Positions 1-64,000 of a stretch of 64,000 nt of DNA are shown here, in pieces. The notes beneath the pieces are model-generated. The model ran no database searches, was not told where the DNA came from, and saw only the letters and a list, made by a program, of their open reading frames with translations. The DNA is from a virus: the IMG/VR virus record IMGVR_UViG_3300045988_182799; one strand, 5' to 3'. The position numbers and the translations under genes are program-made. Numbering within the stretch: position 1 is the first letter of the stretch; the number at the start of each line of letters is the position of its first letter.

Positions 1-134
1 TTGTCCAAGCGGCGCGGACAAGGCATTCGTCTTCGTGGTCATAGTTAAGGAGTTCCGCGCAAATGACCGTACTGCGAATCAACAACAGTACAATGCACGC
101 CCAGAGACAGCCGCAGGAAGCGGCATGTTGCTGG

Positions 135-210
135 TGGTGGAAATAGAGGGATTCGAACCCTCGACCCCCTGCTTGCAAAGCAGGTGCTCTCCCAGCTGAG
201 CTATATCCCC
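135..210 (-). tRNA. tRNA-Ala(UGC): tRNA-Ala (anticodon UGC)
   Basis: Reverse complement reads GGGGATATAGCTCAGCTGGGAGAGCACCTGCTTTGCAAGCAGGGGGTCGAGGGTTCGAATCCCTCTATTTCCACCA. It has a 7-bp acceptor stem, GTTCGAATC T-loop, anticodon loop TTTGCAA and an encoded CCA. Confidence 0.85.
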
Positions 211-240
211 ATGATGGCGGGGCATCCCCGCCGGACAGTT

Positions 241-633
241 TTAGGTGTACTGGAAGTCGCCGTACTGCTTGACCTCGCGCTCCAGGTGGAGCGGAATGGT
301 CTTGGTGCTTCGCTGCGTGATGTCGCTACGTGCCACCAGAGTCTCGCTTACGCCTGCCGCCTGAAGAACTTCAAACAGATTGGAAGGGCCTGTACCAGCA
401 TAGCCCGCCGTCAGTCCGTTGACACGCATTGTAAACCCATGCAGATGCGGTGCCAGGCCAGAAATGAAATCGAGTTCAACAATGACCTCGTCACTCTTAT
501 CGTTCACACGTTTGACTGAGATAGCACGGATGTTCTGGCTCCCGAAGGTCTCAATCAGTTTCTTGGCTGCCGCTGCGGTTTCAATCGTGGATGTACCTTC
601 TACATTGATAATTGCCTGCTCCATTGGAATCAT
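241..633 (-). CDS. hypothetical protein (130 aa) between tRNA-Ala and tRNA-Thr
   Basis: Intact ORF with a strong RBS (GAAAGGAGAT) immediately upstream of the ATG. No recognisable motif. Confidence 0.55.
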   Translation of the reverse strand: MIPMEQAIINVEGTSTIETAAAAKKLIETFGSQNIRAISVKRVNDKSDEVIVELDFISGLAPHLHGFTMRVNGLTAGYAGTGPSNLFEVLQAAGVSETLVARSDITQRSTKTIPLHLEREVKQYGDFQYT

Positions 634-825
634 CTCCTTTCTACTTCAAGTTGTCATGCACTGTGGCAGATAACGCTCTGCACTGCGAGGCTTTACGTTG
701 CCCATTCGTGTTCGGTTCCGGCTACGACGACTTCCGTAAGGACTTAGCCAACCGCCAACAGGTGCATGCCCCCGTTGGAAGCTTCTTGGGCGGATTCTCA
801 AAGAGCGCGTCGCCCAATCGGACCG

Positions 826-901
826 TGGAGCTTAGTGGCAGATTCGAACTGCCCGCCTGCACATTACGAGTGTGCCGCTCTGCCTAATGAGCTAACCAAG
901 C
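826..901 (-). tRNA. tRNA-Thr(CGU): tRNA-Thr (anticodon CGU)
   Basis: Reverse complement GCTTGGTTAGCTCATTAGGCAGAGCGGCACACTCGTAATGTGCAGGCGGGCAGTTCGAATCTGCCACTAAGCTCCA folds as a 76-nt cloverleaf with anticodon loop CTCGTAA. The acceptor stem has one G-U pair. Confidence 0.75.
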
Positions 902-1187
902 ATGGCAGGATGTTTTATGCTTGTTATCATCCCAAATCAGGGCAGCCAACCCTGCATCAAGCACCATCCGGCAGCCACGCCGATGGATTCTGTATTGTAC
1001 CCTCTCCGCCGTTTTCCGGTCTCATTCGCGACTGATACTGGGACTTTCGGATACTCTCAGGCACAGCACCTGTTTGCCGATTCTTTTAGAGGCTGTCCAT
1101 TGGCATTCGGACAGCGGACCACAAGTGGACCATGCTCGCTTTATTTAGTGTCGTGCGTACGGTGACAGCGACGGTGGAGCGGGCAGC

Positions 1188-1262
1188 GGGATTCATTTCT
1201 ATTCACGCCACCCATGTGGGCAGCGACAATTGCTATACCCCGCGTGGTGGGTCACGTCTGGC
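1188..1262 (-). pseudogene. decayed tRNA-like remnant
   Basis: Reverse complement begins CGCGGGGTATAGCAATTG, nearly identical to the 5' end of the tRNA-Met at 2870-2943, and ends ...GAATCCCGCTGCCCGCTCCA. It has acceptor-like termini and a T-loop-like GAATCC, but no foldable anticodon arm. Confidence 0.25.
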
Positions 1263-1279
1263 TTTCGCTTTTGCGGCCT

Positions 1280-1474
1280 TTATTTTGCTTCGCTGTTTAT
1301 GTACCCAAACCAGCAGCTTTCGCAGCCAGCGAACCCCGCGCACCCTTCCTCGTACACGTCATTCCATGGCGGACATCTGAAATTCTTTTCAAAGACTTTT
1401 ACCATGTTCTTTTTGATATCTTCCACGGGTCCGCTGAACTTCATTCCTTTTGTCAATTCTTCAAAAACCGTCAT
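1280..1474 (-). CDS. small hypothetical protein (64 aa)
   Basis: The AT-rich 5' half encodes a Lys-rich peptide (MTVFEELTKGMKFSGPVEDIKKNMVKVFEKNF...). An RBS (GGAAGGAAAG) precedes the ATG, and hairpin element 1 sits just upstream. The C-terminal third is GC-rich and may be read-through. Confidence 0.35.
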   Translation of the reverse strand: MTVFEELTKGMKFSGPVEDIKKNMVKVFEKNFRCPPWNDVYEEGCAGFAGCESCWFGYINSEAK

Positions 1475-1489
1475 TTTTCTTTCCTTCCT

Positions 1490-1514
1490 TCTCGCCGCGT
1501 GGAGGCTACCAGCG
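1490..1514. other. conserved hairpin-loop element, copy 1 (partial)
   Basis: Contains GCCGCGTGGAGGCTACCAGCG, a 15/16 match to the core shared by copies 2-6. The flanking stem is weak. Confidence 0.4.
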
Positions 1515-1523
1515 TAGGGATAT

Positions 1524-1598
1524 TGGAGGAGTATATCGGGGTCGAACCGACGTTATCTGCTTGGAGGGCAGAGGTATTAACCGTTATACGAATACTCC
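1524..1598 (-). tRNA. tRNA-Gly(UCC): tRNA-Gly (anticodon UCC)
   Basis: Reverse complement GGAGTATTCGTATAACGGTTAATACCTCTGCCCTCCAAGCAGATAACGTCGGTTCGACCCCGATATACTCCTCCA. Anticodon loop is CCTCCAA. Confidence 0.85.
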
Positions 1599-2366
1599 AC
1601 AAGATTGCGGGTGAACCCTCATTTAGCCCCGCCATGATGTTCGTTTAGGAGGTAGTCGGCCCCGAACGCCATCTTTACACCACTTGACAATCTTGCGAAT
1701 CTCATCGCTGACTATGCGTGAGAATCCAAGAAAGCGCTTAGGTGTTGGTCAACTTCAAATCTTAGAGCCCTACCGTTACTTCTCTGTCAATTCGGGCAAA
1801 CGGTTTTCGATGGGCTACGTGTGTAAGACTGCGGCTTACTTACCAGCTGCCGTGCAGCAGTCTCGCCTATACGGCTGTGTCGCGTCTGGCTGCGCCCCGG
1901 CTTTACGGGGATGCTCGTACGTCTGCATGCTTGATGGGGCGGGATTTGTTGTTTCCGAACCGTAGTTCGAGAGGAAGCACTCGTCCACACAACTTCCTGG
2001 CCTTTAGGGATACCGCTCACACCGGGAATTGTGATGCGATTCCCACGATTGAAGACTTCGCCATGTCGCGGGTATTGACCGCAACAATGTTGCCCACTGC
2101 TCACCACGAGGAGGTTGTCTTCTGAGCAGTAGCGCGGATTGTGTGGAGCAGTCCGCGCAAGCAGCTTCCGCGTATTCCCTGCTGCTTGAGGGAGCTTGTT
2201 GAGCGTCCGCCGACGCCGTACCCCGGAGGGAACGTCCAAAGGCGTTTTGCAGTACGGAAAAGTTCGGTTTAGAGCCATGAACTGGGCCAAGGACTGCTTA
2301 CCTTGTCTGGTTTGCCCTCCAGATTGGGTTGAGAGCATTCGTCAGCGACTGTAGTAATCGTTGTCC

Positions 2367-2400
2367 ACCACCCGCCGCGTGGAGGCTGTCTCATGGGTGG
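2367..2400. other. conserved hairpin-loop element, copy 2
   Basis: CCACCC-[GCCGCGTGGAGGCTGTCTCAT]-GGGTGG: a 6-bp stem enclosing the conserved 21-nt loop. Confidence 0.55.
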
Positions 2401-2523
2401 CTGGGCACGTCGGATGTTTCCGGCGTGCCCAGATAGGCGCTACCTATCGTGTCGTTCTAAGGCGGGAGCTGCCCGCCATCAGGTTTACCTGTGCATCGGA
2501 TTATCCCTTTCACTTATGCGGCC

Positions 2524-2624
2524 TGTCGGACGTAATTAGTGCATAGGCGTTCTCCTTTGTTCAGATTTTGACATCGGACGCGGTAATTACTGCATCGGAG
2601 TGCCCTCCCTGTTAGATTTCGACC
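2524..2624. repeat. two tandem degenerate ~50-nt repeats inside the ncRNA candidate
   Basis: Unit 1 is TGTCGGACGTAATTAGTGCATAGGCGTTCTCCTTTGTTCAGATTTTGACA. Unit 2 is CATCGGACGCGGTAATTACTGCATCGGAGTGCCCTCCCTGTTAGATTTCGACC. Aligned by eye at roughly 70% identity. Confidence 0.5.
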
Positions 2625-2758
2625 TGTTTAACGTCCGTGTCAGGACGTGTTCTGGATGGGTGGTGTCACACCACCGTGTTCCGTGCTTACGCGTCGCACC
2701 TGTACTCCACTATTACGCCTTATCGCGCGATTGACGTGTTCCCTTGTACTACACCCAG

Positions 2759-2835
2759 TGGCGACTCGTGCCGGACTCGAACCGGCGACCTCCAGCGTGA
2801 CAGGCTGGCGTTCTAACCATCTGAACTAACGAGCC
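2759..2835 (-). tRNA. tRNA-Asp(GUC): tRNA-Asp (anticodon GUC)
   Basis: Reverse complement GGCTCGTTAGTTCAGATGGTTAGAACGCCAGCCTGTCACGCTGGAGGTCGCCGGTTCGAGTCCGGCACGAGTCGCCA. Anticodon loop is CTGTCAC. Confidence 0.85.
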
Positions 2836-2869
2836 ATATATGACCGATTTAGCGTCGCGGCCGAGACGA

Positions 2870-2943
2870 TGGATACGGGGATGGGACTTGAACCCACAAC
2901 CACCAGCGTATGAGGCTGGTAAGCTACCATTGCTATACCCCGT
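2870..2943 (-). tRNA. tRNA-Met(CAU): tRNA-Met/Ile2 (anticodon CAU)
   Basis: Reverse complement ACGGGGTATAGCAATGGTAGCTTACCAGCCTCATACGCTGGTGGTTGTGGGTTCAAGTCCCATCCCCGTATCCA. Anticodon loop is CTCATAC. Initiator, elongator or lysidine-Ile identity cannot be decided by eye. Confidence 0.8.
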
Positions 2944-2992
2944 GTCAATAACAAGACATTGGCCGCAAGAACCTTCAAAACTTGCGTTGTCC

Positions 2993-3027
2993 ATCCCTCG
3001 CCACGCGGAGGCTGTCTTGTGAGGGAT
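2993..3027. other. conserved hairpin-loop element, copy 3
   Basis: ATCCCTC-[GCCACGCGGAGGCTGTCTTGT]-GAGGGAT: a 7-bp perfect stem with a 21-nt loop. Confidence 0.55.
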
Positions 3028-3204
3028 TCTCGGAGATTGCGCAAGGATGTGTAGAACTATACTGGTGTAGTATGATGTGCTGCAAGCAGCTACAATGCAC
3101 ATTCTCCGAGGTTGTTATTACCGTCTATCAAGTGAGGGTATGTAGCACTATAGTAGTTGTGATGTGTGTCGGGATGACACTTACAACACTTGATATTCGG
3201 TATA

Positions 3205-3280
3205 TGGCGGGTCGTACAGGGCTCGAACCTGTGACATCTTGATTAACAGTCAAGCGCTCTGCCGACTGAGCTAACGACCC
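3205..3280 (-). tRNA. tRNA-Asn(GUU): tRNA-Asn (anticodon GUU)
   Basis: Reverse complement GGGTCGTTAGCTCAGTCGGCAGAGCGCTTGACTGTTAATCAAGATGTCACAGGTTCGAGCCCTGTACGACCCGCCA. Anticodon loop is CTGTTAA. Confidence 0.85.
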
Positions 3281-3324
3281 AGAAATAAGACATTTGCCAC
3301 GGGGAGCTCAATACCCGTGTTACC

Positions 3325-3357
3325 GTCACCGCCGCGAGGAGGCTGTCTTATGGTGAC
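3325..3357. other. conserved hairpin-loop element, copy 4
   Basis: GTCACC-[GCCGCGAGGAGGCTGTCTTAT]-GGTGAC: a 6-bp perfect stem with a 21-nt loop. Confidence 0.55.
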
Positions 3358-3450
3358 ATAGCCCGCAAGATGTGTGTATAGCATCGTATCAAGAAGTTAC
3401 GATTCATCAAGCGGGATTTTGGATTTCAACGGAGGAACGATGAAAACCAA

Positions 3451-3526
3451 TGGAGCTTCCGGTGGGACTCGAACCCACAACCTACTGATTACAAGACAGT
3501 TGCTCCGCCTGTTGAGCCACAGAAGC
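3451..3526 (-). tRNA. tRNA-Thr(UGU): tRNA-Thr (anticodon UGU)
   Basis: Reverse complement GCTTCTGTGGCTCAACAGGCGGAGCAACTGTCTTGTAATCAGTAGGTTGTGGGTTCGAGTCCCACCGGAAGCTCCA. Anticodon loop is CTTGTAA; the anticodon stem has one non-WC pair at its base. Confidence 0.75.
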
Positions 3527-3571
3527 ATGGTAGTCGCAAGGAGTAAAACCTTGACGACTAATGTATTATTT

Positions 3572-3599
3572 AGTATATGCGGTTCGCACGATTCGGCAA
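3572..3599 (-). promoter_or_regulatory. sigma70-type promoter of the conserved-spacer family; likely drives the tRNA array
   Basis: Minus strand reads TTGCCG-aatCGTGCGAACCGca-TATACT, with a 16-nt spacer carrying the family core. It lies directly upstream of tRNA-Thr(UGU). Confidence 0.45.
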
Positions 3600-3621
3600 T
3601 ACAGATTATTTGAAGCACATT

Positions 3622-4308
3622 CTATATTTTGCGAATCTGCAAGTCACTGACATCTGCAATGTCTCGGTTTTCTTTCGTGACATCCTTTACCGCGCGTTTC
3701 TTTGACCAGAGAACACTCAGGACGCGATTGCGAAGGTTGTCGTCCTCGATAGTGGATGTCACTTTTACGATTTCTGACTCGCTCAAGTAGACTGTTCCAC
3801 CCTGCTGAATCATGGTCGGATACCCGTTATCACTTCTCAGGACCTTTTTATCAAGGCTATCGTAGGCGTATATCGCGTCGATAAGAAGTTCGGCCGCGAT
3901 TCCGTCCAGCTGTTCTTCCGTGATACCCTGGAAGACGAGCCAGCGGCGCATGAACGAGTCATCCGGGATACTGTCACTGTAAAGAGAGAACAGAGGAGAT
4001 ACCAGTTTGTTGCTCGAATAGCGCTCATGCTCTTCATCGACATTCAGGTTGTCCTGCCAAAGCTTCAGCATCAAGCCGTCGCCGTAGTAGACGAACGTGT
4101 CGTGAAAGAACCCGGACGAGCACACCTTGATATGGTCGATGTTCGCAACTTCCTCACGGTGGCAGAGTACAAAGCGCGTGCCTTCACTCTTGCCGTAGGT
4201 CTCATCGTCCCACTTGACCGTGACCCGTTCCAGCACAAACCTGTCGTTGAGGAGCTTCAGAACTGCTTTGATGGGAAATACTCGCCAGTCCATCAGATGT
4301 TTCTCCAT
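3622..4308 (-). CDS. hypothetical protein (228 aa), last gene of the AAA/zinc-ribbon/nuclease operon
   Basis: Intact ORF overlapping the upstream gene by 16 nt. No recognised motif. Confidence 0.55.
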   Translation of the reverse strand: MEKHLMDWRVFPIKAVLKLLNDRFVLERVTVKWDDETYGKSEGTRFVLCHREEVANIDHIKVCSSGFFHDTFVYYGDGLMLKLWQDNLNVDEEHERYSSNKLVSPLFSLYSDSIPDDSFMRRWLVFQGITEEQLDGIAAELLIDAIYAYDSLDKKVLRSDNGYPTMIQQGGTVYLSESEIVKVTSTIEDDNLRNRVLSVLWSKKRAVKDVTKENRDIADVSDLQIRKI

Positions 4309-4736
4309 TCCTTTGCTATCGGGTCGTACTCGGCCACTTCTTTTTTCGTAACCTTACCGTCCTTTTTATACAGCGTGACGCGCTGGATATAGTTGGCGGC
4401 ATTGGTATCAAGTCGGCGCATGGCTTCGGCAGAAGAGCTCGTCGTAGTGAGACTACGATAAGTCCCGCCGGAGCCCATGACGTCAGGCTCATAGTACCCA
4501 GTCTCGTAGTAGACTGCTATATCCTGTTCGTTAGGAGAAGCGGCATCCAGGATGACCTTGGAGCTTTCCTTGTTGCTACCCGCATAGGAGTTGCGGATGA
4601 TGCGAGCACCACGGTCATTCCCCTGCTGTTCATAGGCTTCGGCAATGAACTCAACGTAGGTCTTGAACTTCTGCTCGTCGCCGTCTCGATGTGCTTCAAT
4701 GAGCTTTCCGAGTGTAACTACGCCAACCACATTCAT
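4293..4736 (-). CDS. hypothetical protein (147 aa)
   Basis: Intact ORF in the operon. No recognised motif. Confidence 0.55.
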   Translation of the reverse strand: MNVVGVVTLGKLIEAHRDGDEQKFKTYVEFIAEAYEQQGNDRGARIIRNSYAGSNKESSKVILDAASPNEQDIAVYYETGYYEPDVMGSGGTYRSLTTTSSSAEAMRRLDTNAANYIQRVTLYKKDGKVTKKEVAEYDPIAKEWRNI

Positions 4737-4812
4737 TGCTTTTACTCCTCTCTTGAACTGTCTACATTATACCATTTTTGGAGTTCCGACTCGTACTGTG
4801 TAGACCAATGAT

Positions 4813-5487
4813 TCATAGATTCTTAACAAACTTACGCGTTTTTACAGGAATGAACCTGAAATGTCCAGTCTTATCTTGTTCGACTCTCCACTTCCACATG
4901 TGTCCCTGCATCCGTTCAGAATACAGCATCTGCTCGGTCGGTAAAAGCAGCCCTATGCCGTAGTATTTCGTAAGAGGTCGGCCTTTTTCGTGGTTTTCAG
5001 CAGCACGAGGAAAGGGGCGTTTTTCCTGCTTTAATTTGTATCCCGCATCGAGCAGTTCTGTGGCATAGAGCGCTGCATTTACTCGATGAAATACATATAG
5101 CATTTGGGTGCTTGAGAAGTAATAGAAGATACAGTTGGCGTTTTTATAAAGCCACCCATCTGAGTGATGGAGCGTTGACTCATTGGTGACAGGATTGCAG
5201 TTGATGACATTACCATTTTCATCAAATAGATAGGAGTCAACGGCCTGTTCCAGGAAGATGTTGCCGGTAGTGTATGTATCTGTTTTAGCATCGAGCGTTA
5301 CCGTGCGGCCATCTTTGCGATGAATCAGGAAGTCAATATCCTGTTCTTGATACGTTTTGATGCTTCTCACATCTTCGTAGCTCTCAAAGCTCAACCTTCC
5401 CAATTCGCAGCTCTTTTTTACGTAGTCAATTGCCACCTGTTCTCCGAGTTTTCCGACCGCAAGCTGGTCTTTCATGTTATAAGCCAA
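4813..5487 (-). CDS. PD-(D/E)xK-fold nuclease-like protein (YraN/Hjc-like N-terminal domain)
   Basis: N-terminus GKLGEQVAIDYV...QDIDFLIHRKDGRTVTLDAKTD matches the GxxGE...(E/D)IDLI...(D/E)xK pattern of the YraN/restriction-endonuclease-like fold. The C-terminal 120 aa are uncharacterised. Confidence 0.55.
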   Translation of the reverse strand: MAYNMKDQLAVGKLGEQVAIDYVKKSCELGRLSFESYEDVRSIKTYQEQDIDFLIHRKDGRTVTLDAKTDTYTTGNIFLEQAVDSYLFDENGNVINCNPVTNESTLHHSDGWLYKNANCIFYYFSSTQMLYVFHRVNAALYATELLDAGYKLKQEKRPFPRAAENHEKGRPLTKYYGIGLLLPTEQMLYSERMQGHMWKWRVEQDKTGHFRFIPVKTRKFVKNL

Positions 5488-5493
5488 GAAGTA

Positions 5494-6234
5494 TCACCTC
5501 CGCACTTTGCGGCAGGCGGGGCACTTAGGACCATACTTGCATACGGTAAAGAGCAACGGCGTCCATTCTTCGTCCTTGCCATAGCCGCAATCGGGACATA
5601 CCAAAGCAATGCGTTCACCGCTTCCGGCGGTCAGTTCATCGGGCCGAAACTTATTGGCGGTCGGATGCCACATAGCTGCAATCTGAGGGTATCCAACGCT
5701 GATGATAGGCTTCGTCGTGCATTTGCGAATTCGCTTCATCCGGTTGTGAGAAGCATTCAACCTGGCGCATTGCGGGCAGCCCGTATGATTCACGCCGCTG
5801 CCGCAAGCGAAAGCCAGGAGCGGATGCCACTCTCCGTTTTGACCATAGCCGCAGGTCTTGCAGACAAGATAGACATGCAGACCGCTGCCGGATGTGATTT
5901 GGTCAGGCTGGATGGTATTTAGCGTAGGATGCCACTGTTCGCCAATTTCAGGATGAACTGTAGCTACATCATTCACACCTTTGACCACGATTCGTCCAGC
6001 ACAAACCGGACAGCCGCCTTTTGTACGACAGACAGAAGAAAGCACCGGCCGCCATTCACCGTTTTTTCCGTATCCACACCGTGGACAAATCAAGGCAATG
6101 CGACGGCCGCTTCCACACGTGATTTCATCAGGACCACAGTCATTGGCAGTCGGGTGCCACATGGAAGCAATCTCAGGATGTTCTTCCGCTACCGTGCCGC
6201 GAGGCTCATAGAGCTTAATCTCAAATTCACGCAT
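5494..6234 (-). CDS. protein made of three tandem zinc-ribbon repeats (WHPT.N...GSG...CxxCGYG.NGEW...GCPxC)
   Basis: Three roughly 80-aa repeats each carry the W-H-P-T-x-N, GSG, C-x2-C-GYG and C-P-x-C signatures, i.e. 12 Cys in four-Cys clusters. The start overlaps the AAA ATPase stop by 8 nt. Confidence 0.7.
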   Translation of the reverse strand: MREFEIKLYEPRGTVAEEHPEIASMWHPTANDCGPDEITCGSGRRIALICPRCGYGKNGEWRPVLSSVCRTKGGCPVCAGRIVVKGVNDVATVHPEIGEQWHPTLNTIQPDQITSGSGLHVYLVCKTCGYGQNGEWHPLLAFACGSGVNHTGCPQCARLNASHNRMKRIRKCTTKPIISVGYPQIAAMWHPTANKFRPDELTAGSGERIALVCPDCGYGKDEEWTPLLFTVCKYGPKCPACRKVRR

Positions 6235-7138
6235 CCTGGTTCTCCTTCTCTTGCTGTTCGATGACCCAGCTTACAATATGGTCCGTGCAAGCTTTCGTTA
6301 CATTGCTGGGCGTATAATTGTGGTCAATGTGAGAGAGCAGGTCTTCAATTTCTTTCTTGCTCGCTGTATAGCCAACCGAAATGAAGAACTTCTCGCATAA
6401 GTCATGCGCAGACTGAGTATCCAGCATGCGAACACGATGAAGGAAGCTGAACCGACGGAACAGTGCAGCGTCAAGCTGGTCTTCCCTGTTCGTGGTTCCG
6501 ATAAGAATAACGTCATTGGGCAGCCGGTCAAGTTCCTGCATCAGAGCAATCGTCACGCGGCTCATCTCTGCTACATCGTCTCTGCCGCCGCGCTTCATGC
6601 CGATAGCATCGATTTCGTCGAGGCACAACACACAGGGGCTGCGTGTAGCATAGTCAAAGACCAGACCAATGTTCTGCTGTGTCTTGCCAAGAGCCGAGCT
6701 GATAAGACCGGAAAATTTGAGATATACGAACGGCAGGTCTGCTTTGTGGGCAATGTATCTTGCCAGTTCGGTTTTACCAGTTCCAGGCTCACCGCTCAGG
6801 AGCAAAGAACTGGTATAGTGAACGCCCATTTCTTTGAGTTTGAGGGACGCTTTTCTCGTTTTGAGAATCTTTTCGATGACTGCTTTCTCCGATTCACGAA
6901 TCAGGAATCTCTGCTCCGGGAAATCAGATACATCTTCTGCCACCAAAAGGCCCTGCATGTTGAACGGCAATTCAATGAATCGCGGTTCAGCATTGTTGAG
7001 CTTTGCCAGGCAGTTCGTCTTGAATTGCTCATCCCTCGCAGCGGTGATACTGTTCAGAATGATTTTTGCTTGCATCTGTGCTTTGCGAATGTCGCCTTCT
7101 GCTACATAGCGAAGGAGCATGCGGTTGTTATCATTCAT
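6227..7138 (-). CDS. classical AAA ATPase (single AAA domain)
   Basis: Walker A LSGEPGTGKTELA, Walker B VLCLDEIDAIG, sensor-1 IGTTN and the arginine-finger region DAALFRRF. An N-terminal ~100 aa domain is of unknown function. Confidence 0.85.
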   Translation of the reverse strand: MNDNNRMLLRYVAEGDIRKAQMQAKIILNSITAARDEQFKTNCLAKLNNAEPRFIELPFNMQGLLVAEDVSDFPEQRFLIRESEKAVIEKILKTRKASLKLKEMGVHYTSSLLLSGEPGTGKTELARYIAHKADLPFVYLKFSGLISSALGKTQQNIGLVFDYATRSPCVLCLDEIDAIGMKRGGRDDVAEMSRVTIALMQELDRLPNDVILIGTTNREDQLDAALFRRFSFLHRVRMLDTQSAHDLCEKFFISVGYTASKKEIEDLLSHIDHNYTPSNVTKACTDHIVSWVIEQQEKENQDA

Positions 7139-7195
7139 GGTTTATTTACCTCTATAAATGAAAAGACCCACCAAACGGCAGGTCTTGATTCTTTG

Positions 7196-7873
7196 TTATT
7201 TATTTGCAAAGTAGGTGTCTGTGTCAGCTCTCGCGGCTCTCGCCTCAATATCAGCTTCGTTCAGATACCGAACGCTTTTGAATGTGTAGTTGGTATCGCC
7301 CTTTGTGCGAACATAGATGCCGCGCTTTGCGTATGTCAGTCCAGGCGTCATATCGCTGTCAGCTGTAGTCAGCAGTTTGATAATCTGATGCTCACCTGCA
7401 TCATCAACCACGCAAAGACTCACATCCGCATTGCCGTCACATGGGTAATCTTCCGGCAGCTTCACTTCGTAATCCACCACTACGAGTTCCGGGTTTTCGA
7501 TGCAATCTCGCAGCTTATCAAGAGCTGATTCTTCAGTTCGCAGTACAGAAAGAGAATTACTGAGCGCAATGGTGTTGCTGATGTAATCTTCATTTTCTGT
7601 TTCGGTAGTGATTTTAGTGATGCGCATTTCAATGTCATGCCATCGCCCATCGGTCAAAGAGCCATTTGAAACTGTTCCCCAGTCGCCGAGAGCGATAAGG
7701 TTATTGTTCTCGCCTCGCACCGGTTCTGTTTCCATACTGGTTTGAGCTGGAAGGCCTAGCGTTTCGCTGCTTTCAGCCGTTGCCACAGGGAAATCGGCGG
7801 GCAGCGTGCTGACGGGATAGCAGGCAGTCAAGGCAACAGCAAGCGCCGGAATAATCAAAAGCAGCTTTCTCAT
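7196..7873 (-). CDS. lipoprotein (225 aa)
   Basis: Signal peptide MRKLLLIIPALAVALTAC with a lipobox Cys. ATGA overlap with the upstream HTH gene suggests translational coupling. Confidence 0.65.
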   Translation of the reverse strand: MRKLLLIIPALAVALTACYPVSTLPADFPVATAESSETLGLPAQTSMETEPVRGENNNLIALGDWGTVSNGSLTDGRWHDIEMRITKITTETENEDYISNTIALSNSLSVLRTEESALDKLRDCIENPELVVVDYEVKLPEDYPCDGNADVSLCVVDDAGEHQIIKLLTTADSDMTPGLTYAKRGIYVRTKGDTNYTFKSVRYLNEADIEARAARADTDTYFANK

Positions 7874-8394
7874 TGTTCCTTCGCCGCCTTCTTTGTTTTC
7901 TTTCTTCCCCTTTTACGGTGGATTCCAGCTTTGTGCATGATGTCGTATCCACATGTGGTACAGAAACCATACTCCTTAGCAAGTGCCTGAATTGACTTCT
8001 GCGGGTTCTCTCTGACTGCTTGGATATACCGTTCCTCTCTTTTCAGGCGTTCTTTCTTTGCCTTTGTCATCACATCAGAATCCCGCTGGCAGGTATATTT
8101 CGGGTCTACCTGCTTGATGACGCTATAAATCGTTGCGCGGTTCATGTTGTATTCTTTCGCCAGCTCAACGGCCGTTACACCCTTGCTGTACTTGCGAGCG
8201 ATTTCTTTGTCTCGTTGTTTCTTCCATTTGTGGAAGTCCATAGAGCGTTCGTTACGACTCTCTTCACGAGATACTCTATAGCAGATATGGGTTGATACAT
8301 GATGCTTTGCGGCTGCGTCTTTGATAGACATACCACTCTTCAAGTCCTCGACAATGAGTCGGTTTCTTTCTGACATAGCTTCTTTGTCAATCAA
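7870..8394 (-). CDS. DNA-binding protein with three helix-turn-helix-like segments
   Basis: Repeated segments (SIKDAAAKHHVS..., VTAVELAKEYNMNRATIYSVIKQ, SIQALAKEYGFCTTCGY) resemble sigma70 region-4 / Mor-type HTH. First gene of the operon, behind promoter a. Confidence 0.6.
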   Translation of the reverse strand: MIDKEAMSERNRLIVEDLKSGMSIKDAAAKHHVSTHICYRVSREESRNERSMDFHKWKKQRDKEIARKYSKGVTAVELAKEYNMNRATIYSVIKQVDPKYTCQRDSDVMTKAKKERLKREERYIQAVRENPQKSIQALAKEYGFCTTCGYDIMHKAGIHRKRGRKKTKKAAKEQ

Positions 8395-8482
8395 TGTTGA
8401 GTCCTCCTTGCAAATAAAAAAGCAGGCTCTTAAAAGAACCTGCTTTCGTGGTCGTTAATACACTTTTTGGTCTACAATATTC

Positions 8483-8510
8483 AGTTTACTCAATTCGCAC
8501 AAACGCGCAA
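8483..8510 (-). promoter_or_regulatory. promoter a of the conserved-spacer family
   Basis: Minus strand TTGCGC-gttTGTGCGAATTGag-TAAACT. Confidence 0.5.
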
Positions 8511-8530
8511 GAAGGCAACATGAAACGGTT

Positions 8531-9024
8531 TTATTTCCATTCCATATATGGAATATGTGCCAGCATAAGCAAACACACTTCAAGATTTGATTCGATGTAA
8601 CGAGCAATTGTATCGAATCGTTGATTCAGACTCAATGACTCAAAAGTGTAGCCGGATTCAGAGAGAATCATTTCCTCGCTGCTGGTATACATAACATTGA
8701 GCATCGCCGTCAATGCTTGCAGGATTTCCGTATCGCAGTCCTTCTTTGTGAAGAAGAAATATCGTGTTGAGTTCCCATCGGTGATGCCGATTTTGCCTTC
8801 ATAGCCATCAAAACTTGCAAGGTCGCCGAATAGGCTGCAAGCAATATAGCCAAGCTTTTCTTCAACCGGCACAGTGACCCACAAAGGATAACGCTCGTTT
8901 GGCTGAAAATCAGCCTTGCCACAGTTATACTCCCACTCAATGAAAGCACGAATACTGATAACTTCTCCGTACGGCGTAATGAATTTGACGTTTTCCAATT
9001 TACTCACCTCGCTTGTGCGCCACA
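8531..9024 (-). CDS. hypothetical protein; probable start at internal ATG ~9024 (possibly leaderless)
   Basis: The track ORF 8531-9175 overlaps the upstream gene by 74 nt, and its first 50 codons run through promoter b. An ATG lies ~7 nt downstream of the TACAAT -10 with no SD, consistent with a leaderless mRNA. Confidence 0.45.
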
Positions 9025-9030
9025 TGATTT

Positions 9031-9058
9031 TATTGTATTCAATTCGCAATGAAAAGCA
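9031..9058 (-). promoter_or_regulatory. promoter b of the conserved-spacer family
   Basis: Minus strand TTGCTT-ttcATTGCGAATTGaa-TACAAT. Confidence 0.5.
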
Positions 9059-9101
9059 AAAAGAGGGGCCGCCTGGCGGCAGCCCCTCGAATGCAGTGCG
9101 A

Positions 9102-9611
9102 TTAGTATTTTCCGGTTTGAATGCCCGGGATGGCTTCGATTTCCTTGAGGATGTTTTCGAAGTTGTGCATGACATACGAAGAAATCTCGCACATCTTCTC
9201 CTCGTGGTTCAGGGTGTCGAATTTGGCAAAGGCGCTGTTTTCCTCGTAGGCCGCTTTGACCTCTGCGTAAATACGCTCGAATACATTCGCGGCTTTAATA
9301 GCAACCTTGTCTGCGTAAAACGGGCACCAGACCTCTTTGGTGGTGTTGGCGGTTTTGATGAGGATAGGCTCTCCCCTGTCGTCGCCATTGCCCAGCATTT
9401 GGAACAATGACATAGACATAGCCTGCATCATCTGGGACGGAGTCAACTCCTCCCATTTGGTGTCGGGCTCGGCAATCTTGCAGCTGTTGAACTTGGCGTA
9501 TGCACAGCCGGTCTCGGCCTGGTAGTTCTTGTCGCGGGTTTCTGCATAGAGAAATTCGGCAACATCTTTGGTCGGCATGGATTTGCCCATCAGAATAACA
9601 GTTTTGCTCAT
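9102..9611 (-). CDS. hypothetical protein (169 aa)
   Basis: Intact ORF. No recognised motif. Confidence 0.55.
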   Translation of the reverse strand: MSKTVILMGKSMPTKDVAEFLYAETRDKNYQAETGCAYAKFNSCKIAEPDTKWEELTPSQMMQAMSMSLFQMLGNGDDRGEPILIKTANTTKEVWCPFYADKVAIKAANVFERIYAEVKAAYEENSAFAKFDTLNHEEKMCEISSYVMHNFENILKEIEAIPGIQTGKY

Positions 9612-9635
9612 GGTGGTATTCTCCTTTTTGAAAAA

Positions 9636-11069
9636 TTACATCGTCGGACTTTGCGGCAGCCACTGCTGCGGATAAGAACGAAGCAGATTCTTCGGCACAC
9701 AATCATTCAGTGCAGAGTTCTCAGCAAGTGCCATGTCGATGATGTAGTAATCATCACCGTTGCGCATCACATCAACACTCCACTGCCCTGTCAGCTCTAC
9801 GTGCGGGATAACCTTCTTCAGCTCATCCAGAACAATCTGGACACTCTCCTTGTAGCGCTTTTCCAGCACATCCTCGTGCATCTGGTAGATAACGTAGTCG
9901 TGCCGTTCCTGCGGACTGCTCACTTCCTGGAATTTGCCCTTCATCACATCGCTGCGCCAGTAAGGACTCACTCCGAGAATTGTCTTGGCATCGAAGTCCA
10001 CAAACACGCGGTATTCAGTGTGCAGCGGCAGACCGTTATAGATAGTCGGGTTTCCTTCCTTGTCTTTGATATACTCTCTGACAACCCATTCATTGGTCGT
10101 ATTTGCCCCATAGAAGCAATGTCCATTGGTGGGCGCTGCCATAGAACAGGTCAGGTGGTTCAGAAACAAGAAATACTCGCCTATCTCACGGACCTCTTGC
10201 GGTTCCTGGACATGAGCATTGCGAAACTCGTACTTGGAAGAGTAGGTGCCGGTTTTGATAAAGTAGTCGCCGTCATCGTTCAGATGGAAGATTCTCTTGC
10301 AGTAACGGTTCACAATCGCCTTCGTCACGGGATTCAGCGTCTCAAAGCCGAGTCTCGTGAGTTGGAGCATCGTGATGGGCACATGTAGGAGTTTCGTCTC
10401 CGGCACCTTGAAGAACTTATTACCGTCTAAGCCTTTAACCAACGGCGGCAGCCAGTAGCTCATGGTGTTCGGATTCATTTCGAGCATCTGATATGTGATG
10501 TCATCGAGGTCCAGAATATCGAGGCCCTGGCGGAACATGTGATACTGCATCGCCTTGTTTCGGTCATTTCTCGCATCGAGATACGCCTTGTAGTGGCTGA
10601 GCAGCACCTTGTAAGATGGCTCAGAAATGTCAATCTTCATCAGATTGCCGGTCAGCTGCGGCCGAAGTTCTTCCGGGAACTTCTTGAGGTCCTCATTCGT
10701 AACCGGCGGAAGGATATGCTGGTTAGTAGAATACCGCACGTAATATCCACCACGCTCCGGCTCATAGATGTACATTCTGGTGCCATCCATCAGCTCGGCA
10801 ACAATTTGGTCAATGAGATTGTCCAGCTCTTTCGTAAAAGGCACGCTCTTATCGAGCATTGCCTTTACGGTTGCGGTATCCCACTGGAGAAGATTGTCAG
10901 ACAGTGTCCCACTTTCCAGCACTTGGGTTTTGTAGACATCCTCAAAGGTTTTAAGAGCATCAGGGCTTGTTTTCAGCATCGATGCAAGCTCTTCATAGGA
11001 AAACGGCTCATTTTCTTTCTTAGATAGCATTGCACCGATTTGAGCAAGCATGTCATTGAACTGAGCCAT
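9636..11069 (-). CDS. hypothetical protein (477 aa), possibly with a C-terminal ATP-grasp-like fold
   Basis: The C-terminal region (...FIKTGTYSSKYEF...EYRVFVDFDAKTILGVSPYW...) resembles the ATP-grasp strand pattern. Weak, by-eye only. Confidence 0.55.
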   Translation of the reverse strand: MAQFNDMLAQIGAMLSKKENEPFSYEELASMLKTSPDALKTFEDVYKTQVLESGTLSDNLLQWDTATVKAMLDKSVPFTKELDNLIDQIVAELMDGTRMYIYEPERGGYYVRYSTNQHILPPVTNEDLKKFPEELRPQLTGNLMKIDISEPSYKVLLSHYKAYLDARNDRNKAMQYHMFRQGLDILDLDDITYQMLEMNPNTMSYWLPPLVKGLDGNKFFKVPETKLLHVPITMLQLTRLGFETLNPVTKAIVNRYCKRIFHLNDDGDYFIKTGTYSSKYEFRNAHVQEPQEVREIGEYFLFLNHLTCSMAAPTNGHCFYGANTTNEWVVREYIKDKEGNPTIYNGLPLHTEYRVFVDFDAKTILGVSPYWRSDVMKGKFQEVSSPQERHDYVIYQMHEDVLEKRYKESVQIVLDELKKVIPHVELTGQWSVDVMRNGDDYYIIDMALAENSALNDCVPKNLLRSYPQQWLPQSPTM

Positions 11070-11401
11070 CAGTAGCCCTCCTCATCGGAAATCTCATCTG
11101 CCGTCAGGTCTTCGTTGAAGTCCACGGTCAAATCAGCAACCGGCGCGTCCAGCTTTTTAAGGCCGAACGACTCATAGAAGCCATCAGGAATCTCGGCCGC
11201 ATCACCCCAGTTGAAGTAGCCACTGTTGAGTCGCAGCGTCTTTTTGCCTTCTTCGGTATCCAGATAAGACTTTACGGCGTTGCGTACTTGCGTGAGAACG
11301 TCATACGTTTTTTCAGAGTCATACTCAAACTGCAACATGGTCGTCTCGGTGCTGAATGGGCCTATGATTTCGTTTGCTGCGATAGTAAAAATTTTAGTCA
11401 T
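11069..11401 (-). CDS. small highly acidic protein (110 aa)
   Basis: Rich in Asp/Glu and ends ...DEISDEEGY. Its stop overlaps the downstream gene start. Sits behind promoter c. Confidence 0.55.
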   Translation of the reverse strand: MTKIFTIAANEIIGPFSTETTMLQFEYDSEKTYDVLTQVRNAVKSYLDTEEGKKTLRLNSGYFNWGDAAEIPDGFYESFGLKKLDAPVADLTVDFNEDLTADEISDEEGY

Positions 11402-11530
11402 GGTAAATACACTCCTTTGTTTTGACGCAAAAAGAGCGGGCCTCCCGCGTGGGAAGTCCGCTCTTCAAGCGAAATTGTGAATACGAAGGGCAAGTCGCCT
11501 TTTCGATTATGTTATCTATCGTACACTTTT

Positions 11531-11558
11531 ATCTTACGCAATTCGCATATTTTGACAA
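11531..11558 (-). promoter_or_regulatory. promoter c of the conserved-spacer family
   Basis: Minus strand TTGTCA-aaaTATGCGAATTGcg-TAAGAT. Confidence 0.5.
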
Positions 11559-11730
11559 CCGGGTGCTTTTGTTGGATGAATGACTGGATACGAGTGGCAT
11601 CGTCATATTCGAGATGAAGGGTCGCGTTTACCATATTAGTAATAGATTGGATTGGTTATTGGATAGAATTGGATAGATTTTGTATTGCTATGAGTTAATA
11701 TCTAATCAAGAACGGAACAGTTGATACCCT

Positions 11731-12888
11731 TTACGGCTTGCAATACCCGCAAGGTGTATAGCCCTGCTCGATTAGGTCATCGCGGGAACCTGTATAGTCT
11801 TTGCGGTTTGCATCGCTCATTTGAGCTACGGCGGAGCAGTCAGGCTTATGAAATTTCATAGAGTTTGTGTTCAGGACATAGGTACTGACCGTCGTATCCT
11901 TTTGCTGTGACTCCTCGACCTCGACTGTATCGGTGGTAGTGCTTTCTGCCGCCTGGTGATATTCGCCATAAGTGAAAGTGACGTCCTTACCGTCCGATGT
12001 GCAGTAGATGTCTCCCATCTCGTCAGTTCTGAAAACCTCAATGTCTTTGCTCTGGAGCTTTGCCAAAGTGATGTCGTGTGGATGACCATAGCTGTTGTCC
12101 TTGCCACAGGAAATAACAGCATAGGCTGGATTCACTGTGTCGAGGAACGCTTCGGATGTGGAGGTTCGAGAACCATGATGCCCTACCTTCAGAACAGTAG
12201 ATTGGATGTCTTGTCCAGACTGTAGGATAACATCTTCGGCAGGCTCTTCTGCATCACCCGTAAACAAGAATGAGGTTTCTCCATATACGATGCGTAGGAC
12301 AATGGAGGTATTGTTGGTATCATCCGGCACTGAGTTCACGGCGATAACAGTCACTTCGGCATCGCCAAGGGAGAATGTATCCCCTACCGACGGAATCGTA
12401 AGGCCGTTGCCTCTTTCTTCCGCTCGCTGCTTGAAGTTCCGAAAAGCTTTACTGTCGTACTCTGTGACAGGGCAATACGTGACATCAGCCGTCACGGCTT
12501 CGAATGCACCGGAAAGACCTCCGATATGGTCTTCATGGGCGTGCGTGCCAACAACATAATCCAGATGTCCGTCTGTCTCACGTTCCAGAACAGAATATAC
12601 GAGGTCAGAATCATCAACATTGCCACCGTCAATGAGCATCGAATGCCCATCACAGGTAACAAGAGCAGAGTCCGCCTGCCCCACATCAATGAAGTGGATA
12701 GTAAAGCTGCCGTCTTCCGTTACGCCAGCCGTCTGCTCGCTGTCAGAGACAGGACTTTCTGAGACGACCCCGGATACAGGAAGACTACCCGAATCAATCG
12801 GGGTCTGACCACAGCCTGCGAAGCTGAGCGTGAAGAGTGCCGCAACCGCTGCCGCTGCTCTCCGCAAGAATGTGTTTTTGCTTTGCAT
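11731..12888 (-). CDS. lipoprotein with a metallo-beta-lactamase fold (ComEC-C-like) and a C-terminal Ada-type Zn-binding-like domain
   Basis: Signal/lipobox ...LSFAGC. MBL motifs HFIDVGQADS...DGG and VGTHAHEDHIGG. C-terminus KFHKPDCSAVAQMSDANRKDYTGSRDDLIEQGYTPCGYCKP matches the FHxPxC...GYxPCxxCxP pattern of the Ada N-terminal Zn domain. Confidence 0.7.
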   Translation of the reverse strand: MQSKNTFLRRAAAAVAALFTLSFAGCGQTPIDSGSLPVSGVVSESPVSDSEQTAGVTEDGSFTIHFIDVGQADSALVTCDGHSMLIDGGNVDDSDLVYSVLERETDGHLDYVVGTHAHEDHIGGLSGAFEAVTADVTYCPVTEYDSKAFRNFKQRAEERGNGLTIPSVGDTFSLGDAEVTVIAVNSVPDDTNNTSIVLRIVYGETSFLFTGDAEEPAEDVILQSGQDIQSTVLKVGHHGSRTSTSEAFLDTVNPAYAVISCGKDNSYGHPHDITLAKLQSKDIEVFRTDEMGDIYCTSDGKDVTFTYGEYHQAAESTTTDTVEVEESQQKDTTVSTYVLNTNSMKFHKPDCSAVAQMSDANRKDYTGSRDDLIEQGYTPCGYCKP

Positions 12889-13017
12889 TGGAAATTTCTC
12901 CTTTCAAATAAAAAGAGCGGGCCTACCCCGGAATGGGATAAGTCCGCTCTTAAAACAGATTGTGAACGATAGAAAATCGTAACATCTTTATGTGTTTGGT
13001 ATCTATCGTACAATCAA

Positions 13018-13046
13018 TATTGTAGTCAATTCGAAAGGAATGGCAA
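13018..13046 (-). promoter_or_regulatory. promoter d of the conserved-spacer family
   Basis: Minus strand TTGCCA-ttcCTTTCGAATTGac-TACAAT. Confidence 0.5.
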
Positions 13047-13051
13047 GGCCT

Positions 13052-13273
13052 TCACTTTTGGTTATGGGACACTTTAAGGTCAGCATAAATGCAGCACCCA
13101 ATAAGACCCAGGCTGCAGATACATCCAAGTGCTATATGGCGAGGATAAAGAATAAGCCAAGTTGGGTCAGTCATCGCCTTTGCCCAAAAAAGAACGTCCG
13201 CCAAAGCAATGGTGAGCGGAATGATAATGGTCTTTGTGACCTTCCAGATTTTCAGTAGTTTTTCCTTTGACAT
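13052..13273 (-). CDS. small membrane protein (73 aa, two predicted TM segments)
   Basis: Hydrophobic stretches IIIPLTIALADVLFW and LGCICSLGLIGCCIY. Confidence 0.45.
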   Translation of the reverse strand: MSKEKLLKIWKVTKTIIIPLTIALADVLFWAKAMTDPTWLILYPRHIALGCICSLGLIGCCIYADLKVSHNQK

Positions 13274-13285
13274 CTTTTGGCACTC

Positions 13286-14059
13286 CTAAGCAGACAGCGT
13301 GGCTCTGACGACATAGCGTTGGTTTGTGGTTTGGTAGTATCCGAACGGATAGCAGGTATACATCACGAGCCGGTCGGTGGTGTCCGAAAGGTCCACAAGA
13401 ATGGTTCCATCATCGGCCACCACAGTGCCCGCGTCTGCCGTTACCGTTCCCGGCCTGGCAGAATCTACCGTATATACGTATTGTCCGTAGTCTGTAGTGA
13501 CCACAAATTCGTCACCAATACTTACGTATTGAAGCAAAGCCAAAGTGCTGTCGTTATGGGAGCAAAGAAGATGACAACCACCGTAGCCTACCTGATAGGA
13601 GCCTGTGTACTGATATACACCGCTGCGGCTGTCGAGGAGAGCTTGGTCATCGCCCCAGATAAGGGAAGCGTTGATACCTACGCTGCTGCATGAGACTGTC
13701 CCGTAGGAAGCGCCATACGTGGCAGGCACCACATCACCCCATACGCTGGTCGTGAGTGGAGCCGGAGTATCTGTAGGGACCGGTGTTGGTGCTTCTGTCG
13801 GTTCAGGCGTCTGTGTAGGAGTAGGCTCTGGTGCAGCTGTTGGTTTCGACAAAGGAGCATGAGGTGTGGGTTCCGGGATGCTGTCGGTGCTTAGATAAAT
13901 CGCATCATTCGCTGTCTCAGCCGTTGCCGCTGATTCCGTTGTGCTGGCAAAAGAGTCTGGTGGTACTGATACGGGAGTAGATGCACTACTCGCGCAAGCT
14001 GTGGCAAAGGTCAGTACGCCTACTGCCACAGCAGTTATCACTGCTTTTGTCCGTCTCAT
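13286..14059 (-). CDS. sortase-family transpeptidase-like protein with a Pro/Thr-rich linker
   Basis: N-terminal signal plus lipobox (TFATAC), PT-rich linker, catalytic-like LVMYTCYPF (TLxTC motif), and downstream Arg (YVVRATL). Confidence 0.55.
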   Translation of the reverse strand: MRRTKAVITAVAVGVLTFATACASSASTPVSVPPDSFASTTESAATAETANDAIYLSTDSIPEPTPHAPLSKPTAAPEPTPTQTPEPTEAPTPVPTDTPAPLTTSVWGDVVPATYGASYGTVSCSSVGINASLIWGDDQALLDSRSGVYQYTGSYQVGYGGCHLLCSHNDSTLALLQYVSIGDEFVVTTDYGQYVYTVDSARPGTVTADAGTVVADDGTILVDLSDTTDRLVMYTCYPFGYYQTTNQRYVVRATLSA

Positions 14060-14101
14060 ATAACAAGTCCTTTCTGGTCGTTAGTAAAAATCAAAGCTGC
14101 C

Positions 14102-14767
14102 TCAATGCTTAACGAATCGAGGCAGCTTTTTGGCAACGGACATGATAAGCCATTTTTGCGTTTCTTCTGAGAGTTGGTGCGGTTTGCACTCTACCTTCTT
14201 GCGGATACCATAGGTGCTTTCACCGTCATAGTAAATCAGGACACCGATGCCATCGGGAATTTCGCCTTTCACTTTTTTATAGAGAGCCGTCGGCATAGCA
14301 TAGTAGTTGCAATGCCCTACAAAGTTGTGCCCGTGGTCAGAGTGAAAGTCCCCTACTGAGATTTTAATTTCTACACAGGTGATGACGGTATCAATCGTGT
14401 AGAGATGCTGTGTCTTATACAACCTACAGAACCGCTCGGTGCAAGGTTCGTTGCGAAAATTCCAGTTGGAGATGTCCTTCGGACAATTCACTTCCTGCGT
14501 CCATTGTTCGATAGACGGCATAACGAGGTCTTTATCCTCGTCGGAGTACATCGACAATTTGCAAGTTCCACACTTTGTCTCAGAAGTAAAACACTCCTGC
14601 ACACGGACGAAATCTACAAGCCCAGAGCGTGTCGTGCCGCACTCCACAGGCACTTCAAGAGCATCGAAGCCCTGGCGGAATGTATCCGTTCTATACCCGC
14701 CGTAGTTGGTTGGATTCCAGTTATGGAGCGCCACCTCAATTTCGCGGGTCAATTGTGTTTTAGCCAC
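14102..14767 (-). CDS. Cys-rich hypothetical protein (221 aa)
   Basis: Intact ORF with multiple Cys pairs (CGTCK, CPKD..C.ERFC). No fold assigned. Confidence 0.5.
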   Translation of the reverse strand: MAKTQLTREIEVALHNWNPTNYGGYRTDTFRQGFDALEVPVECGTTRSGLVDFVRVQECFTSETKCGTCKLSMYSDEDKDLVMPSIEQWTQEVNCPKDISNWNFRNEPCTERFCRLYKTQHLYTIDTVITCVEIKISVGDFHSDHGHNFVGHCNYYAMPTALYKKVKGEIPDGIGVLIYYDGESTYGIRKKVECKPHQLSEETQKWLIMSVAKKLPRFVKH

Positions 14768-14784
14768 TTGTGTTTACCTCAGAA

Positions 14785-14901
14785 TATCATGGCCCAGCTG
14801 AATCATCTTTTTACGCTTTTTGTGCAAAGAGACAAGATGCGCAACGGCAGCTGCGATACCGGCTACCATTACCATTTTCAGAAACTTCTTCATGGGGGTT
14901 C
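14785..14901 (-). CDS. small hydrophobic peptide (38 aa), not in ORF track
   Basis: ATG preceded by AAAGGAGAA. Encodes MKKFLKMVMVAGIAAAVAHLVSLHKKRKKMIQLGHDILR: one TM segment and a basic tail. Confidence 0.35.
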
Positions 14902-14911
14902 TCCTTTCAGG

Positions 14912-15805
14912 TTACGCCTTTTTCTTGGCTTTTTTGGCTTCAGGCTTTACGATACGTCCCGTGGCGTCGTAGATGTTGTACGGGAAATCACCGTCATTGA
15001 TGCGCTTTGCGACACGCTGGCCGGTGGCAGTCTTATAATACTGGTTCAGTCGGTTCGCAGTACGGTAGAAGGCATACTTTGCATACTGTGTGCCGGTTTT
15101 TGAAGTGTTGTTGCGAATCAGGTCATCACGCAGCATGACGGCATAGTGCTCGGCTTCATTGGTCGTGAAACCGCTATAGAAAACTTCGAGAAACTTGGCG
15201 ATATAGGCTTCGGGCACATCGTTCATCGCTGCCACAATCATGGCGGCGGTGATACCGGCGGAAGACAGGCCACGCATCGAACCACGCTTAATATGGCTCG
15301 TGACCATCTCAATCTGAGGCCGATACTTGGCGAGCCACTCGGTCAGGTCTTCCTCATGGCTTAAATTGGAGCCGGAAAACATACGGCCGATAAGGTTGGC
15401 TGCCGAGAGAATTGTTTTGTCGGTCCAACTCATGTCGTAGTCTGACATCTGGACACGGTTCGCCATCGAGCGGCTGTTGCCGGAATCGATGTGCTGAGAC
15501 TTGGGCGCATTGAAGGTCACGTTCATGCGCACAGTGACACCGGATTCTACCACCGCCATCAGACGGTGCTGACCATCGACCAACGTGCCATCGGTGGCAA
15601 TCGCAATGCCCTGATGAGTCGTGTCCCAGTGACCCTCGCGCATATCCTTTGCCATTTTCTTGACCTTGGCAAAGTTCACGTTGCGGTTATTGGTGTTCTT
15701 CTCCAGCCACTGCTTTGCCAGTGCGGGCGTAACGACATAGCCGTCACGAGTATGCTGTTCAAAATTATAACGTCCCATTGTGATTCCTTCCTGCCTTATA
15801 GGCAT
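14912..15805 (-). CDS. ParB-like nuclease domain protein
   Basis: ParB/Srx-fold signature ...GTLVDGQHRLMAV... within a 297-aa protein with a Lys-rich C-terminus. Confidence 0.65.
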   Translation of the reverse strand: MPIRQEGITMGRYNFEQHTRDGYVVTPALAKQWLEKNTNNRNVNFAKVKKMAKDMREGHWDTTHQGIAIATDGTLVDGQHRLMAVVESGVTVRMNVTFNAPKSQHIDSGNSRSMANRVQMSDYDMSWTDKTILSAANLIGRMFSGSNLSHEEDLTEWLAKYRPQIEMVTSHIKRGSMRGLSSAGITAAMIVAAMNDVPEAYIAKFLEVFYSGFTTNEAEHYAVMLRDDLIRNNTSKTGTQYAKYAFYRTANRLNQYYKTATGQRVAKRINDGDFPYNIYDATGRIVKPEAKKAKKKA

Positions 15806-15855
15806 GTAATATGACTGATTTATATTTACTGTGATTTGTCGATGAATGAGATGGA

Positions 15856-16362
15856 TTAGATGACGGGCTTTTCCGCAGAATACTGCCGATTGACCAGTTC
15901 CTGTGTACTCATGGCGCAGAACCCTGCATCAGCGGCCGCGTCAACCGCCTTGAAGTAGTCATCCACAAAGAGAATTTGGGAAGGCTCTAAGCCGTAGACT
16001 TTGGCAAACATCTGCATAACGGTCACTTTGCGTTCCGGGCTGGATGTGCCAAGCATGTCATGGAACTGGCCCGGAAAGTGCATTTCAAGCCATTGTTTTT
16101 TGAACGGCAGCGTGATGCTGTCCTGCACAAAAGAGATGCAGTATTTCGGAATGTCGGGGCAGCTCTCAAGGAAGTGCTGGATGAGGTCATTGGGCTCACC
16201 GATTTCATCAAAGACTCGGTAGCCGTCCTTCGTTTCTTTTTCCCGGCGCAGGAGCCGTTCCCTGTGGGCCTCTCCCGTAGCATCGAGCCGATGTTCCCGA
16301 TAGTGGATAAGCAGTGTATCATCAAAATCGAAGAACATCATCTTGATTTTTGAAAGGTTCAT
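15856..16362 (-). CDS. HAD-superfamily phosphatase (5'(3')-deoxyribonucleotidase/NT5C-like)
   Basis: HAD motif I FFDFDDTLL sits near the N-terminus once the start is placed at ATG ~16362 (RBS AAAGGAGAA). The size and motif spacing fit NT5C-like phage/plasmid dNMP phosphatases. Confidence 0.6.
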   Translation of the reverse strand: MNLSKIKMMFFDFDDTLLIHYREHRLDATGEAHRERLLRREKETKDGYRVFDEIGEPNDLIQHFLESCPDIPKYCISFVQDSITLPFKKQWLEMHFPGQFHDMLGTSSPERKVTVMQMFAKVYGLEPSQILFVDDYFKAVDAAADAGFCAMSTQELVNRQYSAEKPVI

Positions 16363-16375
16363 GTCGTTTTCTCCT

Positions 16376-16669
16376 TTATTTGTAGGCAATTTCATGGTTT
16401 GTGACATCAGATTCTGTCAGGAAAACATCACTATAGTCGTCCTCATCCGTTCCAGCGCAAACATGGTGTTCATAAGGCATAGAGCCTTCTTGCTCCACAT
16501 CAATGCGCCAGATACTGTCGGTGTAGTGGACGAACAAAACCGTGTCATCTTCCAGAAAGAGCCAGACACCGGCCACATCATAGCAGCCGATTTCATCCAC
16601 TGCATAATTTGAATTGTCCAAGCAGACGAGGTCGTCGCTCGAACCGTAGATTTTAACCATCATATACAT
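16376..16669 (-). CDS. hypothetical protein (97 aa)
   Basis: Intact acidic ORF. Confidence 0.5.
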   Translation of the reverse strand: MYMMVKIYGSSDDLVCLDNSNYAVDEIGCYDVAGVWLFLEDDTVLFVHYTDSIWRIDVEQEGSMPYEHHVCAGTDEDDYSDVFLTESDVTNHEIAYK

Positions 16670-16944
16670 CCCTGCTTTACTTCACGATGCAATCTTTTAC
16701 CGCAGCTTCTGACTCTGCGTACTGCCGAGCATGACTTTTGGCTGCCACCAGCAGAGCATCCTACTCAACCTGAAGCACTGCCTGCATTGAGGTGTGCTGT
16801 TTCCGCTTTGCACGTGAAACGGCATGCTGCCTGACCGCCTGGCGGATGGCTGCGTTTGTGTGTTGGATGCTGGCGGTTTCCTCACGCGAAAAGTTTTTGT
16901 CCGTATTTCCTTGAAGATTAGACTCAGTTACAGCCTTTGCAAAC

Positions 16945-17745
16945 TTAATAGATGTCGTCATAGCTGCCTCCGATTCCGGCCCAAAGAGCTTCATCACTCA
17001 AGTCGTTGCGAGGGCACTTGATAATGCCCGCTTCTCTTAAAATTTGTCTTGCTTCCTTTGGCGTTAAGCCGTATTGCTTGGCGAGATTCGATAGAGACTG
17101 ATTTGGGATAGCTCTGGCTTGTGTAATCAATCGCCTTTTCTTTTCTGTCCAATCGATTGCTAAGCTCTTGTTTTTTGGAGCTGAGAGAGCGGTTCTTTCA
17201 AGGTCTTTTTCGAGGTCTTTTTGGTATTTTTTTGCGGCCGCCTGAATGCCGCTGACCGTCATTCCCCATTTATCAGCAATCTTTTTATAAGACATGCCAC
17301 TGATGTAGTCTTCATATATTTGTTTGTTTCTGGCGTGCTTTTCCTGAACATCTTTCTGGCGATAGAGGCGCGTCTTCGCCAAACCTTCACGCTCTTTTTG
17401 ATACTTTTTCACGATTGACCGAACGCAGCTACTGGTAACGCCCCATTTCTCCGCTATTTTGATGCAAGACGCACCACTTATAAACTCTTCATAAATTTGC
17501 TTGTTTCTGGTATGTTTTGCCTGTGCATTTTTCTGCCAGTCAAGGCGTGTCTTCGTTAAACCATATTTGGGGTCAGAACGTAGAATTTCGACAATTCTAT
17601 AGCAAGAAAGGCTATATTTGTCCGCCAACTCCAAGACACATACACCATCCATATAATCTCTGTAAATGGCGTCATTGCGTTCTTTCAAAGATTCATAGAC
17701 GCCGTTATTCTTTGCCTTCATCATAGTATCGCTGCTTCTCATCAC
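16945..17745 (-). CDS. multi-HTH DNA-binding protein (three tandem Mor/sigma70-region-4-like repeats plus a fourth HTH)
   Basis: Three repeats of RN.QIYE.(F/Y)ISG.S..KIA.KWG.T.S.(V/I)......KKYQK, followed by LSNLAKQYGLTPKEARQIL. Confidence 0.65.
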   Translation of the reverse strand: MMRSSDTMMKAKNNGVYESLKERNDAIYRDYMDGVCVLELADKYSLSCYRIVEILRSDPKYGLTKTRLDWQKNAQAKHTRNKQIYEEFISGASCIKIAEKWGVTSSCVRSIVKKYQKEREGLAKTRLYRQKDVQEKHARNKQIYEDYISGMSYKKIADKWGMTVSGIQAAAKKYQKDLEKDLERTALSAPKNKSLAIDWTEKKRRLITQARAIPNQSLSNLAKQYGLTPKEARQILREAGIIKCPRNDLSDEALWAGIGGSYDDIY

Positions 17746-20570
17746 AGACCTCCAAACGAAAGTTGCTCGCCCGTTGTCTGAGGCTTTGCTTCACTCTTTT
17801 CTTTCTTCTTGGAACCAAAGCTGCCACCATTACGCCGCTTGTAGCCGTACCCCTTATGCGCAGCCTGGACGGATTTGTACCCATACCCGTTTGCATCATC
17901 CAGCACAGTGTTGGAATCCTCTTCCATGATGACATAGCGTACATCACCGGGTTTAGATAGCTTGGAGGAGCGAATAACTCGATATTCGGCCGGAAACGCT
18001 TCTTTTTCTTTCTTATACTGCTCTTCTCCGTCCTTCCACCAGCCGACAGGTTCAGAGTCATACGTCTTACGCTCCGGCGGCAGACGCTTGTACTGGGAGA
18101 AGTCATAGGGTTCGGTTGCGGTTTCTTCTGCAACTTTGACATCCACACCCATGCTCTGCAAGCTGTTCAGCATTTGCTCGAAACTATCAGCCGGATTCAA
18201 AACCACCTGTTTCGAGGCTTGAGCCGGGCTGTACTGGGTAACAGGCTTTGGACGCTTCTTCTCGCGGACTTTCCAGACCTTGAGAAGCTGACGCTCATTG
18301 AAGTCGATGACCAAGCCGCAGTCTTTAAGCATCTTGCGAACCACATAAGTAGAGAAGTTCGAATAACCCGAATAGGGGCCGACATGGTTCTCAATATCGA
18401 CTGCCACGCAAGACATCTGATGTTCGAACTCTGCATGGTCATCAAGCCACTGTTCAATGACATGGAGAAGTTCTTTCTTATTGACCGATTCTTCCGTAGC
18501 TTTCTTATTCTGTTTCACGTATGCTTCGCAGGCGGCCAGAATTGTGTCATAGCCGTTTACTGCCGTACCGCCCACGATAGAGCGAGTTCCCGCATCCAGG
18601 ATGACATACTGCTCACCCTGCTTGATAATAGCAACACCTTCGTCCTGCGGCTTTTCCTCAACAATGTTGCCGCCGGTATCAAATTCAGGCAGCGAAGTGT
18701 CGGACATAACACGGTCGAGAATCGTGTCAAGGCTCTGGGAGTAGTCTTTCTCCAGATTGTAGGCGAGAGCTTCCGTATAGACGCCCTTGGTGATGCACTT
18801 CACTACCGCATTCAGAAAAGCCGTGCGGTCCGGAATTTCGACTTCATACATCGTGTTATCCCGGATGTTCCAAAGAACGCCGGTAGGAAGGCCTGTGGCG
18901 AGCATATAGCAGGCGCACTGGATGAAGTGCTTGTGTGCGAGGTTTGATACGAACTTCAGATAATAGACATTGTTGTCCTTGACTACATCGGCCATACCGC
19001 TAACGATAAGCGACGTGACAGGCTGCTTCAGTTCATCCTGTTCTACCACAATGTTTAGTTCTGCGCGTTCCTGAACCTCTTCATCATGGGTAAACATCGT
19101 AGAGAGGCGGTCAGTCAGCGCTTTTGCCTGTTCCGGCGTGATGAAAGGCAGTTCAACCTGCTTGATGTAACGGTCCTGACTCGTCATCAGCATCGTCAGG
19201 AACAGGACTTTTTGCTCCACTGATTTCCAAGAGGTCGGGACCTTCGCCATCTTGTCCTTGTGTAGGTACATGAAGAAGGCGATGGCGCTGTCGATGTCGT
19301 AAAAATCGAAGAAGTTTGCCTGCTGGTAGATACCGATGCAGGGAGACAGGTCAATCATCGCATCGGAGTGCTTGATTTCGATTTCCGTCTGGTCTTTCTG
19401 GAATACCTGCTTGGTTGTGATAAGGTTGTAGCACGCATCCACATCCTCATCAAACTTGAAATCGAACATTTCACTGATGTCGAATTTGTCCTTAAAGGTG
19501 GTGCGAGTCTTGACAGGGGTCATTAGGGTCTTATCGCTCACGAGGCTACGCTTATCAGGCTTAACGAAGATGACTTCTTGTTTACCACGGCTCGCAGCTA
19601 CGCAAAAGAGGTTGCGCATGATTTCGTAACGAGTCAGGGGCTGGCGCATACGGGTCGCCCAGTAATCCTCGGTGAAATCGAAGACCACGCAGATAGGACG
19701 TTCCATGCCCTTGCTGCCGTCGAATGTCGTGAAGATGCCCACATTGCTGTTCGGAGCTACGCTTTTTTCGCCGTCGTTGTCTTTGATGCTGGCATAGACA
19801 TGCTTCTTGTCGTAAAGGTTATCGGGACGCTCTTCCAAAGCGTTAAGAACCGTCGCCATCTGGCCGGTACGAGCGCCAAGGCAAAGGACATTCTTGGGGT
19901 CCAAGTCGTTCAGGTACTCAATAACCTCGTCTTTCGTCATGGACTTGACTTCGCAGTTCTCGTTGACTCCGTTGATTTCCTTATTCCAGATAGTGCCAAG
20001 GCGCTCGGCCAAGTCGTGGGACAAGCGAAAGCATTGGGTAAAGTTGACCTGCGTGTGTGCGCCAAGATAGCCGTGGATGAATTTCCAGATATCCAAGGAC
20101 GTGGTGTCGTAGATTTTCTGTGCCATATCCCCTACCGCAATAATTTGCATGGAGGGGTTTTCTTCCTTTATATATTCAAGCAAACGGGAGATTTCTTCGT
20201 TAATATCTTGGTACTCATCGATGATGAGCACGTCATAGCGACCGACCGGAACATGCAAATCGAGCGCCTTCTTAATTTGCTCGCCCTGTCCAATATTACG
20301 AACTCCGTGCCGATAGAGGAGTTTTGAAGCAAAGCCGTGGTAATTCTGAACGATAACATTGTCGTTTTGAATTTTTTCCTGCGCATCAAGTTTTAGCAGG
20401 CGGTTATAGGTCAGATACAGAATTTGTTTGGAGGCATCAAACTCATTGCACAGCACATTGATGGTCGATGTTTTTCCGCTGCCGATGCAGGCGTCACAAA
20501 GTATATTTCTGCCTGCAAGAGCCAGGCGTACAAGGTCCTGCTGCTCAGTAGACAGGTTAGCGAGAGTCAT
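17742..20570 (-). CDS. UvrD/PcrA-like superfamily-1 helicase with a ~380-aa C-terminal extension
   Basis: Walker A CDACIGSGKTSTI, motif II VLIIDEYQDIN (DExQD), motif III IIAVGDMAQKIYD. The C-terminal third has no recognised motif and a Lys/Gly-rich tail. Confidence 0.8.
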   Translation of the reverse strand: MTLANLSTEQQDLVRLALAGRNILCDACIGSGKTSTINVLCNEFDASKQILYLTYNRLLKLDAQEKIQNDNVIVQNYHGFASKLLYRHGVRNIGQGEQIKKALDLHVPVGRYDVLIIDEYQDINEEISRLLEYIKEENPSMQIIAVGDMAQKIYDTTSLDIWKFIHGYLGAHTQVNFTQCFRLSHDLAERLGTIWNKEINGVNENCEVKSMTKDEVIEYLNDLDPKNVLCLGARTGQMATVLNALEERPDNLYDKKHVYASIKDNDGEKSVAPNSNVGIFTTFDGSKGMERPICVVFDFTEDYWATRMRQPLTRYEIMRNLFCVAASRGKQEVIFVKPDKRSLVSDKTLMTPVKTRTTFKDKFDISEMFDFKFDEDVDACYNLITTKQVFQKDQTEIEIKHSDAMIDLSPCIGIYQQANFFDFYDIDSAIAFFMYLHKDKMAKVPTSWKSVEQKVLFLTMLMTSQDRYIKQVELPFITPEQAKALTDRLSTMFTHDEEVQERAELNIVVEQDELKQPVTSLIVSGMADVVKDNNVYYLKFVSNLAHKHFIQCACYMLATGLPTGVLWNIRDNTMYEVEIPDRTAFLNAVVKCITKGVYTEALAYNLEKDYSQSLDTILDRVMSDTSLPEFDTGGNIVEEKPQDEGVAIIKQGEQYVILDAGTRSIVGGTAVNGYDTILAACEAYVKQNKKATEESVNKKELLHVIEQWLDDHAEFEHQMSCVAVDIENHVGPYSGYSNFSTYVVRKMLKDCGLVIDFNERQLLKVWKVREKKRPKPVTQYSPAQASKQVVLNPADSFEQMLNSLQSMGVDVKVAEETATEPYDFSQYKRLPPERKTYDSEPVGWWKDGEEQYKKEKEAFPAEYRVIRSSKLSKPGDVRYVIMEEDSNTVLDDANGYGYKSVQAAHKGYGYKRRNGGSFGSKKKEKSEAKPQTTGEQLSFGGL

Positions 20571-20668
20571 GGTCTAAGTCCTCCAAAAACACATATTGAC
20601 GCAAAAAGAATACCCCGGCAAACACTCAATGCGTTCCACCGGGGTACAATTATTTATCTTACAATATC

Positions 20669-20697
20669 AATTGTAGGCAATTCGCACAGATGGTCAA
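20669..20697 (-). promoter_or_regulatory. promoter e of the conserved-spacer family (helicase operon)
   Basis: Minus strand TTGACC-atcTGTGCGAATTGcc-TACAAT. Confidence 0.55.
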
Positions 20698-20739
20698 GTG
20701 TTTTTTACCGTATTGTGTTTTGAATTTTGCGAGTAAAAA

Positions 20740-20870
20740 AATGACGTCCACCCGTGATTTACGGATGGACGTTCAATCTTACGCAGCCTCACGGGTTGCT
20801 ACTGTTTACGTCACGGGACGCATTTTTTGCATACATGGTTTCAATCTTACGCGGTCTCATTGGCTGCGGC
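20740..20870. repeat. non-coding repeat cluster: 8-bp inverted repeat plus 13-bp direct repeats
   Basis: GACGTCCA..15 nt..TGGACGT, followed by TTCAATCTTACGC twice ~70 bp apart and two CACGGG(A/T) copies. Lies between the nucleotidyltransferase gene and promoter e. Confidence 0.4.
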
Positions 20871-21012
20871 AACAAAGCCATATAATGACTTCACTTTGTA
20901 CATAACACAGCATTGTATGTTTTTCTGTTAACTATGGTGTTTTGCTAATATCTCATTGGCATAGACCTCCATTCTCTACATTCGTTGGTGCAAAGCCTTT
21001 TTGTACTTTATT

Positions 21013-22020
21013 TTACATGACACGTCGCAGATAGGACTTGTTGATTTCTACCAGCAACTCCTCAACCTTCCCAAAGTCCGGCTTGGTCGGGAGCATAGTT
21101 TCCTTCACATCTCGCTGGAATCTTGATTCGAGCCGGTCAACAAGCTCAAAGAATTCGGGAGCGTATGCCCCATCTTGGTACATGTATTTACCGTTGCGGA
21201 TAGCAAGCAGTTCCTCGCGTTCCTTGTCCCGGCGGGCGATGATGTGTCCTTGCTCCAGAATGTCAAAGGCCGTGTAGTATAGCCGTACAAGGTGCATTGC
21301 ATGTTTATTGATGTGGGCAGCATCTTTTTGCGCTTTCGGATGCTGCGGCTGTTCATACTGGTCGATAGTCGTTGTCAGACCTCGAAGCAGGGACTTGAGA
21401 GAGTTGACAGGATAGTTACTCAGATTTCCAGAAATCAAGAGAGGATGTTTGCCTTCAGAATCGACATCTTTACTGATGCTGATTTCAAAGACATCATCTT
21501 TACCCTGACCTGCAATAAGTCGTTCGAGGCTTCTCTTTTCAAACTTGTTTTTGAGCGGCTCAGGAGAAGCGCCATTCCGCAGTAGTCCCATCTGCAAGCG
21601 TCTGAGCTGGTCGTTCGCAAAGCCACCATAGCTGTATGCAATGCGCCGGGTCAGGAAAAGTTCCTTGTTATCCAGCAGCATCTGTCCTTCTGGAGTCATG
21701 TTCACATACAGCTTCGGGTCGTTGCCAAGAAGCTCAATGACATTAGGGTTACATTGGACAAGCAGGTTGACAAATTTATTGATGGCGTAGATGACGGTAT
21801 CCGTCTGATTATTGATGACTTGCTCAAAGCGATTAAACCCCAAGATTTCAGGCGAACCAGCCGCACCACGGATGTCAACATCTGAACCCTCAACATTCGT
21901 ACCATAGGCGTGGCTGCCGCCGATAGTCAAAAACAGGATGTTATCTCCCAGATGCTTGTTGGTGCGTAAAAAATCATATTCTTCACGCTGGAGAATCGCT
22001 TTCAATTCTGCGTTTGTCAT
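21013..22020 (-). CDS. pol-beta-superfamily nucleotidyltransferase (335 aa)
   Basis: Canonical NTase motif LFLTIGGSHAYGTNVEGSDVDIRG (GS-x9-13-DxD) with a helical C-terminal domain. Substrate cannot be assigned by eye. Confidence 0.75.
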   Translation of the reverse strand: MTNAELKAILQREEYDFLRTNKHLGDNILFLTIGGSHAYGTNVEGSDVDIRGAAGSPEILGFNRFEQVINNQTDTVIYAINKFVNLLVQCNPNVIELLGNDPKLYVNMTPEGQMLLDNKELFLTRRIAYSYGGFANDQLRRLQMGLLRNGASPEPLKNKFEKRSLERLIAGQGKDDVFEISISKDVDSEGKHPLLISGNLSNYPVNSLKSLLRGLTTTIDQYEQPQHPKAQKDAAHINKHAMHLVRLYYTAFDILEQGHIIARRDKEREELLAIRNGKYMYQDGAYAPEFFELVDRLESRFQRDVKETMLPTKPDFGKVEELLVEINKSYLRRVM

Positions 22021-22040
22021 GTTACCACTTCCTTACTATT

Positions 22041-22460
22041 TCACGTCATTGCAATACATTTCTTTTCAACCCGGACCCACTTCTCCGTACCCCTGTCATA
22101 CTCCAGCACGTCTTTGGCAACCACTGTGCTTCCCTCGATATATTCCAGAATTTGCCGCACACGCATGGGACGTTTCGCATCCTGTGCTATCCGTAGCGCT
22201 GCATCTCTGTACTCAACTGTGTATGCAGGCTCGTAGGTTACATACGGGCAGCCATCGGGTTGTGTCTGACGACTCAGCTCAAAGCGCGACCGGACGTAGC
22301 CGTTGTGCAGGGCATTACGGATGGCGCAAGCACTTTTTCTTTCGCCACTCTGTTCAAAGGTTTGTGCAATTTCCTCCACACACCGACAAAAATGCGTGGC
22401 ATCTTGGCTGTGTTTTGCGAAAATCAGTTTTCGAATCAGCAGTGCTTCATCTTGACTCAC
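22041..22460 (-). CDS. hypothetical protein (139 aa)
   Basis: Intact ORF adjacent to the NTase. Confidence 0.55.
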   Translation of the reverse strand: MSQDEALLIRKLIFAKHSQDATHFCRCVEEIAQTFEQSGERKSACAIRNALHNGYVRSRFELSRQTQPDGCPYVTYEPAYTVEYRDAALRIAQDAKRPMRVRQILEYIEGSTVVAKDVLEYDRGTEKWVRVEKKCIAMT

Positions 22461-22472
22461 GGCTCTCTCCTT

Positions 22473-22808
22473 TCACTTCTTCGTCGAGACCAAGAAGACT
22501 CTTTTGGAGAAAGTTCCCTTCTCTGCTGCCTTCTGGCTTCTGACCTGTTCCACTTCCCTCTTAGAGACAGCGCAAGTCTTGCCAATAGCGTACAGAACCT
22601 CCATGACGTCTGATATTTCCTCTGCACAGTCCAGAACGCTCCGTTGCTTGGCGGTGTAGGCTTCCAGCAGTTCGGCAACCTCTTCTTTCAGTTTCTCAGC
22701 CAGAGCATCTTCGTACTCCTTATCAGACAGCTTACGGGTCACGCAGGTTTCTCCGTTTTTCTCAATAATAGCCGGGATATTATCCCGAACCAGCTTTTGA
22801 AACATCAT
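22473..22808 (-). CDS. MazG-like / all-alpha NTP pyrophosphohydrolase family protein
   Basis: Placing the start at MMFQKLVRDNIPAII removes an 89-nt overlap with the upstream gene. The KLVRDxIPxII N-terminus and following EExxE pattern are typical of small MazG/HisE-like NTP-PPases. Confidence 0.55.
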   Translation of the reverse strand: MMFQKLVRDNIPAIIEKNGETCVTRKLSDKEYEDALAEKLKEEVAELLEAYTAKQRSVLDCAEEISDVMEVLYAIGKTCAVSKREVEQVRSQKAAEKGTFSKRVFLVSTKK

Positions 22809-22812
22809 AGTT

Positions 22813-23235
22813 TTATCTTTCCTCCAGTTTACAGCGCCGCAGCGGTATGCGCAGCTCACGACAGGTGTATGCGGTTTCTCGTTCATCATCGGTTCCTTCA
22901 AAGACTACACAGCCTTTCTGCTGTTGCTTGGAAAGGTATGCGGGTAAATCATCGTTTGTGACAGATACAAATAGGTATCCACGCTCACTGGCGTACATCG
23001 CAGCCAAGGCCGCAATCTTCTGCCCTGATTCTGCTACAATGACAACCTTATCTCGCTTTGCCAGCATCTTGTCGAGATACTCAGCTACCTGTTTGCGGTG
23101 CTTCCCCATCGCTTGCTGCGTGGCAGTAACACCACAAAAGAACCAATCCTTTTTGCAGATTCTGGCATCGCATTCCTTGCACTGAAGGTAAACCACATTG
23201 CCGTTTATGTATGGACAGTAAATGCTCATTCGCAA
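22813..23235 (-). CDS. hypothetical protein with N-terminal Cys cluster (140 aa)
   Basis: CPY..(11)..CKEC plus a Rossmann-like segment KVVIVAESGQKIAALAAMYAS. No fold assigned. Confidence 0.5.
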   Translation of the reverse strand: MRMSIYCPYINGNVVYLQCKECDARICKKDWFFCGVTATQQAMGKHRKQVAEYLDKMLAKRDKVVIVAESGQKIAALAAMYASERGYLFVSVTNDDLPAYLSKQQQKGCVVFEGTDDERETAYTCRELRIPLRRCKLEER

Positions 23236-23448
23236 TTACACCTTTTTGAAATATTTCTCAACGTATTCATCCGGCAGCTCCATGCGCATCTTATCCGGTC
23301 CTGTGAATTCCTTGAAGCTATATTGCCCACCGCACCAGACCAGATGCCAGATAGTCCCGCGTTTGACGCGGTACGGCTTCTTTTTGCCATCAGGCCCGTC
23401 ATACCATAGTGTCAGCGGCTTGACGCATTTGTAATTTGTGTTATACAT
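23236..23448 (-). CDS. small hypothetical protein (70 aa)
   Basis: This is the C-terminal part of track ORF 23236-23742. The long version overlaps the macro-domain gene by 245 nt and is rejected. Confidence 0.35.
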   Translation of the reverse strand: MYNTNYKCVKPLTLWYDGPDGKKKPYRVKRGTIWHLVWCGGQYSFKEFTGPDKMRMELPDEYVEKYFKKV

Positions 23449-23497
23449 ATCGCTCCTTGTTTTTGTTGGTGGATTCTCCAACCCGTATTCATTTGTC

Positions 23498-23977
23498 TTA
23501 TCTCTTATTCGGCGACAAAACCCAAATCTCCACATTAGCGTTCCACGCCTCAGCAGCTTCGGCAATGAGAGAAAAGACAGTGTCCCAATCACCGCCCGCA
23601 AGGCCGCAGCCGATGCTGCTCGGAATACGGATGGTTGCTTCCGGCGCAATTTTCGAACAATCTCGCATAAACGTAAACAATGCCGTTGCAAAGGCAGCAT
23701 AGTTCGTCTGGCGTTCACCAAGTCCATAGTTATTTTGCCCAAACAGGTTCACAACATGAATGTTCGGCTCAACCCGGACTTTCTGGTAACTGCCAAGGAA
23801 CTCTTTCCATGCCGGGATTTCCATATACTGCTGGTACACAACGGGCCACTTACGGCGGATTTTGAGAGCAAGCCCTGCGCCCATCACGCCTCGACAATTC
23901 ACCTGCTGACAGATGTAGACCTCCTTGTTAGAAGGAAGATTCGTCAGGATGTCGCCAGAGATAATCTTGATGCTCAT
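23498..23977 (-). CDS. macro domain protein (ADP-ribose binding/hydrolysing fold)
   Basis: KIISGDILTN...VYICQQVNCRGVMGAGLALKIRRKWP is the canonical macro-domain N-terminal signature (GDIT...N..G.GvagAi). Confidence 0.8.
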   Translation of the reverse strand: MSIKIISGDILTNLPSNKEVYICQQVNCRGVMGAGLALKIRRKWPVVYQQYMEIPAWKEFLGSYQKVRVEPNIHVVNLFGQNNYGLGERQTNYAAFATALFTFMRDCSKIAPEATIRIPSSIGCGLAGGDWDTVFSLIAEAAEAWNANVEIWVLSPNKR

Positions 23978-23981
23978 GTCC

Positions 23982-24581
23982 TCACTCCTTTATGACGATA
24001 TAGTTGCCGTTGGCAAAGCCCAGCAGCTTGTTGTAAAGCTCCGCAGAAATTTCAATGAACGTCTCGCTGCACAGGCCTATCTTGTGCAGGAATCGCTTGT
24101 CTTGCTGCATAGACGATGCCATGTTAAAGGCAATGGCAAGAACCTTTTTCTGCATGCGGCCGAAAGTCACGCCTCTCATTTCCACACTGTCAGGCGTTGC
24201 TGCCCACACGGATGCCTGTACTGTAATGGCCCACAGGTCCGCATCCCAGAAGCGAGCGTTTTCGTTGCCCATCAAGGGCCGCATAATGCGCCAGGCGTTC
24301 GCGTAGCTCTTGCCTTCGACATTTTCAATGGCAGGCCCGAAGAAGCCGTCCGTTTTGTTGCTGAGTTCAATGAGACGCTCAGCCATCTTGGTGGCAGCGT
24401 AGGCCAGAGACTTGGCATCGGTGTCGTTCATTTCGATAGTCAGCTCTTCCCCATCGGGCTTGATGTACTTATACTTGTTCTCACCAATGGCTGCACTCTC
24501 CTGCAGGACGCGAGGCAGTTCCTTCAGCATTGTCTTGCTTGCACCAGCCTTCGCTTTTTCAATGTAACTGCTGTTTGACAT
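23982..24581 (-). CDS. hypothetical protein (199 aa)
   Basis: Intact ORF. No motif. Confidence 0.55.
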   Translation of the reverse strand: MSNSSYIEKAKAGASKTMLKELPRVLQESAAIGENKYKYIKPDGEELTIEMNDTDAKSLAYAATKMAERLIELSNKTDGFFGPAIENVEGKSYANAWRIMRPLMGNENARFWDADLWAITVQASVWAATPDSVEMRGVTFGRMQKKVLAIAFNMASSMQQDKRFLHKIGLCSETFIEISAELYNKLLGFANGNYIVIKE

Positions 24582-24619
24582 GTTGTGTTCCTCTCAGCTC
24601 AAATGACAGATGCTTTGAC

Positions 24620-25045
24620 TCAGTTCAGCTTGTTTCCCGGATAGAGCGCATAGTCATTGCGGGATGCACGCTCCTCGCTATGTATCAGCATTACGTTTGC
24701 CATGCTGGTGTAGTAGTCCTTGTCTCCGCTCATCGTGTCTTCGACCCCAAATTTGATGTTCAGACCACCATCGACAATCTCGTACTTTACGAGCCTGGCT
24801 ATGACCCACTGATTATTATGCCGGTAGTAGATGTAATCATAGTCCGTCTCTGCTGATTCTGCCGTACTGGGCTCGGCTGTCTCACTCGTAGCAAACAGCT
24901 GTGACGGAATGTCCTTCAGTTCTTCCAGCGTCTGGTCTGCTACTTCACCGCAGCCCTCGAAGGCTACTGCAACGACCAAAATCACGCACACGACCAGTGC
25001 TTTCTTTGCAAATCGCATAATCTGTTTCAAGTGAATCACCACCAT
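24620..25045 (-). CDS. secreted/lipoprotein-like hypothetical protein
   Basis: N-terminal hydrophobic segment ALVVCVILVVAVAFEGC. Confidence 0.55.
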   Translation of the reverse strand: MVVIHLKQIMRFAKKALVVCVILVVAVAFEGCGEVADQTLEELKDIPSQLFATSETAEPSTAESAETDYDYIYYRHNNQWVIARLVKYEIVDGGLNIKFGVEDTMSGDKDYYTSMANVMLIHSEERASRNDYALYPGNKLN

Positions 25046-25171
25046 TATTGTAGGTGCAATGTGCTTTTTTGCTTTCTCTATCTATAATTTTACTTGTAAA
25101 AACGGCAAAATACAACGATAGTAGCTTGTTTTTAATCTTCTGTACACATTTTGAAGGAGTGTCTTTGCCAT

Positions 25172-25214
25172 CGAATAGAAAAGAAAAAGCCCGCCTGTTA
25201 GCAGCAGGCAGGCT
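25172..25214 (-). terminator. intrinsic terminator
   Basis: Minus strand GCCTGCCTGCTGCTAACAGGCGGGC hairpin followed by TTTTTCTTTTCT. Confidence 0.45.
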
Positions 25215-25402
25215 GTTCTCGCAGTGAGCGTTTTAGGTCCGCTCAAGACCCTATTCGTCTCTACCGAAGCAACGCTATCAGCGCTGTTCAGTATCTATTA
25301 GTATATGGTGGTCGCATATCGTGTCAACTGCATATCGCGGCCATGCAACAGAAAAAGGAGCCTCACCTGCTTCTTGCAGGCAAGACTCCTCATTCGTATG
25401 GT

Positions 25403-25729
25403 TTAGCCTTCCACGTCGAAGGTGTAACCCTTTACGGTCATAGTGACCAGGCCGCCACGAGACTGACACTTTACGCCGTCCAGGCTGACATCGAGAGTCA
25501 GGCTGGAATCTTCGTTGTCCAGCCAGCTGGGCCGCATGTAGGCAGCGAGGTCGTGCAGCGCACCGATGACGTAAGTAACCAGGTCCTCATCATCCAGAGT
25601 CTGAGCAATCACATCGTTTTCCTTGTCGGCGGGAAAGCCGATGGAAGCGGTGATGCTGTCAAGGGTGTTGTCGTCCTTGGAGCGGAAAGCGGTGGCGCTG
25701 AACTCAATCAGGTTAGGGTTGGTGTTCAT
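25403..25729 (-). CDS. small highly acidic protein, paralog 1 (108 aa)
   Basis: Start placed at MNTNPNL (RBS AAAGGAGAA). It is 45-50% identical to the downstream paralog over its full length. Confidence 0.6.
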   Translation of the reverse strand: MNTNPNLIEFSATAFRSKDDNTLDSITASIGFPADKENDVIAQTLDDEDLVTYVIGALHDLAAYMRPSWLDNEDSSLTLDVSLDGVKCQSRGGLVTMTVKGYTFDVEG

Positions 25730-25777
25730 AGTGGTATTCTCCTTTGTATATGTTATTGATTTCCTGTGGTACTTATT

Positions 25778-25805
25778 ATTGTATGCGGTTCGCATAAGGC
25801 GTCAA
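25778..25805 (-). promoter_or_regulatory. promoter f of the conserved-spacer family
   Basis: Minus strand TTGACG-cctTATGCGAACCGca-TACAAT. Confidence 0.5.
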
Positions 25806-25916
25806 CCGTCGCACCTGCGGTTTTTGCAGCTACGCTCTCTTATCCGTTTAGCAGCTACGCAACAAAAAAAGGAGCCCCACCCGCTTTCACAGGCAAGACC
25901 CCTAATTTGGCCCTGC

Positions 25917-26237
25917 TTAATCTTCGAGGCCGAAGGTGAAGCCGTTTTCTTTCATAGCAACGAGACCGCCGCGTGACTGAGCCTCGCTGCCGTCGATGGA
26001 AATATCCAGCGTCAGGCTGGTATCTTCGCCGTCCAGCCAGTTGGGCCGCATATCGCTGATAAGGTTGTACAGTGCGGCAACAGCATGAACAATCAGCTTT
26101 TCCTCGCCCAGTGCATTTCCAATCACCTCATCGTCGTTCTCTACGGGAACGCTGATGGATGCCGAAAAACTTTCGAGGTTGTTGTCGTCATCATTGCGGA
26201 ATGCGGTAGCTTCAAATTTCAGAGTGCAAGTATTCAT
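25917..26237 (-). CDS. small highly acidic protein, paralog 2 (106 aa)
   Basis: MNTCTLKFEATAFRNDDDN... It has the same RBS and 5' UTR (caataacatatacaaaggaga) as paralog 1. Confidence 0.6.
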   Translation of the reverse strand: MNTCTLKFEATAFRNDDDNNLESFSASISVPVENDDEVIGNALGEEKLIVHAVAALYNLISDMRPNWLDGEDTSLTLDISIDGSEAQSRGGLVAMKENGFTFGLED

Positions 26238-26284
26238 GGGAAATCTCCTTTGTATATGTTATTGGGGGCCTTCTTGCACCTTTA

Positions 26285-26312
26285 ATTGTACGCAAATCGC
26301 ACGATACAGCAA
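26285..26312 (-). promoter_or_regulatory. promoter g of the conserved-spacer family
   Basis: Minus strand TTGCTG-tatCGTGCGATTTGcg-TACAAT. Confidence 0.5.
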
Positions 26313-26365
26313 TATAAAATTTACTTAATCAAATCCGGCATATTTGAATTAAATTCGTGATTTCT

Positions 26366-26848
26366 TTAATTTTGCGGTTCTTGTGCGGCTCTTTTGTTTC
26401 CCGTCATTACTTTTTCTGCATTTTTAGTGCTTTGATAGAAATATTCTTTGCCTTTAAGCGTAATATACAGAACGCTTCCGTTCCCATCAAGGTATCCACG
26501 TCGCTTTAAATCTTCAAAACGCTTATATGCTCGTTTGGTAGCTTGTGCTTGTTCATCTGACATGTTGCCGCTTTTGTAATCGATGCCATCTCCGGTCATA
26601 AAGAGCATTCGTAATTCTCCATTACCATGCAGTTTGATGTCACAGCTATCTTTTCCATCGGATATTTCAAGGATTTTCTTTAAAATGAGCAGTGCTTCTT
26701 TTCCGTATTGCGCGTCAAGCCATTTTGTAGCTTCTTCGGCGGATACTTTCACTTTCTCACTGCGTGAAATACTCCTTTTTCCAGCAGTATTATGATACGC
26801 GTAAATGTGTCGTGCTGCCATTTCCTTGTACTCAATCGGCTTTTCCAT
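26366..26848 (-). CDS. hypothetical protein (160 aa)
   Basis: Intact ORF. A canonical TTGCGC-17-TATAAT promoter lies at 26941-26968; it does not carry the family core. Confidence 0.55.
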   Translation of the reverse strand: MEKPIEYKEMAARHIYAYHNTAGKRSISRSEKVKVSAEEATKWLDAQYGKEALLILKKILEISDGKDSCDIKLHGNGELRMLFMTGDGIDYKSGNMSDEQAQATKRAYKRFEDLKRRGYLDGNGSVLYITLKGKEYFYQSTKNAEKVMTGNKRAAQEPQN

Positions 26849-26983
26849 AGTATTTTACCTCCTAAAAATAAAAAGCCTCCCACCGCAGTCAGTGTGATAC
26901 TGATTACGATAGGAGGCTGTGAACCTGTTGTGATGTCTGTATTATAGCATGTTTTGAGAATTGCGCAAGACTATATAAGGCGC

Positions 26984-27601
26984 TTATTTGGGTGTTATTG
27001 TTAACGGTGTCCCAATTTTGACAGCTAAGAACCAGTGACCACTCCTACATTCTACCTTATGATATATTACCCGCGCCTTGTTCGTTTTGTCTAATGCTAT
27101 TTTTTCTCCTGTTAGAAGCTCTATACGATTATTTTCATAATCAACAATTCCAAGCAGAATTTGCTTTGTCTCACTTGGCGCGATAAATTCGATTGTAACA
27201 AATTTCTGTTCGTTGACAACAATTTCTATGTCAGTTGCAACATCATTTCCTTTGTTATATATATCAAGTTTGATTGCAAATTTTTGGGCGTGGTCGAGCA
27301 GCGCTTCTTCAAAGTCATTGGCGTTCATTCTCGCGATTACATTTGCACTTTTGCTTGCTTGTAAACAATATTGCTTTTCTTCTATATCAGCTGTTTTTTG
27401 TGTGAGGATTATAATGCTGACTAAATTAAGCGTTTCAACGACGCTTGCTATAATTTCCCACGCATCATTGATTTTCAGACAATACAGAGCTACCCTGACT
27501 ATTAGTATAATGATTGCGGAAATGCTCCAAACGTAAACAGGCTTTACTTTTCTTTTGAAGTGCTTATCATTTGATTCCATAGCATTTAATATTGTTTTCA
27601 A
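26984..27601 (-). CDS. membrane protein (205 aa, N-terminal TM)
   Basis: KPVYVWSISAIIILIVRVALYCL hydrophobic segment. Confidence 0.5.
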   Translation of the reverse strand: MKTILNAMESNDKHFKRKVKPVYVWSISAIIILIVRVALYCLKINDAWEIIASVVETLNLVSIIILTQKTADIEEKQYCLQASKSANVIARMNANDFEEALLDHAQKFAIKLDIYNKGNDVATDIEIVVNEQKFVTIEFIAPSETKQILLGIVDYENNRIELLTGEKIALDKTNKARVIYHKVECRSGHWFLAVKIGTPLTITPK

Positions 27602-29048
27602 TCTCTTCCCCTAACTCCCTATTTGTCTCCGCATCCCCCACCATATCTCTCAGCAATACAAACATAGCTCTCAACACAATGCCAGAGCCATGATAACGCC
27701 CAACACGCTGGTGGTTTTCAGGGTCACAACAAGCGTCCAGTATCGTCGCTTGCCTGAACGCGACAGCCGCATTAAGCGCCATCGCAATGGGCGCTCCAAT
27801 GGCAAACTCGCCATCTGAGACCAGTACAAGCTTTGCAAGCCAGACGTAGGAGCGGTATACATAGAGTATCTCTTCCAGCGACATACCGCTCCAATCTGGG
27901 TTGGCGTCGTTGCCTTGGATGGAGACAATCACCTTCTTGAAGCCCGCTTTCGCATGCTGGTACTTCCTATCGGCCACATCCAGACATGCGATTTGGAACA
28001 TTGCCTTGTAAGAGGAATCATCCAGTTGCAGAGCTTTCTGGAAGCATTGCAATGCTCTCTCGCAGTCTGCATACATTTGCTTTTCGGACAGGCCGTATTG
28101 AAGGAATATCTCGGCCGTAAAAGGCATTGTCTCTTTGGAGGCGTGCTCTATGGCATCACGCAGGTATGGTCTTGCATCAAGAGCAAATTGCGGCTGTCCT
28201 TCGCACAACGCGGCAGCCAGACGGTACATAGGCACGAAGCCGGGGGCTACGCGGTAGATTTTGTTCAGCTCCGAGAGCAGCTTCTCTACCGGTTCAAGAA
28301 TCGAAAGCAGCCTTATTGTCAAAGAGGTGTAAGTCTCCAACGCGGCTGTAAGCTCTCTTAGATGTCTCTGTGCGTTCACATAAGCGTACACGGAATAGAT
28401 GCTCTGTGGCCCTACTCGACTTTGCTTTTCCAGCCCAATGAAGAAATCTGCCATCTCGTTAAGGAAGCTGTCTTCCGGCAACTTGTAATCACTCTTTAGG
28501 CTGAGAGCCTTCAGTTCGCTCATTTTCAGAACCTGAAACGTACTCTTGATTTGCAAGTGCGCGAACATGTCAAATTGCCAGAAGGTCTCATTGATGTGCT
28601 GTAGACTCGCTACTGCCATCGCATCTCCTCGCCAAACGTGACGGATGATGTCATTAAGCGCTTCCTTCTCAAACCGCATCACAGAGGAACGGCCTTGTAT
28701 AGCATCAGCACCATTGATAATCAGTTTCTGTTCCTTGATGCTGAAAGCGCACCACAATTCATTCTCAGCCGGTTCTGAATCACCGGGATAGCAGTCAGTG
28801 AGAAACAGATACGCTGTCTGTTTATTCTCAGGGTGCGCCAATATCTTATGTTGCTTTGACATGTCTTCGGCCGACATCCTGGTTGTTTTGACCAGGCAGC
28901 CAACGAATGAGAAGAATGTTCTCAAAACCTCTTGCTCTGTACCTACTTGTGGTTCATAGAAGATTTGGATTGCCGTGATGGGTTTCATTATGTTGGTCAT
29001 AATTAACTGGATAAAACGCAAAACCGCACACATGCGTTTACGAATCAC
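27567..29048 (-). CDS. large hypothetical protein (~470-490 aa)
   Basis: Intact ORF. The true start is likely at the internal MKPITAIQ (~28988). Confidence 0.55.
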   Translation of the reverse strand: MIRKRMCAVLRFIQLIMTNIMKPITAIQIFYEPQVGTEQEVLRTFFSFVGCLVKTTRMSAEDMSKQHKILAHPENKQTAYLFLTDCYPGDSEPAENELWCAFSIKEQKLIINGADAIQGRSSVMRFEKEALNDIIRHVWRGDAMAVASLQHINETFWQFDMFAHLQIKSTFQVLKMSELKALSLKSDYKLPEDSFLNEMADFFIGLEKQSRVGPQSIYSVYAYVNAQRHLRELTAALETYTSLTIRLLSILEPVEKLLSELNKIYRVAPGFVPMYRLAAALCEGQPQFALDARPYLRDAIEHASKETMPFTAEIFLQYGLSEKQMYADCERALQCFQKALQLDDSSYKAMFQIACLDVADRKYQHAKAGFKKVIVSIQGNDANPDWSGMSLEEILYVYRSYVWLAKLVLVSDGEFAIGAPIAMALNAAVAFRQATILDACCDPENHQRVGRYHGSGIVLRAMFVLLRDMVGDAETNRELGEEIENNIKCYGIK

Positions 29049-29065
29049 ATGTGTGCGGTATAAGA

Positions 29066-29683
29066 TTATATCGTTTCTTTTTTCGGGTAGATGCCACTCG
29101 TAGTAGCAGTAAACAGCTTTTGGAAGATTGCTACAGCTACCAGGCAGAACCTCTCTGATTTTGTTCTTCCTTCTACTTGCAGGCAGCCGCTTTCCTGAAT
29201 TTGTAGCAGCGCCTTATAGATGGCTCCATAGATGGTCTTTCGGAGGTCTGCATCTTCTTTGAGTACAACCACGATGTCTTTCGATGCCCAGGTGCAGACG
29301 CACATGAGTTCTGAAAACTTTTCGTCTTCTCCTTCAAAGGCCAGCTTCCCGCCGAGTGCGAAAGCTGCAAGTGCCAGTTTGTAAAGGTCCTCGTCATCTT
29401 TCGGCGTTTCGAGTTTGTCAGACTCTTTTGTGGCATCCCATACTTTAAGGATACCGTCAGCATATTTTGCCGACATGAAAGCAAGTCTGGTTCGCGTAAA
29501 ATCGTTTGCCTTTACACGCTGCTCAGTTTCGGGATTGTAACAGGTCGTACTATCTACAATGTACTGCTGCTTCATCGTCGTCTCGATAGCTCGAACTGCA
29601 GGCATCAGACTTTTTGTATAGCTTTCAAGGGCTTGAAAGCCTTTATCCCCTTCGCTATTGCGATTCTTGTAATTGCACTTCAT
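29066..29683 (-). CDS. hypothetical protein (205 aa)
   Basis: Intact ORF. Confidence 0.5.
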   Translation of the reverse strand: MKCNYKNRNSEGDKGFQALESYTKSLMPAVRAIETTMKQQYIVDSTTCYNPETEQRVKANDFTRTRLAFMSAKYADGILKVWDATKESDKLETPKDDEDLYKLALAAFALGGKLAFEGEDEKFSELMCVCTWASKDIVVVLKEDADLRKTIYGAIYKALLQIQESGCLQVEGRTKSERFCLVAVAIFQKLFTATTSGIYPKKETI

Positions 29684-29694
29684 AGATGCCTCCG

Positions 29695-30306
29695 TTACGC
29701 AATAGAATTAACCATATCCAACTCCATACAGAAAACCACGAAGGCCAGGTTGGTGATTTTATCGGCATCCGTATCGAGATGCCCGACAAGTTCCTTGACC
29801 GCACCGCTGTCCTTGAGGCTCTTGGCCGCCTGGTAGACGAGCATGTAGGTGTTGACGTAGATGGCCTGCTGCATCACGCGGTCCTTGGTAATGTGCTCCG
29901 GCATGCAATCCACGGAAAGTGACTTGATGAGCGGATACCAACAGGAAAGGTACAAAGCACCACCCTCATCGTTCATCGCCTGCTGAATCTTGACCTGATA
30001 CTTCGGGTAGTTACCGTTCACGACCTCAATGAACTCGGTATCTTTGAACTCATCGCGGTGGCAGTGAAGCCACAGGATAGCGTTGGCAAGGTCCATGCAG
30101 ATGAGTGCCAGCTTTTCGGCTTTGGCATCATCCAGTTTGACGGTATCGAAGCTGTCAGCATCGATGTCATACTGCTTGTAAATGTTCACCAGCTTGTAGC
30201 TATTCTCCCCTGCGCGTACCTTTGCCTTGATGAAGTCGGTAAAGTCGTGCGCCAGGGCCTCGTAGGCTTTCTGCTGCTCTTCGGCAATCGTATTCTGTTC
30301 GCTCAT
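29695..30306 (-). CDS. hypothetical protein, paralog A2 of a two-member family (203 aa)
   Basis: Start at MSEQNTIAEE with RBS AAAGGAGAA. Shares YKLVN(I/L)Y, A(I/T)LWL, (E/V)DCMP(D/E) and DADKI(T/G)NLAF blocks with 31534-32145. Confidence 0.6.
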   Translation of the reverse strand: MSEQNTIAEEQQKAYEALAHDFTDFIKAKVRAGENSYKLVNIYKQYDIDADSFDTVKLDDAKAEKLALICMDLANAILWLHCHRDEFKDTEFIEVVNGNYPKYQVKIQQAMNDEGGALYLSCWYPLIKSLSVDCMPEHITKDRVMQQAIYVNTYMLVYQAAKSLKDSGAVKELVGHLDTDADKITNLAFVVFCMELDMVNSIA

Positions 30307-30320
30307 GTTGAGTTCTCCTT

Positions 30321-30764
30321 TTATCTTAATTTGGTCCTGATTTCTTCGAGCATCATGCCCAGTTTGTTCTGACCGTGAACGCCCTTGCATCTGGGACACT
30401 GGCAATCCCCCCAATAGTTATCGTGCCAGCCGGTCGTGTCTTCGATAATGTGCCGGTCGCCTGTAGCGAGCAGTCGCTGTTTGAACTCCTCGTTCTGGCT
30501 GAACTTGGCATACAGCACCCGGCGCATCGCTTCGTCTCGAACTTCGTCCCAATCTGGAGAAAGTTGGACCCGGCGGCCGAGTTTCTTCGCCTCGTTCGGC
30601 ATGAGGCAGGCAAACTGGCGTCTCTCCTCCAGCGGGACCTTCTGGGCCTGGAACGCTGCCTCCGCGTTGAGGTAGTAGATTCCATCCAGCACAAAGGAGC
30701 AAGGATAATAATTGCTCAGAAACCCGTAGGTCGGGTCGCCTTTCTTAAACCGCAGCAGATTCAA
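30321..30764 (-). CDS. NADAR (YbiA-like) domain protein
   Basis: FLSNYYPCSF...YLNAEAAFQAQK...EAKKLGRR...PDWDEVRDEAMRRVLYAKFSQNEEFKQRLLATGDRHIIEDTTGWHDNYWGDC...GQNKLGMMLEEIR follows the NADAR fold pattern end to end. Confidence 0.8.
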   Translation of the reverse strand: MNLLRFKKGDPTYGFLSNYYPCSFVLDGIYYLNAEAAFQAQKVPLEERRQFACLMPNEAKKLGRRVQLSPDWDEVRDEAMRRVLYAKFSQNEEFKQRLLATGDRHIIEDTTGWHDNYWGDCQCPRCKGVHGQNKLGMMLEEIRTKLR

Positions 30765-31407
30765 TGTGCATTCCCTCCATGACCCCGGCGGGCGTATCTT
30801 TGAGAACCTTGTATCGCATCGTCGTAACGCCCAGCAGACCGTTGAAGATGGTCACAGCGGTATGCGTGAACAGAGGGTTCTGCAAGGTCATCTTGCCGTT
30901 TGTATCCCACTGGCCTTTGAGTGCAGCGGCCGCATCGTACACAACCATCATCATGGCTTCATACATGTCGGACATCAGCTGTCGGTCGTACTTCTTCAAA
31001 GCATAGTAGCTTGGCAGGTTGTAAACGCGGCCGAGGAGCGGCTCGTCATACAAGGGCGAACCTTTCGCAACCATCGTATTGTAGACTTTGGGCCAGGCAT
31101 CTTCTTTCGGCTTGCCGGTGGTTGCCTGCATCTCGATGTTCTTGAAACCAGCCGTCATGTTGTACAGCACCATGAGCCGCTCGGCAAGCAAGACAGAAGA
31201 TTCAGCCAGGTGCTTTGCTTCCTCATTGGTCATCGCAACCTGCATGGCCGTGCTGTCCGAGTCGTTGCCATAATAGAAATACTGCTTGCGCCCGGCGGCA
31301 GCTTTCTGTACGAGCTTCTTTGCCAGCTGGCTCTCGATGTAATTGTAGATGTCGTTCTCCAACTCGCAGGTGATGCGCGTTGCGGTATAATGGATATTTT
31401 TGTTCAT
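30745..31407 (-). CDS. hypothetical protein (220 aa)
   Basis: Intact ORF between paralog A1 and NADAR. Confidence 0.55.
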   Translation of the reverse strand: MNKNIHYTATRITCELENDIYNYIESQLAKKLVQKAAAGRKQYFYYGNDSDSTAMQVAMTNEEAKHLAESSVLLAERLMVLYNMTAGFKNIEMQATTGKPKEDAWPKVYNTMVAKGSPLYDEPLLGRVYNLPSYYALKKYDRQLMSDMYEAMMMVVYDAAAALKGQWDTNGKMTLQNPLFTHTAVTIFNGLLGVTTMRYKVLKDTPAGVMEGMHIESAAV

Positions 31408-31488
31408 GTAGTAGCCTCTTTCTGCATAGTAAAAAGAAAGAGCGGGCGAGCCGCTCTCCTCAAGACACTTATTTATCTTACGATTTTT

Positions 31489-31516
31489 ATTCTATGCAAT
31501 TCGCACAGACACGCAA
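31489..31516 (-). promoter_or_regulatory. promoter h of the conserved-spacer family
   Basis: Minus strand TTGCGT-gtcTGTGCGAATTGca-TAGAAT. Confidence 0.55.
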
Positions 31517-31533
31517 GGCGAAATAGCGACAGC

Positions 31534-32145
31534 TCACGGATTCATCTCGTATGCAATCAGCGCGTCATTGAAATACTTGAAAGCCAAGTTGCCGATTTTA
31601 TCGGCGTCCTTCGGCAGCTTGTCCACCATGCGCTTAATAGAGCCGCCCGTCTTGAGAGACTTCATCGCAAGGTGAACATTCCAGTACATGTTGGTATACA
31701 CCAACTGCCACTTCTTCTTATCGCCGACATAAGCATCCGGCATACAGTCTTCTGCCACAAGGCGGATAAGCATATCCCACGCATCCAGATAGAGCGGGCT
31801 TGTATTGTCGTTCAGCTTATGGATGATTTGCTTCAGATAGGAAGTGTAGTCTTCCCCGCTGATGTCAACGAGCTCGATGTCTGCGAACTTGTCGCGGAAG
31901 TAGTACAGCCAAAGCGTTGCTTTTGCAAGGTCGCAGCTGGCCGCAGCAAGCAGCTGAGCCTTTTCGTCCGGCAAAGTCACAATCTTGGCATCAGGGTCAT
32001 CCAAGCCCTTCTCACCATAGAGATTGACCAGCTTGTACTGGTCTTTGCCGACTCTATCCTCTCTGCGAATAAACTCTTTGAAGTCTTCCACGAAGGCAAT
32101 GTATGCCTGGACTTGCGGGTCGTTTTTCGGGTTGAACTCACTCAT
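31534..32145 (-). CDS. hypothetical protein, paralog A1 (203 aa)
   Basis: See paralog A2. Sits behind promoter i. Confidence 0.6.
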   Translation of the reverse strand: MSEFNPKNDPQVQAYIAFVEDFKEFIRREDRVGKDQYKLVNLYGEKGLDDPDAKIVTLPDEKAQLLAAASCDLAKATLWLYYFRDKFADIELVDISGEDYTSYLKQIIHKLNDNTSPLYLDAWDMLIRLVAEDCMPDAYVGDKKKWQLVYTNMYWNVHLAMKSLKTGGSIKRMVDKLPKDADKIGNLAFKYFNDALIAYEMNP

Positions 32146-32178
32146 GTGCGCTTCTCCTTTACTTTAGTCTACCTACAA

Positions 32179-32206
32179 TGATACTCAATTCGAACGGATG
32201 AACAAG
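32179..32206 (-). promoter_or_regulatory. promoter i of the conserved-spacer family
   Basis: Minus strand TTGTTC-atcCGTTCGAATTGag-TATCAT. Confidence 0.5.
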
Positions 32207-32335
32207 GAACCTTACGACATGTACATGGTTTCTTTAGAAATTGTTATCACGCTTTTAATAAACAGCGTCAAATCTCGCATTTTTGTATTCCATGTGTTAT
32301 AAATGCAAGTAGAAAAGAAGGATGAGGCGTTTTTT

Positions 32336-32770
32336 ATGACACAAACTGATACTAAGACCCGTATCACTGGTTTTGGCTTTTACCTGGATGAAATCGAAAA
32401 GCTGATATTTTACATTTTCCTTGAGAATCATCATCAGACTACAGATGCAATGACCGCTTCGGATAATGTTCGGGTGTTCCTTGACCGTATTTGTCTCGAT
32501 AACGGCCGCATTAACTACGATGAAGCGGATAGGCTTTTGGCAAAGGATGACGATTGTGCCTTGATGGGCGAATGCCTTACTGCTATCCTCAATTATGAGT
32601 TTGGAGAAGAGCTACTCTCTTGCCACTGTAGCGGTTCGACCGCCATGAACCGTCCGTGCCTTATACTTTCATCTGAAAAAAGCCATGATGAGTCGGCTTC
32701 GGCGTATGTGCAGAAAGCGGCGAAGGAACTGCTCGTAGATTTTGAGCATGTGTGCCACCATGCCCTGTAA
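32336..32770 (+). CDS. hypothetical protein (144 aa); one of only two credible plus-strand genes
   Basis: ATG at 32336 preceded by GGATGAGG. Divergent from paralog A1 and convergent with the small-protein pair at 32817-33207. Confidence 0.45.
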   Translation: MTQTDTKTRITGFGFYLDEIEKLIFYIFLENHHQTTDAMTASDNVRVFLDRICLDNGRINYDEADRLLAKDDDCALMGECLTAILNYEFGEELLSCHCSGSTAMNRPCLILSSEKSHDESASAYVQKAAKELLVDFEHVCHHAL

Positions 32771-32816
32771 GACAAAAAGAAGGCTGCCACCCCGGAGTTC
32801 GAGGTGACAGCCTATT

Positions 32817-33014
32817 TTATTTGGCACGGCCGTTATAAAGTGCCGCAACCATATCCAGCGCTTCTTCCGGCGACTTACATTTGTAGCTGATGACGGTCCC
32901 GTTACCCATAAGCGAAGAGCCGCAGCGCCAGAAGGCTTTGCCATCGGAGGTATAGATTGTGTTGCCATTAGATACTCGAAGCGTTACTCCGCTATTGGTT
33001 CTGATTTCATCCAT
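32817..33014 (-). CDS. small protein (65 aa), member of a tandem pair
   Basis: Starts at MDEIRTNSGVTLRVSNGNTIYTSDG. Similar to the upstream 66-aa protein (SGVSLRINGTVIFASNN). Confidence 0.4.
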   Translation of the reverse strand: MDEIRTNSGVTLRVSNGNTIYTSDGKAFWRCGSSLMGNGTVISYKCKSPEEALDMVAALYNGRAK

Positions 33015-33207
33015 TGATTGTCTCCTTCCTGCCACCATACTTTGCAAGTACGATTGCAACTGCGTCTTTCATGGTTGTGGCTTCTCCTTCGATTTCGCCA
33101 TCACTCCGAATTAGGCGGCCATTGATGAACCAGTAGGATACATTATTGGAAGCAAAGATGACCGTACCATTGATACGAAGGCTGACGCCTGATTTCGTTT
33201 CAATCAT
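33007..33207 (-). CDS. small protein (66 aa), member of a tandem pair
   Basis: MIETKSGVSLRINGTVIFASNN... Overlaps the downstream paralog by 8 nt. Confidence 0.4.
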   Translation of the reverse strand: MIETKSGVSLRINGTVIFASNNVSYWFINGRLIRSDGEIEGEATTMKDAVAIVLAKYGGRKETING

Positions 33208-33400
33208 AACAAATTACGCCTCCTCCCTTTATAACTTTTTAGGAGTTGCTTTTGCTACAATACGTCCCGTTTCCGAAACATTGTGTTCCAACTGGAACGA
33301 ATTGCGTTTATGACTAACAATAGCACTTGGTTTAGGTGTATAAGCTCTGACTCGATTGGCCTTTGCTCTATTTAGCATTTCAAAGCATGTAGGGCAGATT

Positions 33401-34291
33401 TTATACATGGTTCACCTCCAGGCATTCATTACAGACAGTGCGGTAATAATCTGCCGTAGGCTGCTCGCCTTTAGGAAGCGGCATGATGGGCTTGACATGA
33501 AGGCTCACACCCTCCGTCGGTGAGCGGCCGCAGAGAGTGCAGCGGAACCCATCACGCTGCAGGACTGAGTGACGAAGCTCGGCAGATGCTGCTTTGCGAG
33601 CTGCTGCCCGTCTTTGCTTTTCTGCCTCATGTTCCTTTGCCAGCCTGACAAACTCCTTGGCCTCTGCCATAGAATATGTACGTGTCTCAGAGAGTGTCTT
33701 CCCTCTTGTGGGAGTATACTGCTTGACAACATGGAAGACCGGCTGCGTGACAGGCGTGCCATATACCGCGTCATTCACGAGTTTCTGTTCCCACTTGTGA
33801 TAGAGGCAAAACGGCACTCGGCGGCCACAATCGTCATCTTTCTCCGTCCAGTTGGGCAGGTCTTCGAGTTCTTTTTTGTACATTCCAAACTGGATGTTGT
33901 TGCTATTGGCCCAACCGAAGACCTCTTCAAACGCATCAATTTTCTTCTGGACGGTGCTCATAAAGAGCCGGTCAAAAGAAGCGTTTTCATAGTCTTCCTT
34001 CGTATCTTGAGGATACTCCAGCGTGATTTCCGCATCGACATCATAGAACTCATAGCCTTGATTGATTTCTCGTAGCCCATCGAGGATGTTACTCGTCTGT
34101 TCTACATTCTTCTTGGCATGACGTGTGACCAGAAACCAGATGAGCCCGATAATTCCCAGCAAGCCTGCTGCCACCAGCACAATATCCAAGGGCGTTATCA
34201 TTGCCATTTGGTCCTCAATCCAGAACGAAAACTCGTCCGGCATGTCAATCAGCCAATCACCAAAGTCAATTGGCTTACCGTAGTTGTACAT
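33401..34291 (-). CDS. membrane-anchored protein with a degenerate HNH-like C-terminal zinc finger
   Basis: TM segment ITPLDIVLVAAGLLGIIGLIWFLV. C-terminus FRCTLCGR...LHVKPIMPLPKGE...TVCNECLEVNHV follows the CxxC...H...CxxC layout of HNH but lacks the HH dyad. Confidence 0.5.
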   Translation of the reverse strand: MYNYGKPIDFGDWLIDMPDEFSFWIEDQMAMITPLDIVLVAAGLLGIIGLIWFLVTRHAKKNVEQTSNILDGLREINQGYEFYDVDAEITLEYPQDTKEDYENASFDRLFMSTVQKKIDAFEEVFGWANSNNIQFGMYKKELEDLPNWTEKDDDCGRRVPFCLYHKWEQKLVNDAVYGTPVTQPVFHVVKQYTPTRGKTLSETRTYSMAEAKEFVRLAKEHEAEKQRRAAARKAASAELRHSVLQRDGFRCTLCGRSPTEGVSLHVKPIMPLPKGEQPTADYYRTVCNECLEVNHV

Positions 34292-34470
34292 GTTTCACCT
34301 CTTTCAGTTCAAGCCATTTTCATCATACTTGTCGCTCTTGCCAAGATTACAGATGCTGCAAAGAGTCCGCAGGTTGAATAGCCTGAAAGTCCTTTATGCA
34401 AATATAGATAGAATTCGATATACGATGCCGACTGCAACAAGCATAAGCACCGGAATCCAGCTACCGATTG

Positions 34471-34818
34471 TCATGGGCTGGCTTCCCTGCAGCAAAATGC
34501 TCTTTTTGGGTTCCCGCTCGGAAAATAGAACATCCTTGGCTCCGGGTAGTCATTCTGTTGGCGGCGCTTTGTATATATCCTGCCTTCAAACTCAAATTGA
34601 TATACGACAGAATAGTTGTAGTTCTTATAGGTGGGTTCACTGGAGTCATACGGCAAGTTCCGGATTTTGACAGGCGTAGCCATAGCACAGTAACCTTTAT
34701 CTTTTGCTGCCTGAACCTGCTCTTCGTATGTGTTGAACCAGTGAGGATGCTTGGCTACCGGTATGCCGATACAGATGATGACAATGAAGGTTGAGATAGC
34801 GAATAAAGCGATATTCAT
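34471..34818 (-). CDS. membrane protein (115 aa)
   Basis: N-terminal TM segment LFAISTFIVIICIGIPV. Confidence 0.5.
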   Translation of the reverse strand: MNIALFAISTFIVIICIGIPVAKHPHWFNTYEEQVQAAKDKGYCAMATPVKIRNLPYDSSEPTYKNYNYSVVYQFEFEGRIYTKRRQQNDYPEPRMFYFPSGNPKRAFCCREASP

Positions 34819-36092
34819 TGCCAGTCCCTCCCATAGACTCTGATGTCAGAAGGATATTCGGTCATCATCTTATATTCTTCATCATCAGCCTTCACATCGC
34901 TCCATGTCCACTTACCATCCGCAAAAATAATGACATGTCCCCTTTGAAGCTCTGAGACGTATTTTGCGTTCTTTTCGCTCAAGTGGCATGCTTTTGCCAC
35001 ATTGGGAACCAAATGGCTGAATATTTTGTGGTATACCTGTACATCTGAATCAGCCATGATTTCATGGAGAAACGCATCGTCTATACCGTCGTTAAACACG
35101 CTGGTAACGGTGATTACGGTGCAGTCACAGGGCATCGCGTTCTGGCAGAGGTGTTTGCTCCAGCTCAAAGTGGTGTCACGCTCCAGCATAAACGGAGCAT
35201 TTTTCATAACGTCACGGTTCTCGCCAAAGAATACATCCCGCATCAGAATAGCCTTCTTGTCCGCCTCGTCCTGCATACGCTCGCTGAGGATTTCAAAGCA
35301 ATAGGCCATCATAAAGTCCTTGGCCGTACTGTCTTTTTCGATTTGTCCCCTGTATTTCATAAAGTCCAGCACAAGGAAAGGACTATCCCAATCAACATCC
35401 GTCTTATGGTTGAACCAGCCATAAGGTCCATCTACAAACTGTGAAAGCACGTTTGTGAAGTCATCAAGTTCTTTCAGATGTGCAAGCTTAATAGTCGTAT
35501 AAAAGTCTTCTATAGTCGGGAACTCTTTGTACTGGTCTGAGTCTTCCACGAGAAGACTGGCATTGTCATAGGTGATGCCTTTGACCTTATAAAGGCGGTA
35601 GAGTAACGCATCAAGCAATCCCGCTTGCTCTGGTGTCATCTCAGGATACATTGCTCTGAACACTGTGAGCAGTTCCTGTACTTTTCTTGTTAGAACGGAA
35701 CACTTACGGGAGCCTTCTTTCGGCTTGCGAATGTCGAACAAGTTGATATGTGAGTTTTCTTCTCCTATAATCACGTTCTTACCGCCAAGCTGGTCGCACA
35801 TATAGCCGTACTCTTCACGGCTCAACCCATCCGTTAGGATAGTAGCTTGTGCTCCTTGCTTGCAAAGGCGGTAAAGAATCAACTTGCCAGTAAAATCCTT
35901 GCCCTGGCCGTGGCTTCCGACAATGGAGATGACTGAGTTTTGATGCTTGGAAGCGTCAGTCATGTTGACGACTATATCGGCATCCTCTTTTCCTGTCCAG
36001 CACTTTGCAATGCTGATACCGCCTTCTTCTTGAATCGGTATGATTTCAGGAACATTAGCGGGCGCTTGCTTCTTTTTGAAAAACGGAAACAT
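34815..36092 (-). CDS. P-loop ATPase of the VirD4/TraG coupling-protein type (no N-terminal TM)
   Basis: Walker A IVGSHGQGKDFTGKLIL resembles the APTRSGKGVGxVIP motif of T4SS coupling proteins; a Walker B-like hhhhD is present. Start placed at MFPFFKKK (RBS GGGAGGG); the upstream GTG overlaps promoter j. Confidence 0.5.
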   Translation of the reverse strand: MFPFFKKKQAPANVPEIIPIQEEGGISIAKCWTGKEDADIVVNMTDASKHQNSVISIVGSHGQGKDFTGKLILYRLCKQGAQATILTDGLSREEYGYMCDQLGGKNVIIGEENSHINLFDIRKPKEGSRKCSVLTRKVQELLTVFRAMYPEMTPEQAGLLDALLYRLYKVKGITYDNASLLVEDSDQYKEFPTIEDFYTTIKLAHLKELDDFTNVLSQFVDGPYGWFNHKTDVDWDSPFLVLDFMKYRGQIEKDSTAKDFMMAYCFEILSERMQDEADKKAILMRDVFFGENRDVMKNAPFMLERDTTLSWSKHLCQNAMPCDCTVITVTSVFNDGIDDAFLHEIMADSDVQVYHKIFSHLVPNVAKACHLSEKNAKYVSELQRGHVIIFADGKWTWSDVKADDEEYKMMTEYPSDIRVYGRDWQ

Positions 36093-36126
36093 GTCATTTT
36101 CCCTCCCAATATGTATCTGATTTTTA

Positions 36127-36154
36127 TTATCTGCAATTCGCACAATTCATCAAA
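36127..36154 (-). promoter_or_regulatory. promoter j of the conserved-spacer family
   Basis: Minus strand TTGATG-aatTGTGCGAATTGca-GATAAT. Confidence 0.55.
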
Positions 36155-36218
36155 TTTTCGCAGATACGAAAAAAGCAGCCACCTCCCGAAGGAAGCGGCT
36201 GCGTATCACTAATCCGAA

Positions 36219-37103
36219 TTAGAACTTGAAGAATCGAGGCACAATACCATCTTTGTCCATGTCCAGAATCATGGCAGCGAAAGTATCCATCTGAATCGGC
36301 ACAAACTCAGCCGTATAGCTGAGCGAGCCGCCGGACTCCTCCGCAATGTCGAGCATCGTCTTGAGGAATGCTGTAAAGTCCTGAATCTCGTTAGGTTTGA
36401 GGGTGACGCTCGTGCAGATGGAAAGGCAACTCTCATCCACGTCTGCCACATCGCCTTCCTCGCGGCCAAAGACGCTCCTGACAGACTGAACTGCAGCCAG
36501 CATCTTATCGACCTGCTGAACGGTGAAGGTATCTCCCGCTTCCAGCTCCATCTCGAAGGTGTAGCAGAACCAGAAAGGAATATCCTTTACCGCTTCTTCC
36601 GACACATAATCGGGACTGTCGCACAGCGTCTTGCCATCAAAGGTCAGCATCGACACATGGCTGTCCACGTCGTAGTATTCAAGGCCCTGATACCGGACCG
36701 ATTCAGCCCCGCAATCCTGCAAAATATCGCTCCAGAATGCAGAGCCGTAGAAGATGCTGTAGCTGAAGTAGTGAATCATGCCGTAAGACAGAAACGCTTC
36801 AACGTCCACATCTTCGAGGATACGCGAAACGGCATCCTCCACTTCCGGCGTGCTCTGCCAGCTGGTATCGAGACCATCAAGCCCCTTCCCGCCGGTCTTG
36901 TTGTGAATGTCCAGAGCAGTTTTCCCGTCAAGTTTGATGACCATTGCGCTAAGACTCATGGACTCGATGCTGGCGGTATCGAGGAACTGGCGCAAATACC
37001 GCGCCAAATCTTTACGTACCTGCTCGGCACCCTTCTCACCTTTCCCGATAATGATGCGCTCAATAGCGACCAATTCAGTGCTCATAGTATCTCCTTTACT
37101 CAA
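36219..37103 (-). CDS. acidic hypothetical protein (294 aa)
   Basis: Intact ORF, strongly Asp/Glu-rich. Confidence 0.55.
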   Translation of the reverse strand: MSKGDTMSTELVAIERIIIGKGEKGAEQVRKDLARYLRQFLDTASIESMSLSAMVIKLDGKTALDIHNKTGGKGLDGLDTSWQSTPEVEDAVSRILEDVDVEAFLSYGMIHYFSYSIFYGSAFWSDILQDCGAESVRYQGLEYYDVDSHVSMLTFDGKTLCDSPDYVSEEAVKDIPFWFCYTFEMELEAGDTFTVQQVDKMLAAVQSVRSVFGREEGDVADVDESCLSICTSVTLKPNEIQDFTAFLKTMLDIAEESGGSLSYTAEFVPIQMDTFAAMILDMDKDGIVPRFFKF

Positions 37104-37270
37104 TATGGACAGGCAGCTTGATTTCTGTCTCGTTCTGTTTCAGAGGCGGCAAATCCTGTACGTACTCAGCAATCTTCTCAGCCAGTTCGGCAGCGCTCAG
37201 CATTTTGATTTCCGGCGGAACAATGCAGCGGTCATCAACGACATAGTTCTTAGTGCCCATAGGCATTCCC

Positions 37271-37771
37271 TCACAGTGCAGCCAGATAGTGAATCGCCAT
37301 CTTTGCAAACCCGATAGCAGATACAAAGCACCATCCTGCTTTTCCAGCCCAGATAACCTTTGTATAGATGGGTAATACCTTTCGGACCGGCTCCAATTTC
37401 CCGAATGCAAGAGGAATTGCGGATACCATCAGCAGCGAAATGTCAAACGCTAAACAAACAAACACAGTTAAACAGTAGTTCAGCATGAGTTGAGCTTCGA
37501 CCTTATTGACTTCAATTAAGCGCAAAGCCAACAAAGCAAATGCCGTTGAAATCACACAGCTAATGACAAGGATTCGTACCGTATGGTTCAGAGTATCCTC
37601 GGGTGATAGGTATTTTCTTTTGCCGCAGCAATAGGTTACTTCTTGGAAGGCTTTACGCCCAAAATACAAGTTATAAACACCATTTACTGCGAAAAGGATA
37701 GCTGTTATGGAGAACAGCGCCACTCTGCAAATAGCAACGATACCCATAGGAATCAAAAGGAGAACTTGCAC
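37271..37771 (-). CDS. polytopic membrane protein (166 aa, ~5 TM)
   Basis: Hydrophobic profile. The downstream small ORF 37096-37260 is a possible coupled peptide. Confidence 0.55.
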   Translation of the reverse strand: MQVLLLIPMGIVAICRVALFSITAILFAVNGVYNLYFGRKAFQEVTYCCGKRKYLSPEDTLNHTVRILVISCVISTAFALLALRLIEVNKVEAQLMLNYCLTVFVCLAFDISLLMVSAIPLAFGKLEPVRKVLPIYTKVIWAGKAGWCFVSAIGFAKMAIHYLAAL

Positions 37772-38640
37772 TCACGGCGCTCGCGGCCATTGCCGCACCA
37801 ATAGTGCCGCCAGGTGGGAGCCTTACCGTTCGCTTCCTTCTTGTAACGCTCCATCAGATAATGGCCCACCACAAAGGTCTTGATATTGACTTTCTTGGTC
37901 TGGCCCTTGAACGTAAAGACAGGACGTTCGTCCTTTTTCGGGCTGTCCAGACGAATCTCCGCGCCTTTGCTGGCAAGGTAGTAGGCACACAGCATTGCGA
38001 GACGGACATAGGGCGTGCCTTCGCCGTAAACAGACGGGATAGCGTCCAGCGTTTCAGGAATAGTGATGTCATCTTTATCGCGGGTCGAAGATGCCTTTTC
38101 AATGTACTGTTTCGTGCTGCGAGTCGCCTCCGTCAAGCTCTGACCCTCCTTAATCCAAGCGGGAAGGGACAGGAACGCGAAGTTCTCCTTCTCGTTCTGG
38201 ACGGGGCCGACAAGGACGATGCCAACGAAGGTGTCATCCGTCTTTGTATCGAACTCGATATGCACGAACATGCCGCAGTAGTCCACGCTGTTGTACAGAG
38301 GCACATAGAAGTTCTTGAACGGCAGGCGCTCCAGCACCTCGCGATGGAGGGTGAGGTCATCGGTATCCATCAGCAGTTCCAGAAAATCCTTGCCGAAATC
38401 GTAGATGACCTTGGTCTGATTCCAGTTGGCGATGGTGTAGCACGGGAAAATCTGGGCAGCCAGCACCTTTTCAAAGCCAGGCTGCTGCATCTGCTGGGCA
38501 ACACGCAGGCACTGAAGCGTAGCGCCCTTGGTGAATTCGTCCAGCGTCTTGCCGCAGGGGTCCTCAAAATCGAAGCCGGTACGGGTCGAGCGAGTAACGG
38601 CATTGGCGGTGAGTGCGATACGAACCTGTTCAGAAGTCAT
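37753..38640 (-). CDS. hypothetical protein (295 aa)
   Basis: Intact ORF with strong RBS ATTTTGGAGGATATTT. Confidence 0.6.
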   Translation of the reverse strand: MTSEQVRIALTANAVTRSTRTGFDFEDPCGKTLDEFTKGATLQCLRVAQQMQQPGFEKVLAAQIFPCYTIANWNQTKVIYDFGKDFLELLMDTDDLTLHREVLERLPFKNFYVPLYNSVDYCGMFVHIEFDTKTDDTFVGIVLVGPVQNEKENFAFLSLPAWIKEGQSLTEATRSTKQYIEKASSTRDKDDITIPETLDAIPSVYGEGTPYVRLAMLCAYYLASKGAEIRLDSPKKDERPVFTFKGQTKKVNIKTFVVGHYLMERYKKEANGKAPTWRHYWCGNGRERRECKFSF

Positions 38641-38724
38641 AAATATCCTCCAAAATATGTTATTTGTTTTCGGCTTCCCGATGGTTTGTTAGAAAGCAAA
38701 GTTGTCTGCCAGCCGTAGCTGTTG

Positions 38725-38772
38725 CCCGCTGCCCGCCTCGTGGAGGCCCCTTTGCATAAAGGCAGCTGCGGG
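38725..38772. other. conserved hairpin-loop element, copy 5 (variant)
   Basis: CCCGCTGCC-[CGCCTCGTGGAGGCCCCTTTGCATAAA]-GGCAGCTGCGGG. Lies immediately 3' of the stop of the 38784-39380 gene. Confidence 0.45.
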
Positions 38773-38783
38773 GAGAACCCCGC

Positions 38784-39380
38784 TCAAGATTTGATGTTTA
38801 GGCGTCTATTGATTTCTTTTACGCCGAGTTTCCGAGATGTAAATACAGGCTTTACCTCTTGCCCGTGCTGTTTCACAAACCGTTCGAGCACTGTCCATGA
38901 CGGCTCGCTTCCATCCTCAAAGGAATACGGGTCAAGGTTCAGAAAGAGCCAGGTCTTGGTGTGTTCCCTGCCGGCCAGATAGTGAATGAGTGATGCCGTA
39001 ATGGCAAGAACCCCCTTATGCCATGTGTAGGTCATAGTTCGGCTCACATCATGGACAATAAGTTGGGGCTGCTTTCCCATCGCCATATCGACTTCGATGG
39101 TATGCGCCACAACGGGCTTATCGTCCGTAATCTTATATTGATGCAGAATCATCGGAATGCGGCCCGGAACGATACGGTCATGGTCCAGTACAAAGTCCGC
39201 GTACTCCCCTGTCACATCAAAGACAATGATTCGGTCTGAGATGGTACGCAGCGTCTTGGCAATCTGACGCTTACACCAGAACGTCTTCCCTACCCCTTCA
39301 TTGGCAGATACGAGAGTATAGTAGCTGGTTTCAATGATATTAGGTTCTATCCGTTTCATTCCTTGATGTACTCCTCGCAA
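38784..39380 (-). CDS. small P-loop NTPase (198 aa)
   Basis: Walker A SANEGVGKTF and Walker B RIIVFDVTGE. Confidence 0.6.
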   Translation of the reverse strand: MRGVHQGMKRIEPNIIETSYYTLVSANEGVGKTFWCKRQIAKTLRTISDRIIVFDVTGEYADFVLDHDRIVPGRIPMILHQYKITDDKPVVAHTIEVDMAMGKQPQLIVHDVSRTMTYTWHKGVLAITASLIHYLAGREHTKTWLFLNLDPYSFEDGSEPSWTVLERFVKQHGQEVKPVFTSRKLGVKEINRRLNIKS

Positions 39381-39886
39381 AACTCCAGTTTGCGTTCTGC
39401 ATAACTCTCATCACCCGTAACATTGACCAGAAATTCTTGCAATTCCGCTTCGAGCTTCTTCTCGGTCAGAGTGGCGAGCTTTTCGTTATACTCTTTCGGC
39501 GGCCAATCAATGGCACAGAAAACCATCGTGTTGCCATCGTAATCAAACGTACTGAAAAAGCTCCCGGAGGGATAGCCGTAACACTTTTCAAAAACGTGAC
39601 ACAGGGCGTTTGCATAGATGATATGGGCTTCTTCCTTCAAGCAGTCACTTCCGTAGTCCTTAGCCCGGTGCAGATTATACCAATCACCGGCTGCCGCAAC
39701 GAATTTCATGCCCAGCGGCCAGGCTTCATACCCTTCGAGGTCTTCGTTTTTGAAAGACGGCACTAAGGCAAGAACTTCTTCTTTAGTCGGAACATATCTC
39801 GCCAGAAAGTCCTCGTTGTAATGGACTTCCTCACCGTCTCCAAGGTTAATACCTTTCCCGGTGTTGTTTACGTGATACCACCCCAT
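39356..39886 (-). CDS. hypothetical protein (176 aa)
   Basis: Intact ORF. Confidence 0.5.
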   Translation of the reverse strand: MGWYHVNNTGKGINLGDGEEVHYNEDFLARYVPTKEEVLALVPSFKNEDLEGYEAWPLGMKFVAAAGDWYNLHRAKDYGSDCLKEEAHIIYANALCHVFEKCYGYPSGSFFSTFDYDGNTMVFCAIDWPPKEYNEKLATLTEKKLEAELQEFLVNVTGDESYAERKLEFCEEYIKE

Positions 39887-40487
39887 TAGTTGTTTGCCCC
39901 TCCATTTGCATTTTGATTAGCAGAACTGCGCTTGTTGCAGACAGCAGTGAAAGAAATCCGCACAGAAACGATGCCCAAAAATTCTCGGCGTCGGAGCTGC
40001 TGTCTACGCTGATATAGTACGGATATGCGTTCATGTCTCCAATTGCTTCCTGATATTCCTCCAGGTGTTCTGCCGGTACTGCCAGGATATTGCCTTTAAT
40101 AGGAGCATGGCTATAGATATAGGAGCCTTTTTCGCTATCATCAAACTCGGCCGCGATGATATAATCATCACCACTTTTGGTGTATACCTTTATCGGGTAG
40201 AAGGCTGTTACGTAGTCGCCGGACGGCTCATCACTTGCGGCCTGATGCCGTTCCCACATGATGATGTTGGATACAATGTTATAGTCTTCCGAATCCAGCG
40301 CAATGGATTTTTTCTCATACTGCTCCAATTGAGAAGGCTCAACCGTAGCCAGGTTCGTTCTGATAACCTGCTGCATGTAGGAAATCGGTACGAATGCAAA
40401 CAGTACCGCCATCACCAACATAAGAAGTATCTGCATAATGGCTTTCGTTTTCTTTTTCATAGTTATCTCCCGTGTGCTGCATACCAA
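39846..40487 (-). CDS. membrane-anchored protein (213 aa)
   Basis: N-terminal signal/TM segment AIMQILLMLVMAVLFAFVPI. Confidence 0.5.
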   Translation of the reverse strand: MVCSTREITMKKKTKAIMQILLMLVMAVLFAFVPISYMQQVIRTNLATVEPSQLEQYEKKSIALDSEDYNIVSNIIMWERHQAASDEPSGDYVTAFYPIKVYTKSGDDYIIAAEFDDSEKGSYIYSHAPIKGNILAVPAEHLEEYQEAIGDMNAYPYYISVDSSSDAENFWASFLCGFLSLLSATSAVLLIKMQMEGQTTNGVVSRKQHRERY

Positions 40488-40806
40488 GCATAGAAGCCAT
40501 CGTATTGCTCCCGCCCTGGTCTGTCTTCGCTCAAACTCGCGGGTATCTACAAATGACTATACCGTCCGGCGTGCAAGCCTCTACCACAGGCTTCTTTTTC
40601 GGCTTCTTTGAGTTTCTCAGGAAATTCCCGTTCTTCATTCTCGTTTTCTCGGAAGGCTTCCGCAAACGCTTTGTACAAGTCGTAAGTATCTTTTTCAGGA
40701 TTAAAAGGCACGGTCCTATAATACTCCGTTATGAACCATTTTTTACCATCGATGCTTGTCAGATAAAATCTTGTATTTGGGATTGGGATACTTCCCATCA
40801 TGTTAC

Positions 40807-41199
40807 TCACCATCCTCCACGAGATAAGCGAACCCACTCTGTCCTTGTCCCGCTGTAATACGGAGTATGAGTATACGCTTCGTAGGCCCATTTGCGCTCT
40901 TGCTTTTCCCTCAATGCTTGCTCCTCCTTCAGTTCCTTGACTGTGGCGATGAGCTTGTTTTCTTTGCCTTCCGCTTCACCTTTGGCAAAAGCGGCTTTTT
41001 GGGCTTCGTCAATACGCTGGTATCTGTTCTTTCGTTCTTTCTCGATATAGAGTAGTCCATTGGCTACTGCATCGAGAAATGCTTGTGTCTCAAAGGCAGA
41101 AATAGGTTCTTTTCCATCCTTATCTTTGGATACACAGAAAAAGCCGTTTTCGTCATAGCAGATGAAATAGGGAGAGTTTGGGACCTGTTGTGTTTTCAT
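40807..41199 (-). CDS. hypothetical protein (130 aa)
   Basis: Intact ORF. The downstream ORF 40547-40891 probably starts at the internal MMGSIP (~40800). Confidence 0.45.
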   Translation of the reverse strand: MKTQQVPNSPYFICYDENGFFCVSKDKDGKEPISAFETQAFLDAVANGLLYIEKERKNRYQRIDEAQKAAFAKGEAEGKENKLIATVKELKEEQALREKQERKWAYEAYTHTPYYSGTRTEWVRLSRGGW

Positions 41200-41259
41200 G
41201 GCTTTCTCCCCTTCTTTTTCGTTCTGAAGACTATTTGCCAGGAGCCTTTCCCGTTGCCC

Positions 41260-41296
41260 GCCGCTTGCCCCGTGGAGGCTGTCTTCGTTGAGCGGC
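41260..41296. other. conserved hairpin-loop element, copy 6
   Basis: GCCGCT-[TGCCCCGTGGAGGCTGTCTTCGTTG]-AGCGGC. Lies immediately 3' of the flotillin gene stop, followed by a second small hairpin GCAGCCC-TCAAT-GGGCTGC. Confidence 0.5.
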
Positions 41297-41330
41297 AGCA
41301 GCCCTCAATGGGCTGCGTGATGAACCTCAA

Positions 41331-43022
41331 TTATTTGTTGGGGCCCGTCTTCTTTTTATACGGATTGGTTTTGTTGGTGGTAGCATGCTTCTCAGCTGCC
41401 TTGGCGTGAGCATCCATGATGGCCTTTTCCTCGTCCGTAAAATCGGGACGGAAAGAAGTTTTATCTTCGCCGGTGATAGGGTCTTTCTCATGGAACATCC
41501 AACCATCTTCGACACGCTCGGAGGTGATGTGAGATTTTGGCTCGTCCAACTCCACACCATCGATATGGATGTTGCGGTCCGTCTTAGCCTGGATGCTATT
41601 GGCACGAACAATCTCACCCATGTCGATACCGGTTGCCTCCTTCACCGTCTGCATGGTCTGGGCCATGAGCACCGGGACGTTACCAGACACACCGGATACG
41701 CCGGAAGCATCACCACCGATGATAGACACCTTGTCGATGCTGGACAGGGGCTGGGCCACGCTCTTGGCGATGTCAGGCAGAACCTTGATAAGCATTTCGG
41801 CAACAGCTGCGTCGTTGTACTGTTTGTAGGCTTCGGCTTTCTGTTTCATAGCCTCTGCCTCAGCCAGACCTTTCTGGCGAATGGCTTCAGCCTCAGCCTT
41901 ACCGACCATCTCGATGCCTTCTGCTTCCTGCTGCTTAGCGAACTTTTGTGCTTCGGCTGCACGCTCCGCCTCGTATTTTTTGGCTTCTGCTTCTTTCTGA
42001 CGGCGATAAAGGTCTGCATCAGCCTGTTTACGGACTTCTGCGTCCAGTTTACGCTGCTGGACTTCGGCTTCCTGCGCAGCAAGGTCAACCATCTTCTTCT
42101 GCTTGGCAATCTCTGCGTCAGCCTCAGCTTCTTTGATTTCCTTGGCACGGAGGTTCATCTGGATACGACCGGCGGCATCCGCATCGGCCGCCGCCTTGTC
42201 AGCTTCCGCCTTCAGCTTTGCCTTGGCGAGCTGCAACTCGTTGTTGCGCTGTGCGATAGCGGTCTGAGCTTCGACTTCCTTGGCATTTGCAGCCATCTCA
42301 GCATCTGCTTTGGCGCAAGCCACGTCACGGGCCGCCTGGGCACGAGCAATCTCAGCCTGCTTCTTCACCAGTTCTTCCTGCTCGATACCGATAGCTTCGA
42401 TGACACCGTGATTGTGGCCCTGTGCATCAATCGCGTCCCTAATGTCTTGAACATTGAAGGTCACGACCTCAAGGCCCATCTTGGCGAGGTCTGGACGAGC
42501 GTTCTCAATGACGCTCAGTGCCATCTGCTTGCGGTTTGTCAGAATCTGGTCAACGGTCATGTCGGAGACAATCTCACGCAGGTTGCCCTGCAGAACGTCA
42601 TTGACCTTGTCGTTGATGCCCTGCTCATTCATACCAAGGAAGTTCGAGATAGCTGCCTGCTGGCGGGACATGACATACGCCTTGGCGTCCTTCAGACCAG
42701 ATGCTTTGACCTCATCGTCCAACACAGTGGAGTTCTCACTGTAAACCTGAATCGTTACGACAGAATCAATCCAGAGCGACACGCCATTCTGAGTCTTAAC
42801 GCCTGTTTCAGGGGTCTTGACATCGATTTTCAGCAGCCGCATGTTCAGCTTGTCTGCTCGTTGCAAGACAGGAAGCACAAACGTGCCTTTACCGGATACT
42901 ACTTTAGGCTTTGACAACCCAAAACCGGTCACGACGATAGCCTCCGTCGGAGGGGCCTTCTTGTAGCACAGAAAGCCGAAGATGATAATAAGGACTGCTA
43001 CAATCCCGATGATAAGCGCCAT
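41331..43022 (-). CDS. flotillin / SPFH (band-7) family protein
   Basis: N-terminal TM (ALIIGIVAVLIIIFGFL), SPFH core, long Ala/Glu/Lys-rich coiled coil (AEAQKFAKQQEAEG...) and a C-terminal flotillin-like tail. Confidence 0.8.
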   Translation of the reverse strand: MALIIGIVAVLIIIFGFLCYKKAPPTEAIVVTGFGLSKPKVVSGKGTFVLPVLQRADKLNMRLLKIDVKTPETGVKTQNGVSLWIDSVVTIQVYSENSTVLDDEVKASGLKDAKAYVMSRQQAAISNFLGMNEQGINDKVNDVLQGNLREIVSDMTVDQILTNRKQMALSVIENARPDLAKMGLEVVTFNVQDIRDAIDAQGHNHGVIEAIGIEQEELVKKQAEIARAQAARDVACAKADAEMAANAKEVEAQTAIAQRNNELQLAKAKLKAEADKAAADADAAGRIQMNLRAKEIKEAEADAEIAKQKKMVDLAAQEAEVQQRKLDAEVRKQADADLYRRQKEAEAKKYEAERAAEAQKFAKQQEAEGIEMVGKAEAEAIRQKGLAEAEAMKQKAEAYKQYNDAAVAEMLIKVLPDIAKSVAQPLSSIDKVSIIGGDASGVSGVSGNVPVLMAQTMQTVKEATGIDMGEIVRANSIQAKTDRNIHIDGVELDEPKSHITSERVEDGWMFHEKDPITGEDKTSFRPDFTDEEKAIMDAHAKAAEKHATTNKTNPYKKKTGPNK

Positions 43023-43266
43023 ATACATACTCCTTTCGCTCATCACAACCAATGCCTGTCTTTTGTGCAGGCGCGAATACAAACAAAAAAGCTGCGGAAG
43101 CAAAAGCAACCACAGCCTTTTATATGAACCACCGGCCCAGGAAAAAGCCGATGGGGTGAATACAAGCGGAAAGCAAACATGTCAAAGTGAGAGGAAACCA
43201 CGTCGTACACACCGGCAGGAAGAGGTTAAGACCCGCCGGAACCCAATTCCGCTTGTACAATTCTAA

Positions 43267-43293
43267 TTCTACGCAATTCGCACAAATGCACAA
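43267..43293 (-). promoter_or_regulatory. promoter k of the conserved-spacer family (flotillin operon)
   Basis: Minus strand TTGTGC-attTGTGCGAATTGcg-TAGAAT. Confidence 0.55.
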
Positions 43294-43305
43294 GACATTA
43301 TTTCG

Positions 43306-43352
43306 ATAAGCAAAAAGAATCCCCGCTGCTCTTTGCGGGGAAAGCAGCGGGG
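43306..43352 (-). terminator. intrinsic terminator
   Basis: Minus strand CCCCGCTGCTTTCCCCGCAAAGAGCAGCGGGG hairpin followed by ATTCTTTTTGCTT. Confidence 0.55.
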
Positions 43353-43529
43353 TCCGTAAGAAAGGATAAAGAAAGGATGTAAGGAACGAGGTGACTGCAT
43401 GAAAGCAGATAGAACCGTCGGAGAGGGACGGCAAATGTTGTGAGAACTCAGGCACTGTACCCTGCCCCGGTTTGCATGGCTGCCATCGACAGCACCGTCG
43501 GGTCTTTGTCCTTGCCCTCTATATTGTAT

Positions 43530-43547
43530 TATACCACATGTGGTATA
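43530..43547. promoter_or_regulatory. perfect 18-bp palindrome TATACCACATGTGGTATA (candidate operator)
   Basis: Perfect inverted repeat in a non-coding stretch upstream of the terminator and promoter k. Confidence 0.4.
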
Positions 43548-43773
43548 CAAAATCAAGATGCAATCCGAAAATATGGCACATTTAGTGCTTTGTCTGTATA
43601 ATGAGTTGAACTTTTTTGCCTCTGTTTGTGGAGCTCAATCCAAAAAGATAGCCGTTTCCCAACCTTTTGGGAAATGAGATACACTTTTAACTTTAACTCA
43701 TTCCTGAAGCAGAGTAATGATGACGGTTCTGGCATTGGAGTAGTCCGAGGCACAGGTCGTCAGTGCCAACACC

Positions 43774-44220
43774 TTATAAGTTCCAGCATCTTTTTTGTAG
43801 GCTGCGAGTACATCCTGATTTACGTTCTCTGCATTTTCTTCTACATGTCTCGGCAGCAAAGCCAAACGGTGCGTAGACGCTTTCCAGCTGTTCAGCCGTT
43901 AGATAGTAGCGTTCCCGGCCAGCCAGGTGTTCGGGTCCTTGCAGGTCTGTGGTACTGCCCACCTTTGCCCAGTCACCATTGATGCAAGCAAAGAAATCGG
44001 CAGCCGAGCCGTCCTCGCTTTCAAGTTTGATGTCTGCTTCTTTGTCTTCTTCAAGGCTGCTTTGCATTGCTGTTTCGGAGGTCGCAATTGATGTTGTATT
44101 CTGTCCCTTCTTATCATCTGCGTAAGCCGCCGGTATGAAAGGAGTAAACAACTGCGCGGCGAGCAAAATGGCAGCCGATAAGCTTGTGATTCTTTTTGCG
44201 TCTGTCACTGTATCACACCT
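43774..44220 (-). CDS. secreted hypothetical protein (probable GTG start)
   Basis: GTG preceded by AAAGGTG gives signal peptide MTDAKRITSLSAAILLAAQLFTPFIPAAYA|DD. The track ATG start further upstream would run through promoter l. Confidence 0.4.
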   Translation of the reverse strand, partial: RCDTVTDAKRITSLSAAILLAAQLFTPFIPAAYADDKKGQNTTSIATSETAMQSSLEEDKEADIKLESEDGSAADFFACINGDWAKVGSTTDLQGPEHLAGRERYYLTAEQLESVYAPFGFAAETCRRKCRERKSGCTRSLQKRCWNL

Positions 44221-44270
44221 TTGCTGATATTTTGCGAAAAAGTTATAATGTGACAACCATTGCAATGGAT

Positions 44271-44298
44271 ATTGTTGCCAATTCGCACGTTTTGGCAA
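44271..44298 (-). promoter_or_regulatory. promoter l of the conserved-spacer family
   Basis: Minus strand TTGCCA-aaaCGTGCGAATTGgc-AACAAT. Confidence 0.45.
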
Positions 44299-44406
44299 CA
44301 AAAAAGCCCGACCGCTTTGGGTCGAGCTTAATGCTTCTTATTATATGTTGCTGGTTTTGCGTTTTCTTTTGGGACAGTGAAGTGTTTGTAAACAATTCAT
44401 CACACA

Positions 44407-44436
44407 CTGTCAAGATTTATTATGATATGGTATAAT
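44407..44436 (+). promoter_or_regulatory. plus-strand sigma70 promoter with extended -10
   Basis: TGTCAA-like -35, 17-nt spacer, TGgTATAAT. Drives the plus-strand gene at 44467. Confidence 0.5.
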
Positions 44437-44466
44437 GGGTATAGAAAATGAGAGGAATGATGTGTA

Positions 44467-44880
44467 ATGCAAACCTCAATGCAGAGACTGTGTCTTTCAA
44501 ACGAGCAGATTGAACGGCTTCAAGCTATCATAGAGTCAAAGCAAAACTGCAAGTGCCAGGCGGATGTATCGTTTGGCACTGTATGGATTACATCGGATGA
44601 TGAACTCAATGAGCTGCGAGTCTCTTTTCTGGGTGATTTCGAGCTTGTCGTGTCCCGCGTTGGCTTTACTCATAAGCGTCGTGGTACGATGACTTCTGTT
44701 CTGGAAGAACTGAAGAAGATATGCACCGAGGTCGGCGTTCCCAGGATTGTGATACAGTCTGTTCTGACACCTGAGATGCAGGCATTCTGCCAGGCGCATC
44801 ATATTGAGCCTGACAAGAACACAACCATGCAGGTTGGTGATGTCTTGGTAGGCGACTATTATCTTATGCTTGATACCTGA
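44467..44880 (+). CDS. hypothetical protein (137 aa), second credible plus-strand gene
   Basis: ATG after GAGAGG. Weak GNAT-like RRG motif only. Convergent with the minus gene at 44887-45276. Confidence 0.5.
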   Translation: MQTSMQRLCLSNEQIERLQAIIESKQNCKCQADVSFGTVWITSDDELNELRVSFLGDFELVVSRVGFTHKRRGTMTSVLEELKKICTEVGVPRIVIQSVLTPEMQAFCQAHHIEPDKNTTMQVGDVLVGDYYLMLDT

Positions 44881-44886
44881 ACCTTT

Positions 44887-45276
44887 TCAGCATTCGAGAA
44901 CTTCCGGGTCTCCATCGAAATTCTCTCCCCTGTCGAGGCGCTGCCCCACAGAGAAGTTGATGACAAGGGGGTCCTTGTCATATTCAGAATAGTCGAAGTC
45001 TTCCCTCTCACCGTCACTCAACGCTGGGTCATACTCAATTGTTGCGAGCCAAGCATCGAACGGCATTTCATCATGGGTTGCGATGTATTTGGCGTACTGC
45101 CCAAACAGTTCGCAGCATCTGGGCCACGGCAGAGGATTGTCAAGATAAAACTCAAGCTGCCAGTCCTCATACGGAGTCAGGTCGTTCACGCCGTAACGCT
45201 GGAGCCCCTTGAGTGCTTCCTGGCCTTCCTTGCTGGTAAAGAGATAATCGTATCCGTTCATGTTCATTTCCGTCAT
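44887..45276 (-). CDS. hypothetical protein (129 aa)
   Basis: Intact ORF. Confidence 0.55.
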   Translation of the reverse strand: MTEMNMNGYDYLFTSKEGQEALKGLQRYGVNDLTPYEDWQLEFYLDNPLPWPRCCELFGQYAKYIATHDEMPFDAWLATIEYDPALSDGEREDFDYSEYDKDPLVINFSVGQRLDRGENFDGDPEVLEC

Positions 45277-45435
45277 CTTTTACAGGTCCTTTCTTTATTT
45301 GTGTTTCTTCCAAGTTCGTGGTGGTCGGCCGAGTCCCTGCCTCCTTTCTTTGTGGGGTCACTCTATAAAGAGATATTTTCTATAAAAATGTAAACCGCTA
45401 TATACAAAAAGCCTCCAAAATTCTGGCGGCTGCTG

Positions 45436-46337
45436 TTATTTGTGATGGAGAGGTGCTGCTCCGAGTAATGCTGTCACATCAAACGACGATGCGTTATAGA
45501 CTGTCAGCTGTTTCTCAAGCGCGTATTTCACAGTATAAGCTGTGCCGCCTGTCTGCTTCGTGCAGTAAGAAATGCAATAGTCTGAGCAATCGACCAGATG
45601 CCTGTCACGGGTCAAGTAAGCACTCTTGCTCGGCTCTTTACTGACATAGACGATTTTGTCCATCTTTTTGTCTAAGTTCTTAGCATGGAGCTGCTGTTCT
45701 GGAGTCCATCGGTCGCGGTAGCCTTCAAAAGGAAGCACCTCGATGATGCGCAGGCGGCCGTTTTCTTTCCTACATATAGCAAATCCGAAGCAGGCAGTGG
45801 GAAAACTATCTTCTCGAAGTTCTGCCTATTGATGACCGTAATGGCATCCGGCTTTTTATAGTCCGAGCCGAGCTTTGCCATCGTCTTATTCCAACTGACT
45901 CCGACCGAACATGTGATACCGAGTTCGTCCTTGACGGTGTCGGAAATTTTCTTTGCTATCTCCTCACCTGTCCCAAAGAGAGACTGACTCGCTGTACAAT
46001 CGAGCCAGGCCTCGTCCAAACCAAACGGTTCGACTTGGTCGGTGTAGCGAAGGAAGATTTCTCTGGTATAGCCGCTGAATCGAGTGTATAGGTCATAGTG
46101 AGCCGGAACAAAGGTGATGTCTCTGCAATGTTGCTGTGCCTCCCAAAGCGGCATACCAGTTTTCACGCCCATCCGCTTGGCCGGATACGAAGCTGTCAAT
46201 ACGATGCCGCTCCGCCGTTCTGGGTCACCGCATACTGCAATCGGCTTGTCCCGTAATTCAGGATGGTAGGCCATCTCACAGCTGGCATAGAAACAGTTCA
46301 TATCGCAATGAAGGATGGCTCGCTCTTTTGCCATAAT
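45436..46337 (-). pseudogene. Y-family DNA polymerase N-terminal (palm/fingers) domain, truncated or frameshifted, followed by an out-of-frame 100-aa ORF
   Basis: From MAKERAILHCDMNCFYASCE...SGIVLTASYPAKRMGVKTGMP...LDEAWLDCT...CSVGVSWNKTMAKLGSDYKKP...VGKKTAA it is a clear Y-family polymerase. After KKTAA the frame degenerates into Cys/Ser-rich junk and stops ~120 aa short of a full polymerase. ORF 45436-45738 continues in another frame and overlaps by 67 nt. Confidence 0.55.
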
Positions 46338-46529
46338 ATACAACCTCAATTCGTACAGATGGTTCCTAATTCGCATATAACAACCGACTGTTGTTATTAT
46401 AGCCTATCAAGTGGTGGGATGCAAGGGGTATGGAAGAATTTGCCGTTTGCAATCCCATTAGTTACTCTACAACTGTGGAAGACCTTGACAAAAGAAAGAG
46501 AGGAGCTTGTTTGGCTCCCCTCTTTTACT

Positions 46530-48239
46530 TTATTCTGTGATATTCAGTTTTTTGAGTTCCTCGTATACGCTCTGCTCTACAAGGTTCAGCGATGTGACAT
46601 CACGGATGTAGCCTACCGGAACGCCTTTTCGTCCGGCAAGGTCTTTGATTGGCGTATACTCTTTATGGCCCATGCTGTCAGTCTTGAAAAGTACGGCGGC
46701 CGCACCGTCCAATTGCCTATCGGCCGTCATCGCCTTATCTTTCTCGACGACAGCAGCATCTGGGTATTTCTGAGCGAATTTGCCCATGATGTTTGGATGC
46801 CCACCAACGAAGACGATTTTCTTAGCCGAGAAGATTCTGGAAAGTTCCTCTTCATAGTTGATGTCTGGTTCCGCCGGGGCAGCCTCTACTCTTTCTTCGG
46901 CCGGTTGAGCTGGAAGCTGCTGCCGCAGCCTGGCGTTCTCTTCCCGCAGAGCTTTGAGTTGTTCCTCAAGGTCCATGATTTGCTTTTGCTGGGACTCGAC
47001 CTTGGATTGGATGCCTGCATAGCGATTCCTGGCATCTTCGGCCGCACGTTCTGCCGCATCGGCGCGGACCTTGTATTCCTTCAGAGACTCTTTCTGCTGT
47101 TTCAGCAGCTCACCGTCCCGTTCCATCTGTCGCTTGCACTTCTTCAGTTCATTGTTTAGGCGGGTCCCCTGCGGATTGAAGAAGTAGTCCTGTAATCCTT
47201 CCAGCACAGTTTTCTTCGTTTGCTCGCAAAGCATCGTATAGTAAGTAGCATTAAAGAGTGCAGTACGGAATATTTTCACTTTCTCTTTTGCTATCTGTAT
47301 GGTTTCGTCATCGTAAGCAGATTCGTTTTCTGCGTCAATCGCTTCCCATACCTTCTCAAGCGGTGCATCTACCTTATCGATACTGGCGGCCGTATAAGCA
47401 GCAACTGCCATGTGCATCAGCATTTCCTTGGACAGCACCTGCTTATCCATTCTTTGCTGGTTCATTACGCCGCTGGCCGTGAGTGTTGCTATAAGAGGCA
47501 TCTGGAGAGCATTTTCTTCATCGCGTTCAATGCCCGTTTTCCGGCGCATCGTATTGGAGTCGTTAATCCAGGTGGCACCGAAGCTCTTTGCCGCAAATCG
47601 CGGCCGTACTACGGTTCGATACAAATAGTCGTAGCGTTCCATGTAGCGAACCTTGGCAGTGGTATTGATATTACCCAACAGCATCATCGCCAAGAGTGCA
47701 TTGGTGTAGATGTCATTGCTGCAAGAATCGAAATTCTTGTATCGCGGTGCATATACCGCAAAGAAGGCTCTGGATGGCGGATTCAGTTTATGTTCTGTAA
47801 AAGCGTCATACGCTATGGTTTGCTTGCTCTTGTCGTCATCAGGGGTTGACTCTATCTTACTGTATACTGCTTCGAGCGCCTTCTCGTTAATCGCAGGCAA
47901 TTTTTCTTTCTTCGTGTTTTTCAGATAGGTTGATAGGAGGTCTTCGGTAAGCTGTGGCTTATCATCTTCGTCACTGCTTAGAATACATGCCAGGCATAGG
48001 ACTGCGTTGCGGCTCTGCACTGTATCTAAGCCTAATATGTATTGGAGCGTTTTCTCTCCGTGGCAGATTGCTTTGATATGCTTATCTACCTTATCCTGAT
48101 GCTCACTGTAGTATTTGCCGGACAACTCTATGCACGCTTTGCTTCGGCTCGCAAATAGCGCCATGCGTTCGGCGTACTTATCGTACAATGCGCCCACTGT
48201 CATGGTCTCCGGGATGTTGTTCTTTGCCACGTCATTCAC
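46530..48239 (-). CDS. large coiled-coil protein with conserved C-terminal domain (paralogous architecture to 49828-51975)
   Basis: Central coiled coil (KQQKESLKEYKVRADAAERAAEDARNRY...LREENARLRQQL) and C-terminal KKIVFVGGHPNIMGKFAQKYPDAAVVE...AAAVLFKTDSMGHKEY...GYIRDVTSLN. Confidence 0.65.
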   Translation of the reverse strand: MNDVAKNNIPETMTVGALYDKYAERMALFASRSKACIELSGKYYSEHQDKVDKHIKAICHGEKTLQYILGLDTVQSRNAVLCLACILSSDEDDKPQLTEDLLSTYLKNTKKEKLPAINEKALEAVYSKIESTPDDDKSKQTIAYDAFTEHKLNPPSRAFFAVYAPRYKNFDSCSNDIYTNALLAMMLLGNINTTAKVRYMERYDYLYRTVVRPRFAAKSFGATWINDSNTMRRKTGIERDEENALQMPLIATLTASGVMNQQRMDKQVLSKEMLMHMAVAAYTAASIDKVDAPLEKVWEAIDAENESAYDDETIQIAKEKVKIFRTALFNATYYTMLCEQTKKTVLEGLQDYFFNPQGTRLNNELKKCKRQMERDGELLKQQKESLKEYKVRADAAERAAEDARNRYAGIQSKVESQQKQIMDLEEQLKALREENARLRQQLPAQPAEERVEAAPAEPDINYEEELSRIFSAKKIVFVGGHPNIMGKFAQKYPDAAVVEKDKAMTADRQLDGAAAVLFKTDSMGHKEYTPIKDLAGRKGVPVGYIRDVTSLNLVEQSVYEELKKLNITE

Positions 48240-48315
48240 TCCTTTTCTATCTGTATTATATCAATCACGGTATCAACAACCAATGTTGGCGGCAAGAATG
48301 TTACAGATTCTTCAG

Positions 48316-48765
48316 TTATTCTTTGATAAACGCCCATAAGTTAGGCAATTGAAGAGTCGTGCGGAGGTAATCTGAAAGCTCTTTGTTCTGGTCAAGACCT
48401 ATACGGCCACGGAAGAGATATTGTTCCCCCACATCGTTTGTCAGGGTCAGATACCAGCGGTCGGTGTGTTGCGCTTCATCTGTTTGCAGGAACATCGGCA
48501 AATGATGTTTTACTTTCGCGAGCACGGAATGTATTGCATCAGCCGGTAGATGATGGATGGTGTAGTGGTCCCGAACCGGTTCGTCTTCATCCAGGTATTC
48601 AAGTTGTTCGAGATATACATGACCTCCCTGCTCTGCTACAATAAGTCGCTGTTCTGATTCTTTGTTCGGTTCAGTATCAAGGCTTAGCCTTGTGCAGGTA
48701 GTACGAAGCTGCAATCTGATGATGTTTCCCTCGAATTGCTTCGAGTTATGGTCTGTAAATGCCAT
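48316..48765 (-). CDS. hypothetical protein (149 aa)
   Basis: Intact ORF between the two coiled-coil genes. Confidence 0.55.
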   Translation of the reverse strand: MAFTDHNSKQFEGNIIRLQLRTTCTRLSLDTEPNKESEQRLIVAEQGGHVYLEQLEYLDEDEPVRDHYTIHHLPADAIHSVLAKVKHHLPMFLQTDEAQHTDRWYLTLTNDVGEQYLFRGRIGLDQNKELSDYLRTTLQLPNLWAFIKE

Positions 48766-48876
48766 GAATATGCCTCTTTCTGAGTATGATGCGTCTCTGT
48801 ATAGTTTATCGCCCTATGCACAACTCGTTTTCATTTTCCGCATGACGATGCCTGTATTTATGGCGCGTAGCGTGCT

Positions 48877-49683
48877 TTATGGTTTGCGGCTCTCAATGCT
48901 TTTCTTCGCACGCTGATAAGCCGTGTCAAACTCTCTTTGTTTCTTCTCTCTCATAACATCTGAAAAGAGAATCAAGTTCTTGCGCTGCTCCGCTTGTCCA
49001 TCATTGGGGAAGCCTTCAAAGGTCAGTTTGCAGTCGAGGGCCATCTCTAAGCTGACGATACGCGAATAGTCCTTATTGAGTGGGAGCTCGTGCTCTTCGT
49101 CATCCAAGAGCAGGATGCTGTAGAGCCATCTGGCCGGTCCTTCGACAAAGTCGAGGTCAATCTTCGTGTCGAACAGTTCTTCGCCTGGGAACAACGGTGA
49201 TTCGACTTTCGGACATTCTTCATCGAAGCCGAAATTATAAATCAGCTCGCAGTAAGGTGATGCGGGTGTTATCGTGCAGCGGTATTTTTCAGTCGGAAAG
49301 GCAATGCACTGTGTTAGAGTGTAGGCAAATGGCCCGGCGCTGCGAGTTGCAAGGTTGAAGTATTCCGCCCAGGCATTGAGGTCTGTTGTTAGATAGGAAA
49401 TCGCTGCTTCCTGTATTTGCTTGATAGCATCCTTTCGGTTCGCATTCAGAAGCCCGCCTTCCGGGGCCTCTTTGCCCTGCTGCATCTGGAAGCCTTCTGC
49501 TTCGTCGTAGGAGGCTTTCAACTTTCCAGCTTTGATTTCAAGACGAGAGAATCCAAAGGCTCCATCATAGTGCAGAAAGCTGTACTTCCGTGTGTCGATA
49601 TAAAGTGTTCCTTTGATGATAAACTCTGTGTCATAGAAGCCTATATGGTGGTAGCCGGAAACTTCCGTACGGATGATACTCAT
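48877..49683 (-). CDS. hypothetical protein (268 aa)
   Basis: Intact ORF between the two coiled-coil genes. Confidence 0.55.
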   Translation of the reverse strand: MSIIRTEVSGYHHIGFYDTEFIIKGTLYIDTRKYSFLHYDGAFGFSRLEIKAGKLKASYDEAEGFQMQQGKEAPEGGLLNANRKDAIKQIQEAAISYLTTDLNAWAEYFNLATRSAGPFAYTLTQCIAFPTEKYRCTITPASPYCELIYNFGFDEECPKVESPLFPGEELFDTKIDLDFVEGPARWLYSILLLDDEEHELPLNKDYSRIVSLEMALDCKLTFEGFPNDGQAEQRKNLILFSDVMREKKQREFDTAYQRAKKSIESRKP

Positions 49684-49827
49684 ACCAATACCCTCTTTTG
49701 ATTTTTAAGAAACAGAGATTTTTTCAGAGAAAATTTTCAAAATTGCGAAAGCGGCTTGTAGCAAAGATTTAGCAAGTATTAGCAAGTTCGTAGATAGTTT
49801 GTTCTGAACTGAAGCAAGTAACGGCTT

Positions 49828-51975
49828 TTATTGTTGCTGGTCCGCATTGACTACCTGCTCTGCGCATTTTGCAGCGGAGGCGGAAGTGAAATAACGCAGC
49901 GGGATGTTCTTGCTGCGGACAATGTCGATGATTTTGTAGAAAGCCTTATGGGAGAGGTAGTTGGTTTGCAGCCATACGATGTCCGCACCTTTGATTTGTT
50001 CAGTGCTCGGAACTCCATCCACGAATTTCACATCCGGCACCATCGGCCGTATTGCCTTCAGCCAGGAAGGATGTCCGCCAAAGACGATGTGCTTCTTGGT
50101 GGTGTGGTACGGGAACGCTACCTGCGTCTTGGTATCTTTCCTGGCGGCAGAGTCTGCGTCATTGGTCAGCGCAAACACCAGCTCACGAAGGTCGTTCAGT
50201 TCTTGCTTTTCTTTCTCGTGTTCTACAGAAGCCTTCTCTATGGCAGTAGTTAGTTCACTGATTGTCTTTTCGGCTTTATAGAGTCCCTGCTTATTCTTTT
50301 CATACTTATTCTTGAGCTTCTCAATCTCTGCTTCATACGCATCGCATTTGGCACGTAGAGCATCGCACTCATCTTTTGTGTCGTTGGGAAAATCGATGCG
50401 GCCTTTTAGGTTGGACAGTAGAGATATGTATGCGGCGTATACAGCTCTACCTTCTGGCGCTGTCACACCCAAATCGGCAAGTGTTGCTTCTATCGGGTCT
50501 GCGCTGGCTGTGTTACGTGGAACGAGGACTCCATCGGTATAGGTGTATACGGCGGCCGCCGGGGTCATACGCACGGGAGTCTTTGCGTCTGCACCTTCTT
50601 GTTGTACCAAGGACATCGTATTCCAGCAGATTGGCACAACACTACTATCGCTTGTTAGGTTGTCTTCCATCAGATGGAGCTTGGCTGTATTGGCATCAAT
50701 ATAGAAAGCGGTTTGACCTGTTGCATCCACGCATTGTTTGACTGCTCCTCCACACCACGGTAGTTGTGCCGCTGCGTGGGAGAGAAGCACACAGGATGGA
50801 TAGTAAAGCCACGGAAGATTATCGCCGTTATCTATCATGTAATAGAATGCGAAGCATACTGCATACGGGTCCATGACTTCAAACATCACCGCACGCTTTG
50901 CTACTGCTGACGAATATTTCTTTGCCCATGTTTCTTTCGTCCAATAGGCACATTCGGCACTATCATAAGCAAAGTCTCTTTCCAACTCGTTGAGCTTTTG
51001 GAGCTTGGTTTGCATTGCCTCTAACTTTGCAACGATAGTTTCTCCGCGTTCTGCAATAGAATGGAGCCCGATTGTCATTTCTGTTTTTGTACCGACTCCA
51101 GGCATATTATTTTTAGCAAGCGGCAGGGCTTTTGCTTTGACCATAGAATGCGTCTTTTGGGAAAAAGCATTTGCTTCATCGCTCACTTTATTAAGCTCGT
51201 CATCAAGGCGATGGATTTCATCCAGACATTTCTTCTCTTCCTTGACCCACTTGGAGCGGCAACAGAAATAACGACTTATGGCTCCCCTTACCTGTATGGC
51301 ATACATATTTACAGCATTATCGACCTTATCTTCTGGGAGCAAGCCAACAATGGCATCAAACACATTTCTGGACGGTACATTCTGATGCTGCTTACCCGCA
51401 ACGGTATAGCTATCAGTGACAGGATACTTGAGCGGAGGCTTCTCCGGGTTATTGATGCCAACACAGTCCTCGTTTCGATGCAGAATGATATAAACCATAC
51501 TGCGAATCACAGCTTCACTATAGCAAGGAGATACACAAGACGGTAGTTCGATAGATGCGAGCTGTTCCTCGTCTTTTGGCAACAAAGCGAGTGCTTCATC
51601 CATCTTGTGGTTCGCTCTGATGGCATCCAGCATCCAGATAGCAGCGGCGAGCGAGTAATTGAACTGTCGCTCGCCTATGTTGAACGGAGGAGTCATCACC
51701 ATATTCAGGCGGACCCATTCGTCCTCGTATCGCACCTCAAGGTCTTCCGGTATATATTCTTTGGCAATAGCTACTGCCATATCTCGTGTTTCGGCAATGG
51801 CTTCTACTCGCCTATCTATTGTTTTATTGTCAATGTCAAACTCAAAGGCAACGCTTGGGTCCTTCTCCATCTCGCCGCCGAATCCGGCTATATTTTTAAG
51901 TAGCGCTCGTTTGCATCGTTCTTTGAAGCTGCCGGTTGGCTTCTTGCTATTGCGTTTTGCCTTGCCTTTGCCCAT
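49828..51975 (-). CDS. large coiled-coil protein with the same C-terminal domain as 46530-48239
   Basis: Start at MGKGKAKRN (RBS AAAGGAGAA). Coiled coil AKCDAYEAEIEKLKNKYEKNKQGLYKAEKTISELTTAIEKASVEHEKEKQELNDLREL, then KKHIVFGGHPSWLKAIRPMVPDVKFVDG...ADIVWLQTNYLSHKAFYKII. Confidence 0.65.
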   Translation of the reverse strand: MGKGKAKRNSKKPTGSFKERCKRALLKNIAGFGGEMEKDPSVAFEFDIDNKTIDRRVEAIAETRDMAVAIAKEYIPEDLEVRYEDEWVRLNMVMTPPFNIGERQFNYSLAAAIWMLDAIRANHKMDEALALLPKDEEQLASIELPSCVSPCYSEAVIRSMVYIILHRNEDCVGINNPEKPPLKYPVTDSYTVAGKQHQNVPSRNVFDAIVGLLPEDKVDNAVNMYAIQVRGAISRYFCCRSKWVKEEKKCLDEIHRLDDELNKVSDEANAFSQKTHSMVKAKALPLAKNNMPGVGTKTEMTIGLHSIAERGETIVAKLEAMQTKLQKLNELERDFAYDSAECAYWTKETWAKKYSSAVAKRAVMFEVMDPYAVCFAFYYMIDNGDNLPWLYYPSCVLLSHAAAQLPWCGGAVKQCVDATGQTAFYIDANTAKLHLMEDNLTSDSSVVPICWNTMSLVQQEGADAKTPVRMTPAAAVYTYTDGVLVPRNTASADPIEATLADLGVTAPEGRAVYAAYISLLSNLKGRIDFPNDTKDECDALRAKCDAYEAEIEKLKNKYEKNKQGLYKAEKTISELTTAIEKASVEHEKEKQELNDLRELVFALTNDADSAARKDTKTQVAFPYHTTKKHIVFGGHPSWLKAIRPMVPDVKFVDGVPSTEQIKGADIVWLQTNYLSHKAFYKIIDIVRSKNIPLRYFTSASAAKCAEQVVNADQQQ

Positions 51976-52020
51976 CGTGTTCTCCTTTGTCTGGGTTGCG
52001 CCAGATTTCTCTAATATAAC

Positions 52021-52049
52021 ATTATACGACATGTTGCGGTATTTATCAA
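52021..52049 (-). promoter_or_regulatory. canonical sigma70 promoter (TTGATA-17-TATAAT)
   Basis: Perfect -10 with a 17-nt spacer. Does not carry the family core. Confidence 0.55.
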
Positions 52050-52310
52050 TCGCTACACTTTTCCGTGTGCGGCAAGCTTCACATTTTCCCGGCGAGTTTT
52101 TGCTGATTCCGGCACTTTTTGCAGCGAGTTTTGTTCTGCGGCTCGGGATTCATGTGAGCACTGCGCTCTGCACCCATATAGAGCATCTCACTGTCTGTTT
52201 CTTGGCAGACTGTTCTGATGCGAGAGCTGGCATGGCTTGCCCGCCATGAAGCGTGTGCCGGTTGTACTGGACCATGCCCCCTTGCCGTGGTTCATCCAGC
52301 ACAAAGAAAA

Positions 52311-52370
52311 CTTACACGCCGTGCAACAGGATTCGCCTATAGCTTACACGCGTGTAACTATTCGTGTAAG
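52311..52370. promoter_or_regulatory. operator-like cluster: four TTACACG half-sites, two forming the perfect palindrome TTACACGCGTGTAA
   Basis: CTTACACG (52311), TTACACGCGTGTAA (52344-52357), CGTGTAAG (52363). Located in a 490-nt non-coding region. Confidence 0.4.
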
Positions 52371-52463
52371 TCACAGCATTATTATTCCCTTTGGTTTCCC
52401 TTCACAGCGCCACAAAGCTGCCTGCTACGAGGTTCTGAGCGTTTAGTCCGACATTCTTCCCGT

Positions 52464-52511
52464 ACAACAAGAAAAGCACGCCACAGAAGCCCGTAGGCCC
52501 CTATGACGTGC
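52464..52511 (-). terminator. intrinsic terminator after the phosphoesterase pair
   Basis: Minus strand GCACGTCATAGGGGCCTACGGGCTTCTGTGGCGTGC hairpin followed by TTTTCTTGTTG. Confidence 0.4.
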
Positions 52512-52521
52512 GTATCGTTAT

Positions 52522-53364
52522 TTAGAGATAGTTAGATGGCTTAATGACGGATACTCCGTATGGAGATGTATCAATGTCGAGGTATGTGCAGCCGGAGTTG
52601 GGTCTATCCATCCGAGTGATTTCTTTATGAGGGATGTGTCCAAAAATATAGAGCGTATCCCGATGACCGGTCAGCATTTCGTCTTTATCATAATCAAAGA
52701 CTCGACCGAACGGATTGTTGTGTGTCACTACGACTTGTTTGAATCGAGAGCCAGGCGGAGGTGTGATGTTGAGTTCCTGTGCCTGATTCTCGAAGATAAC
52801 TTCAAAGTTCTCTCTCGTCTTTTTCGTACCAGACAGGTACTCGTAGATGGTATGCTCTGCTTCATACGGTGTGCCACACATATTGTCGAGCAAGTATACG
52901 ACCATCTGCCAAAGCCCATCATTCTCCCACGCGAGAGTATAAGTGATGAAGAGCTTCTGCCACCCGGCGAATGTATGAGGTCTTGCGGCGAGAATCTTCT
53001 TTCTTTCCTCCATGCTGCATCTGAGCGTTTCGAGTTCTTCTTTTGTTCTGAAGATGTGCTCTCCTTGCTTGTAGTGTAGGAAGACCCAGGCTGCGAGCTT
53101 TCTGACGGTCGGAGACTGTGCGAGTGCTTTATAGTATCGAAGCATCTGCCTATGTTCGTATTCGTGGTTGCCAAGAACGAGATGGACTGTATCTGGATGT
53201 TCCGCAATGAAGTTGACGACCTTTGCGTTTTCCTTGCCACGGTCTACTACATCACCAACGAAGACGAGCTTGTCGGTTCCTTCATTCCATCCGGCGGCCA
53301 TGAGGGATTCGATGAGACCTTTGTAGTTCCCATGCACATCTCCTGCCACATAGATGTCGCTCAT
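52522..53364 (-). CDS. calcineurin-like metallophosphoesterase (PPP-type phosphatase fold)
   Basis: Motifs GDVHG, GDVVDRG, GNHE and a later HG/GH pair. The start overlaps the upstream gene (ATGA). Confidence 0.75.
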   Translation of the reverse strand: MSDIYVAGDVHGNYKGLIESLMAAGWNEGTDKLVFVGDVVDRGKENAKVVNFIAEHPDTVHLVLGNHEYEHRQMLRYYKALAQSPTVRKLAAWVFLHYKQGEHIFRTKEELETLRCSMEERKKILAARPHTFAGWQKLFITYTLAWENDGLWQMVVYLLDNMCGTPYEAEHTIYEYLSGTKKTRENFEVIFENQAQELNITPPPGSRFKQVVVTHNNPFGRVFDYDKDEMLTGHRDTLYIFGHIPHKEITRMDRPNSGCTYLDIDTSPYGVSVIKPSNYL

Positions 53365-54149
53365 TGGTTATCACCTTCTTTCCCAAAGTCGTCCGTGTTT
53401 ATTTCCGCAATCTGGTTGTACAGCACTCTGAGCTTGTACATCGGTTTATCGATGTCTTGGTGCATGTGGCCGCAACACCATTGTTTAAACTTCACCCGGC
53501 GGTAAATTTCATCAAGGTATACGCCAGTCGGGTCGTGAATCGGGCTGATGTCTCTGAAATAGATTGGCATGAGCATCTGTGGAAGCATGTGCGTCAGGAT
53601 GATGTCTACTTTATTCCCATGCTCATCCAATGCGTCAAGACCGTGCCACATCTCTTTCTGAGATGGGACTTCTTCCCTCCACCAAGTGACGCCTTCTGTA
53701 CGGTATGCTTTATCGATAGACTCTGCACCTCCCATACACCATACAGTTATACCATCAATCGTGTAGTATTCGCCGCGCATCAGGTGGATGACATTCGGTG
53801 CTTCCGGCAGGCGTTGAATCAAGCCGCCGTTCCACCGTTCAGTAGGCTGCTCTGCCCAGAAGGTGTGGTTATCGTGGTTACCATCAATGAAGAGGATATT
53901 GCAAGGAAAAGACTTCATCCAGTCGGTGTACATCTGGTACGCTCGCGCTGACTTGATACAGTGTTGCGGCATGTCCAGTGTCTTGAGGTCGTCCGCCGGA
54001 ATGCGGTCTGTTGGAAAGAACGGAAATCCGAAGTCTCCACAAACAACAATTACATCCTCCTTTGTGAGGTTGCGGTCAAGAAACCGTTTCGGATTGATTT
54101 TGGAAATCTCATCTGGTCCATGTGTATCGCCAAAAATATGAAGAAGCAT
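53361..54149 (-). CDS. second metallophosphoesterase
   Basis: Motifs GDTHG, GDFG, DGNHD and GHMH. Confidence 0.75.
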   Translation of the reverse strand: MLLHIFGDTHGPDEISKINPKRFLDRNLTKEDVIVVCGDFGFPFFPTDRIPADDLKTLDMPQHCIKSARAYQMYTDWMKSFPCNILFIDGNHDNHTFWAEQPTERWNGGLIQRLPEAPNVIHLMRGEYYTIDGITVWCMGGAESIDKAYRTEGVTWWREEVPSQKEMWHGLDALDEHGNKVDIILTHMLPQMLMPIYFRDISPIHDPTGVYLDEIYRRVKFKQWCCGHMHQDIDKPMYKLRVLYNQIAEINTDDFGKEGDNQ

Positions 54150-54208
54150 CCATCGTCATCTCCTTTCTGCTCTGGGTTGATTTTGTTCTGGATGAATTAT
54201 CGGGTGCC

Positions 54209-54967
54209 TCACAGCATCGCGAGCAGTTTCTCTGCTTCATGGTTTTCCTTGTAGGCCGCAATCGCCATATTCCGCCGGTCTTTCTCCTGCTCTTCTTCGG
54301 GATACCAGTCTTCTGTATAGTCGTCGCCCAGCAGCTTCTTTACGACTTCCTCGAACGGAATGCCTTTGCTGGGTTCGCCGTTTTCAGCGAGGTCTTTCTT
54401 TGTTTCCTCAAGGTTCGCGTCGATTTCAGCTTTGGCGTTCTCTATACCTTTAGGTTCGATACCAAAAAAGGTCATTTCCCACAACACGCGGGAAAGGCAC
54501 CACTCAAGGCCGTAGATATAGATACTGGACGGTGCCAGCTTCCAGCTGAGAATCTCTTCCCAGCTGCAAAATTCAAAAGCGTATTGAGTCGGCAGGTCCT
54601 GCTTCATTACGGCCGCCATGATGTCATCGGTGCTCATAAAGGTAAGCATCTCATCGCTGATGGCTTCAGCTTCAGATACTTTCGTGTGCTTCTCTTTCCA
54701 GGCACGGAGGTCACTGGCTTCGATGCAGACGGTGTCATCTCCCACGTCACCAAAGCCCTTGCAAACGAAGAGCAGTTTCTGCTCCGGCTCTACTTTCAGG
54801 GTGAGCGTCTTCATGCGCATGAATGCAGCATTGACCTCTTCCTTAGCATCTGCGAGCCGGTCACGCTCCTCGCCGCCACTGTGATACATAGCTGCAAACT
54901 CCGCAGCCAGCTTGTCTACGTCACAGTGCATGAATGCCTGATAGGTGTTCTCAAAGTTCGTGGTCAT
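54209..54967 (-). CDS. acidic hypothetical protein (252 aa)
   Basis: Intact ORF. Confidence 0.55.
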   Translation of the reverse strand: MTTNFENTYQAFMHCDVDKLAAEFAAMYHSGGEERDRLADAKEEVNAAFMRMKTLTLKVEPEQKLLFVCKGFGDVGDDTVCIEASDLRAWKEKHTKVSEAEAISDEMLTFMSTDDIMAAVMKQDLPTQYAFEFCSWEEILSWKLAPSSIYIYGLEWCLSRVLWEMTFFGIEPKGIENAKAEIDANLEETKKDLAENGEPSKGIPFEEVVKKLLGDDYTEDWYPEEEQEKDRRNMAIAAYKENHEAEKLLAML

Positions 54968-55072
54968 AATTGCCTTTCCGGCTGTTCACTTCAGCCCAAT
55001 TCTTGTGTATTCCAAAGTGCTGCTTTATAGTTCTTGATGAACTTATATCAGGCAACAGCTTCATCCCATCTC

Positions 55073-55306
55073 TTATTTCTTCGTTTTCTTCCCGGCTTCT
55101 TTCAAAATAGTCACCTTCGTCTTCGGATGCAGCTTATCCTTTACAGCTTCATATTCTTCTGTCGTCCCCTCAAAGGTGATTTTACTACCTCCTGCTACCA
55201 TCGCTTTTTGCATATCAAGAGAGTCAATGCACTGTGCGGATTCCGTATGAACTCCAATGATAGTTCCTGTTCCGCGTCCTCTCGGACTTATCACTTCATA
55301 TACCAT
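55073..55306 (-). CDS. small hypothetical protein (77 aa)
   Basis: RBS AGGAGG. Its 5' region overlaps a GCTACGC repeat. Confidence 0.5.
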   Translation of the reverse strand: MVYEVISPRGRGTGTIIGVHTESAQCIDSLDMQKAMVAGGSKITFEGTTEEYEAVKDKLHPKTKVTILKEAGKKTKK

Positions 55307-55490
55307 GTTTGGCTACGCCTCCTAAAAAGAAAAAGAACGACGGCTACGCAACCAGCGACCAGTTTCATGGTGGCAGCTACGCTTCCGTCGTTCATAAACT
55401 CCTTTGCTATTGGCAGCGATGCTTTCATCCTCTGCCTACGGTTCGTTCCACGCGCACCTACGGTTTCACCCGCCGGGCTACGCTTTAATC
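55307..55490. repeat. intergenic cluster of six GCTACGC / CCTACGG heptamers
   Basis: Copies at ~55312, 55343, 55376, 55435, 55457 and 55477, spaced 31, 33, 59, 22 and 20 nt (about multiples of a helical turn). Confidence 0.6.
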
Positions 55491-55673
55491 ATCGTCGTCT
55501 TTGAGTGCGTTATAGGCAAAGAACCCATAAAGGCCAAAGAAGTACAGCGTAATAACCCAAGTGGGAAGGTATTCAGTCACGCCGGTCAGCGTGAAGACAA
55601 CAGCCATAATACAAGCCGTTACCAGAAACTGCGAATCGACGTACAGCACCAATCCGATGTTAAAGCCTTTCAT
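55485..55673 (-). CDS. small hydrophobic protein (62 aa) with DDDD C-terminus
   Basis: Two TM-like segments ending ...NALKDDDD. Confidence 0.45.
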   Translation of the reverse strand: MKGFNIGLVLYVDSQFLVTACIMAVVFTLTGVTEYLPTWVITLYFFGLYGFFAYNALKDDDD

Positions 55674-55675
55674 CT

Positions 55676-56341
55676 TTATGCCTCCTCAAAGTAGTCTCTC
55701 AGCGAGTCAGAGACTTTAACTCGTACAGTATCATCCCACGAGTCGTATTTGTTCTCCGGATACGAAACATCTTCAACCGAACTCAGCTTCCAGGTAGAAA
55801 CAGGTTCACCATCTTCGATGCGAACAATGGTAGGAGCGCCGATACGCTTCTCTCCAATTTCGTACTTGTTCTTATCCTTATCGCTTATCGTGTAATCTGC
55901 CAGGTAGTCTTGCAGCCAATTGAGAAGTTCATCATACCCTTCCCCTGCTGCTTTTGTCATCACAGGAGCACCAGTATTCTCGTCGTATGCGTAGATGTCG
56001 CGGTACTCATCGATTTGGCAGTAGTAAACGGTCTGGTTCTTTTCTTTGGCAATACTGGTAAGTTCAGGAATCAGGTTGCGGCAGTAAGGGCAGCGAGGAT
56101 ACGCAAAGATAACGATGCCATCTTTGATTTCTCTCGCCTGTGTCGCAGTCACTTCAACATAGGTGTTATTCCAGGGAACACCTACGGTTTGATAGGTATA
56201 GTCAGCAGCTACGCTCGGCTTCTGGTTGTTGTATCCAGAGTAGCTTCTTGCAACTACGGCTCCATCACTACTGGCTACGCTAATTGCAGCAGCCATTGCC
56301 AGCGATGCAACTACGTAAGGAACAATGAATTTCTTAGTCAT
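55676..56341 (-). CDS. secreted thioredoxin-fold protein with CxxC (CPYC)
   Basis: Signal peptide MTKKFIVPYVVASLAMAAAISVAS and IVIFAYPRCPYCRNL. Its 5' coding region contains several GCTACGC-type heptamers. Confidence 0.6.
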   Translation of the reverse strand: MTKKFIVPYVVASLAMAAAISVASSDGAVVARSYSGYNNQKPSVAADYTYQTVGVPWNNTYVEVTATQAREIKDGIVIFAYPRCPYCRNLIPELTSIAKEKNQTVYYCQIDEYRDIYAYDENTGAPVMTKAAGEGYDELLNWLQDYLADYTISDKDKNKYEIGEKRIGAPTIVRIEDGEPVSTWKLSSVEDVSYPENKYDSWDDTVRVKVSDSLRDYFEEA

Positions 56342-56354
56342 TTCTCAAAACCTC

Positions 56355-56425
56355 AAGTGCCTACGGTCAGGAGCTACGCTTTGAGGTTTGTAGTTCTTCG
56401 GCTACGCTTCGGCAGCTACGCTCCT
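56355..56425. repeat. 5'-UTR cluster of four GCTACGC/CCTACGG heptamers
   Basis: Copies at ~56360, 56373, 56401 and 56415, between the promoter at 56457-56485 and the start of the thioredoxin-like gene. Confidence 0.55.
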
Positions 56426-56456
56426 TCCGTGTTTCGTCTTCTTTATTTTCATCGCC

Positions 56457-56485
56457 ATTATACCACGAATTCGTAATTGTCTCAA
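56457..56485 (-). promoter_or_regulatory. sigma70 promoter with family-like spacer (TTGAGA-caattACGAATTCGtgg-TATAAT)
   Basis: Perfect -10 and a 17-nt spacer containing ACGAATTCG. Confidence 0.5.
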
Positions 56486-56547
56486 TTGTGGTCCTTCGAT
56501 GTTCATAAAATAGTAATATTTGCTTTTGAGGTTTTGGACGTGCGCTA

Positions 56548-56838
56548 TCAGCTACGCTTCTTTTGAATGAGACTTAAAAGAGACTCTTTACTCTGTCGTG
56601 GAGGCGGCGGCAAAAGTGATGGAACGAGAATCGGGTCTTTCTCGTCTTCTATCTCTTCAAATTTCTCATCATCTCCGTCAAAGAACCAACTTGATTCCTT
56701 TACAGCTTCATCCGTTGCTACAAGGTCCTGCGTTATCGTACAGTCATCGCAATAGACTTTCGGGACGCCTACTCTACCCTCGAACTTCTTCTTGCATATC
56801 GGGCATACTCGAATTGCTATCATTGTTCTTCCTCCCAA
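56548..56838 (-). CDS. small zinc-ribbon protein
   Basis: CPICKK...CDDC pairs and an acidic/Pro-rich tail. Confidence 0.45.
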   Translation of the reverse strand: MGGRTMIAIRVCPICKKKFEGRVGVPKVYCDDCTITQDLVATDEAVKESSWFFDGDDEKFEEIEDEKDPILVPSLLPPPPRQSKESLLSLIQKKRS

Positions 56839-58196
56839 TACCCAGAATGAGTCAGCGGGTTAATACCATCGCGGCGGATTCCGTAGTCATCATATTTGTG
56901 TGCAGGCATAGGCGTGTTGTTCATATCTTTGAAGTCAATGAGTTTCTTACCCATAACTCTGCTGATTCCATCTTGCGTTCCTCTTTCACATACAATGTGA
57001 TAGCGCTCTTTGTTTGCTCTTTGGAATACAAGCTCTTCAAGCTCAATGATGGGAAAGATGAGCGTCTTATCTTCTTGGTCTTCGATGTAGGCTTCCACAT
57101 ACTCTCGCGATGAAACGGTGGTGTATCGTTCAGTCATTTCTGAAAGCCACATCTCAATCATACTGTTTAGGTCGCTTCGTGTTAGCGTTACTGTTCTGGA
57201 GAGAAGTTCTACGCCGAGCGTGTTGGTTGGAACGAAGTAGTTGCATGCGTACACCTGTTCGAGATTCGCAAGAGTCATCAGCTTATCCGTTATAGTGCTT
57301 CTGCTTGCGTTCTCGACTACCTTGCCGTACTTGTTGCCTGTGATGATTTTGGGAATCATGGCGCAAGTCTTTCCAATGATGACGCTTTTGGGTACAGACG
57401 CACACACTTCAGCAAAATCATCATTGGCTTTTGCTGCGTCACTGCTCTCAAAGAGCCTGGATATAGCTGCGACTCTGCGGCGCTCATAGGAGATAATCCA
57501 ACGCATCAACCTGTCCAGCGTGCAGTAAACGTAGAAGATTCCTTTGCAGTTTACTATCACTCCTACCAGACGGCTCATGCCAGTTGTGTATTCCTCGCCA
57601 ACTGTCTGTTCAGCCTTGATGGTTGCAGAGAGTTCGTCAGAGAGAAACAGCAGGCCTTTATCATAGAAGTAGTCGTCCATGAATCTTGCGTAGTCATCCG
57701 CATCTGCATTCAGAACATTTTCAAGACGGATATGTTCTTCCTTTGCGAGTTTGATGCCTGCCGCTCGACACATGCAGCTTACTACTTCCATACGGTTCAG
57801 CCGCCTGCCGTTTTCACCCTTGAGTCTCCGCTTCATAGTAGCTCGCTTTTGCCCATCCAGCGCATCACGAGCCGTGGAGCGGATGTACTTTACTCCATCT
57901 GGTGTTATACGCAGATGGTTAGATTCATCCTTGCGAAATACCTCTACATAGCCGTGCTTGACTGCATTTCGTACTGCCAGCGTAACGCTCTGATACGGCA
58001 TATCCGACAGTGCAATCACAAGCTGCCTGCGCTGAATGGAATCCACACTGTAGAGATAACACAGAAGCCTTTGCTCGTTTGTCATTTTGTCACCTACTAT
58101 TTGTATATAAGAAACGCTATGCCGTACCACCTGATACGCCGAAAGTCTATTACTGCGCCAAAAAACAATGAAAGGATACAACAATTTAAGGAGCAT
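56820..58196 (-). CDS. hypothetical protein (~420-458 aa)
   Basis: Intact ORF. The start is likely MTNEQRLLCYLY. Confidence 0.55.
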   Translation of the reverse strand: MLLKLLYPFIVFWRSNRLSAYQVVRHSVSYIQIVGDKMTNEQRLLCYLYSVDSIQRRQLVIALSDMPYQSVTLAVRNAVKHGYVEVFRKDESNHLRITPDGVKYIRSTARDALDGQKRATMKRRLKGENGRRLNRMEVVSCMCRAAGIKLAKEEHIRLENVLNADADDYARFMDDYFYDKGLLFLSDELSATIKAEQTVGEEYTTGMSRLVGVIVNCKGIFYVYCTLDRLMRWIISYERRRVAAISRLFESSDAAKANDDFAEVCASVPKSVIIGKTCAMIPKIITGNKYGKVVENASRSTITDKLMTLANLEQVYACNYFVPTNTLGVELLSRTVTLTRSDLNSMIEMWLSEMTERYTTVSSREYVEAYIEDQEDKTLIFPIIELEELVFQRANKERYHIVCERGTQDGISRVMGKKLIDFKDMNNTPMPAHKYDDYGIRRDGINPLTHSGYWEEEQ

Positions 58197-58253
58197 AAAA
58201 ACAGCATCCTGAAAATGTTGTATTTTGCAGTCCCCAAAATTGTTGTATCCGAG

Positions 58254-59027
58254 CTACGCTTCAATCCATCTTGTGATGTCTGATTTTTCGCACAAAATCA
58301 CATCCAGATAGGGTCCTTCTGAATCCTCTATGGCGGTATAGACGAAGCTCATTTGCTGCCAACCGTCGCCGTGCTTCAATACACGGCTGATAGCATTGGT
58401 GATAGCTCCTGTATAGACGTTATTATTGTCTATCGGCATCTTACCGCCTGGTCGGATACCTCTGCGAAATACCAGATACACAAGTCCTGATGGCACGTTG
58501 ATAGGCCCATTCTTTGAGATGTATTCTGTCACAGCTGCTTCGGTAATAATGTCGAATTCTGCATCCAAATAATACTGTCCGGTGTCGTCTTTTTCTTTTG
58601 CTTTGCGGCTGTACCACTCATAGTGAAATGGTGGCAAAAACGACTTATAGCGTACCGCCAGGAGCGCATGTTTTGGTGCTGATACTGAACAGAAATCATC
58701 TGGAATAGTGCCCATTCCAGCATCTTTTTTATACGGAACAGGCTTTTCTCGGCCTTGGAAAGATGCTAAAATCGAGCGTTCGGATTTCAAAAGTTCGATT
58801 GAAACACTATTCAGGATAGATGCTGAAATCTTGCTGAGTGGCATATCATCTTGGATTTGGCTCATCATAGCCGAAGCGTTTTGGACGTGTTTCTTTACAT
58901 ACCCTGCCGTATCATGGTAAAGAACCGGCTTCTCAGATGGTGAATCGGAACGGTTGGAAGCAGGTTTTTCGCTCGGCTTGTTTTCTTCGATGTATCGTTT
59001 GTAATCAATCAACGATGGGAACGCCAT
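58254..59027 (-). CDS. hypothetical protein (257 aa)
   Basis: Intact ORF. Confidence 0.55.
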   Translation of the reverse strand: MAFPSLIDYKRYIEENKPSEKPASNRSDSPSEKPVLYHDTAGYVKKHVQNASAMMSQIQDDMPLSKISASILNSVSIELLKSERSILASFQGREKPVPYKKDAGMGTIPDDFCSVSAPKHALLAVRYKSFLPPFHYEWYSRKAKEKDDTGQYYLDAEFDIITEAAVTEYISKNGPINVPSGLVYLVFRRGIRPGGKMPIDNNNVYTGAITNAISRVLKHGDGWQQMSFVYTAIEDSEGPYLDVILCEKSDITRWIEA

Positions 59028-59622
59028 CCCAAACCTCCTCGTCAGGAACCTGCTCGGTCACATCGAGGTTGTAATCGTCGTCAACCGTGCAGAAAAAGCG
59101 GATGCCACAGCCATCCAACAGCTCACGCTTTGCGCCAGGGCGCAGAATAGCGATACGAGAGGTAACGGACATCATATCTTCGCGAATACCGGCGTTGCGA
59201 ATCATATCAGCCGTAATGAGCTCCTTGCCTTTTTCAAACTCACAGACATAATAGACGCTGCTATCAAAGCAAAAGCTCAGCAACCAAGGGCTGGTGGCGG
59301 GAATCGAAAAACGACGGCTCTCCGGCAAAAACTCGCAAGCAACACGGAATGCACGGCAACGCTTACGATACAGGCTCGTCATAGTAATGTAATCGGCTTT
59401 GGCAAGGCCGTCATTGGTAGCATAGCAGGCCGGACGGCGGTTTGAACCTTTGCGGCAAGCGTTGTAGATGATTTCGCGAGCCTTGTTGGGTGTAATTTCG
59501 TACCGACGTGTCAGATATTCTTCCATCAGCGTATTAGGGATAACCGGAATGGAATCGAGCAGTTCGCGGATGTCAGTGTTGTGAATCTCAGACATAAGAA
59601 TGTCTCCTTTCAGTATTGGCAA
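59005..59622 (-). CDS. hypothetical protein (~195-205 aa)
   Basis: Intact ORF. Confidence 0.5.
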   Translation of the reverse strand: MPILKGDILMSEIHNTDIRELLDSIPVIPNTLMEEYLTRRYEITPNKAREIIYNACRKGSNRRPACYATNDGLAKADYITMTSLYRKRCRAFRVACEFLPESRRFSIPATSPWLLSFCFDSSVYYVCEFEKGKELITADMIRNAGIREDMMSVTSRIAILRPGAKRELLDGCGIRFFCTVDDDYNLDVTEQVPDEEVWDGVPIVD

Positions 59623-59727
59623 AATGTGTATTTGTCATATTTTGCGTTTGGTTGAGTGCTATCTTACACATAGCAGCGTTCAAATGCAGCGCTTTTAGAA
59701 ATGTGCAATTTGAGGTTTGACAAAAAG

Positions 59728-59805
59728 AAAAAGCACTTTTGAGATACACAAAAGCAGCACGTTTTATTTGTACCGGGCCATTGCATATCTCAAAAGTGCT
59801 GTTTT
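59728..59805. terminator. large inverted repeat (15-16 bp arms, 40-nt spacer) flanked by T/A runs; bidirectional terminator-like
   Basis: AAAGCACTTTTGAGATA ... TATCTCAAAAGTGCT, followed by TTTTCAG on plus and TTTTTCTTTTTG on minus. Lies 3' of the VirB4 gene. Confidence 0.5.
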
Positions 59806-59879
59806 CAGTTGGTATTGGTGATGTATCGTTATATTTTGCAGTTCAGAATGTCACATTCAGCAAATCCTCGTCATTGCTA

Positions 59880-62552
59880 TTAGAGTCGGACCCCACCTTT
59901 GGCGTTTTCAGCAGCCAGGCGTTCCTGTTCTTCTCTGTGCTGCTTCTCTTTGAGGGCTTTCTCTTGCAAATAGAAGCTCTTTGCATCTGTCGTGATTTCC
60001 TGCTTTTCATAAGGTGCGGCAACAAAGTCAACGAACAGCTTGGCGGAAGCGGCACAGACCAGACCTTGACCACGTTGCAGGTTGGAGACATTTTCCATCT
60101 CCGCATCAGTCAACTGAATGGCCGACTGCAATGCCTGCGCTTCAGACGGGATAAGGTGCATGATGATTTTGGTGTCAGCGTTACCGATGATTGCCTTACC
60201 ATACTTGCCGCCTTTATACTCGTAGAACTGAGAGATGTCCTGCGTCATAGCGAAAGCCGAACCACCGTAAGCACGAATCGTACGGAAAATTTCTACAACG
60301 TCCTCTGCTGCCATTTCGTTCGAGTCGGTGCCAATCAGCTTCCAGCACTCGTCGATAAATACGGCCTTGCGCTTCGTACGGTCCTCTTTAATTTTGGTCC
60401 AGACAAAGTCAAGAACAACAAACATCGACATTGTAAGGATTGCGCCTTTCATGCCATTGAAGTCAAACACGATGTATTTTGCTTTCAGGTCAACATTCGT
60501 GGGACGGTTGTAGCATGCCATAGAACCTGTAATCAGCGGGTTCAGGATATTGCAGATGCGATGGAGTTCAGGAACATTCTGCATCTCTTTTTGGAGGTCT
60601 TCCAGCAGAGGCATCTTTTTATAACCGCCGTGTTCTTTATCGAGAATCGATTCGTTATCATTGGTGATGCCGAAGTCCTTATAGCATCTGTAAAGACTCG
60701 TATCAATAAGCTGTTCCTCTTCCTGTGTCATATCCTTAACGACCAAGTGCAGGAAGGACTTGATGGTGTGAATTTTCTTTGTAAGCAGAGAACCAGTAGA
60801 CTCGTAGTCATCCAGTTCTTTAGCATCCGCATCGTCCGGCACGCGGATGTCCATGATGTTGATGCTATTGATGGAAGACGGGTCCATACTGATGAACTGG
60901 CCGTCAACCGCCTTACATCCGCCGCCATAGTCTTCCAAGCCCTTCAGCGGAGAGATGACGAATACTTGCGTATCCATCTCAGACAGACGCAATGCAAAGA
61001 GCTGTGCGGTAAAGGTCTTGCCATAACCGGAAGAACCGAGGATAACCGCGTTTGCATTGGCGTGAACGTCCGTATCGAACATGTCGATAGTAACAAGGGA
61101 GTTGTTGGCACGGTTTGTACCAATCATAACGCCATCAGGGTCCTGCATTTCAAAGGAAATGAACGGATAGCAAGATGCCACACCAGAGGTCAGTACGTTG
61201 CGCTGTGCTCGGCGCTTGATGTCCTTATGGAGCTTGCCAAGAGGAAGCAATGCAGACTCAAAGCACTCTTCCATCATAAAGTTCGCACGGCGAATCTTCA
61301 TGCCCTGGCCTTTAACGCGCTTTTCAAGGGAATTGTATTTGTATTCCAGCTCATCCAAACTATCACCAACAACGGTGATAAGAATACTCATGTAATAGAA
61401 TTCCTCACCGCTGGAGAGACCTTTCAGCATGTATTCACTGGAAGAAATCTTTTCCATGCGGGCATGATAATCCGAGTCGGTATCATGGCTATCCATTGCA
61501 TTGGCACGGCTCAAACGAAGCTGCGTACTGATTTTGTTGTAGACTGCTTCCCGTGACTGATGTTCGAAGAAAACATCCATATCAACACCCTCGCCAGCGT
61601 TGACGAAAGTAGCAATCCAGCCAGCATAGACACGCTGATTGTAGCCGGTGGACGGGATATAGGCGAAGGTGTAGAACTTTCCATCAATGACAATATAGTC
61701 ATAATGGGTAAAATCAATCCAGTCTGGCGCAATCAATTCCGTGGCATTCAGAGAGGTCTTTACGCCGTTCTTATCCGCTTCGGTATAGCGTTCAATGATG
61801 GGCGTAACGTGGTCGTGGAACGTAATAGTCTCACTCTTGCGACGGTTCAGCATCTGATAGAACAGCTGGTGTATACCGGCATCTTCGTTGCGGCTGCTGT
61901 CACCAAGCGCCGGGATAAAGATGTTCCCACACTGTTCCATGTGGGAACGTACGTTGGCAGCCATTGCGTTCAGGTCCGCCACAACCATATCAAAGTTAGA
62001 GCCATCATTACTGATGGTGCGCTGAAACTCGATGATGATAAAGAAGCGGCGCGTAATGCCAACAGACAACGCCGTTTTGCGAAGCAGGCCGATGTAGGCT
62101 TTTAGCATCCGCTTGCGCTTGATGTTCGTTTCTTCACGATAATAGGAAGTGACTGTAGCAATCGTCTTTTCGACATCTGCCTTACGAGCAAAAGTCTTGA
62201 ACTGAATGTTGACCGGCACTGCCTTGAAAGTCTGATAGAAGAGTGAGATGATGCGGTTCTGAGTTTCGGCGTCCATGTAACCGAAGTTGATGGGCCGAAA
62301 CTCAAGAATCTTCACATAACGGTGGTCTTTAGTAATGATTACGCCGTTATAAATATCTTGAACAGGAATGATGCGTTGTGTACTGCGAACGATTTGATAC
62401 CGGTCTGCATTAGCTTGCATCTCTTTGTCGATACGCTTACGTTCGGCGTTGGCAATCTCTTCACGCTCTTTCTTTGTTAGACGAACGCTTTCCAAGCTGT
62501 CCCCAACAACGCCATTCGGAACAGCTTGCTGTTTGTTTTTCTTTCTAAACAT
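59880..62552 (-). CDS. VirB4/TraE-family type IV secretion ATPase (890 aa)
   Basis: Walker A ILGSSGYGKTFTA, Walker B KAVFIDECWKL, and length/architecture typical of Firmicutes conjugative VirB4 (Tn916 Orf16 / TcpF-like). Confidence 0.9.
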   Translation of the reverse strand: MFRKKNKQQAVPNGVVGDSLESVRLTKKEREEIANAERKRIDKEMQANADRYQIVRSTQRIIPVQDIYNGVIITKDHRYVKILEFRPINFGYMDAETQNRIISLFYQTFKAVPVNIQFKTFARKADVEKTIATVTSYYREETNIKRKRMLKAYIGLLRKTALSVGITRRFFIIIEFQRTISNDGSNFDMVVADLNAMAANVRSHMEQCGNIFIPALGDSSRNEDAGIHQLFYQMLNRRKSETITFHDHVTPIIERYTEADKNGVKTSLNATELIAPDWIDFTHYDYIVIDGKFYTFAYIPSTGYNQRVYAGWIATFVNAGEGVDMDVFFEHQSREAVYNKISTQLRLSRANAMDSHDTDSDYHARMEKISSSEYMLKGLSSGEEFYYMSILITVVGDSLDELEYKYNSLEKRVKGQGMKIRRANFMMEECFESALLPLGKLHKDIKRRAQRNVLTSGVASCYPFISFEMQDPDGVMIGTNRANNSLVTIDMFDTDVHANANAVILGSSGYGKTFTAQLFALRLSEMDTQVFVISPLKGLEDYGGGCKAVDGQFISMDPSSINSINIMDIRVPDDADAKELDDYESTGSLLTKKIHTIKSFLHLVVKDMTQEEEQLIDTSLYRCYKDFGITNDNESILDKEHGGYKKMPLLEDLQKEMQNVPELHRICNILNPLITGSMACYNRPTNVDLKAKYIVFDFNGMKGAILTMSMFVVLDFVWTKIKEDRTKRKAVFIDECWKLIGTDSNEMAAEDVVEIFRTIRAYGGSAFAMTQDISQFYEYKGGKYGKAIIGNADTKIIMHLIPSEAQALQSAIQLTDAEMENVSNLQRGQGLVCAASAKLFVDFVAAPYEKQEITTDAKSFYLQEKALKEKQHREEQERLAAENAKGGVRL

Positions 62553-62561
62553 ATCGCTTTG

Positions 62562-63692
62562 TTACTCCTCGTCGTCAAAGATGGAGAACGAATCTGCGGA
62601 GAAGTCTCCATTGTGGCTGTTATAGATTTGCGGCTTAGCTTTCAGCGGACGAACAAGCGGTCCTGCTTGATTCTTCATACGCTCATTTGTGATGATGCGC
62701 GGTACGAACGGGCCATTGGGGGTTGCTGCTTCTTCGTCAAAGCTGATGTCAATTTCTTCCGGCTCGACGGATGCCATGCCATCCAGCAATGTCACATCAT
62801 CAAGACTCATTTCAGGAGTCTCGGTAATGGTTTCGACTTCGTCCAGCACAACATTCATCGTCTGTTCTTCGGATTGAGCAGGAATAAAGTTGGGGTCAGT
62901 CTGTTGCTGCATCTGCTGCATAGCGACTAACTTGGCACGATACTGAGCAGCTTTAATGCGTTCAGCCTTTTCGATACGGCGCTTAATGCGTTCCTGAACC
63001 ATCTTTTCGTGCTCTTCTTCTTGACGCTTCTTAGCTTCGGCTTCTTCCTTATGCTTCTGCTTCAAAGCAGCACGCGCAGCACGGCGTTGGTTGCGAGGCA
63101 AGGAATTGATAAACTCCTTTTCTTCCTTTGCACGTTGCTTTGCTTCTGCTTTGAGTTCTGCTTTTGTTTTGAGCTCATCAGGCTTTTCTACGAAGTCCTC
63201 ATCGTCATCGTAGTAAATCTGTAAATCATCAGCGGTAATATCTGCACTAATCGGTCCGTCTCCGCCGCCAAGTACCTTCTTCTTAAAGTTTTCCCATGCT
63301 TCTTTCAGCTTCTCCTTCGGGAGCATGCCATTTTCCTTCATTAGGTAGTCGGGTTCGAGCTCTGTTTTAATACGCGGATTATACTTGGAAATTCTACGAC
63401 TTTTGCGGAAATGAATTACGTGAGCCAAGAACTCAAAGAAGCTGTCATCCCCTACGCCGTGCGACACCGCTACGAATACTCCGGCACACACGATTGCGGT
63501 GTAGGCTACGGTAGACTCCACATCCCAGCCAAGTTGTGTCCACCCGTAAATAAAGATTCCAAGAAATGGAATCGCTACCACAACACCTTCGATGAAGTTC
63601 TTGGTTTTGAACGCACCACCAAAGACGTAGCCGGTATCGAACGAGTTCTTCGGAATCATGTAAACATTTGGCTGCTTTTCTTCTTTGTTCAT
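62562..63692 (-). CDS. membrane protein upstream of VirB4 (VirB3/PrgI/TcpE-like position) with long charged coiled-coil tail
   Basis: Start at MNKEEKQ (RBS GGGGAGGA). Two TM segments (FIEGVVVAIPFLGIFIYGW, AIVCAGVFVAVS), then a long Lys/Glu/Arg-rich region. Confidence 0.55.
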   Translation of the reverse strand: MNKEEKQPNVYMIPKNSFDTGYVFGGAFKTKNFIEGVVVAIPFLGIFIYGWTQLGWDVESTVAYTAIVCAGVFVAVSHGVGDDSFFEFLAHVIHFRKSRRISKYNPRIKTELEPDYLMKENGMLPKEKLKEAWENFKKKVLGGGDGPISADITADDLQIYYDDDEDFVEKPDELKTKAELKAEAKQRAKEEKEFINSLPRNQRRAARAALKQKHKEEAEAKKRQEEEHEKMVQERIKRRIEKAERIKAAQYRAKLVAMQQMQQQTDPNFIPAQSEEQTMNVVLDEVETITETPEMSLDDVTLLDGMASVEPEEIDISFDEEAATPNGPFVPRIITNERMKNQAGPLVRPLKAKPQIYNSHNGDFSADSFSIFDDEE

Positions 63693-63973
63693 TACTGGTT
63701 GTCCTCCCCTTCCGGGACGATTGCAAGCATCACAGTGCAGCACTGGTGGAAGAGACTTACTGCAAGCTCTTTATTCTTATCCAGCTCAGACAAGAGAAGT
63801 GCGGATTCTTTTACACTTGCAACAACGCCATTTTCACTCACGTTCAATGACACAAACGCTTGGTTCTCTCTGCATGACGCTTCAATGGCAGACATATCCA
63901 CATCATTCAATTCGAGAAAAGCAGAAACCGTCAACTCTACCGCATTGTTCCGTACAGTACAGGAAACAAACAC
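63692..63973 (-). CDS. hypothetical protein at window edge
   Basis: ORF reaches to within 27 nt of the window end. The true start may be at 63973 or beyond the window. Confidence 0.35.
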   Translation of the reverse strand: MFVSCTVRNNAVELTVSAFLELNDVDMSAIEASCRENQAFVSLNVSENGVVASVKESALLLSELDKNKELAVSLFHQCCTVMLAIVPEGEDNQ

Positions 63974-64000
63974 GTCTCTGTTTTCAAGCTGTGAGAAGAA

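What the first reader, a model, noticed from the sequence alone, without database searches (positions are those of the whole stretch)
29066..32206. NADAR gene bracketed by two paralogous 203-aa genes of an undescribed family
29695-30306 and 31534-32145 share four sequence blocks (YKLVNxY, ATLWL, DCMP(D/E), DADKIxNLAF) at about 30% identity, each with its own strong RBS. The upstream one has its own family promoter (i); promoter h lies between the two, upstream of the gene at 30745. The only recognisable gene between them is a full-length NADAR domain protein; NADAR enzymes are known to reverse ADP-ribosylation of guanine bases. A duplicated unknown gene flanking a base-de-ADP-ribosylase could be a specificity or partner factor, or decoy substrates.
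Basis: seen in the sequence. Interest (0 to 1): 0.6.

Follow-up and report, generated by a model that had tools for sequence, protein, structure and literature searches.

The report
Plasmid NADAR among new helical paralogs
A DNA-repairing "NADAR" enzyme on a large mobile element from a human-gut bacterium sits among at least three copies of an undescribed protein family. The copy tied to the enzyme is the overlooked middle gene, not the two flanking copies that were flagged.

Summary
The two 203-aa genes are paralogs: 42% identity over 192 aa, no gaps, E 2e-49. The gene between them includes a full-length NADAR. The family has no match in Pfam, PHROGs, NCBIfam, PADLOC or the PDB, and a confident AF2 model has no structural neighbour.

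The family is a superfamily of about 11 subfamilies, confined to 100-390 kb conjugative-plasmid-like elements of human-gut Clostridia. The window holds four members: D, C, B and a copy at 23982-24581.

The flagged paralogs belong to an acidic core clade that mostly lacks NADAR nearby: 79 of 114 members have none within 5 kb. The NADAR-linked gene is the "unrecognisable" 220-aa gene C (subfamily F6, sister F3). It lies directly upstream of NADAR in 38 of 39 cases, in two different flank contexts. It overlaps or abuts the NADAR start, and two natural in-frame fusions exist.

Best reading: an orphan AdfN-like NADAR counter-defence gene with a conserved helical partner, inside a variable cargo island. 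The core paralogs look like non-enzymatic binders of unknown target. No function has been demonstrated. Interest is moderate.

The parts
32178..32205 (-). Promoter i upstream of D: -35 TTGTTC (32205-32200), a 16-nt spacer containing the family-invariant CGAATTG, and -10 TATCAT (32183-32178).
   Evidence: Repeat family D4. Alignment of 8 copies. Sequence. Consensus match only; activity not shown.
31534..32145 (-). Gene D, 203 aa. Core-clade member (subfamily F1) of the new helical superfamily, pI 5.0. It has its own promoter and is followed by a terminator-like hairpin.
   Evidence: BLASTP to B at 42% identity, E 2e-49. AF2 model pLDDT 88.5, pTM 0.88. No Pfam, PHROG, NCBIfam, PADLOC or PDB match. 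dN/dS 0.03.
31489..31516 (-). Promoter h upstream of C: -35 TTGCGT (31516-31511), a 16-nt spacer with CGAATTG, and -10 TAGAAT (31494-31489).
   Evidence: Repeat families D1 and D4. Alignment.
31437..31459 (-). Terminator-like hairpin GGAGAGCGG-CTCGC-CCGCTCTTT followed by a T-run. It can end the D transcript, but it lies downstream of promoter h, inside the leader of C.
   Evidence: Terminator scan. RNA fold. No Rfam family.
30745..31407 (-). Gene C, 220 aa, pI 8.4. Divergent member (subfamily F6) of the same superfamily. Its stop overlaps the NADAR start by 20 nt. This is the NADAR-linked member.
   Evidence: hhalign to the core profile E 5e-5. Local hmmsearch E 4.7e-7. F3+F6 vs core probability 90%, E 1.7e-6. 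34% identity to F3, E 8e-33. Directly upstream of NADAR in 38 of 39 F3/F6 cases.
30321..30764 (-). Orphan NADAR glycohydrolase, 147 aa, TTG start with GGAGGG RBS. Motif inspection shows E35 and K42 spaced as the catalytic E88/K95 of E. coli C7 NADAR, and a YbiA-type Glu (E108) in the last strand.
   Evidence: Pfam PF08719 E 1.6e-28 and a partial Phage_30_3 hit. NCBIfam TIGR02464 at 88.9 bits against a 73.7 cut-off. PHROG 1017. Residue roles from PMC11543638 and PMC11125620.
29695..30306 (-). Gene B, 203 aa. Core-clade member (subfamily F5), pI 4.8. Its start lies 14 nt after the NADAR stop, with its own AAGGAG RBS.
   Evidence: dN/dS 0.10.
29066..29683 (-). Gene A, 205 aa, last gene of the C-NADAR-B-A unit; its start lies 11 nt after the B stop. 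Membership of the superfamily is unproven.
   Evidence: hhalign to the family E 0.01-0.3, probability below 5%, though collinear. Homologues next to F9 members in distant elements L010 and L071, E 1e-35.
29012..29058 (-). Intrinsic-terminator-like hairpin (11-bp stem CCGCACACATG / CATGTGTGCGG followed by TTTTGCGTTTT) that ends the C-NADAR-B-A unit.
   Evidence: Read directly from the sequence. The scan tool missed it because the loop is longer than 8 nt.
23982..24581 (-). Fourth superfamily member in the window (subfamily F8, 199 aa, pI 6.6), 5.1 kb downstream of B.
   Evidence: hmmsearch with the core profile E 2e-5, collinear over positions 1-140. 33% identity over 202 aa to subfamily F4.

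Best explanation
SHOWN. The stretch is two transcription units: [D], then [C-NADAR-B-A]. It sits in a variable cargo island of a large conjugative-plasmid-like element from human-gut Clostridia (Oscillospirales-like). It encodes an orphan, catalytically intact-looking, YbiA-type NADAR. Around it are members of an undescribed superfamily of about 200-aa proteins specific to this element lineage. The modelled member (D) is mainly alpha-helical. The two flagged 203-aa genes belong to an acidic core clade that usually occurs without NADAR. Gene C belongs to a basic, divergent subfamily (F6/F3) that is almost always the gene immediately upstream of NADAR and co-transcribed with it.

INFERRED. The NADAR acts like phage AdfN. 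After the element enters a cell, it removes ADP-ribose that host toxins of the DarT1 or YarT type place on guanines of the element's DNA. C is made together with NADAR from one mRNA and acts as its accessory protein, for example to target, stabilise or regulate it. The core paralogs B and D, and the copy at 23982, are non-enzymatic binding proteins, each under strong purifying selection. They serve other establishment or anti-defence tasks, possibly each against a different host target.
For: Element type:
- A VirB4-like ATPase (TraG P-loop) with best matches on Subdoligranulum and Vescimonas megaplasmids.
- A second VirB4-like ATPase and a sortase.
- PcfJ in relatives.
- Only 1 hit in 185,579 species genomes, a Clostridiales MAG. 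Many hits in human-gut metagenomes and in IMG/VR contigs of up to 389 kb.

Cargo-island character:
- AcrVA2-like and Apyc1-like MBL genes, RlaP, HNH, orphan methyltransferases, AAA_15/RloB, HipA and Cas5/8/7 in the window or allelic loci.
- Recurrent deletions and chimeras.

NADAR:
-.
- Orphan phage NADARs counter DarTG1, and T4 AdfN appears to need another phage factor (PMC11825919).
- YbiA-type NADARs hydrolyse G-ADPr and neutralise YarT (PMC11125620).

C-NADAR module:
- 38 of 39 adjacency.
- It is retained in two architectures with different flanks: D-C-NADAR-B versus helicase-F3-NADAR.
- The NADARs are 59% identical and the partners 34% identical.
- There is a 20-nt overlap in the window and a 22-nt gap with an RBS in L007.
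- Two fusion proteins with different junctions exist.

Core family as a binder:
- AF2 gives a helical bundle with a small sheet, pLDDT 88.5.
- Across 11 subfamilies only D60 is a conserved polar residue; the other conserved positions are hydrophobic.
- dN/dS is 0.03-0.13.
Against: - No experiment or structure links C to NADAR. My only in-silico test, AF2 on the natural fusion P0138, failed (pLDDT 33).
- All F3/F6-NADAR pairs come from one lineage of elements, so adjacency may simply be inherited synteny.
- One element (L080) keeps an intact F3 with NADAR deleted.
- The fusions are rare (2-3 of 78 clusters) and could be assembly or frameshift artefacts.
- The loci were retrieved through the family itself and hold only +/-10 kb, so co-occurrence figures are biased and a more distant NADAR would be missed.
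- oriT and relaxase were not located, so 'leading region' and early expression are not shown.
- NADAR also gives weak hits to candidate defence-system models (PDC-M42C, DS32_2), so a defence role rather than a counter-defence role is not excluded.
- IMG/VR labels these contigs viral.
Confidence: 0.4

Rival explanations
1. Synteny without function. The helical superfamily has roles of its own in the element (establishment, anti-defence or maintenance). NADAR is an independent cargo gene that happened to insert next to one member. The C-NADAR adjacency reflects shared descent and co-transcription only.
For: - Most family members have no NADAR nearby.
- All pairs come from one element lineage.
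- An intact F3 exists without NADAR in L080.
- dS differs between adjacent genes, so the region is a recombination mosaic.
Against: - The pair survives where both flanks differ.
- It also survives in a region with frequent deletions.
- The genes overlap or abut.
- Two different in-frame fusions exist.
Confidence: 0.33
2. One reading: the flanking 203-aa paralogs B and D are specificity or partner factors, or decoys, for the NADAR.
For: - B lies directly downstream of NADAR in all 7 evaluable B-type (F5) loci.
- D lies one gene upstream.
- The T4 AdfN paper suggests that an extra factor may be needed.
Against: - Their closest relatives (F0, F1 elsewhere, F7) occur without NADAR. F0 has NADAR within 5 kb in 0 of 58 members; F1 has none within 5 kb in 15 of 22.
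- D is a separate transcription unit with its own promoter and terminator.
Confidence: 0.07
3. C-NADAR is a toxin-antitoxin or defence-type pair, analogous to DarT1-NADAR or YarT-YbiA. C would be the toxic partner and NADAR would reverse its action.
For: - Bicistronic layout with overlapping genes and a basic upstream protein.
- Precedents: DarT1-NADAR and YarT-YbiA.
- Weak NADAR hits to PDC-M42C and DS32_2.
Against: - C has no ART, DarT or DUF4433 signature (Pfam, E up to 0.1).
- It is homologous to a helical family whose members stand alone.
- An intact F3 persists without NADAR.
- Fusions are tolerated.
Confidence: 0.08
4. The family are transcription factors (sigma-, anti-sigma- or TetR-effector-domain-like) that act on the element's repeated promoter family.
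For: - The element has at least 13 copies of an unusual conserved promoter.
Against: - There is no HTH and no sigma region by Pfam.
- A Mor-like activator is already present at 16945-17745.
Confidence: 0.07

Closest known systems
AdfN: orphan phage NADAR that counters DarTG1 (T4 gp30.3, Bas32, Bas60; PMC11825919)
   Same: A stand-alone minimal NADAR on a mobile element with no DarT next to it. Partial Pfam Phage_30_3 match. The catalytic Glu/Lys motif is retained.
   Different: It is carried by a conjugative-plasmid-like element of gut Clostridia rather than a coliphage. It has a YbiA-type Glu (not the phage-type His) in the last strand. It is always preceded by a conserved co-transcribed helical gene (F6/F3). 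Activity is untested.
DarT1-NADAR (DarTG1) and YarT-YbiA toxin-antitoxin pairs (PMC11543638, PMC11125620)
   Same: A two-gene unit in which NADAR is the downstream, tightly coupled gene. The NADAR is of the YbiA type, as in YarT-YbiA.
   Different: The upstream gene is not an ADP-ribosyltransferase. It has no DUF4433 or ART hit, and it belongs to a family whose modelled member is a helical bundle. Its homologues stand alone elsewhere.
Anti-defence islands in plasmid leading regions (PMC11541004)
   Same: A co-oriented block of small, mostly uncharacterised genes mixed with anti-CRISPR-like genes, methyltransferases, nucleases and TA-like genes. Content varies between related elements.
   Different: oriT and relaxase were not located, so a leading-region position is unproven. 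The promoters look like double-stranded sigma-A-type promoters with a conserved spacer, not Frpo-type ssDNA hairpins. The islands also carry defence-type cargo: Cas5/8/7 and AAA_15/RloB.
Acidic DNA-mimic anti-restriction proteins (ArdA, Ocr)
   Same: Small, acidic proteins encoded by mobile elements, with no enzymatic motifs.

Membership tests
NADAR superfamily (Pfam PF08719) | Full-length match to the NADAR/YbiA-fold profile above the curated threshold | tested here: met
   PF08719 at 100.5 bits against a 35.1 cut-off, model positions 2-163 of 163. TIGR02464 at 88.9 bits against 73.7.
NADAR superfamily (Pfam PF08719) | Catalytic Glu and phosphate-binding Lys (E88/K95 in E. coli C7 NADAR), plus an acidic or His residue in the last strand | tested here: met
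   By motif inspection only: NAE35AAFQAQK42 has the same i/i+7 spacing, and IIE108D...D115NYWG gives a YbiA-type Glu. Residue roles are from PMC11543638 and PMC11125620. No structure-based alignment was made.
AdfN-type orphan counter-defence NADAR | NADAR on a mobile element with no adjacent DarT or ART toxin | tested here: met
   No DUF4433 or ART hit in A, B, C, D or the other neighbours scanned (Pfam E up to 0.1). Element context.
AdfN-type orphan counter-defence NADAR | Removes G-ADPr from DNA and restores replication or transfer in DarTG1 hosts | not testable with these tools
   Requires biochemistry or genetics.
DarTG1 / YarT-YbiA toxin-antitoxin | The upstream partner is an ADP-ribosyltransferase | tested here: not met
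   C has no Pfam, NCBIfam or PADLOC hit. It is homologous to the helical family.
New helical superfamily (F0-F10, this report) | About 200 aa and collinear profile match, including the D-x-x-A...L helix start, the F87 position and the C-terminal A...F..L helix | tested here: met
   B and D: E 2e-49. C: hhalign E 5e-5 and hmmsearch E 4.7e-7. 23982-24581: E 2e-5. Core vs divergent clade: probability 95.7%, E 9.5e-9. For A the test is inconclusive (E 0.01, probability 4%).
ArdA/Ocr-type DNA mimics | Profile match or a strongly acidic, DNA-like charge pattern | tested here: not met
   No Pfam hit. pI 4.4-5.3 with moderate net charge in the core clade, and pI 8.4-9.1 in F3/F6. No structural match.
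Plasmid leading-region anti-defence island | Location next to oriT on the first-transferred side, with genes on the T-strand | not tested
   No relaxase or oriT was identified in the window. Only co-orientation and gene content are consistent.

The most novel reading that the evidence does not exclude
The F6/F3 helical protein is an obligate accessory subunit of a minimal YbiA-type NADAR, giving a two-component DNA de-ADP-ribosylase on conjugative elements. It would target or activate the enzyme on incoming element DNA. This would give a concrete example of the 'additional factor' proposed to explain why T4 AdfN works only in its own phage context. It would also mark the wider helical superfamily as a new class of modular adaptor or inhibitor proteins in mobile-element establishment.
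Probability: 0.2. Interest if true: 0.65.

Novelty: new variant of a known kind. Interest (0 to 1): 0.4.

Why it matters
Orphan NADARs have only recently been shown to be phage counter-defences against DNA ADP-ribosylation. For T4 AdfN, why activity depends on phage context is an open question. A conserved, co-translated partner gene that is occasionally fused to NADAR, found in a different class of mobile element, gives a directly testable candidate for an accessory factor.

Separately, the work defines a structurally orphan protein superfamily. It is present in one to four copies within the 20 kb examined around a family member, in large extrachromosomal elements that recur in many human-gut metagenome assemblies. 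Each copy is under strong purifying selection. That makes it a reasonable target for anti-defence or establishment screens in gut Clostridia.

Tried and rejected
- AF2 on the natural F3-NADAR fusion P0138, used as a stand-in for a multimer prediction, failed: pLDDT 33, pTM 0.19. MAFFT mis-aligned the window NADAR, so the NADAR half had only two sequences. The result is uninformative.
- DNA and protein searches of INPHARED phages and PLSDB plasmids found no relative of the region or the family.
- Gene A as a fifth family member: collinear but not significant. Left open.
- C as a DarT/ART toxin: no profile hit, and the fold class is wrong. Rejected.
- DNA-mimic idea: the charge is only moderate and the NADAR-linked subfamily is basic. 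Not supported.
- Positive-selection or arms-race signature: pairwise dN/dS is 0.03-0.29, so selection is purifying. Not supported at this timescale.
- Rfam scan of the intergenic leaders: nothing found.
- Searching C alone found only near-identical proteins. The F3+F6 profile found only F3 and F6 members. The NADAR-linked subfamily could therefore not be traced outside this element lineage.
Full report
**1. What is in the sequence**

All genes in and around 29066-32206 are on the minus strand. Reading 5' to 3' on that strand:
- Promoter i, then gene D (31534-32145, 203 aa).
- Promoter h (-35 at 31516-31511, -10 at 31494-31489).
- A terminator-like hairpin at 31459-31437.
- Gene C (30745-31407, 220 aa).
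- NADAR (30321-30764, 147 aa). It has a TTG start with a GGAGGG RBS and overlaps the end of C by 20 nt.
- Gene B (29695-30306, 203 aa), which starts 14 nt after the NADAR stop.
- Gene A (29066-29683, 205 aa), which starts 11 nt after the B stop.
- A strong hairpin with a T-run at 29058-29012.

The stretch is therefore two units: [D] and [C-NADAR-B-A].

B and D are clear paralogs: 42% identity over 192 aa, no gaps, E 2e-49. NADAR is a full-length PF08719 match, E 1.6e-28.

**2.

C gives a weak but collinear BLASTP hit to D (E 1.5e-5) and an hhalign match to the B/D profile (E 5e-5).

I built profiles locally and searched the window and the fetched loci. C matched (E 4.7e-7), and so did a fourth gene in the window, 23982-24581 (E 2e-5).

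Clustering all 246 family ORFs from 164 loci gives 11 subfamilies, F0-F10, in two clades:
- An acidic core clade: F0, F1 (= D), F2, F5 (= B), F7 and F10. pI 4.4-5.3, 35-45% mutual identity.
- A divergent clade: F3, F4, F6 (= C), F8 (= 23982-24581) and F9.

A profile-profile comparison of the two clades gives probability 95.7%, E 9.5e-9 over 175 collinear columns.

Gene A is not demonstrably a member. However, A-like genes also sit beside family members in distant elements.

**3. The family is undescribed and structurally orphan**

- There is no hit in Pfam, PHROGs, NCBIfam, PADLOC or PDB sequences.
- HMMER against 1.84 billion cluster representatives finds only 40 proteins, many of them fragments or deletion chimeras.
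- AF2 gives a confident model of D (pLDDT 88.5, pTM 0.88): a helical bundle with a small three-stranded sheet.
- Across the 11 subfamilies the conserved positions are Y37, D60, A63, L66, L80, F87, Y119, A188 and L196. Only one is polar, and it is Asn in C. This argues for a binding or scaffold protein rather than an enzyme.
- Pairwise dN/dS is 0.03 (F1), 0.09 (F2), 0.10 (F5), 0.13 (F6) and 0.29 (F3). These are real, constrained genes.

**4. What the element is**

- The window carries a VirB4-like conjugation ATPase (TraG P-loop). Its best annotated relatives are on the 247-kb Subdoligranulum variabile plasmid and the 142-kb Vescimonas fastidiosa plasmid.
- It also carries a second VirB4-like ATPase, a sortase and a Mor-like activator, a UvrD-like helicase, a Y-family polymerase, a flotillin and an Apyc1-like MBL, and seven tRNAs.
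- Relatives carry PcfJ.
- The family occurs in just one of 185,579 species genomes, a Clostridiales MAG. It occurs in many human-gut metagenome contigs and in IMG/VR contigs of 100-390 kb. It is absent from INPHARED and PLSDB.
- I read this as a conjugative-megaplasmid-like element of gut Clostridia. The viral label in IMG/VR was not verified, and I saw no capsid, portal or tail hits among the proteins I scanned.

The surrounding region is a variable cargo island. Allelic loci carry AcrVA2-like genes, orphan methyltransferases, AAA_15/RloB, HipA, Cas5/8/7, RlaP and HNH. Many database proteins are deletion chimeras with breakpoints inside family genes.

**5. Is the family linked to NADAR?**

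Not for the genes that were flagged. Counting only members with at least 5 kb of flank on each side:
- 114 members belong to the core clade.
- 7 of them abut a NADAR, and all 7 are B-type.
- 35 have a NADAR within 5 kb.
- F0 never does (0 of 58).

The architectures without NADAR (F0 alone, F1 alone, F4...F1, F0...F4, F9-F7-F10) account for most loci.

The divergent subfamily F6/F3 behaves differently:
- 38 of 39 members lie directly upstream of a NADAR.
- This holds in two architectures with different flanks: D-C-NADAR-B here, and F2-helicase-F3-NADAR in L007-type elements.
- Between the two types, the NADARs are 59% identical and the partners 34% identical.
- The genes overlap by 20 nt here and are 22 nt apart with an RBS in L007.
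- Two metagenomic proteins, P0138 and P0142, are in-frame F3-NADAR fusions with different junctions.
- One element (L080) keeps an intact F3 with NADAR cleanly deleted.

**6. Likely function**

The NADAR has the Glu/Lys motif (E35, K42) and a YbiA-type Glu (E108), judged by motif inspection. No ART or DarT gene is nearby, so it is an orphan. Three published results are relevant:
- NADARs reverse guanine ADP-ribosylation (PMC11543638).
- YbiA-type NADARs do so too, and neutralise the ART toxin YarT (PMC11125620).
- Orphan phage NADARs (AdfN) defeat DarTG1, and T4 AdfN appears to need another phage-encoded factor (PMC11825919).

The best-supported reading is that this NADAR is an AdfN-like counter-defence gene of a conjugative element. 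By inference only, C is its co-translated accessory protein. B, D and the 23982 copy are most simply non-enzymatic binders with other targets, possibly in establishment or anti-defence.

My attempt to test a C/F3-NADAR interface by folding the natural fusion failed for lack of alignment depth.

**7. Rivals**

- Inherited synteny with no functional link is the main alternative (about 0.33). All pairs come from one lineage, and the sampling was family-centred.
- A TA or defence pair is unlikely. C has no transferase signature, belongs to a helical family whose members stand alone, and persists without NADAR.
- A regulatory role has only noise-level structural support.

**8. Verdict**

The most testable outcome is the conserved C(F6/F3)-NADAR bicistron as a candidate two-component de-ADP-ribosylase module. 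Interest is moderate (0.4), because function is inferred only and the family is confined to one lineage of elements.

Noticed in passing
window 8459-8511, 11535-11558, 12995-13039, 20646-20698, 31465-31517, 32182-32206, 43242-43294, 44275-44298; variant copies at 3563-3599, 25291-25327, 25769-25805, 26276-26312, 36117-36153: A repeated promoter family on the minus strand: -35 TTGnnn, a 16-nt spacer with an invariant CGAATTG, and -10 TAnnAT. Several copies are followed by TTGTA-GATAAATAA. It suggests element-wide co-regulation. A Mor-like activator gene lies at 16945-17745.
   Followed up: partly
window 31437-31516: Promoter h lies upstream of the terminator-like hairpin, so the order is promoter, then hairpin with U-run, then the RBS of C. 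The U-run can also pair with the RBS region. This may be an attenuator or leader. No Rfam match.
   Followed up: partly
window 135-3526: An array of seven tRNA genes (Ala, Thr, Gly, Asp, Met, Asn, Thr) on the minus strand of the element.
   Followed up: no
L001 10001-10762 (P0030); L008 8001-8783 (P0043); L164 6423-7091 (P0093); P0079; P0139: Recurrent deletion chimeras with breakpoints inside family genes: the N-half of B fused to the RlaP C-terminus (about 8.7 kb deleted relative to the window), F1 fused to PcfJ, F3 fused to HNH, and F3 fused to the NADAR C-terminus. The island is a deletion hot spot.
   Followed up: partly
window 29066-29683; L010 2723-3325; L071 6406-7029: Gene A (205 aa, unknown) has homologues (E 1e-35) next to F9 family members in distant elements that lack NADAR. 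It aligns collinearly but not significantly with the family (hhalign E 0.01). It may be a very remote member.
   Followed up: partly
L011 3073-6170; L164 8794-12366; L165 15731-18863: Related elements carry SecY, SecE and a trigger-factor/FKBP-like gene (L011). Others carry Cas5d/Csd1/Cas7 with no Cas3 among the genes called in the fetched stretch (L164), or three orphan DNA methyltransferases (L165).
   Followed up: no
window 34815-36143: A 442-aa protein consisting only of a VirB4-like C-terminal ATPase region (NCBIfam conju_CD1110, E 4e-21). It is in addition to the full-length 890-aa VirB4-like gene at 59880-62552.
   Followed up: no
window 30321-30764 (NADAR residues 121-130): The NADAR carries a CxCPxC(x3)H insertion after the WG motif. 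The three Cys are conserved in the F3-linked NADARs (CHCPKC). This may be a small metal-binding knuckle, which is not a feature I know from characterised NADARs.
   Followed up: no
window 32303-32770 (+); L001 7568-8002 (-); L007 7513-7947 (-): The only opposite-strand gene near the locus (about 144-155 aa, no family hit). An opposite-strand gene of about 144 aa also lies next to the module in both architectures, at different positions; homology between them was not checked. It could be a local regulator.
   Followed up: no
window 2088-3348, 38720-38752, 41252-41284: A 33-nt GC-rich repeat (6 copies; + strand CGTTGTCCACCACCCGCCGCGTGGAGGCTGTCT). Four copies lie in the tRNA array and the others in two intergenic sites.
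   Followed up: no
L053-L082 (F2, F3, NADAR): Synonymous divergence differs several-fold between adjacent genes in the same set of loci (mean dS 0.12, 0.26 and 0.60). This indicates gene-scale recombination mosaics among the elements.
   Followed up: no

Follow-up and report, generated by a model that had tools for sequence, protein, structure and literature searches.

In the trp and hut leaders of Bacillus, TRAP and HutP occupy UAG-containing RNA repeats that lie upstream of or overlap an intrinsic terminator, and occupancy by the protein leads to termination or read-through. RfaH, acting at ops, and the NusG paralogues LoaP, UpxY and ActX depend on an oriented 12-nt element of the non-template strand in the leaders of long operons, conjugation operons among them; ops (GGCGGTAGCGTG) folds into a hairpin of two base pairs with a G·A pair and acts upstream of terminators. 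The sponge RNAs CsrB and RsmZ carry many short motif copies at irregular spacing, both within small hairpins and between them, together with a strong terminator, and the target leaders of CsrA have their sites close to the Shine-Dalgarno sequence and within the early ORF. Direct-repeat arrays bound by small DNA-binding proteins include the Rco heptamers of pLS20, the omega heptads of pSM19035 and the 12-bp iterons of TubR-tubC. Attenuators and long-stem terminators have also been described in Gram-positive conjugation operons: the pLS20 zipper attenuator (PMC13401043), conAn (PMC8191782), long-stem terminators (PMC10325885) and canT of Tn916 (PMC11658703).

We analysed a 64-kb stretch of DNA (the window) in which the motif AAGCGTAGCTGC (coding strand) occurs at about a hundredfold over chance density around one secreted-protein gene, within a T4SS gene cluster. 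The repeats most likely form a binding-site array that controls transcription of this gene block and not a replication origin. The heptamer GCTACGC is present 21 times in the window against 5.8 expected, a count that none of 100 shuffles attained, and 17 of the 21 copies are on the + strand; the enrichment and orientation bias anticipated in an earlier note on this DNA were thereby upheld. CCTACGG is present nine times (3.2 expected), and all four of its + strand copies fall within two blocks. By a wide margin, the heptamer is the most clustered of all heptamers in the window. Between 55307 and 56560 the + strand carries 14 exact GCTACGC or CCTACGG copies, a density of 11.2 per kb as compared to 0.11 per kb elsewhere on that strand and 0.14 per kb for copies that point the other way, and all 14 read GCGTAGC or CCGTAGG on the minus (gene) strand. 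All copies at the Trx locus of relatives share the gene-strand orientation, as do 12 of 13 in L186. The 16 positions that the earlier note listed for this interval all exist; 14 are exact, and 56254 (ACTACGG) and 56311 (ACTACGT) are one-mismatch variants in the thioredoxin-like (Trx-like) ORF. Its outlying positions needed correction, from 25838/25862 to 25829 and 25854 for a pair and from 58249 to 58253 for a single copy. Four + strand copies missing from its list, at 19545, 19597, 19756 and 28246, are within coding sequence and look chance-like.

Within arrays the copies are irregularly spaced, 13–66 nt apart. Spacings near multiples of 10–11 bp had been claimed, and helical phasing was rejected by a Rayleigh test of 47 spacings from the window and relatives (p = 0.7–0.9 at periods of 10, 10.5 and 11). 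Because the copies show no helical phasing and the region has neither a Rep gene nor a GC-skew switch, the suggestion of iterons at a replication origin is unsupported. Iteron-type origins have regular, in-phase repeats of ∼17–22 bp and an adjacent Rep initiator gene; here the unit is ∼12 nt and unphased, and Pfam scans found no Rep-type gene in the window. An AT-rich unwinding element with a switch in GC skew is likewise missing: cumulative GC skew, proposed as a check for an origin, declines steadily through the region with no switch in 2-kb windows, and G+C is 0.47–0.48 over 54–58 kb with no long AT-rich tract visible. Relatives carry similar arrays at further loci of the same element, including two that we call type A and type B, which also counts against an origin. 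A plasmid centromere of the parC, parS or tubC kind is likewise unsupported, given the irregular spacing, the absence of partition NTPase families from Pfam scans of the window ORFs and the generic nature of the local winged-helix likeness to TubR and AspA. Two other proposals of the earlier note, arrayed protein-binding sites and an RNA–protein interaction in a 5′ UTR, both fit sites that are conserved, oriented and placed in a 5′ UTR, in a 3′ UTR with a terminator and early in an ORF.

A single transcription unit is framed by the copies; it consists of a strong, conserved sigma-70 promoter, a 5′ UTR that holds four of them, the Trx-like gene, a gene for a 62-aa membrane protein and a 3′ block of five copies (Table 1). 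The promoter matches the consensus at 11 of 12 positions and has an extended −10 TG, and its TGGTATAAT is invariant among relatives. The Trx-like protein gives weak matches to Thioredoxin, PedC/BrcD and TrbB. The earlier note gave the reading of copies in this 5′ UTR as GCGUAGC on the minus-strand RNA. In the window's lineage, two of the four 5′ UTR copies (56373 and 56360) are in the loop of a predicted 9-bp hairpin (56347–56389) that would occlude the Shine-Dalgarno GAGG in its 3′ arm; the hairpin is not statistically significant (z = −1.05). A 16-codon mini-ORF (56452–56402) stops at the UAG of the second 5′ UTR copy. The exact copies inside the Trx-like ORF translate, in gene order, as S-V-A, S-V-A and T-V-G.

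Table 1. Coordinates of motif copies, genes and predicted signals (numbering of the 64-kb window).
Feature	Position	Strand	Details
25.8 kb pair	25814..25860	-	exact copies at 25854 and 25829; CCGCAGG variant at 25814
77-aa protein	55073..55306	-	immediately follows the terminator; very strongly conserved across the family
Block 1	55307..55484	-	non-coding; flanked by the genes for the 62-aa membrane protein and the 77-aa protein
Block 1 motif copies (n = 6)	55477, 55457, 55435, 55376, 55343, 55312 (+ strand starts)	-	
Motif copy between Shine-Dalgarno and ATG of 77-aa gene	55312..55318	-	lineage-specific
Predicted long intrinsic terminator	55324..55393	-	hairpin 55393-55335; U-tract 55334-55324
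62-aa hydrophobic protein	55485..55673	-	comes second in the bracketed unit
Trx-like secreted protein, 221 aa, CPYC motif	55676..56341	-	first gene of the bracketed unit
Exact copies in the Trx-like ORF (n = 3)	56181..56280	-	56274, 56208, 56181; within the first 160 nt of the ORF
5′ UTR of Trx-like gene	56342..56456	-	4 copies: 56415, 56401, 56373, 56360
Sigma-70-type promoter of Trx-like gene	56457..56485	-	TTGAGA, 17-nt spacer, TGgTATAAT
Single copy	56551..56557	-	overlaps the final codons of the zinc-ribbon gene (91/96 aa) upstream
421-aa protein, N-terminal winged-helix domain	56820..58085	-	two genes upstream of block 2
Single copy	58253..58259	-	its TAG serves as stop codon for the 257-aa gene

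Outside this unit, the copy in the zinc-ribbon gene is ∼100 nt upstream of the Trx-like transcription start, and the copy at the end of the 257-aa gene is retained at the same place in L011, L013 and L186. The 25.8 kb pair occupies the spacer between two paralogous genes, between a strong terminator (25870–25903) and a promoter (TTGACG-16-TACAAT, 25778–25805); the corresponding spacer that follows the second paralogue lacks the motif. Since the pair lies just past the terminator and 23 nt before the promoter, it would be transcribed only by read-through. Arrays are upstream of predicted promoters in three contexts: this pair, type A and type B.

The distal part of block 1, with its stable predicted hairpin, U-tract and conservation, has the features of an intrinsic (Rho-independent) terminator. 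Its stem is unusually long (∼24 bp), is rich in G·U pairs, carries a motif copy in either arm (55376–55382 and 55343–55349) and is followed by U5CU5. Folded as RNA the hairpin reaches −34.9 kcal/mol (z = −5.5), and folded as DNA −15.1 kcal/mol at most; the far greater stability as RNA arises because the motif GCGUAGCU pairs with GGUUGCGU via G·U. In relatives the values are −30 to −37 kcal/mol, with z from −3.2 to −5.5 over the lineages, and the consensus structure, conserved in four lineages, includes three compensatory pairs. Block 1, which is kept in L011, L013, L018 and L022, folds with z = −3.9 as a whole; outside the terminator, array RNA folds no better than shuffles (z = 0 to −1.7). 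Three block 1 sites upstream of the terminator and the two in its arms make up the five-copy 3′ block. The remaining copy, just before the 77-aa gene, is restricted to the lineage of the window, and near-identical contigs are polymorphic for it. The terminator is immediately followed by the ribosome-binding site and ATG of the 77-aa gene, and no conserved promoter was found between terminator and gene, so that the gene should depend on read-through. A sigma-54 promoter within the terminator's 3′ arm was rejected by eye, the GG-to-GC spacing being one base short.

The conserved unit extends to ∼12 nt, A-A-S-CGTAG-S′-Y-G-C, with sequence-specific flanks. S and S′ are complementary without exception in the arrays (73 paired, 0 mixed). 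Clustered NCGTAGN copies have G..C at heptamer positions 0 and 6 in 58 cases, C..G in 15 and A..T in two (Fisher p = 1e-13, a statistic that overstates independence because the copies are related by descent), and the only two mixed S cases are both in an unrelated coding patch. CGUAGCUGCG is a palindrome when G·U pairs count; the CC..GG flavour breaks the palindrome and retains the YGC tail. A purely structural motif, the generic GNA-loop hairpin, was rejected because enrichment is confined to the GTA loop; loops of GAA, GCA or GGA between complementary flanks show none. By the nearest-neighbour model the mini-hairpin has a stability of just −0.4 to −0.7 kcal/mol.

Known repeat and RNA families did not account for the unit. 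Rfam 15 reported only seven tRNAs in the window at gathering thresholds and, at E ≤ 5, nothing in the region 55000–56900 except one chance snoRNA match; the seven tRNAs are ordinary, and a suppressor tRNA or stop-codon recoding through the UAG of the motif was rejected. ECF-sigma promoters with CGTA as the −10 element were rejected on their unsuitable spacers. CRISPR, REP and MITE repeats were set aside since only ∼12 nt is conserved, the sequences between copies differ and the length varies. The literature on GCGTAGC/GCTACGC yielded only fungal mitochondrial tandem repeats.

Relatives keep the arrays in the same places even though their neighbouring proteins share no more than 55–66% identity, and the heptamer is clustered rather than uniformly frequent; either uniform frequency or absence from related elements had been named as grounds for dismissing it. 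Individual copies turn over between lineages, and the sequence between copies is unconserved among relatives. In L018 a copy at the homologous place in the Trx-like gene is read in another frame (K-R-S) and a new copy has appeared further downstream; the 5′ UTR of the gene in this relative has no copies. New copies appear in conserved protein segments, and the chromosomal Trx homologues (L014 and L016) lack both the motif and the S-V-A/T-V-G residues. The other-frame copy, the new copies in conserved segments and the absence from chromosomal homologues indicate, from sequence comparison, selection on nucleotides and not on protein. Single-nucleotide polymorphisms among 15 near-identical contigs were uninformative, with two of 41 variable columns in motif columns against 2.9 expected. 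Part of block 1 is duplicated elsewhere in L012, near an IS605 OrfB gene. A pattern scan of 185,579 representative genomes gave 14 matches, all of them unrelated tandem repeats.

Set beside the described systems, the locus resembles TRAP and HutP targets in its multiple short UAG-containing repeats upstream of and overlapping an intrinsic terminator. It differs in having a ∼12-nt unit at 13–66 nt spacing where the triplets of those leaders are 2–4 nt apart, and in having copies in an ORF and upstream of promoters; neither closely set (G/U)AG triplets nor a TRAP or HutP protein was found, and Pfam scans of the window ORFs reported no TRAP, HutP or CsrA family. AAGCGTAGCTGC resembles the ops sequence, including the Y-G step after the hairpin, and is likewise oriented, in a leader and upstream of a terminator. 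However, ops is normally single-copy where each array here has 2–9 copies, the loop here is one base shorter, some arrays are upstream of promoters, and no NGN/KOW (NusG/RfaH) protein was found in the window or, with phmmer, in ∼400 kb of sequence from the family that is partly redundant. The Gram-positive conjugation operons offer a parallel in that they control termination and read-through within the T4SS genes of a Bacillota element, and the stem of the terminator here is long as well. Those regulators are single long structured RNAs with no repeated short motif, and neither sequence similarity to them nor a ConAn1-like gene was identified here. Like the Rco, omega and TubR sites, the repeats are direct repeats of heptamer to 12-bp size that form two clusters close to plasmid promoters, and the neighbouring winged helix superposes on TubR, AspA and MarR; the arrays of those systems are contiguous or regular, untied to the transcribed strand and located beside partition NTPase or regulator genes, none of which applies here. 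Irregular copies that end in a strong terminator recall CsrB and RsmZ, a likeness seen in the sequence of block 1, whose separate RNA is putative. Sites near the Shine-Dalgarno and in the early ORF recall CsrA targets, with CGUAG here and GGA there.

Our favoured interpretation, held tentatively and at somewhat less than an even chance, is that the repeats are family-specific, strand-specific cis-regulatory sites whose sense strand is read single-stranded, as nascent RNA or non-template DNA, and which tune termination and translation. The non-template DNA of the transcription bubble or the nascent RNA would present the ∼12-nt site A-A-S-CGUAG-S′-Y-G-C, and a two-base-pair stem with a GUA triloop would display the conserved bases to a putative element-encoded factor. 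Occupancy may then set the share of transcription that stops at the terminator, giving high Trx and 62-aa output, and with it read-through into the 77-aa, DUF6557 and phosphoesterase genes, and might also govern translation initiation of the Trx-like gene. Consistent with sense-strand reading are the positions of the sites (5′ UTR, early ORF, directly past stop codons and terminator arms), their fixed orientation, the pairing of S0 with S6, the conserved terminator that folds far better as RNA, the lack of a conserved promoter ahead of the 77-aa gene and the nucleotide-level selection; irregular spacing without phase is as expected for sites on a flexible single strand. Several observations argue against it: the 25.8 kb pair would be transcribed by read-through only, type A and B arrays are upstream of predicted promoters, array RNA folds like shuffles apart from the terminator, the mini-hairpin is weak, the Trx 5′ UTR of L018 has no copies, the 77-aa protein yielded no usable fold, and neither an RNA-binding nor a NusG-like protein turned up in the window or the family sequence searched. 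A bolder version is rather unlikely: that the arrays are the visible portion of a hitherto undescribed regulatory system in giant plasmid-like elements of an uncultured Oscillospiraceae type, in which many minimal C(GUA)G triloop hairpins on the sense strand recruit an element factor outside the NusG, TRAP, HutP and CsrA families, switch the long-stem terminator and partition expression of the T4SS cluster. If the sites control termination or translation, they offer a handle on the regulation of secretion and transfer genes in a very widespread family of uncultured gut elements, and as a short recognition element they are testable.

The serious rival is an operator array for a DNA-binding protein of the element, most obviously the 421-aa winged-helix protein, which would bind 12-bp direct repeats in double-stranded DNA at strong promoters of T4SS-associated genes and repress or activate them, possibly by looping between block 2 and block 1 (∼1 kb) or as a roadblock. 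We regard it as possible, though on the unlikely side; the repeats would then belong to a routine plasmid regulon. The winged-helix gene is conserved and adjacent in every lineage, which is weak evidence because such domains are very common. Sigma-70 promoters adjoin the arrays at the Trx locus, at the 25.8 kb pair and at the type A and type B loci, four contexts in all; the pair occupies a terminator–promoter spacer, and turnover of sites at steady cluster density is typical of transcription-factor site clusters. The restriction of the arrays to this family, with none in the 185,579 genomes, points to an element-encoded reader. A duplex-binding factor, however, gives no obvious reason for the fixed orientation to transcription everywhere, nor does duplex recognition explain the S0/S6 complementarity, the 7-bp core being too short for two half-sites; helical phasing is absent, and the densest and best-conserved block is ∼0.9 kb past the promoter and is integrated into a terminator that is specific to RNA. 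That same complementarity, together with the strict strand specificity of the motif, would favour a stem in single-stranded DNA, acting in replication or conjugative transfer as a priming site, single-strand origin, oriT accessory site or nuclease block, a proposal that takes in the iteron idea and that we consider improbable. Hirao and Yoshizawa reportedly found d(GCGNAGC) to form unusually stable DNA mini-hairpins, and by analogy the two-base-pair stem with a G-N-A loop would match them; the locus is inside a T4SS gene cluster and the sense strand is the G-rich strand across the whole window. Set against this are the enrichment of the GTA loop alone with sequence-specific flanks, the irregular spacing with no visible AT-rich unwinding region or cumulative GC-skew switch, the lack of a recognised Rep or relaxase nearby, and the several arrays that each element has at gene boundaries, in association with promoters and terminators. 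The transferred strand of known conjugative systems is usually the template strand of the transfer genes, and here that strand would bear GCTACGC, not the GNA loop. Still less probable is that no dedicated reader exists and that the repeat is a small selfish element or a self-pairing RNA building block spread by local duplication, an easy source of terminators and alternative hairpins. Copies do pair with one another in predicted folds (the terminator arms; copies 2 and 3 of the type B array), and the partial duplicate of block 1 near the IS605 gene in L012 fits local spread. Yet the CC..GG flavour keeps its YGC tail while non-palindromic, copies 13–14 nt apart are unable to pair mutually, copies are upheld inside coding sequence in differing frames, arrays fold no better than shuffles, and the sequence between copies is unconserved, unlike in REP or MITE units.

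Among the neighbouring proteins, the 421-aa protein is the candidate reader if the motif works as double-stranded DNA; its winged helix is generic, with no RepE-like match. The 77-aa protein proved a dead end as reader (AlphaFold2 pLDDT 62, no Foldseek match at E ≤ 0.001 and no PDB sequence match), and PDB sequence searches with the 96-aa zinc-ribbon, 257-aa and 421-aa proteins gave no match. DNA similarity searches of phage and plasmid collections returned no match, PLSDB plasmids hold no homologues of the Trx-like or 77-aa protein, and the Subdoligranulum variabile megaplasmid has no arrays in its T4SS region. In the public assembly collection 794 blocks are indexed for the exact Trx-like protein, on contigs of ∼240 kb, and same-family contigs of 100–389 kb are listed as viral in IMG/VR; the element is a large uncultured gut plasmid-like element.

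The heptamer GCTACGC, with its variant CCTACGG, forms a cis element that is real, conserved and far from random; its role is most likely regulatory rather than that of an origin. A k-mer count with an orientation check confirmed the enrichment proposed in the earlier note: GCTACGC occurs 21 times in the window versus 5.8 expected, a number reached in 0 of 100 shuffles, and 17 of the 21 copies are on the plus strand. CCTACGG occurs 9 times versus 3.2 expected, and its plus-strand copies (n = 4) are all within the two blocks. The interval 55307-56560 holds 14 exact copies of either heptamer (11.2 per kb), as compared to 0.11 per kb on the rest of the plus strand and 0.14 per kb in the opposite orientation, a clustering unmatched by any other heptamer of the window. 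Of the 16 positions originally listed in this interval, 14 are exact and two, 56254 and 56311, are one-mismatch variants; the outlying copies had been misplaced and lie at 25829, 25854 and 58253. Four plus-strand copies that had been overlooked (19545, 19597, 19756 and 28246) are all within coding sequence and look like chance occurrences. A patch of five CTACG cores with mixed flanks inside a 393-aa gene is probably coding-driven and outside the arrays, and a short-repeat cluster (TCTGCTT, TCAGCCT) inside a flotillin-like gene is probably a repetitive coding segment.

Coordinates of the motif arrays and of features discussed with them
Feature	Position	Strand	Remarks
Terminator, 59-nt hairpin and U-tract	55393-55324	-	end of block 1; one motif copy per arm
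Sigma-70 promoter of Trx-like gene	56485-56457	-	TTGAGA-17-TGgTATAAT, 11/12 consensus matches
Type A array			from HD-domain gene stop codon; upstream of DUF6112 membrane-protein gene promoter
Type B array			overlaps phrog_3136 gene end; upstream of a promoter
77-aa protein gene	55073-55306
16-codon mini-ORF	56402-56452
Acidic genes	25917-26237; about 25403-25729		paralogous; region 25355-26237
CTACG patch	63394-63511
Short-repeat cluster	about 41860-42100
tRNA genes	135-3526	-	seven in 3.4 kb (Ala, Thr x2, Gly, Asp, Met, Asn)
Mor-family ORF	7870-8394
VirB4-like ATPase gene	59880-62552

Nearly all genes of the window are encoded by the minus strand, so that the sense-strand form of the motif is GCGTAGC or CCGTAGG. 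Across 47 distinct copies from the window and its relatives the unit extends over ~12 nt, A-A-[G/C]-C-G-T-A-G-[C/G]-Y-G-C, and a purine is never found at position +7. The outer positions of clustered NCGTAGN copies are complementary (58 G..C, 15 C..G and 2 A..T; Fisher p = 1e-13, for copies that are not independent), and the only two copies with mixed S flanks fall in the unrelated coding patch around 63.4-63.5 kb. No enrichment is seen for other G-N-A loops between complementary flanks; together with the complementary outer positions, this identifies the motif as sequence-specific with an internal pairing constraint, rather than a generic hairpin.

Human-gut contigs about 230-250 kb long encode the exact Trx-like protein, which is indexed in 794 blocks of the collection; in syntenic relatives the protein is only 55-66% identical. 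In these relatives the motif recurs at matching positions, invariably on the sense strand, within diverged flanking non-coding sequence; chromosomal Trx homologues are without it. Copies turn over between lineages: L018 has zero in the 5' UTR and eight or nine in block 1. The in-ORF motif is read AGC-GTA-GCx (S-V-A) in the window and in lineages L011 and L013, and the homologous motif of L018 is read in another frame, AAG-CGT-AGC (K-R-S). By protein alignment, L018 also gained an extra copy within an otherwise conserved protein segment. This gain and the frame change argue, from the aligned sequences, for selection on the nucleotides of the in-ORF motif. In 21 kb of a relative (L186), 11 of 12 sense copies are inside the 1.1-kb Trx locus.

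The stop codon of the 62-aa membrane-protein gene marks the start of block 1, which has three copies upstream of the terminator hairpin. As RNA this hairpin folds at -34.9 kcal/mol (z = -5.5), with corresponding hairpins at -30 to -37 kcal/mol in three other lineages, while as DNA it reaches only -15.1 kcal/mol. In the consensus fold three pairs are compensatory and many are G·U. Downstream of the terminator, within about 10-20 nt, comes the ribosome-binding site of the 77-aa gene, and no conserved promoter separates the two in the window and relatives. The 77-aa protein is 83-88% identical between lineages with Trx-like proteins ~62% identical, and is far more conserved than its neighbours. 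A partial second block 1 in L012 (5260-5420) has four motif copies, is without the terminator lower stem and U-tract, and has an IS605 OrfB/TnpB-like gene some 800 bp away.

At block 2, the extended -10 of the Trx-like promoter is invariant among relatives. The ~110-nt 5' UTR contains four motif copies, and the initial 160 nt of the ORF hold three more. The final two 5' UTR copies lie, in the window's lineage, inside the loop of a 9-bp hairpin, statistically not significant, whose 3' arm includes the Shine-Dalgarno sequence. The mini-ORF MKIKKTKHGRSVAAEA starts 4 nt past the -10 hexamer and would be nearly leaderless; the string ATGAAAATAAA is kept both at the type A locus and in relatives. 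In three lineages the UAG of a motif copy is the end of the mini-ORF.

Most of what a pattern scan of IMG/VR recovered were tandem repeats of no relation; two non-tandem array types, A and B, with the same extended motif were also found. Both are found in related contigs, one sharing a 268-kb contig with a Trx locus. No such array was found in 185,579 representative genomes with a stricter pattern, nor in the T4SS region of the Subdoligranulum plasmid; the nearest annotated replicons by VirB4 (37-39% identity) are Oscillospiraceae megaplasmids. This array distribution indicates that the motif's reader is probably encoded by the element. At L110 5300-5445 a TTGCAC-17-TAGAAT promoter comes right after a type B array, with a clean intrinsic terminator about 100 nt later, which suggests a small RNA or attenuated leader. 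Behind each of the acidic genes come a near-identical terminator (15-16 bp stem) and then a sigma-70-like promoter, and the motif pair is confined to the first spacer.

We favor a motif read single-stranded on the sense strand, as RNA or non-template DNA, that would control termination or read-through, and translation. Arguments for this are its constant orientation, its presence in UTR, ORF and 3' UTR, the two copies built into an RNA-specific terminator, the pairing constraint and the unphased spacing; the 10-11 bp phasing described initially is absent (Rayleigh test p = 0.7-0.9, 47 spacings). Against it, the pair at 25.8 kb is flanked by a strong terminator on one side and a promoter on the other, arrays of types A and B are upstream of predicted promoters, and the arrays are without significant predicted RNA structure. 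Moreover, no NusG-like ORF was found in the window and about 400 kb of partly redundant family sequence, and the 77-aa protein, a candidate reader, has no family or fold match. A serious rival is a double-stranded operator array, for which the adjacent winged-helix protein is the candidate reader.

Less likely are a self-pairing repeat without a reader and a function of the motif as single-stranded DNA during replication or transfer. The iteron origin put forward in the earlier note is unsupported, since the spacing is irregular, Pfam scans of the window's ORFs found no Rep gene, the 421-aa neighbour has only a generic winged helix, GC skew in 2-kb windows shows no switch and each element has several arrays. 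The systems closest in logic are TRAP/HutP-type attenuation, RfaH/ops recruitment, and, in Gram-positive conjugation operons, attenuators and long-stem terminators (PMC13401043, PMC10325885, PMC8191782, PMC11658703), but the motif arrangement shows the full set of defining features of none of these. Rfam has no family for the motif, and a literature search found no paper mentioning it.

In many human-gut metagenomes the element assembles into contigs about 230-250 kb long, and it is listed as viral in IMG/VR (100-389 kb contigs). Besides the VirB4-like ATPase it carries a sortase and a Y-family polymerase, with a coupling protein gene just past the window's end; the same T4SS module is also on 39-41 kb contigs. 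Its seven-tRNA cluster is of a kind more typically seen in large phages and would be unusual on a conjugative plasmid. Matches to the Mor family (phage Mu middle-operon regulator) were seen for two ORFs, one of which also has several HTH domains.
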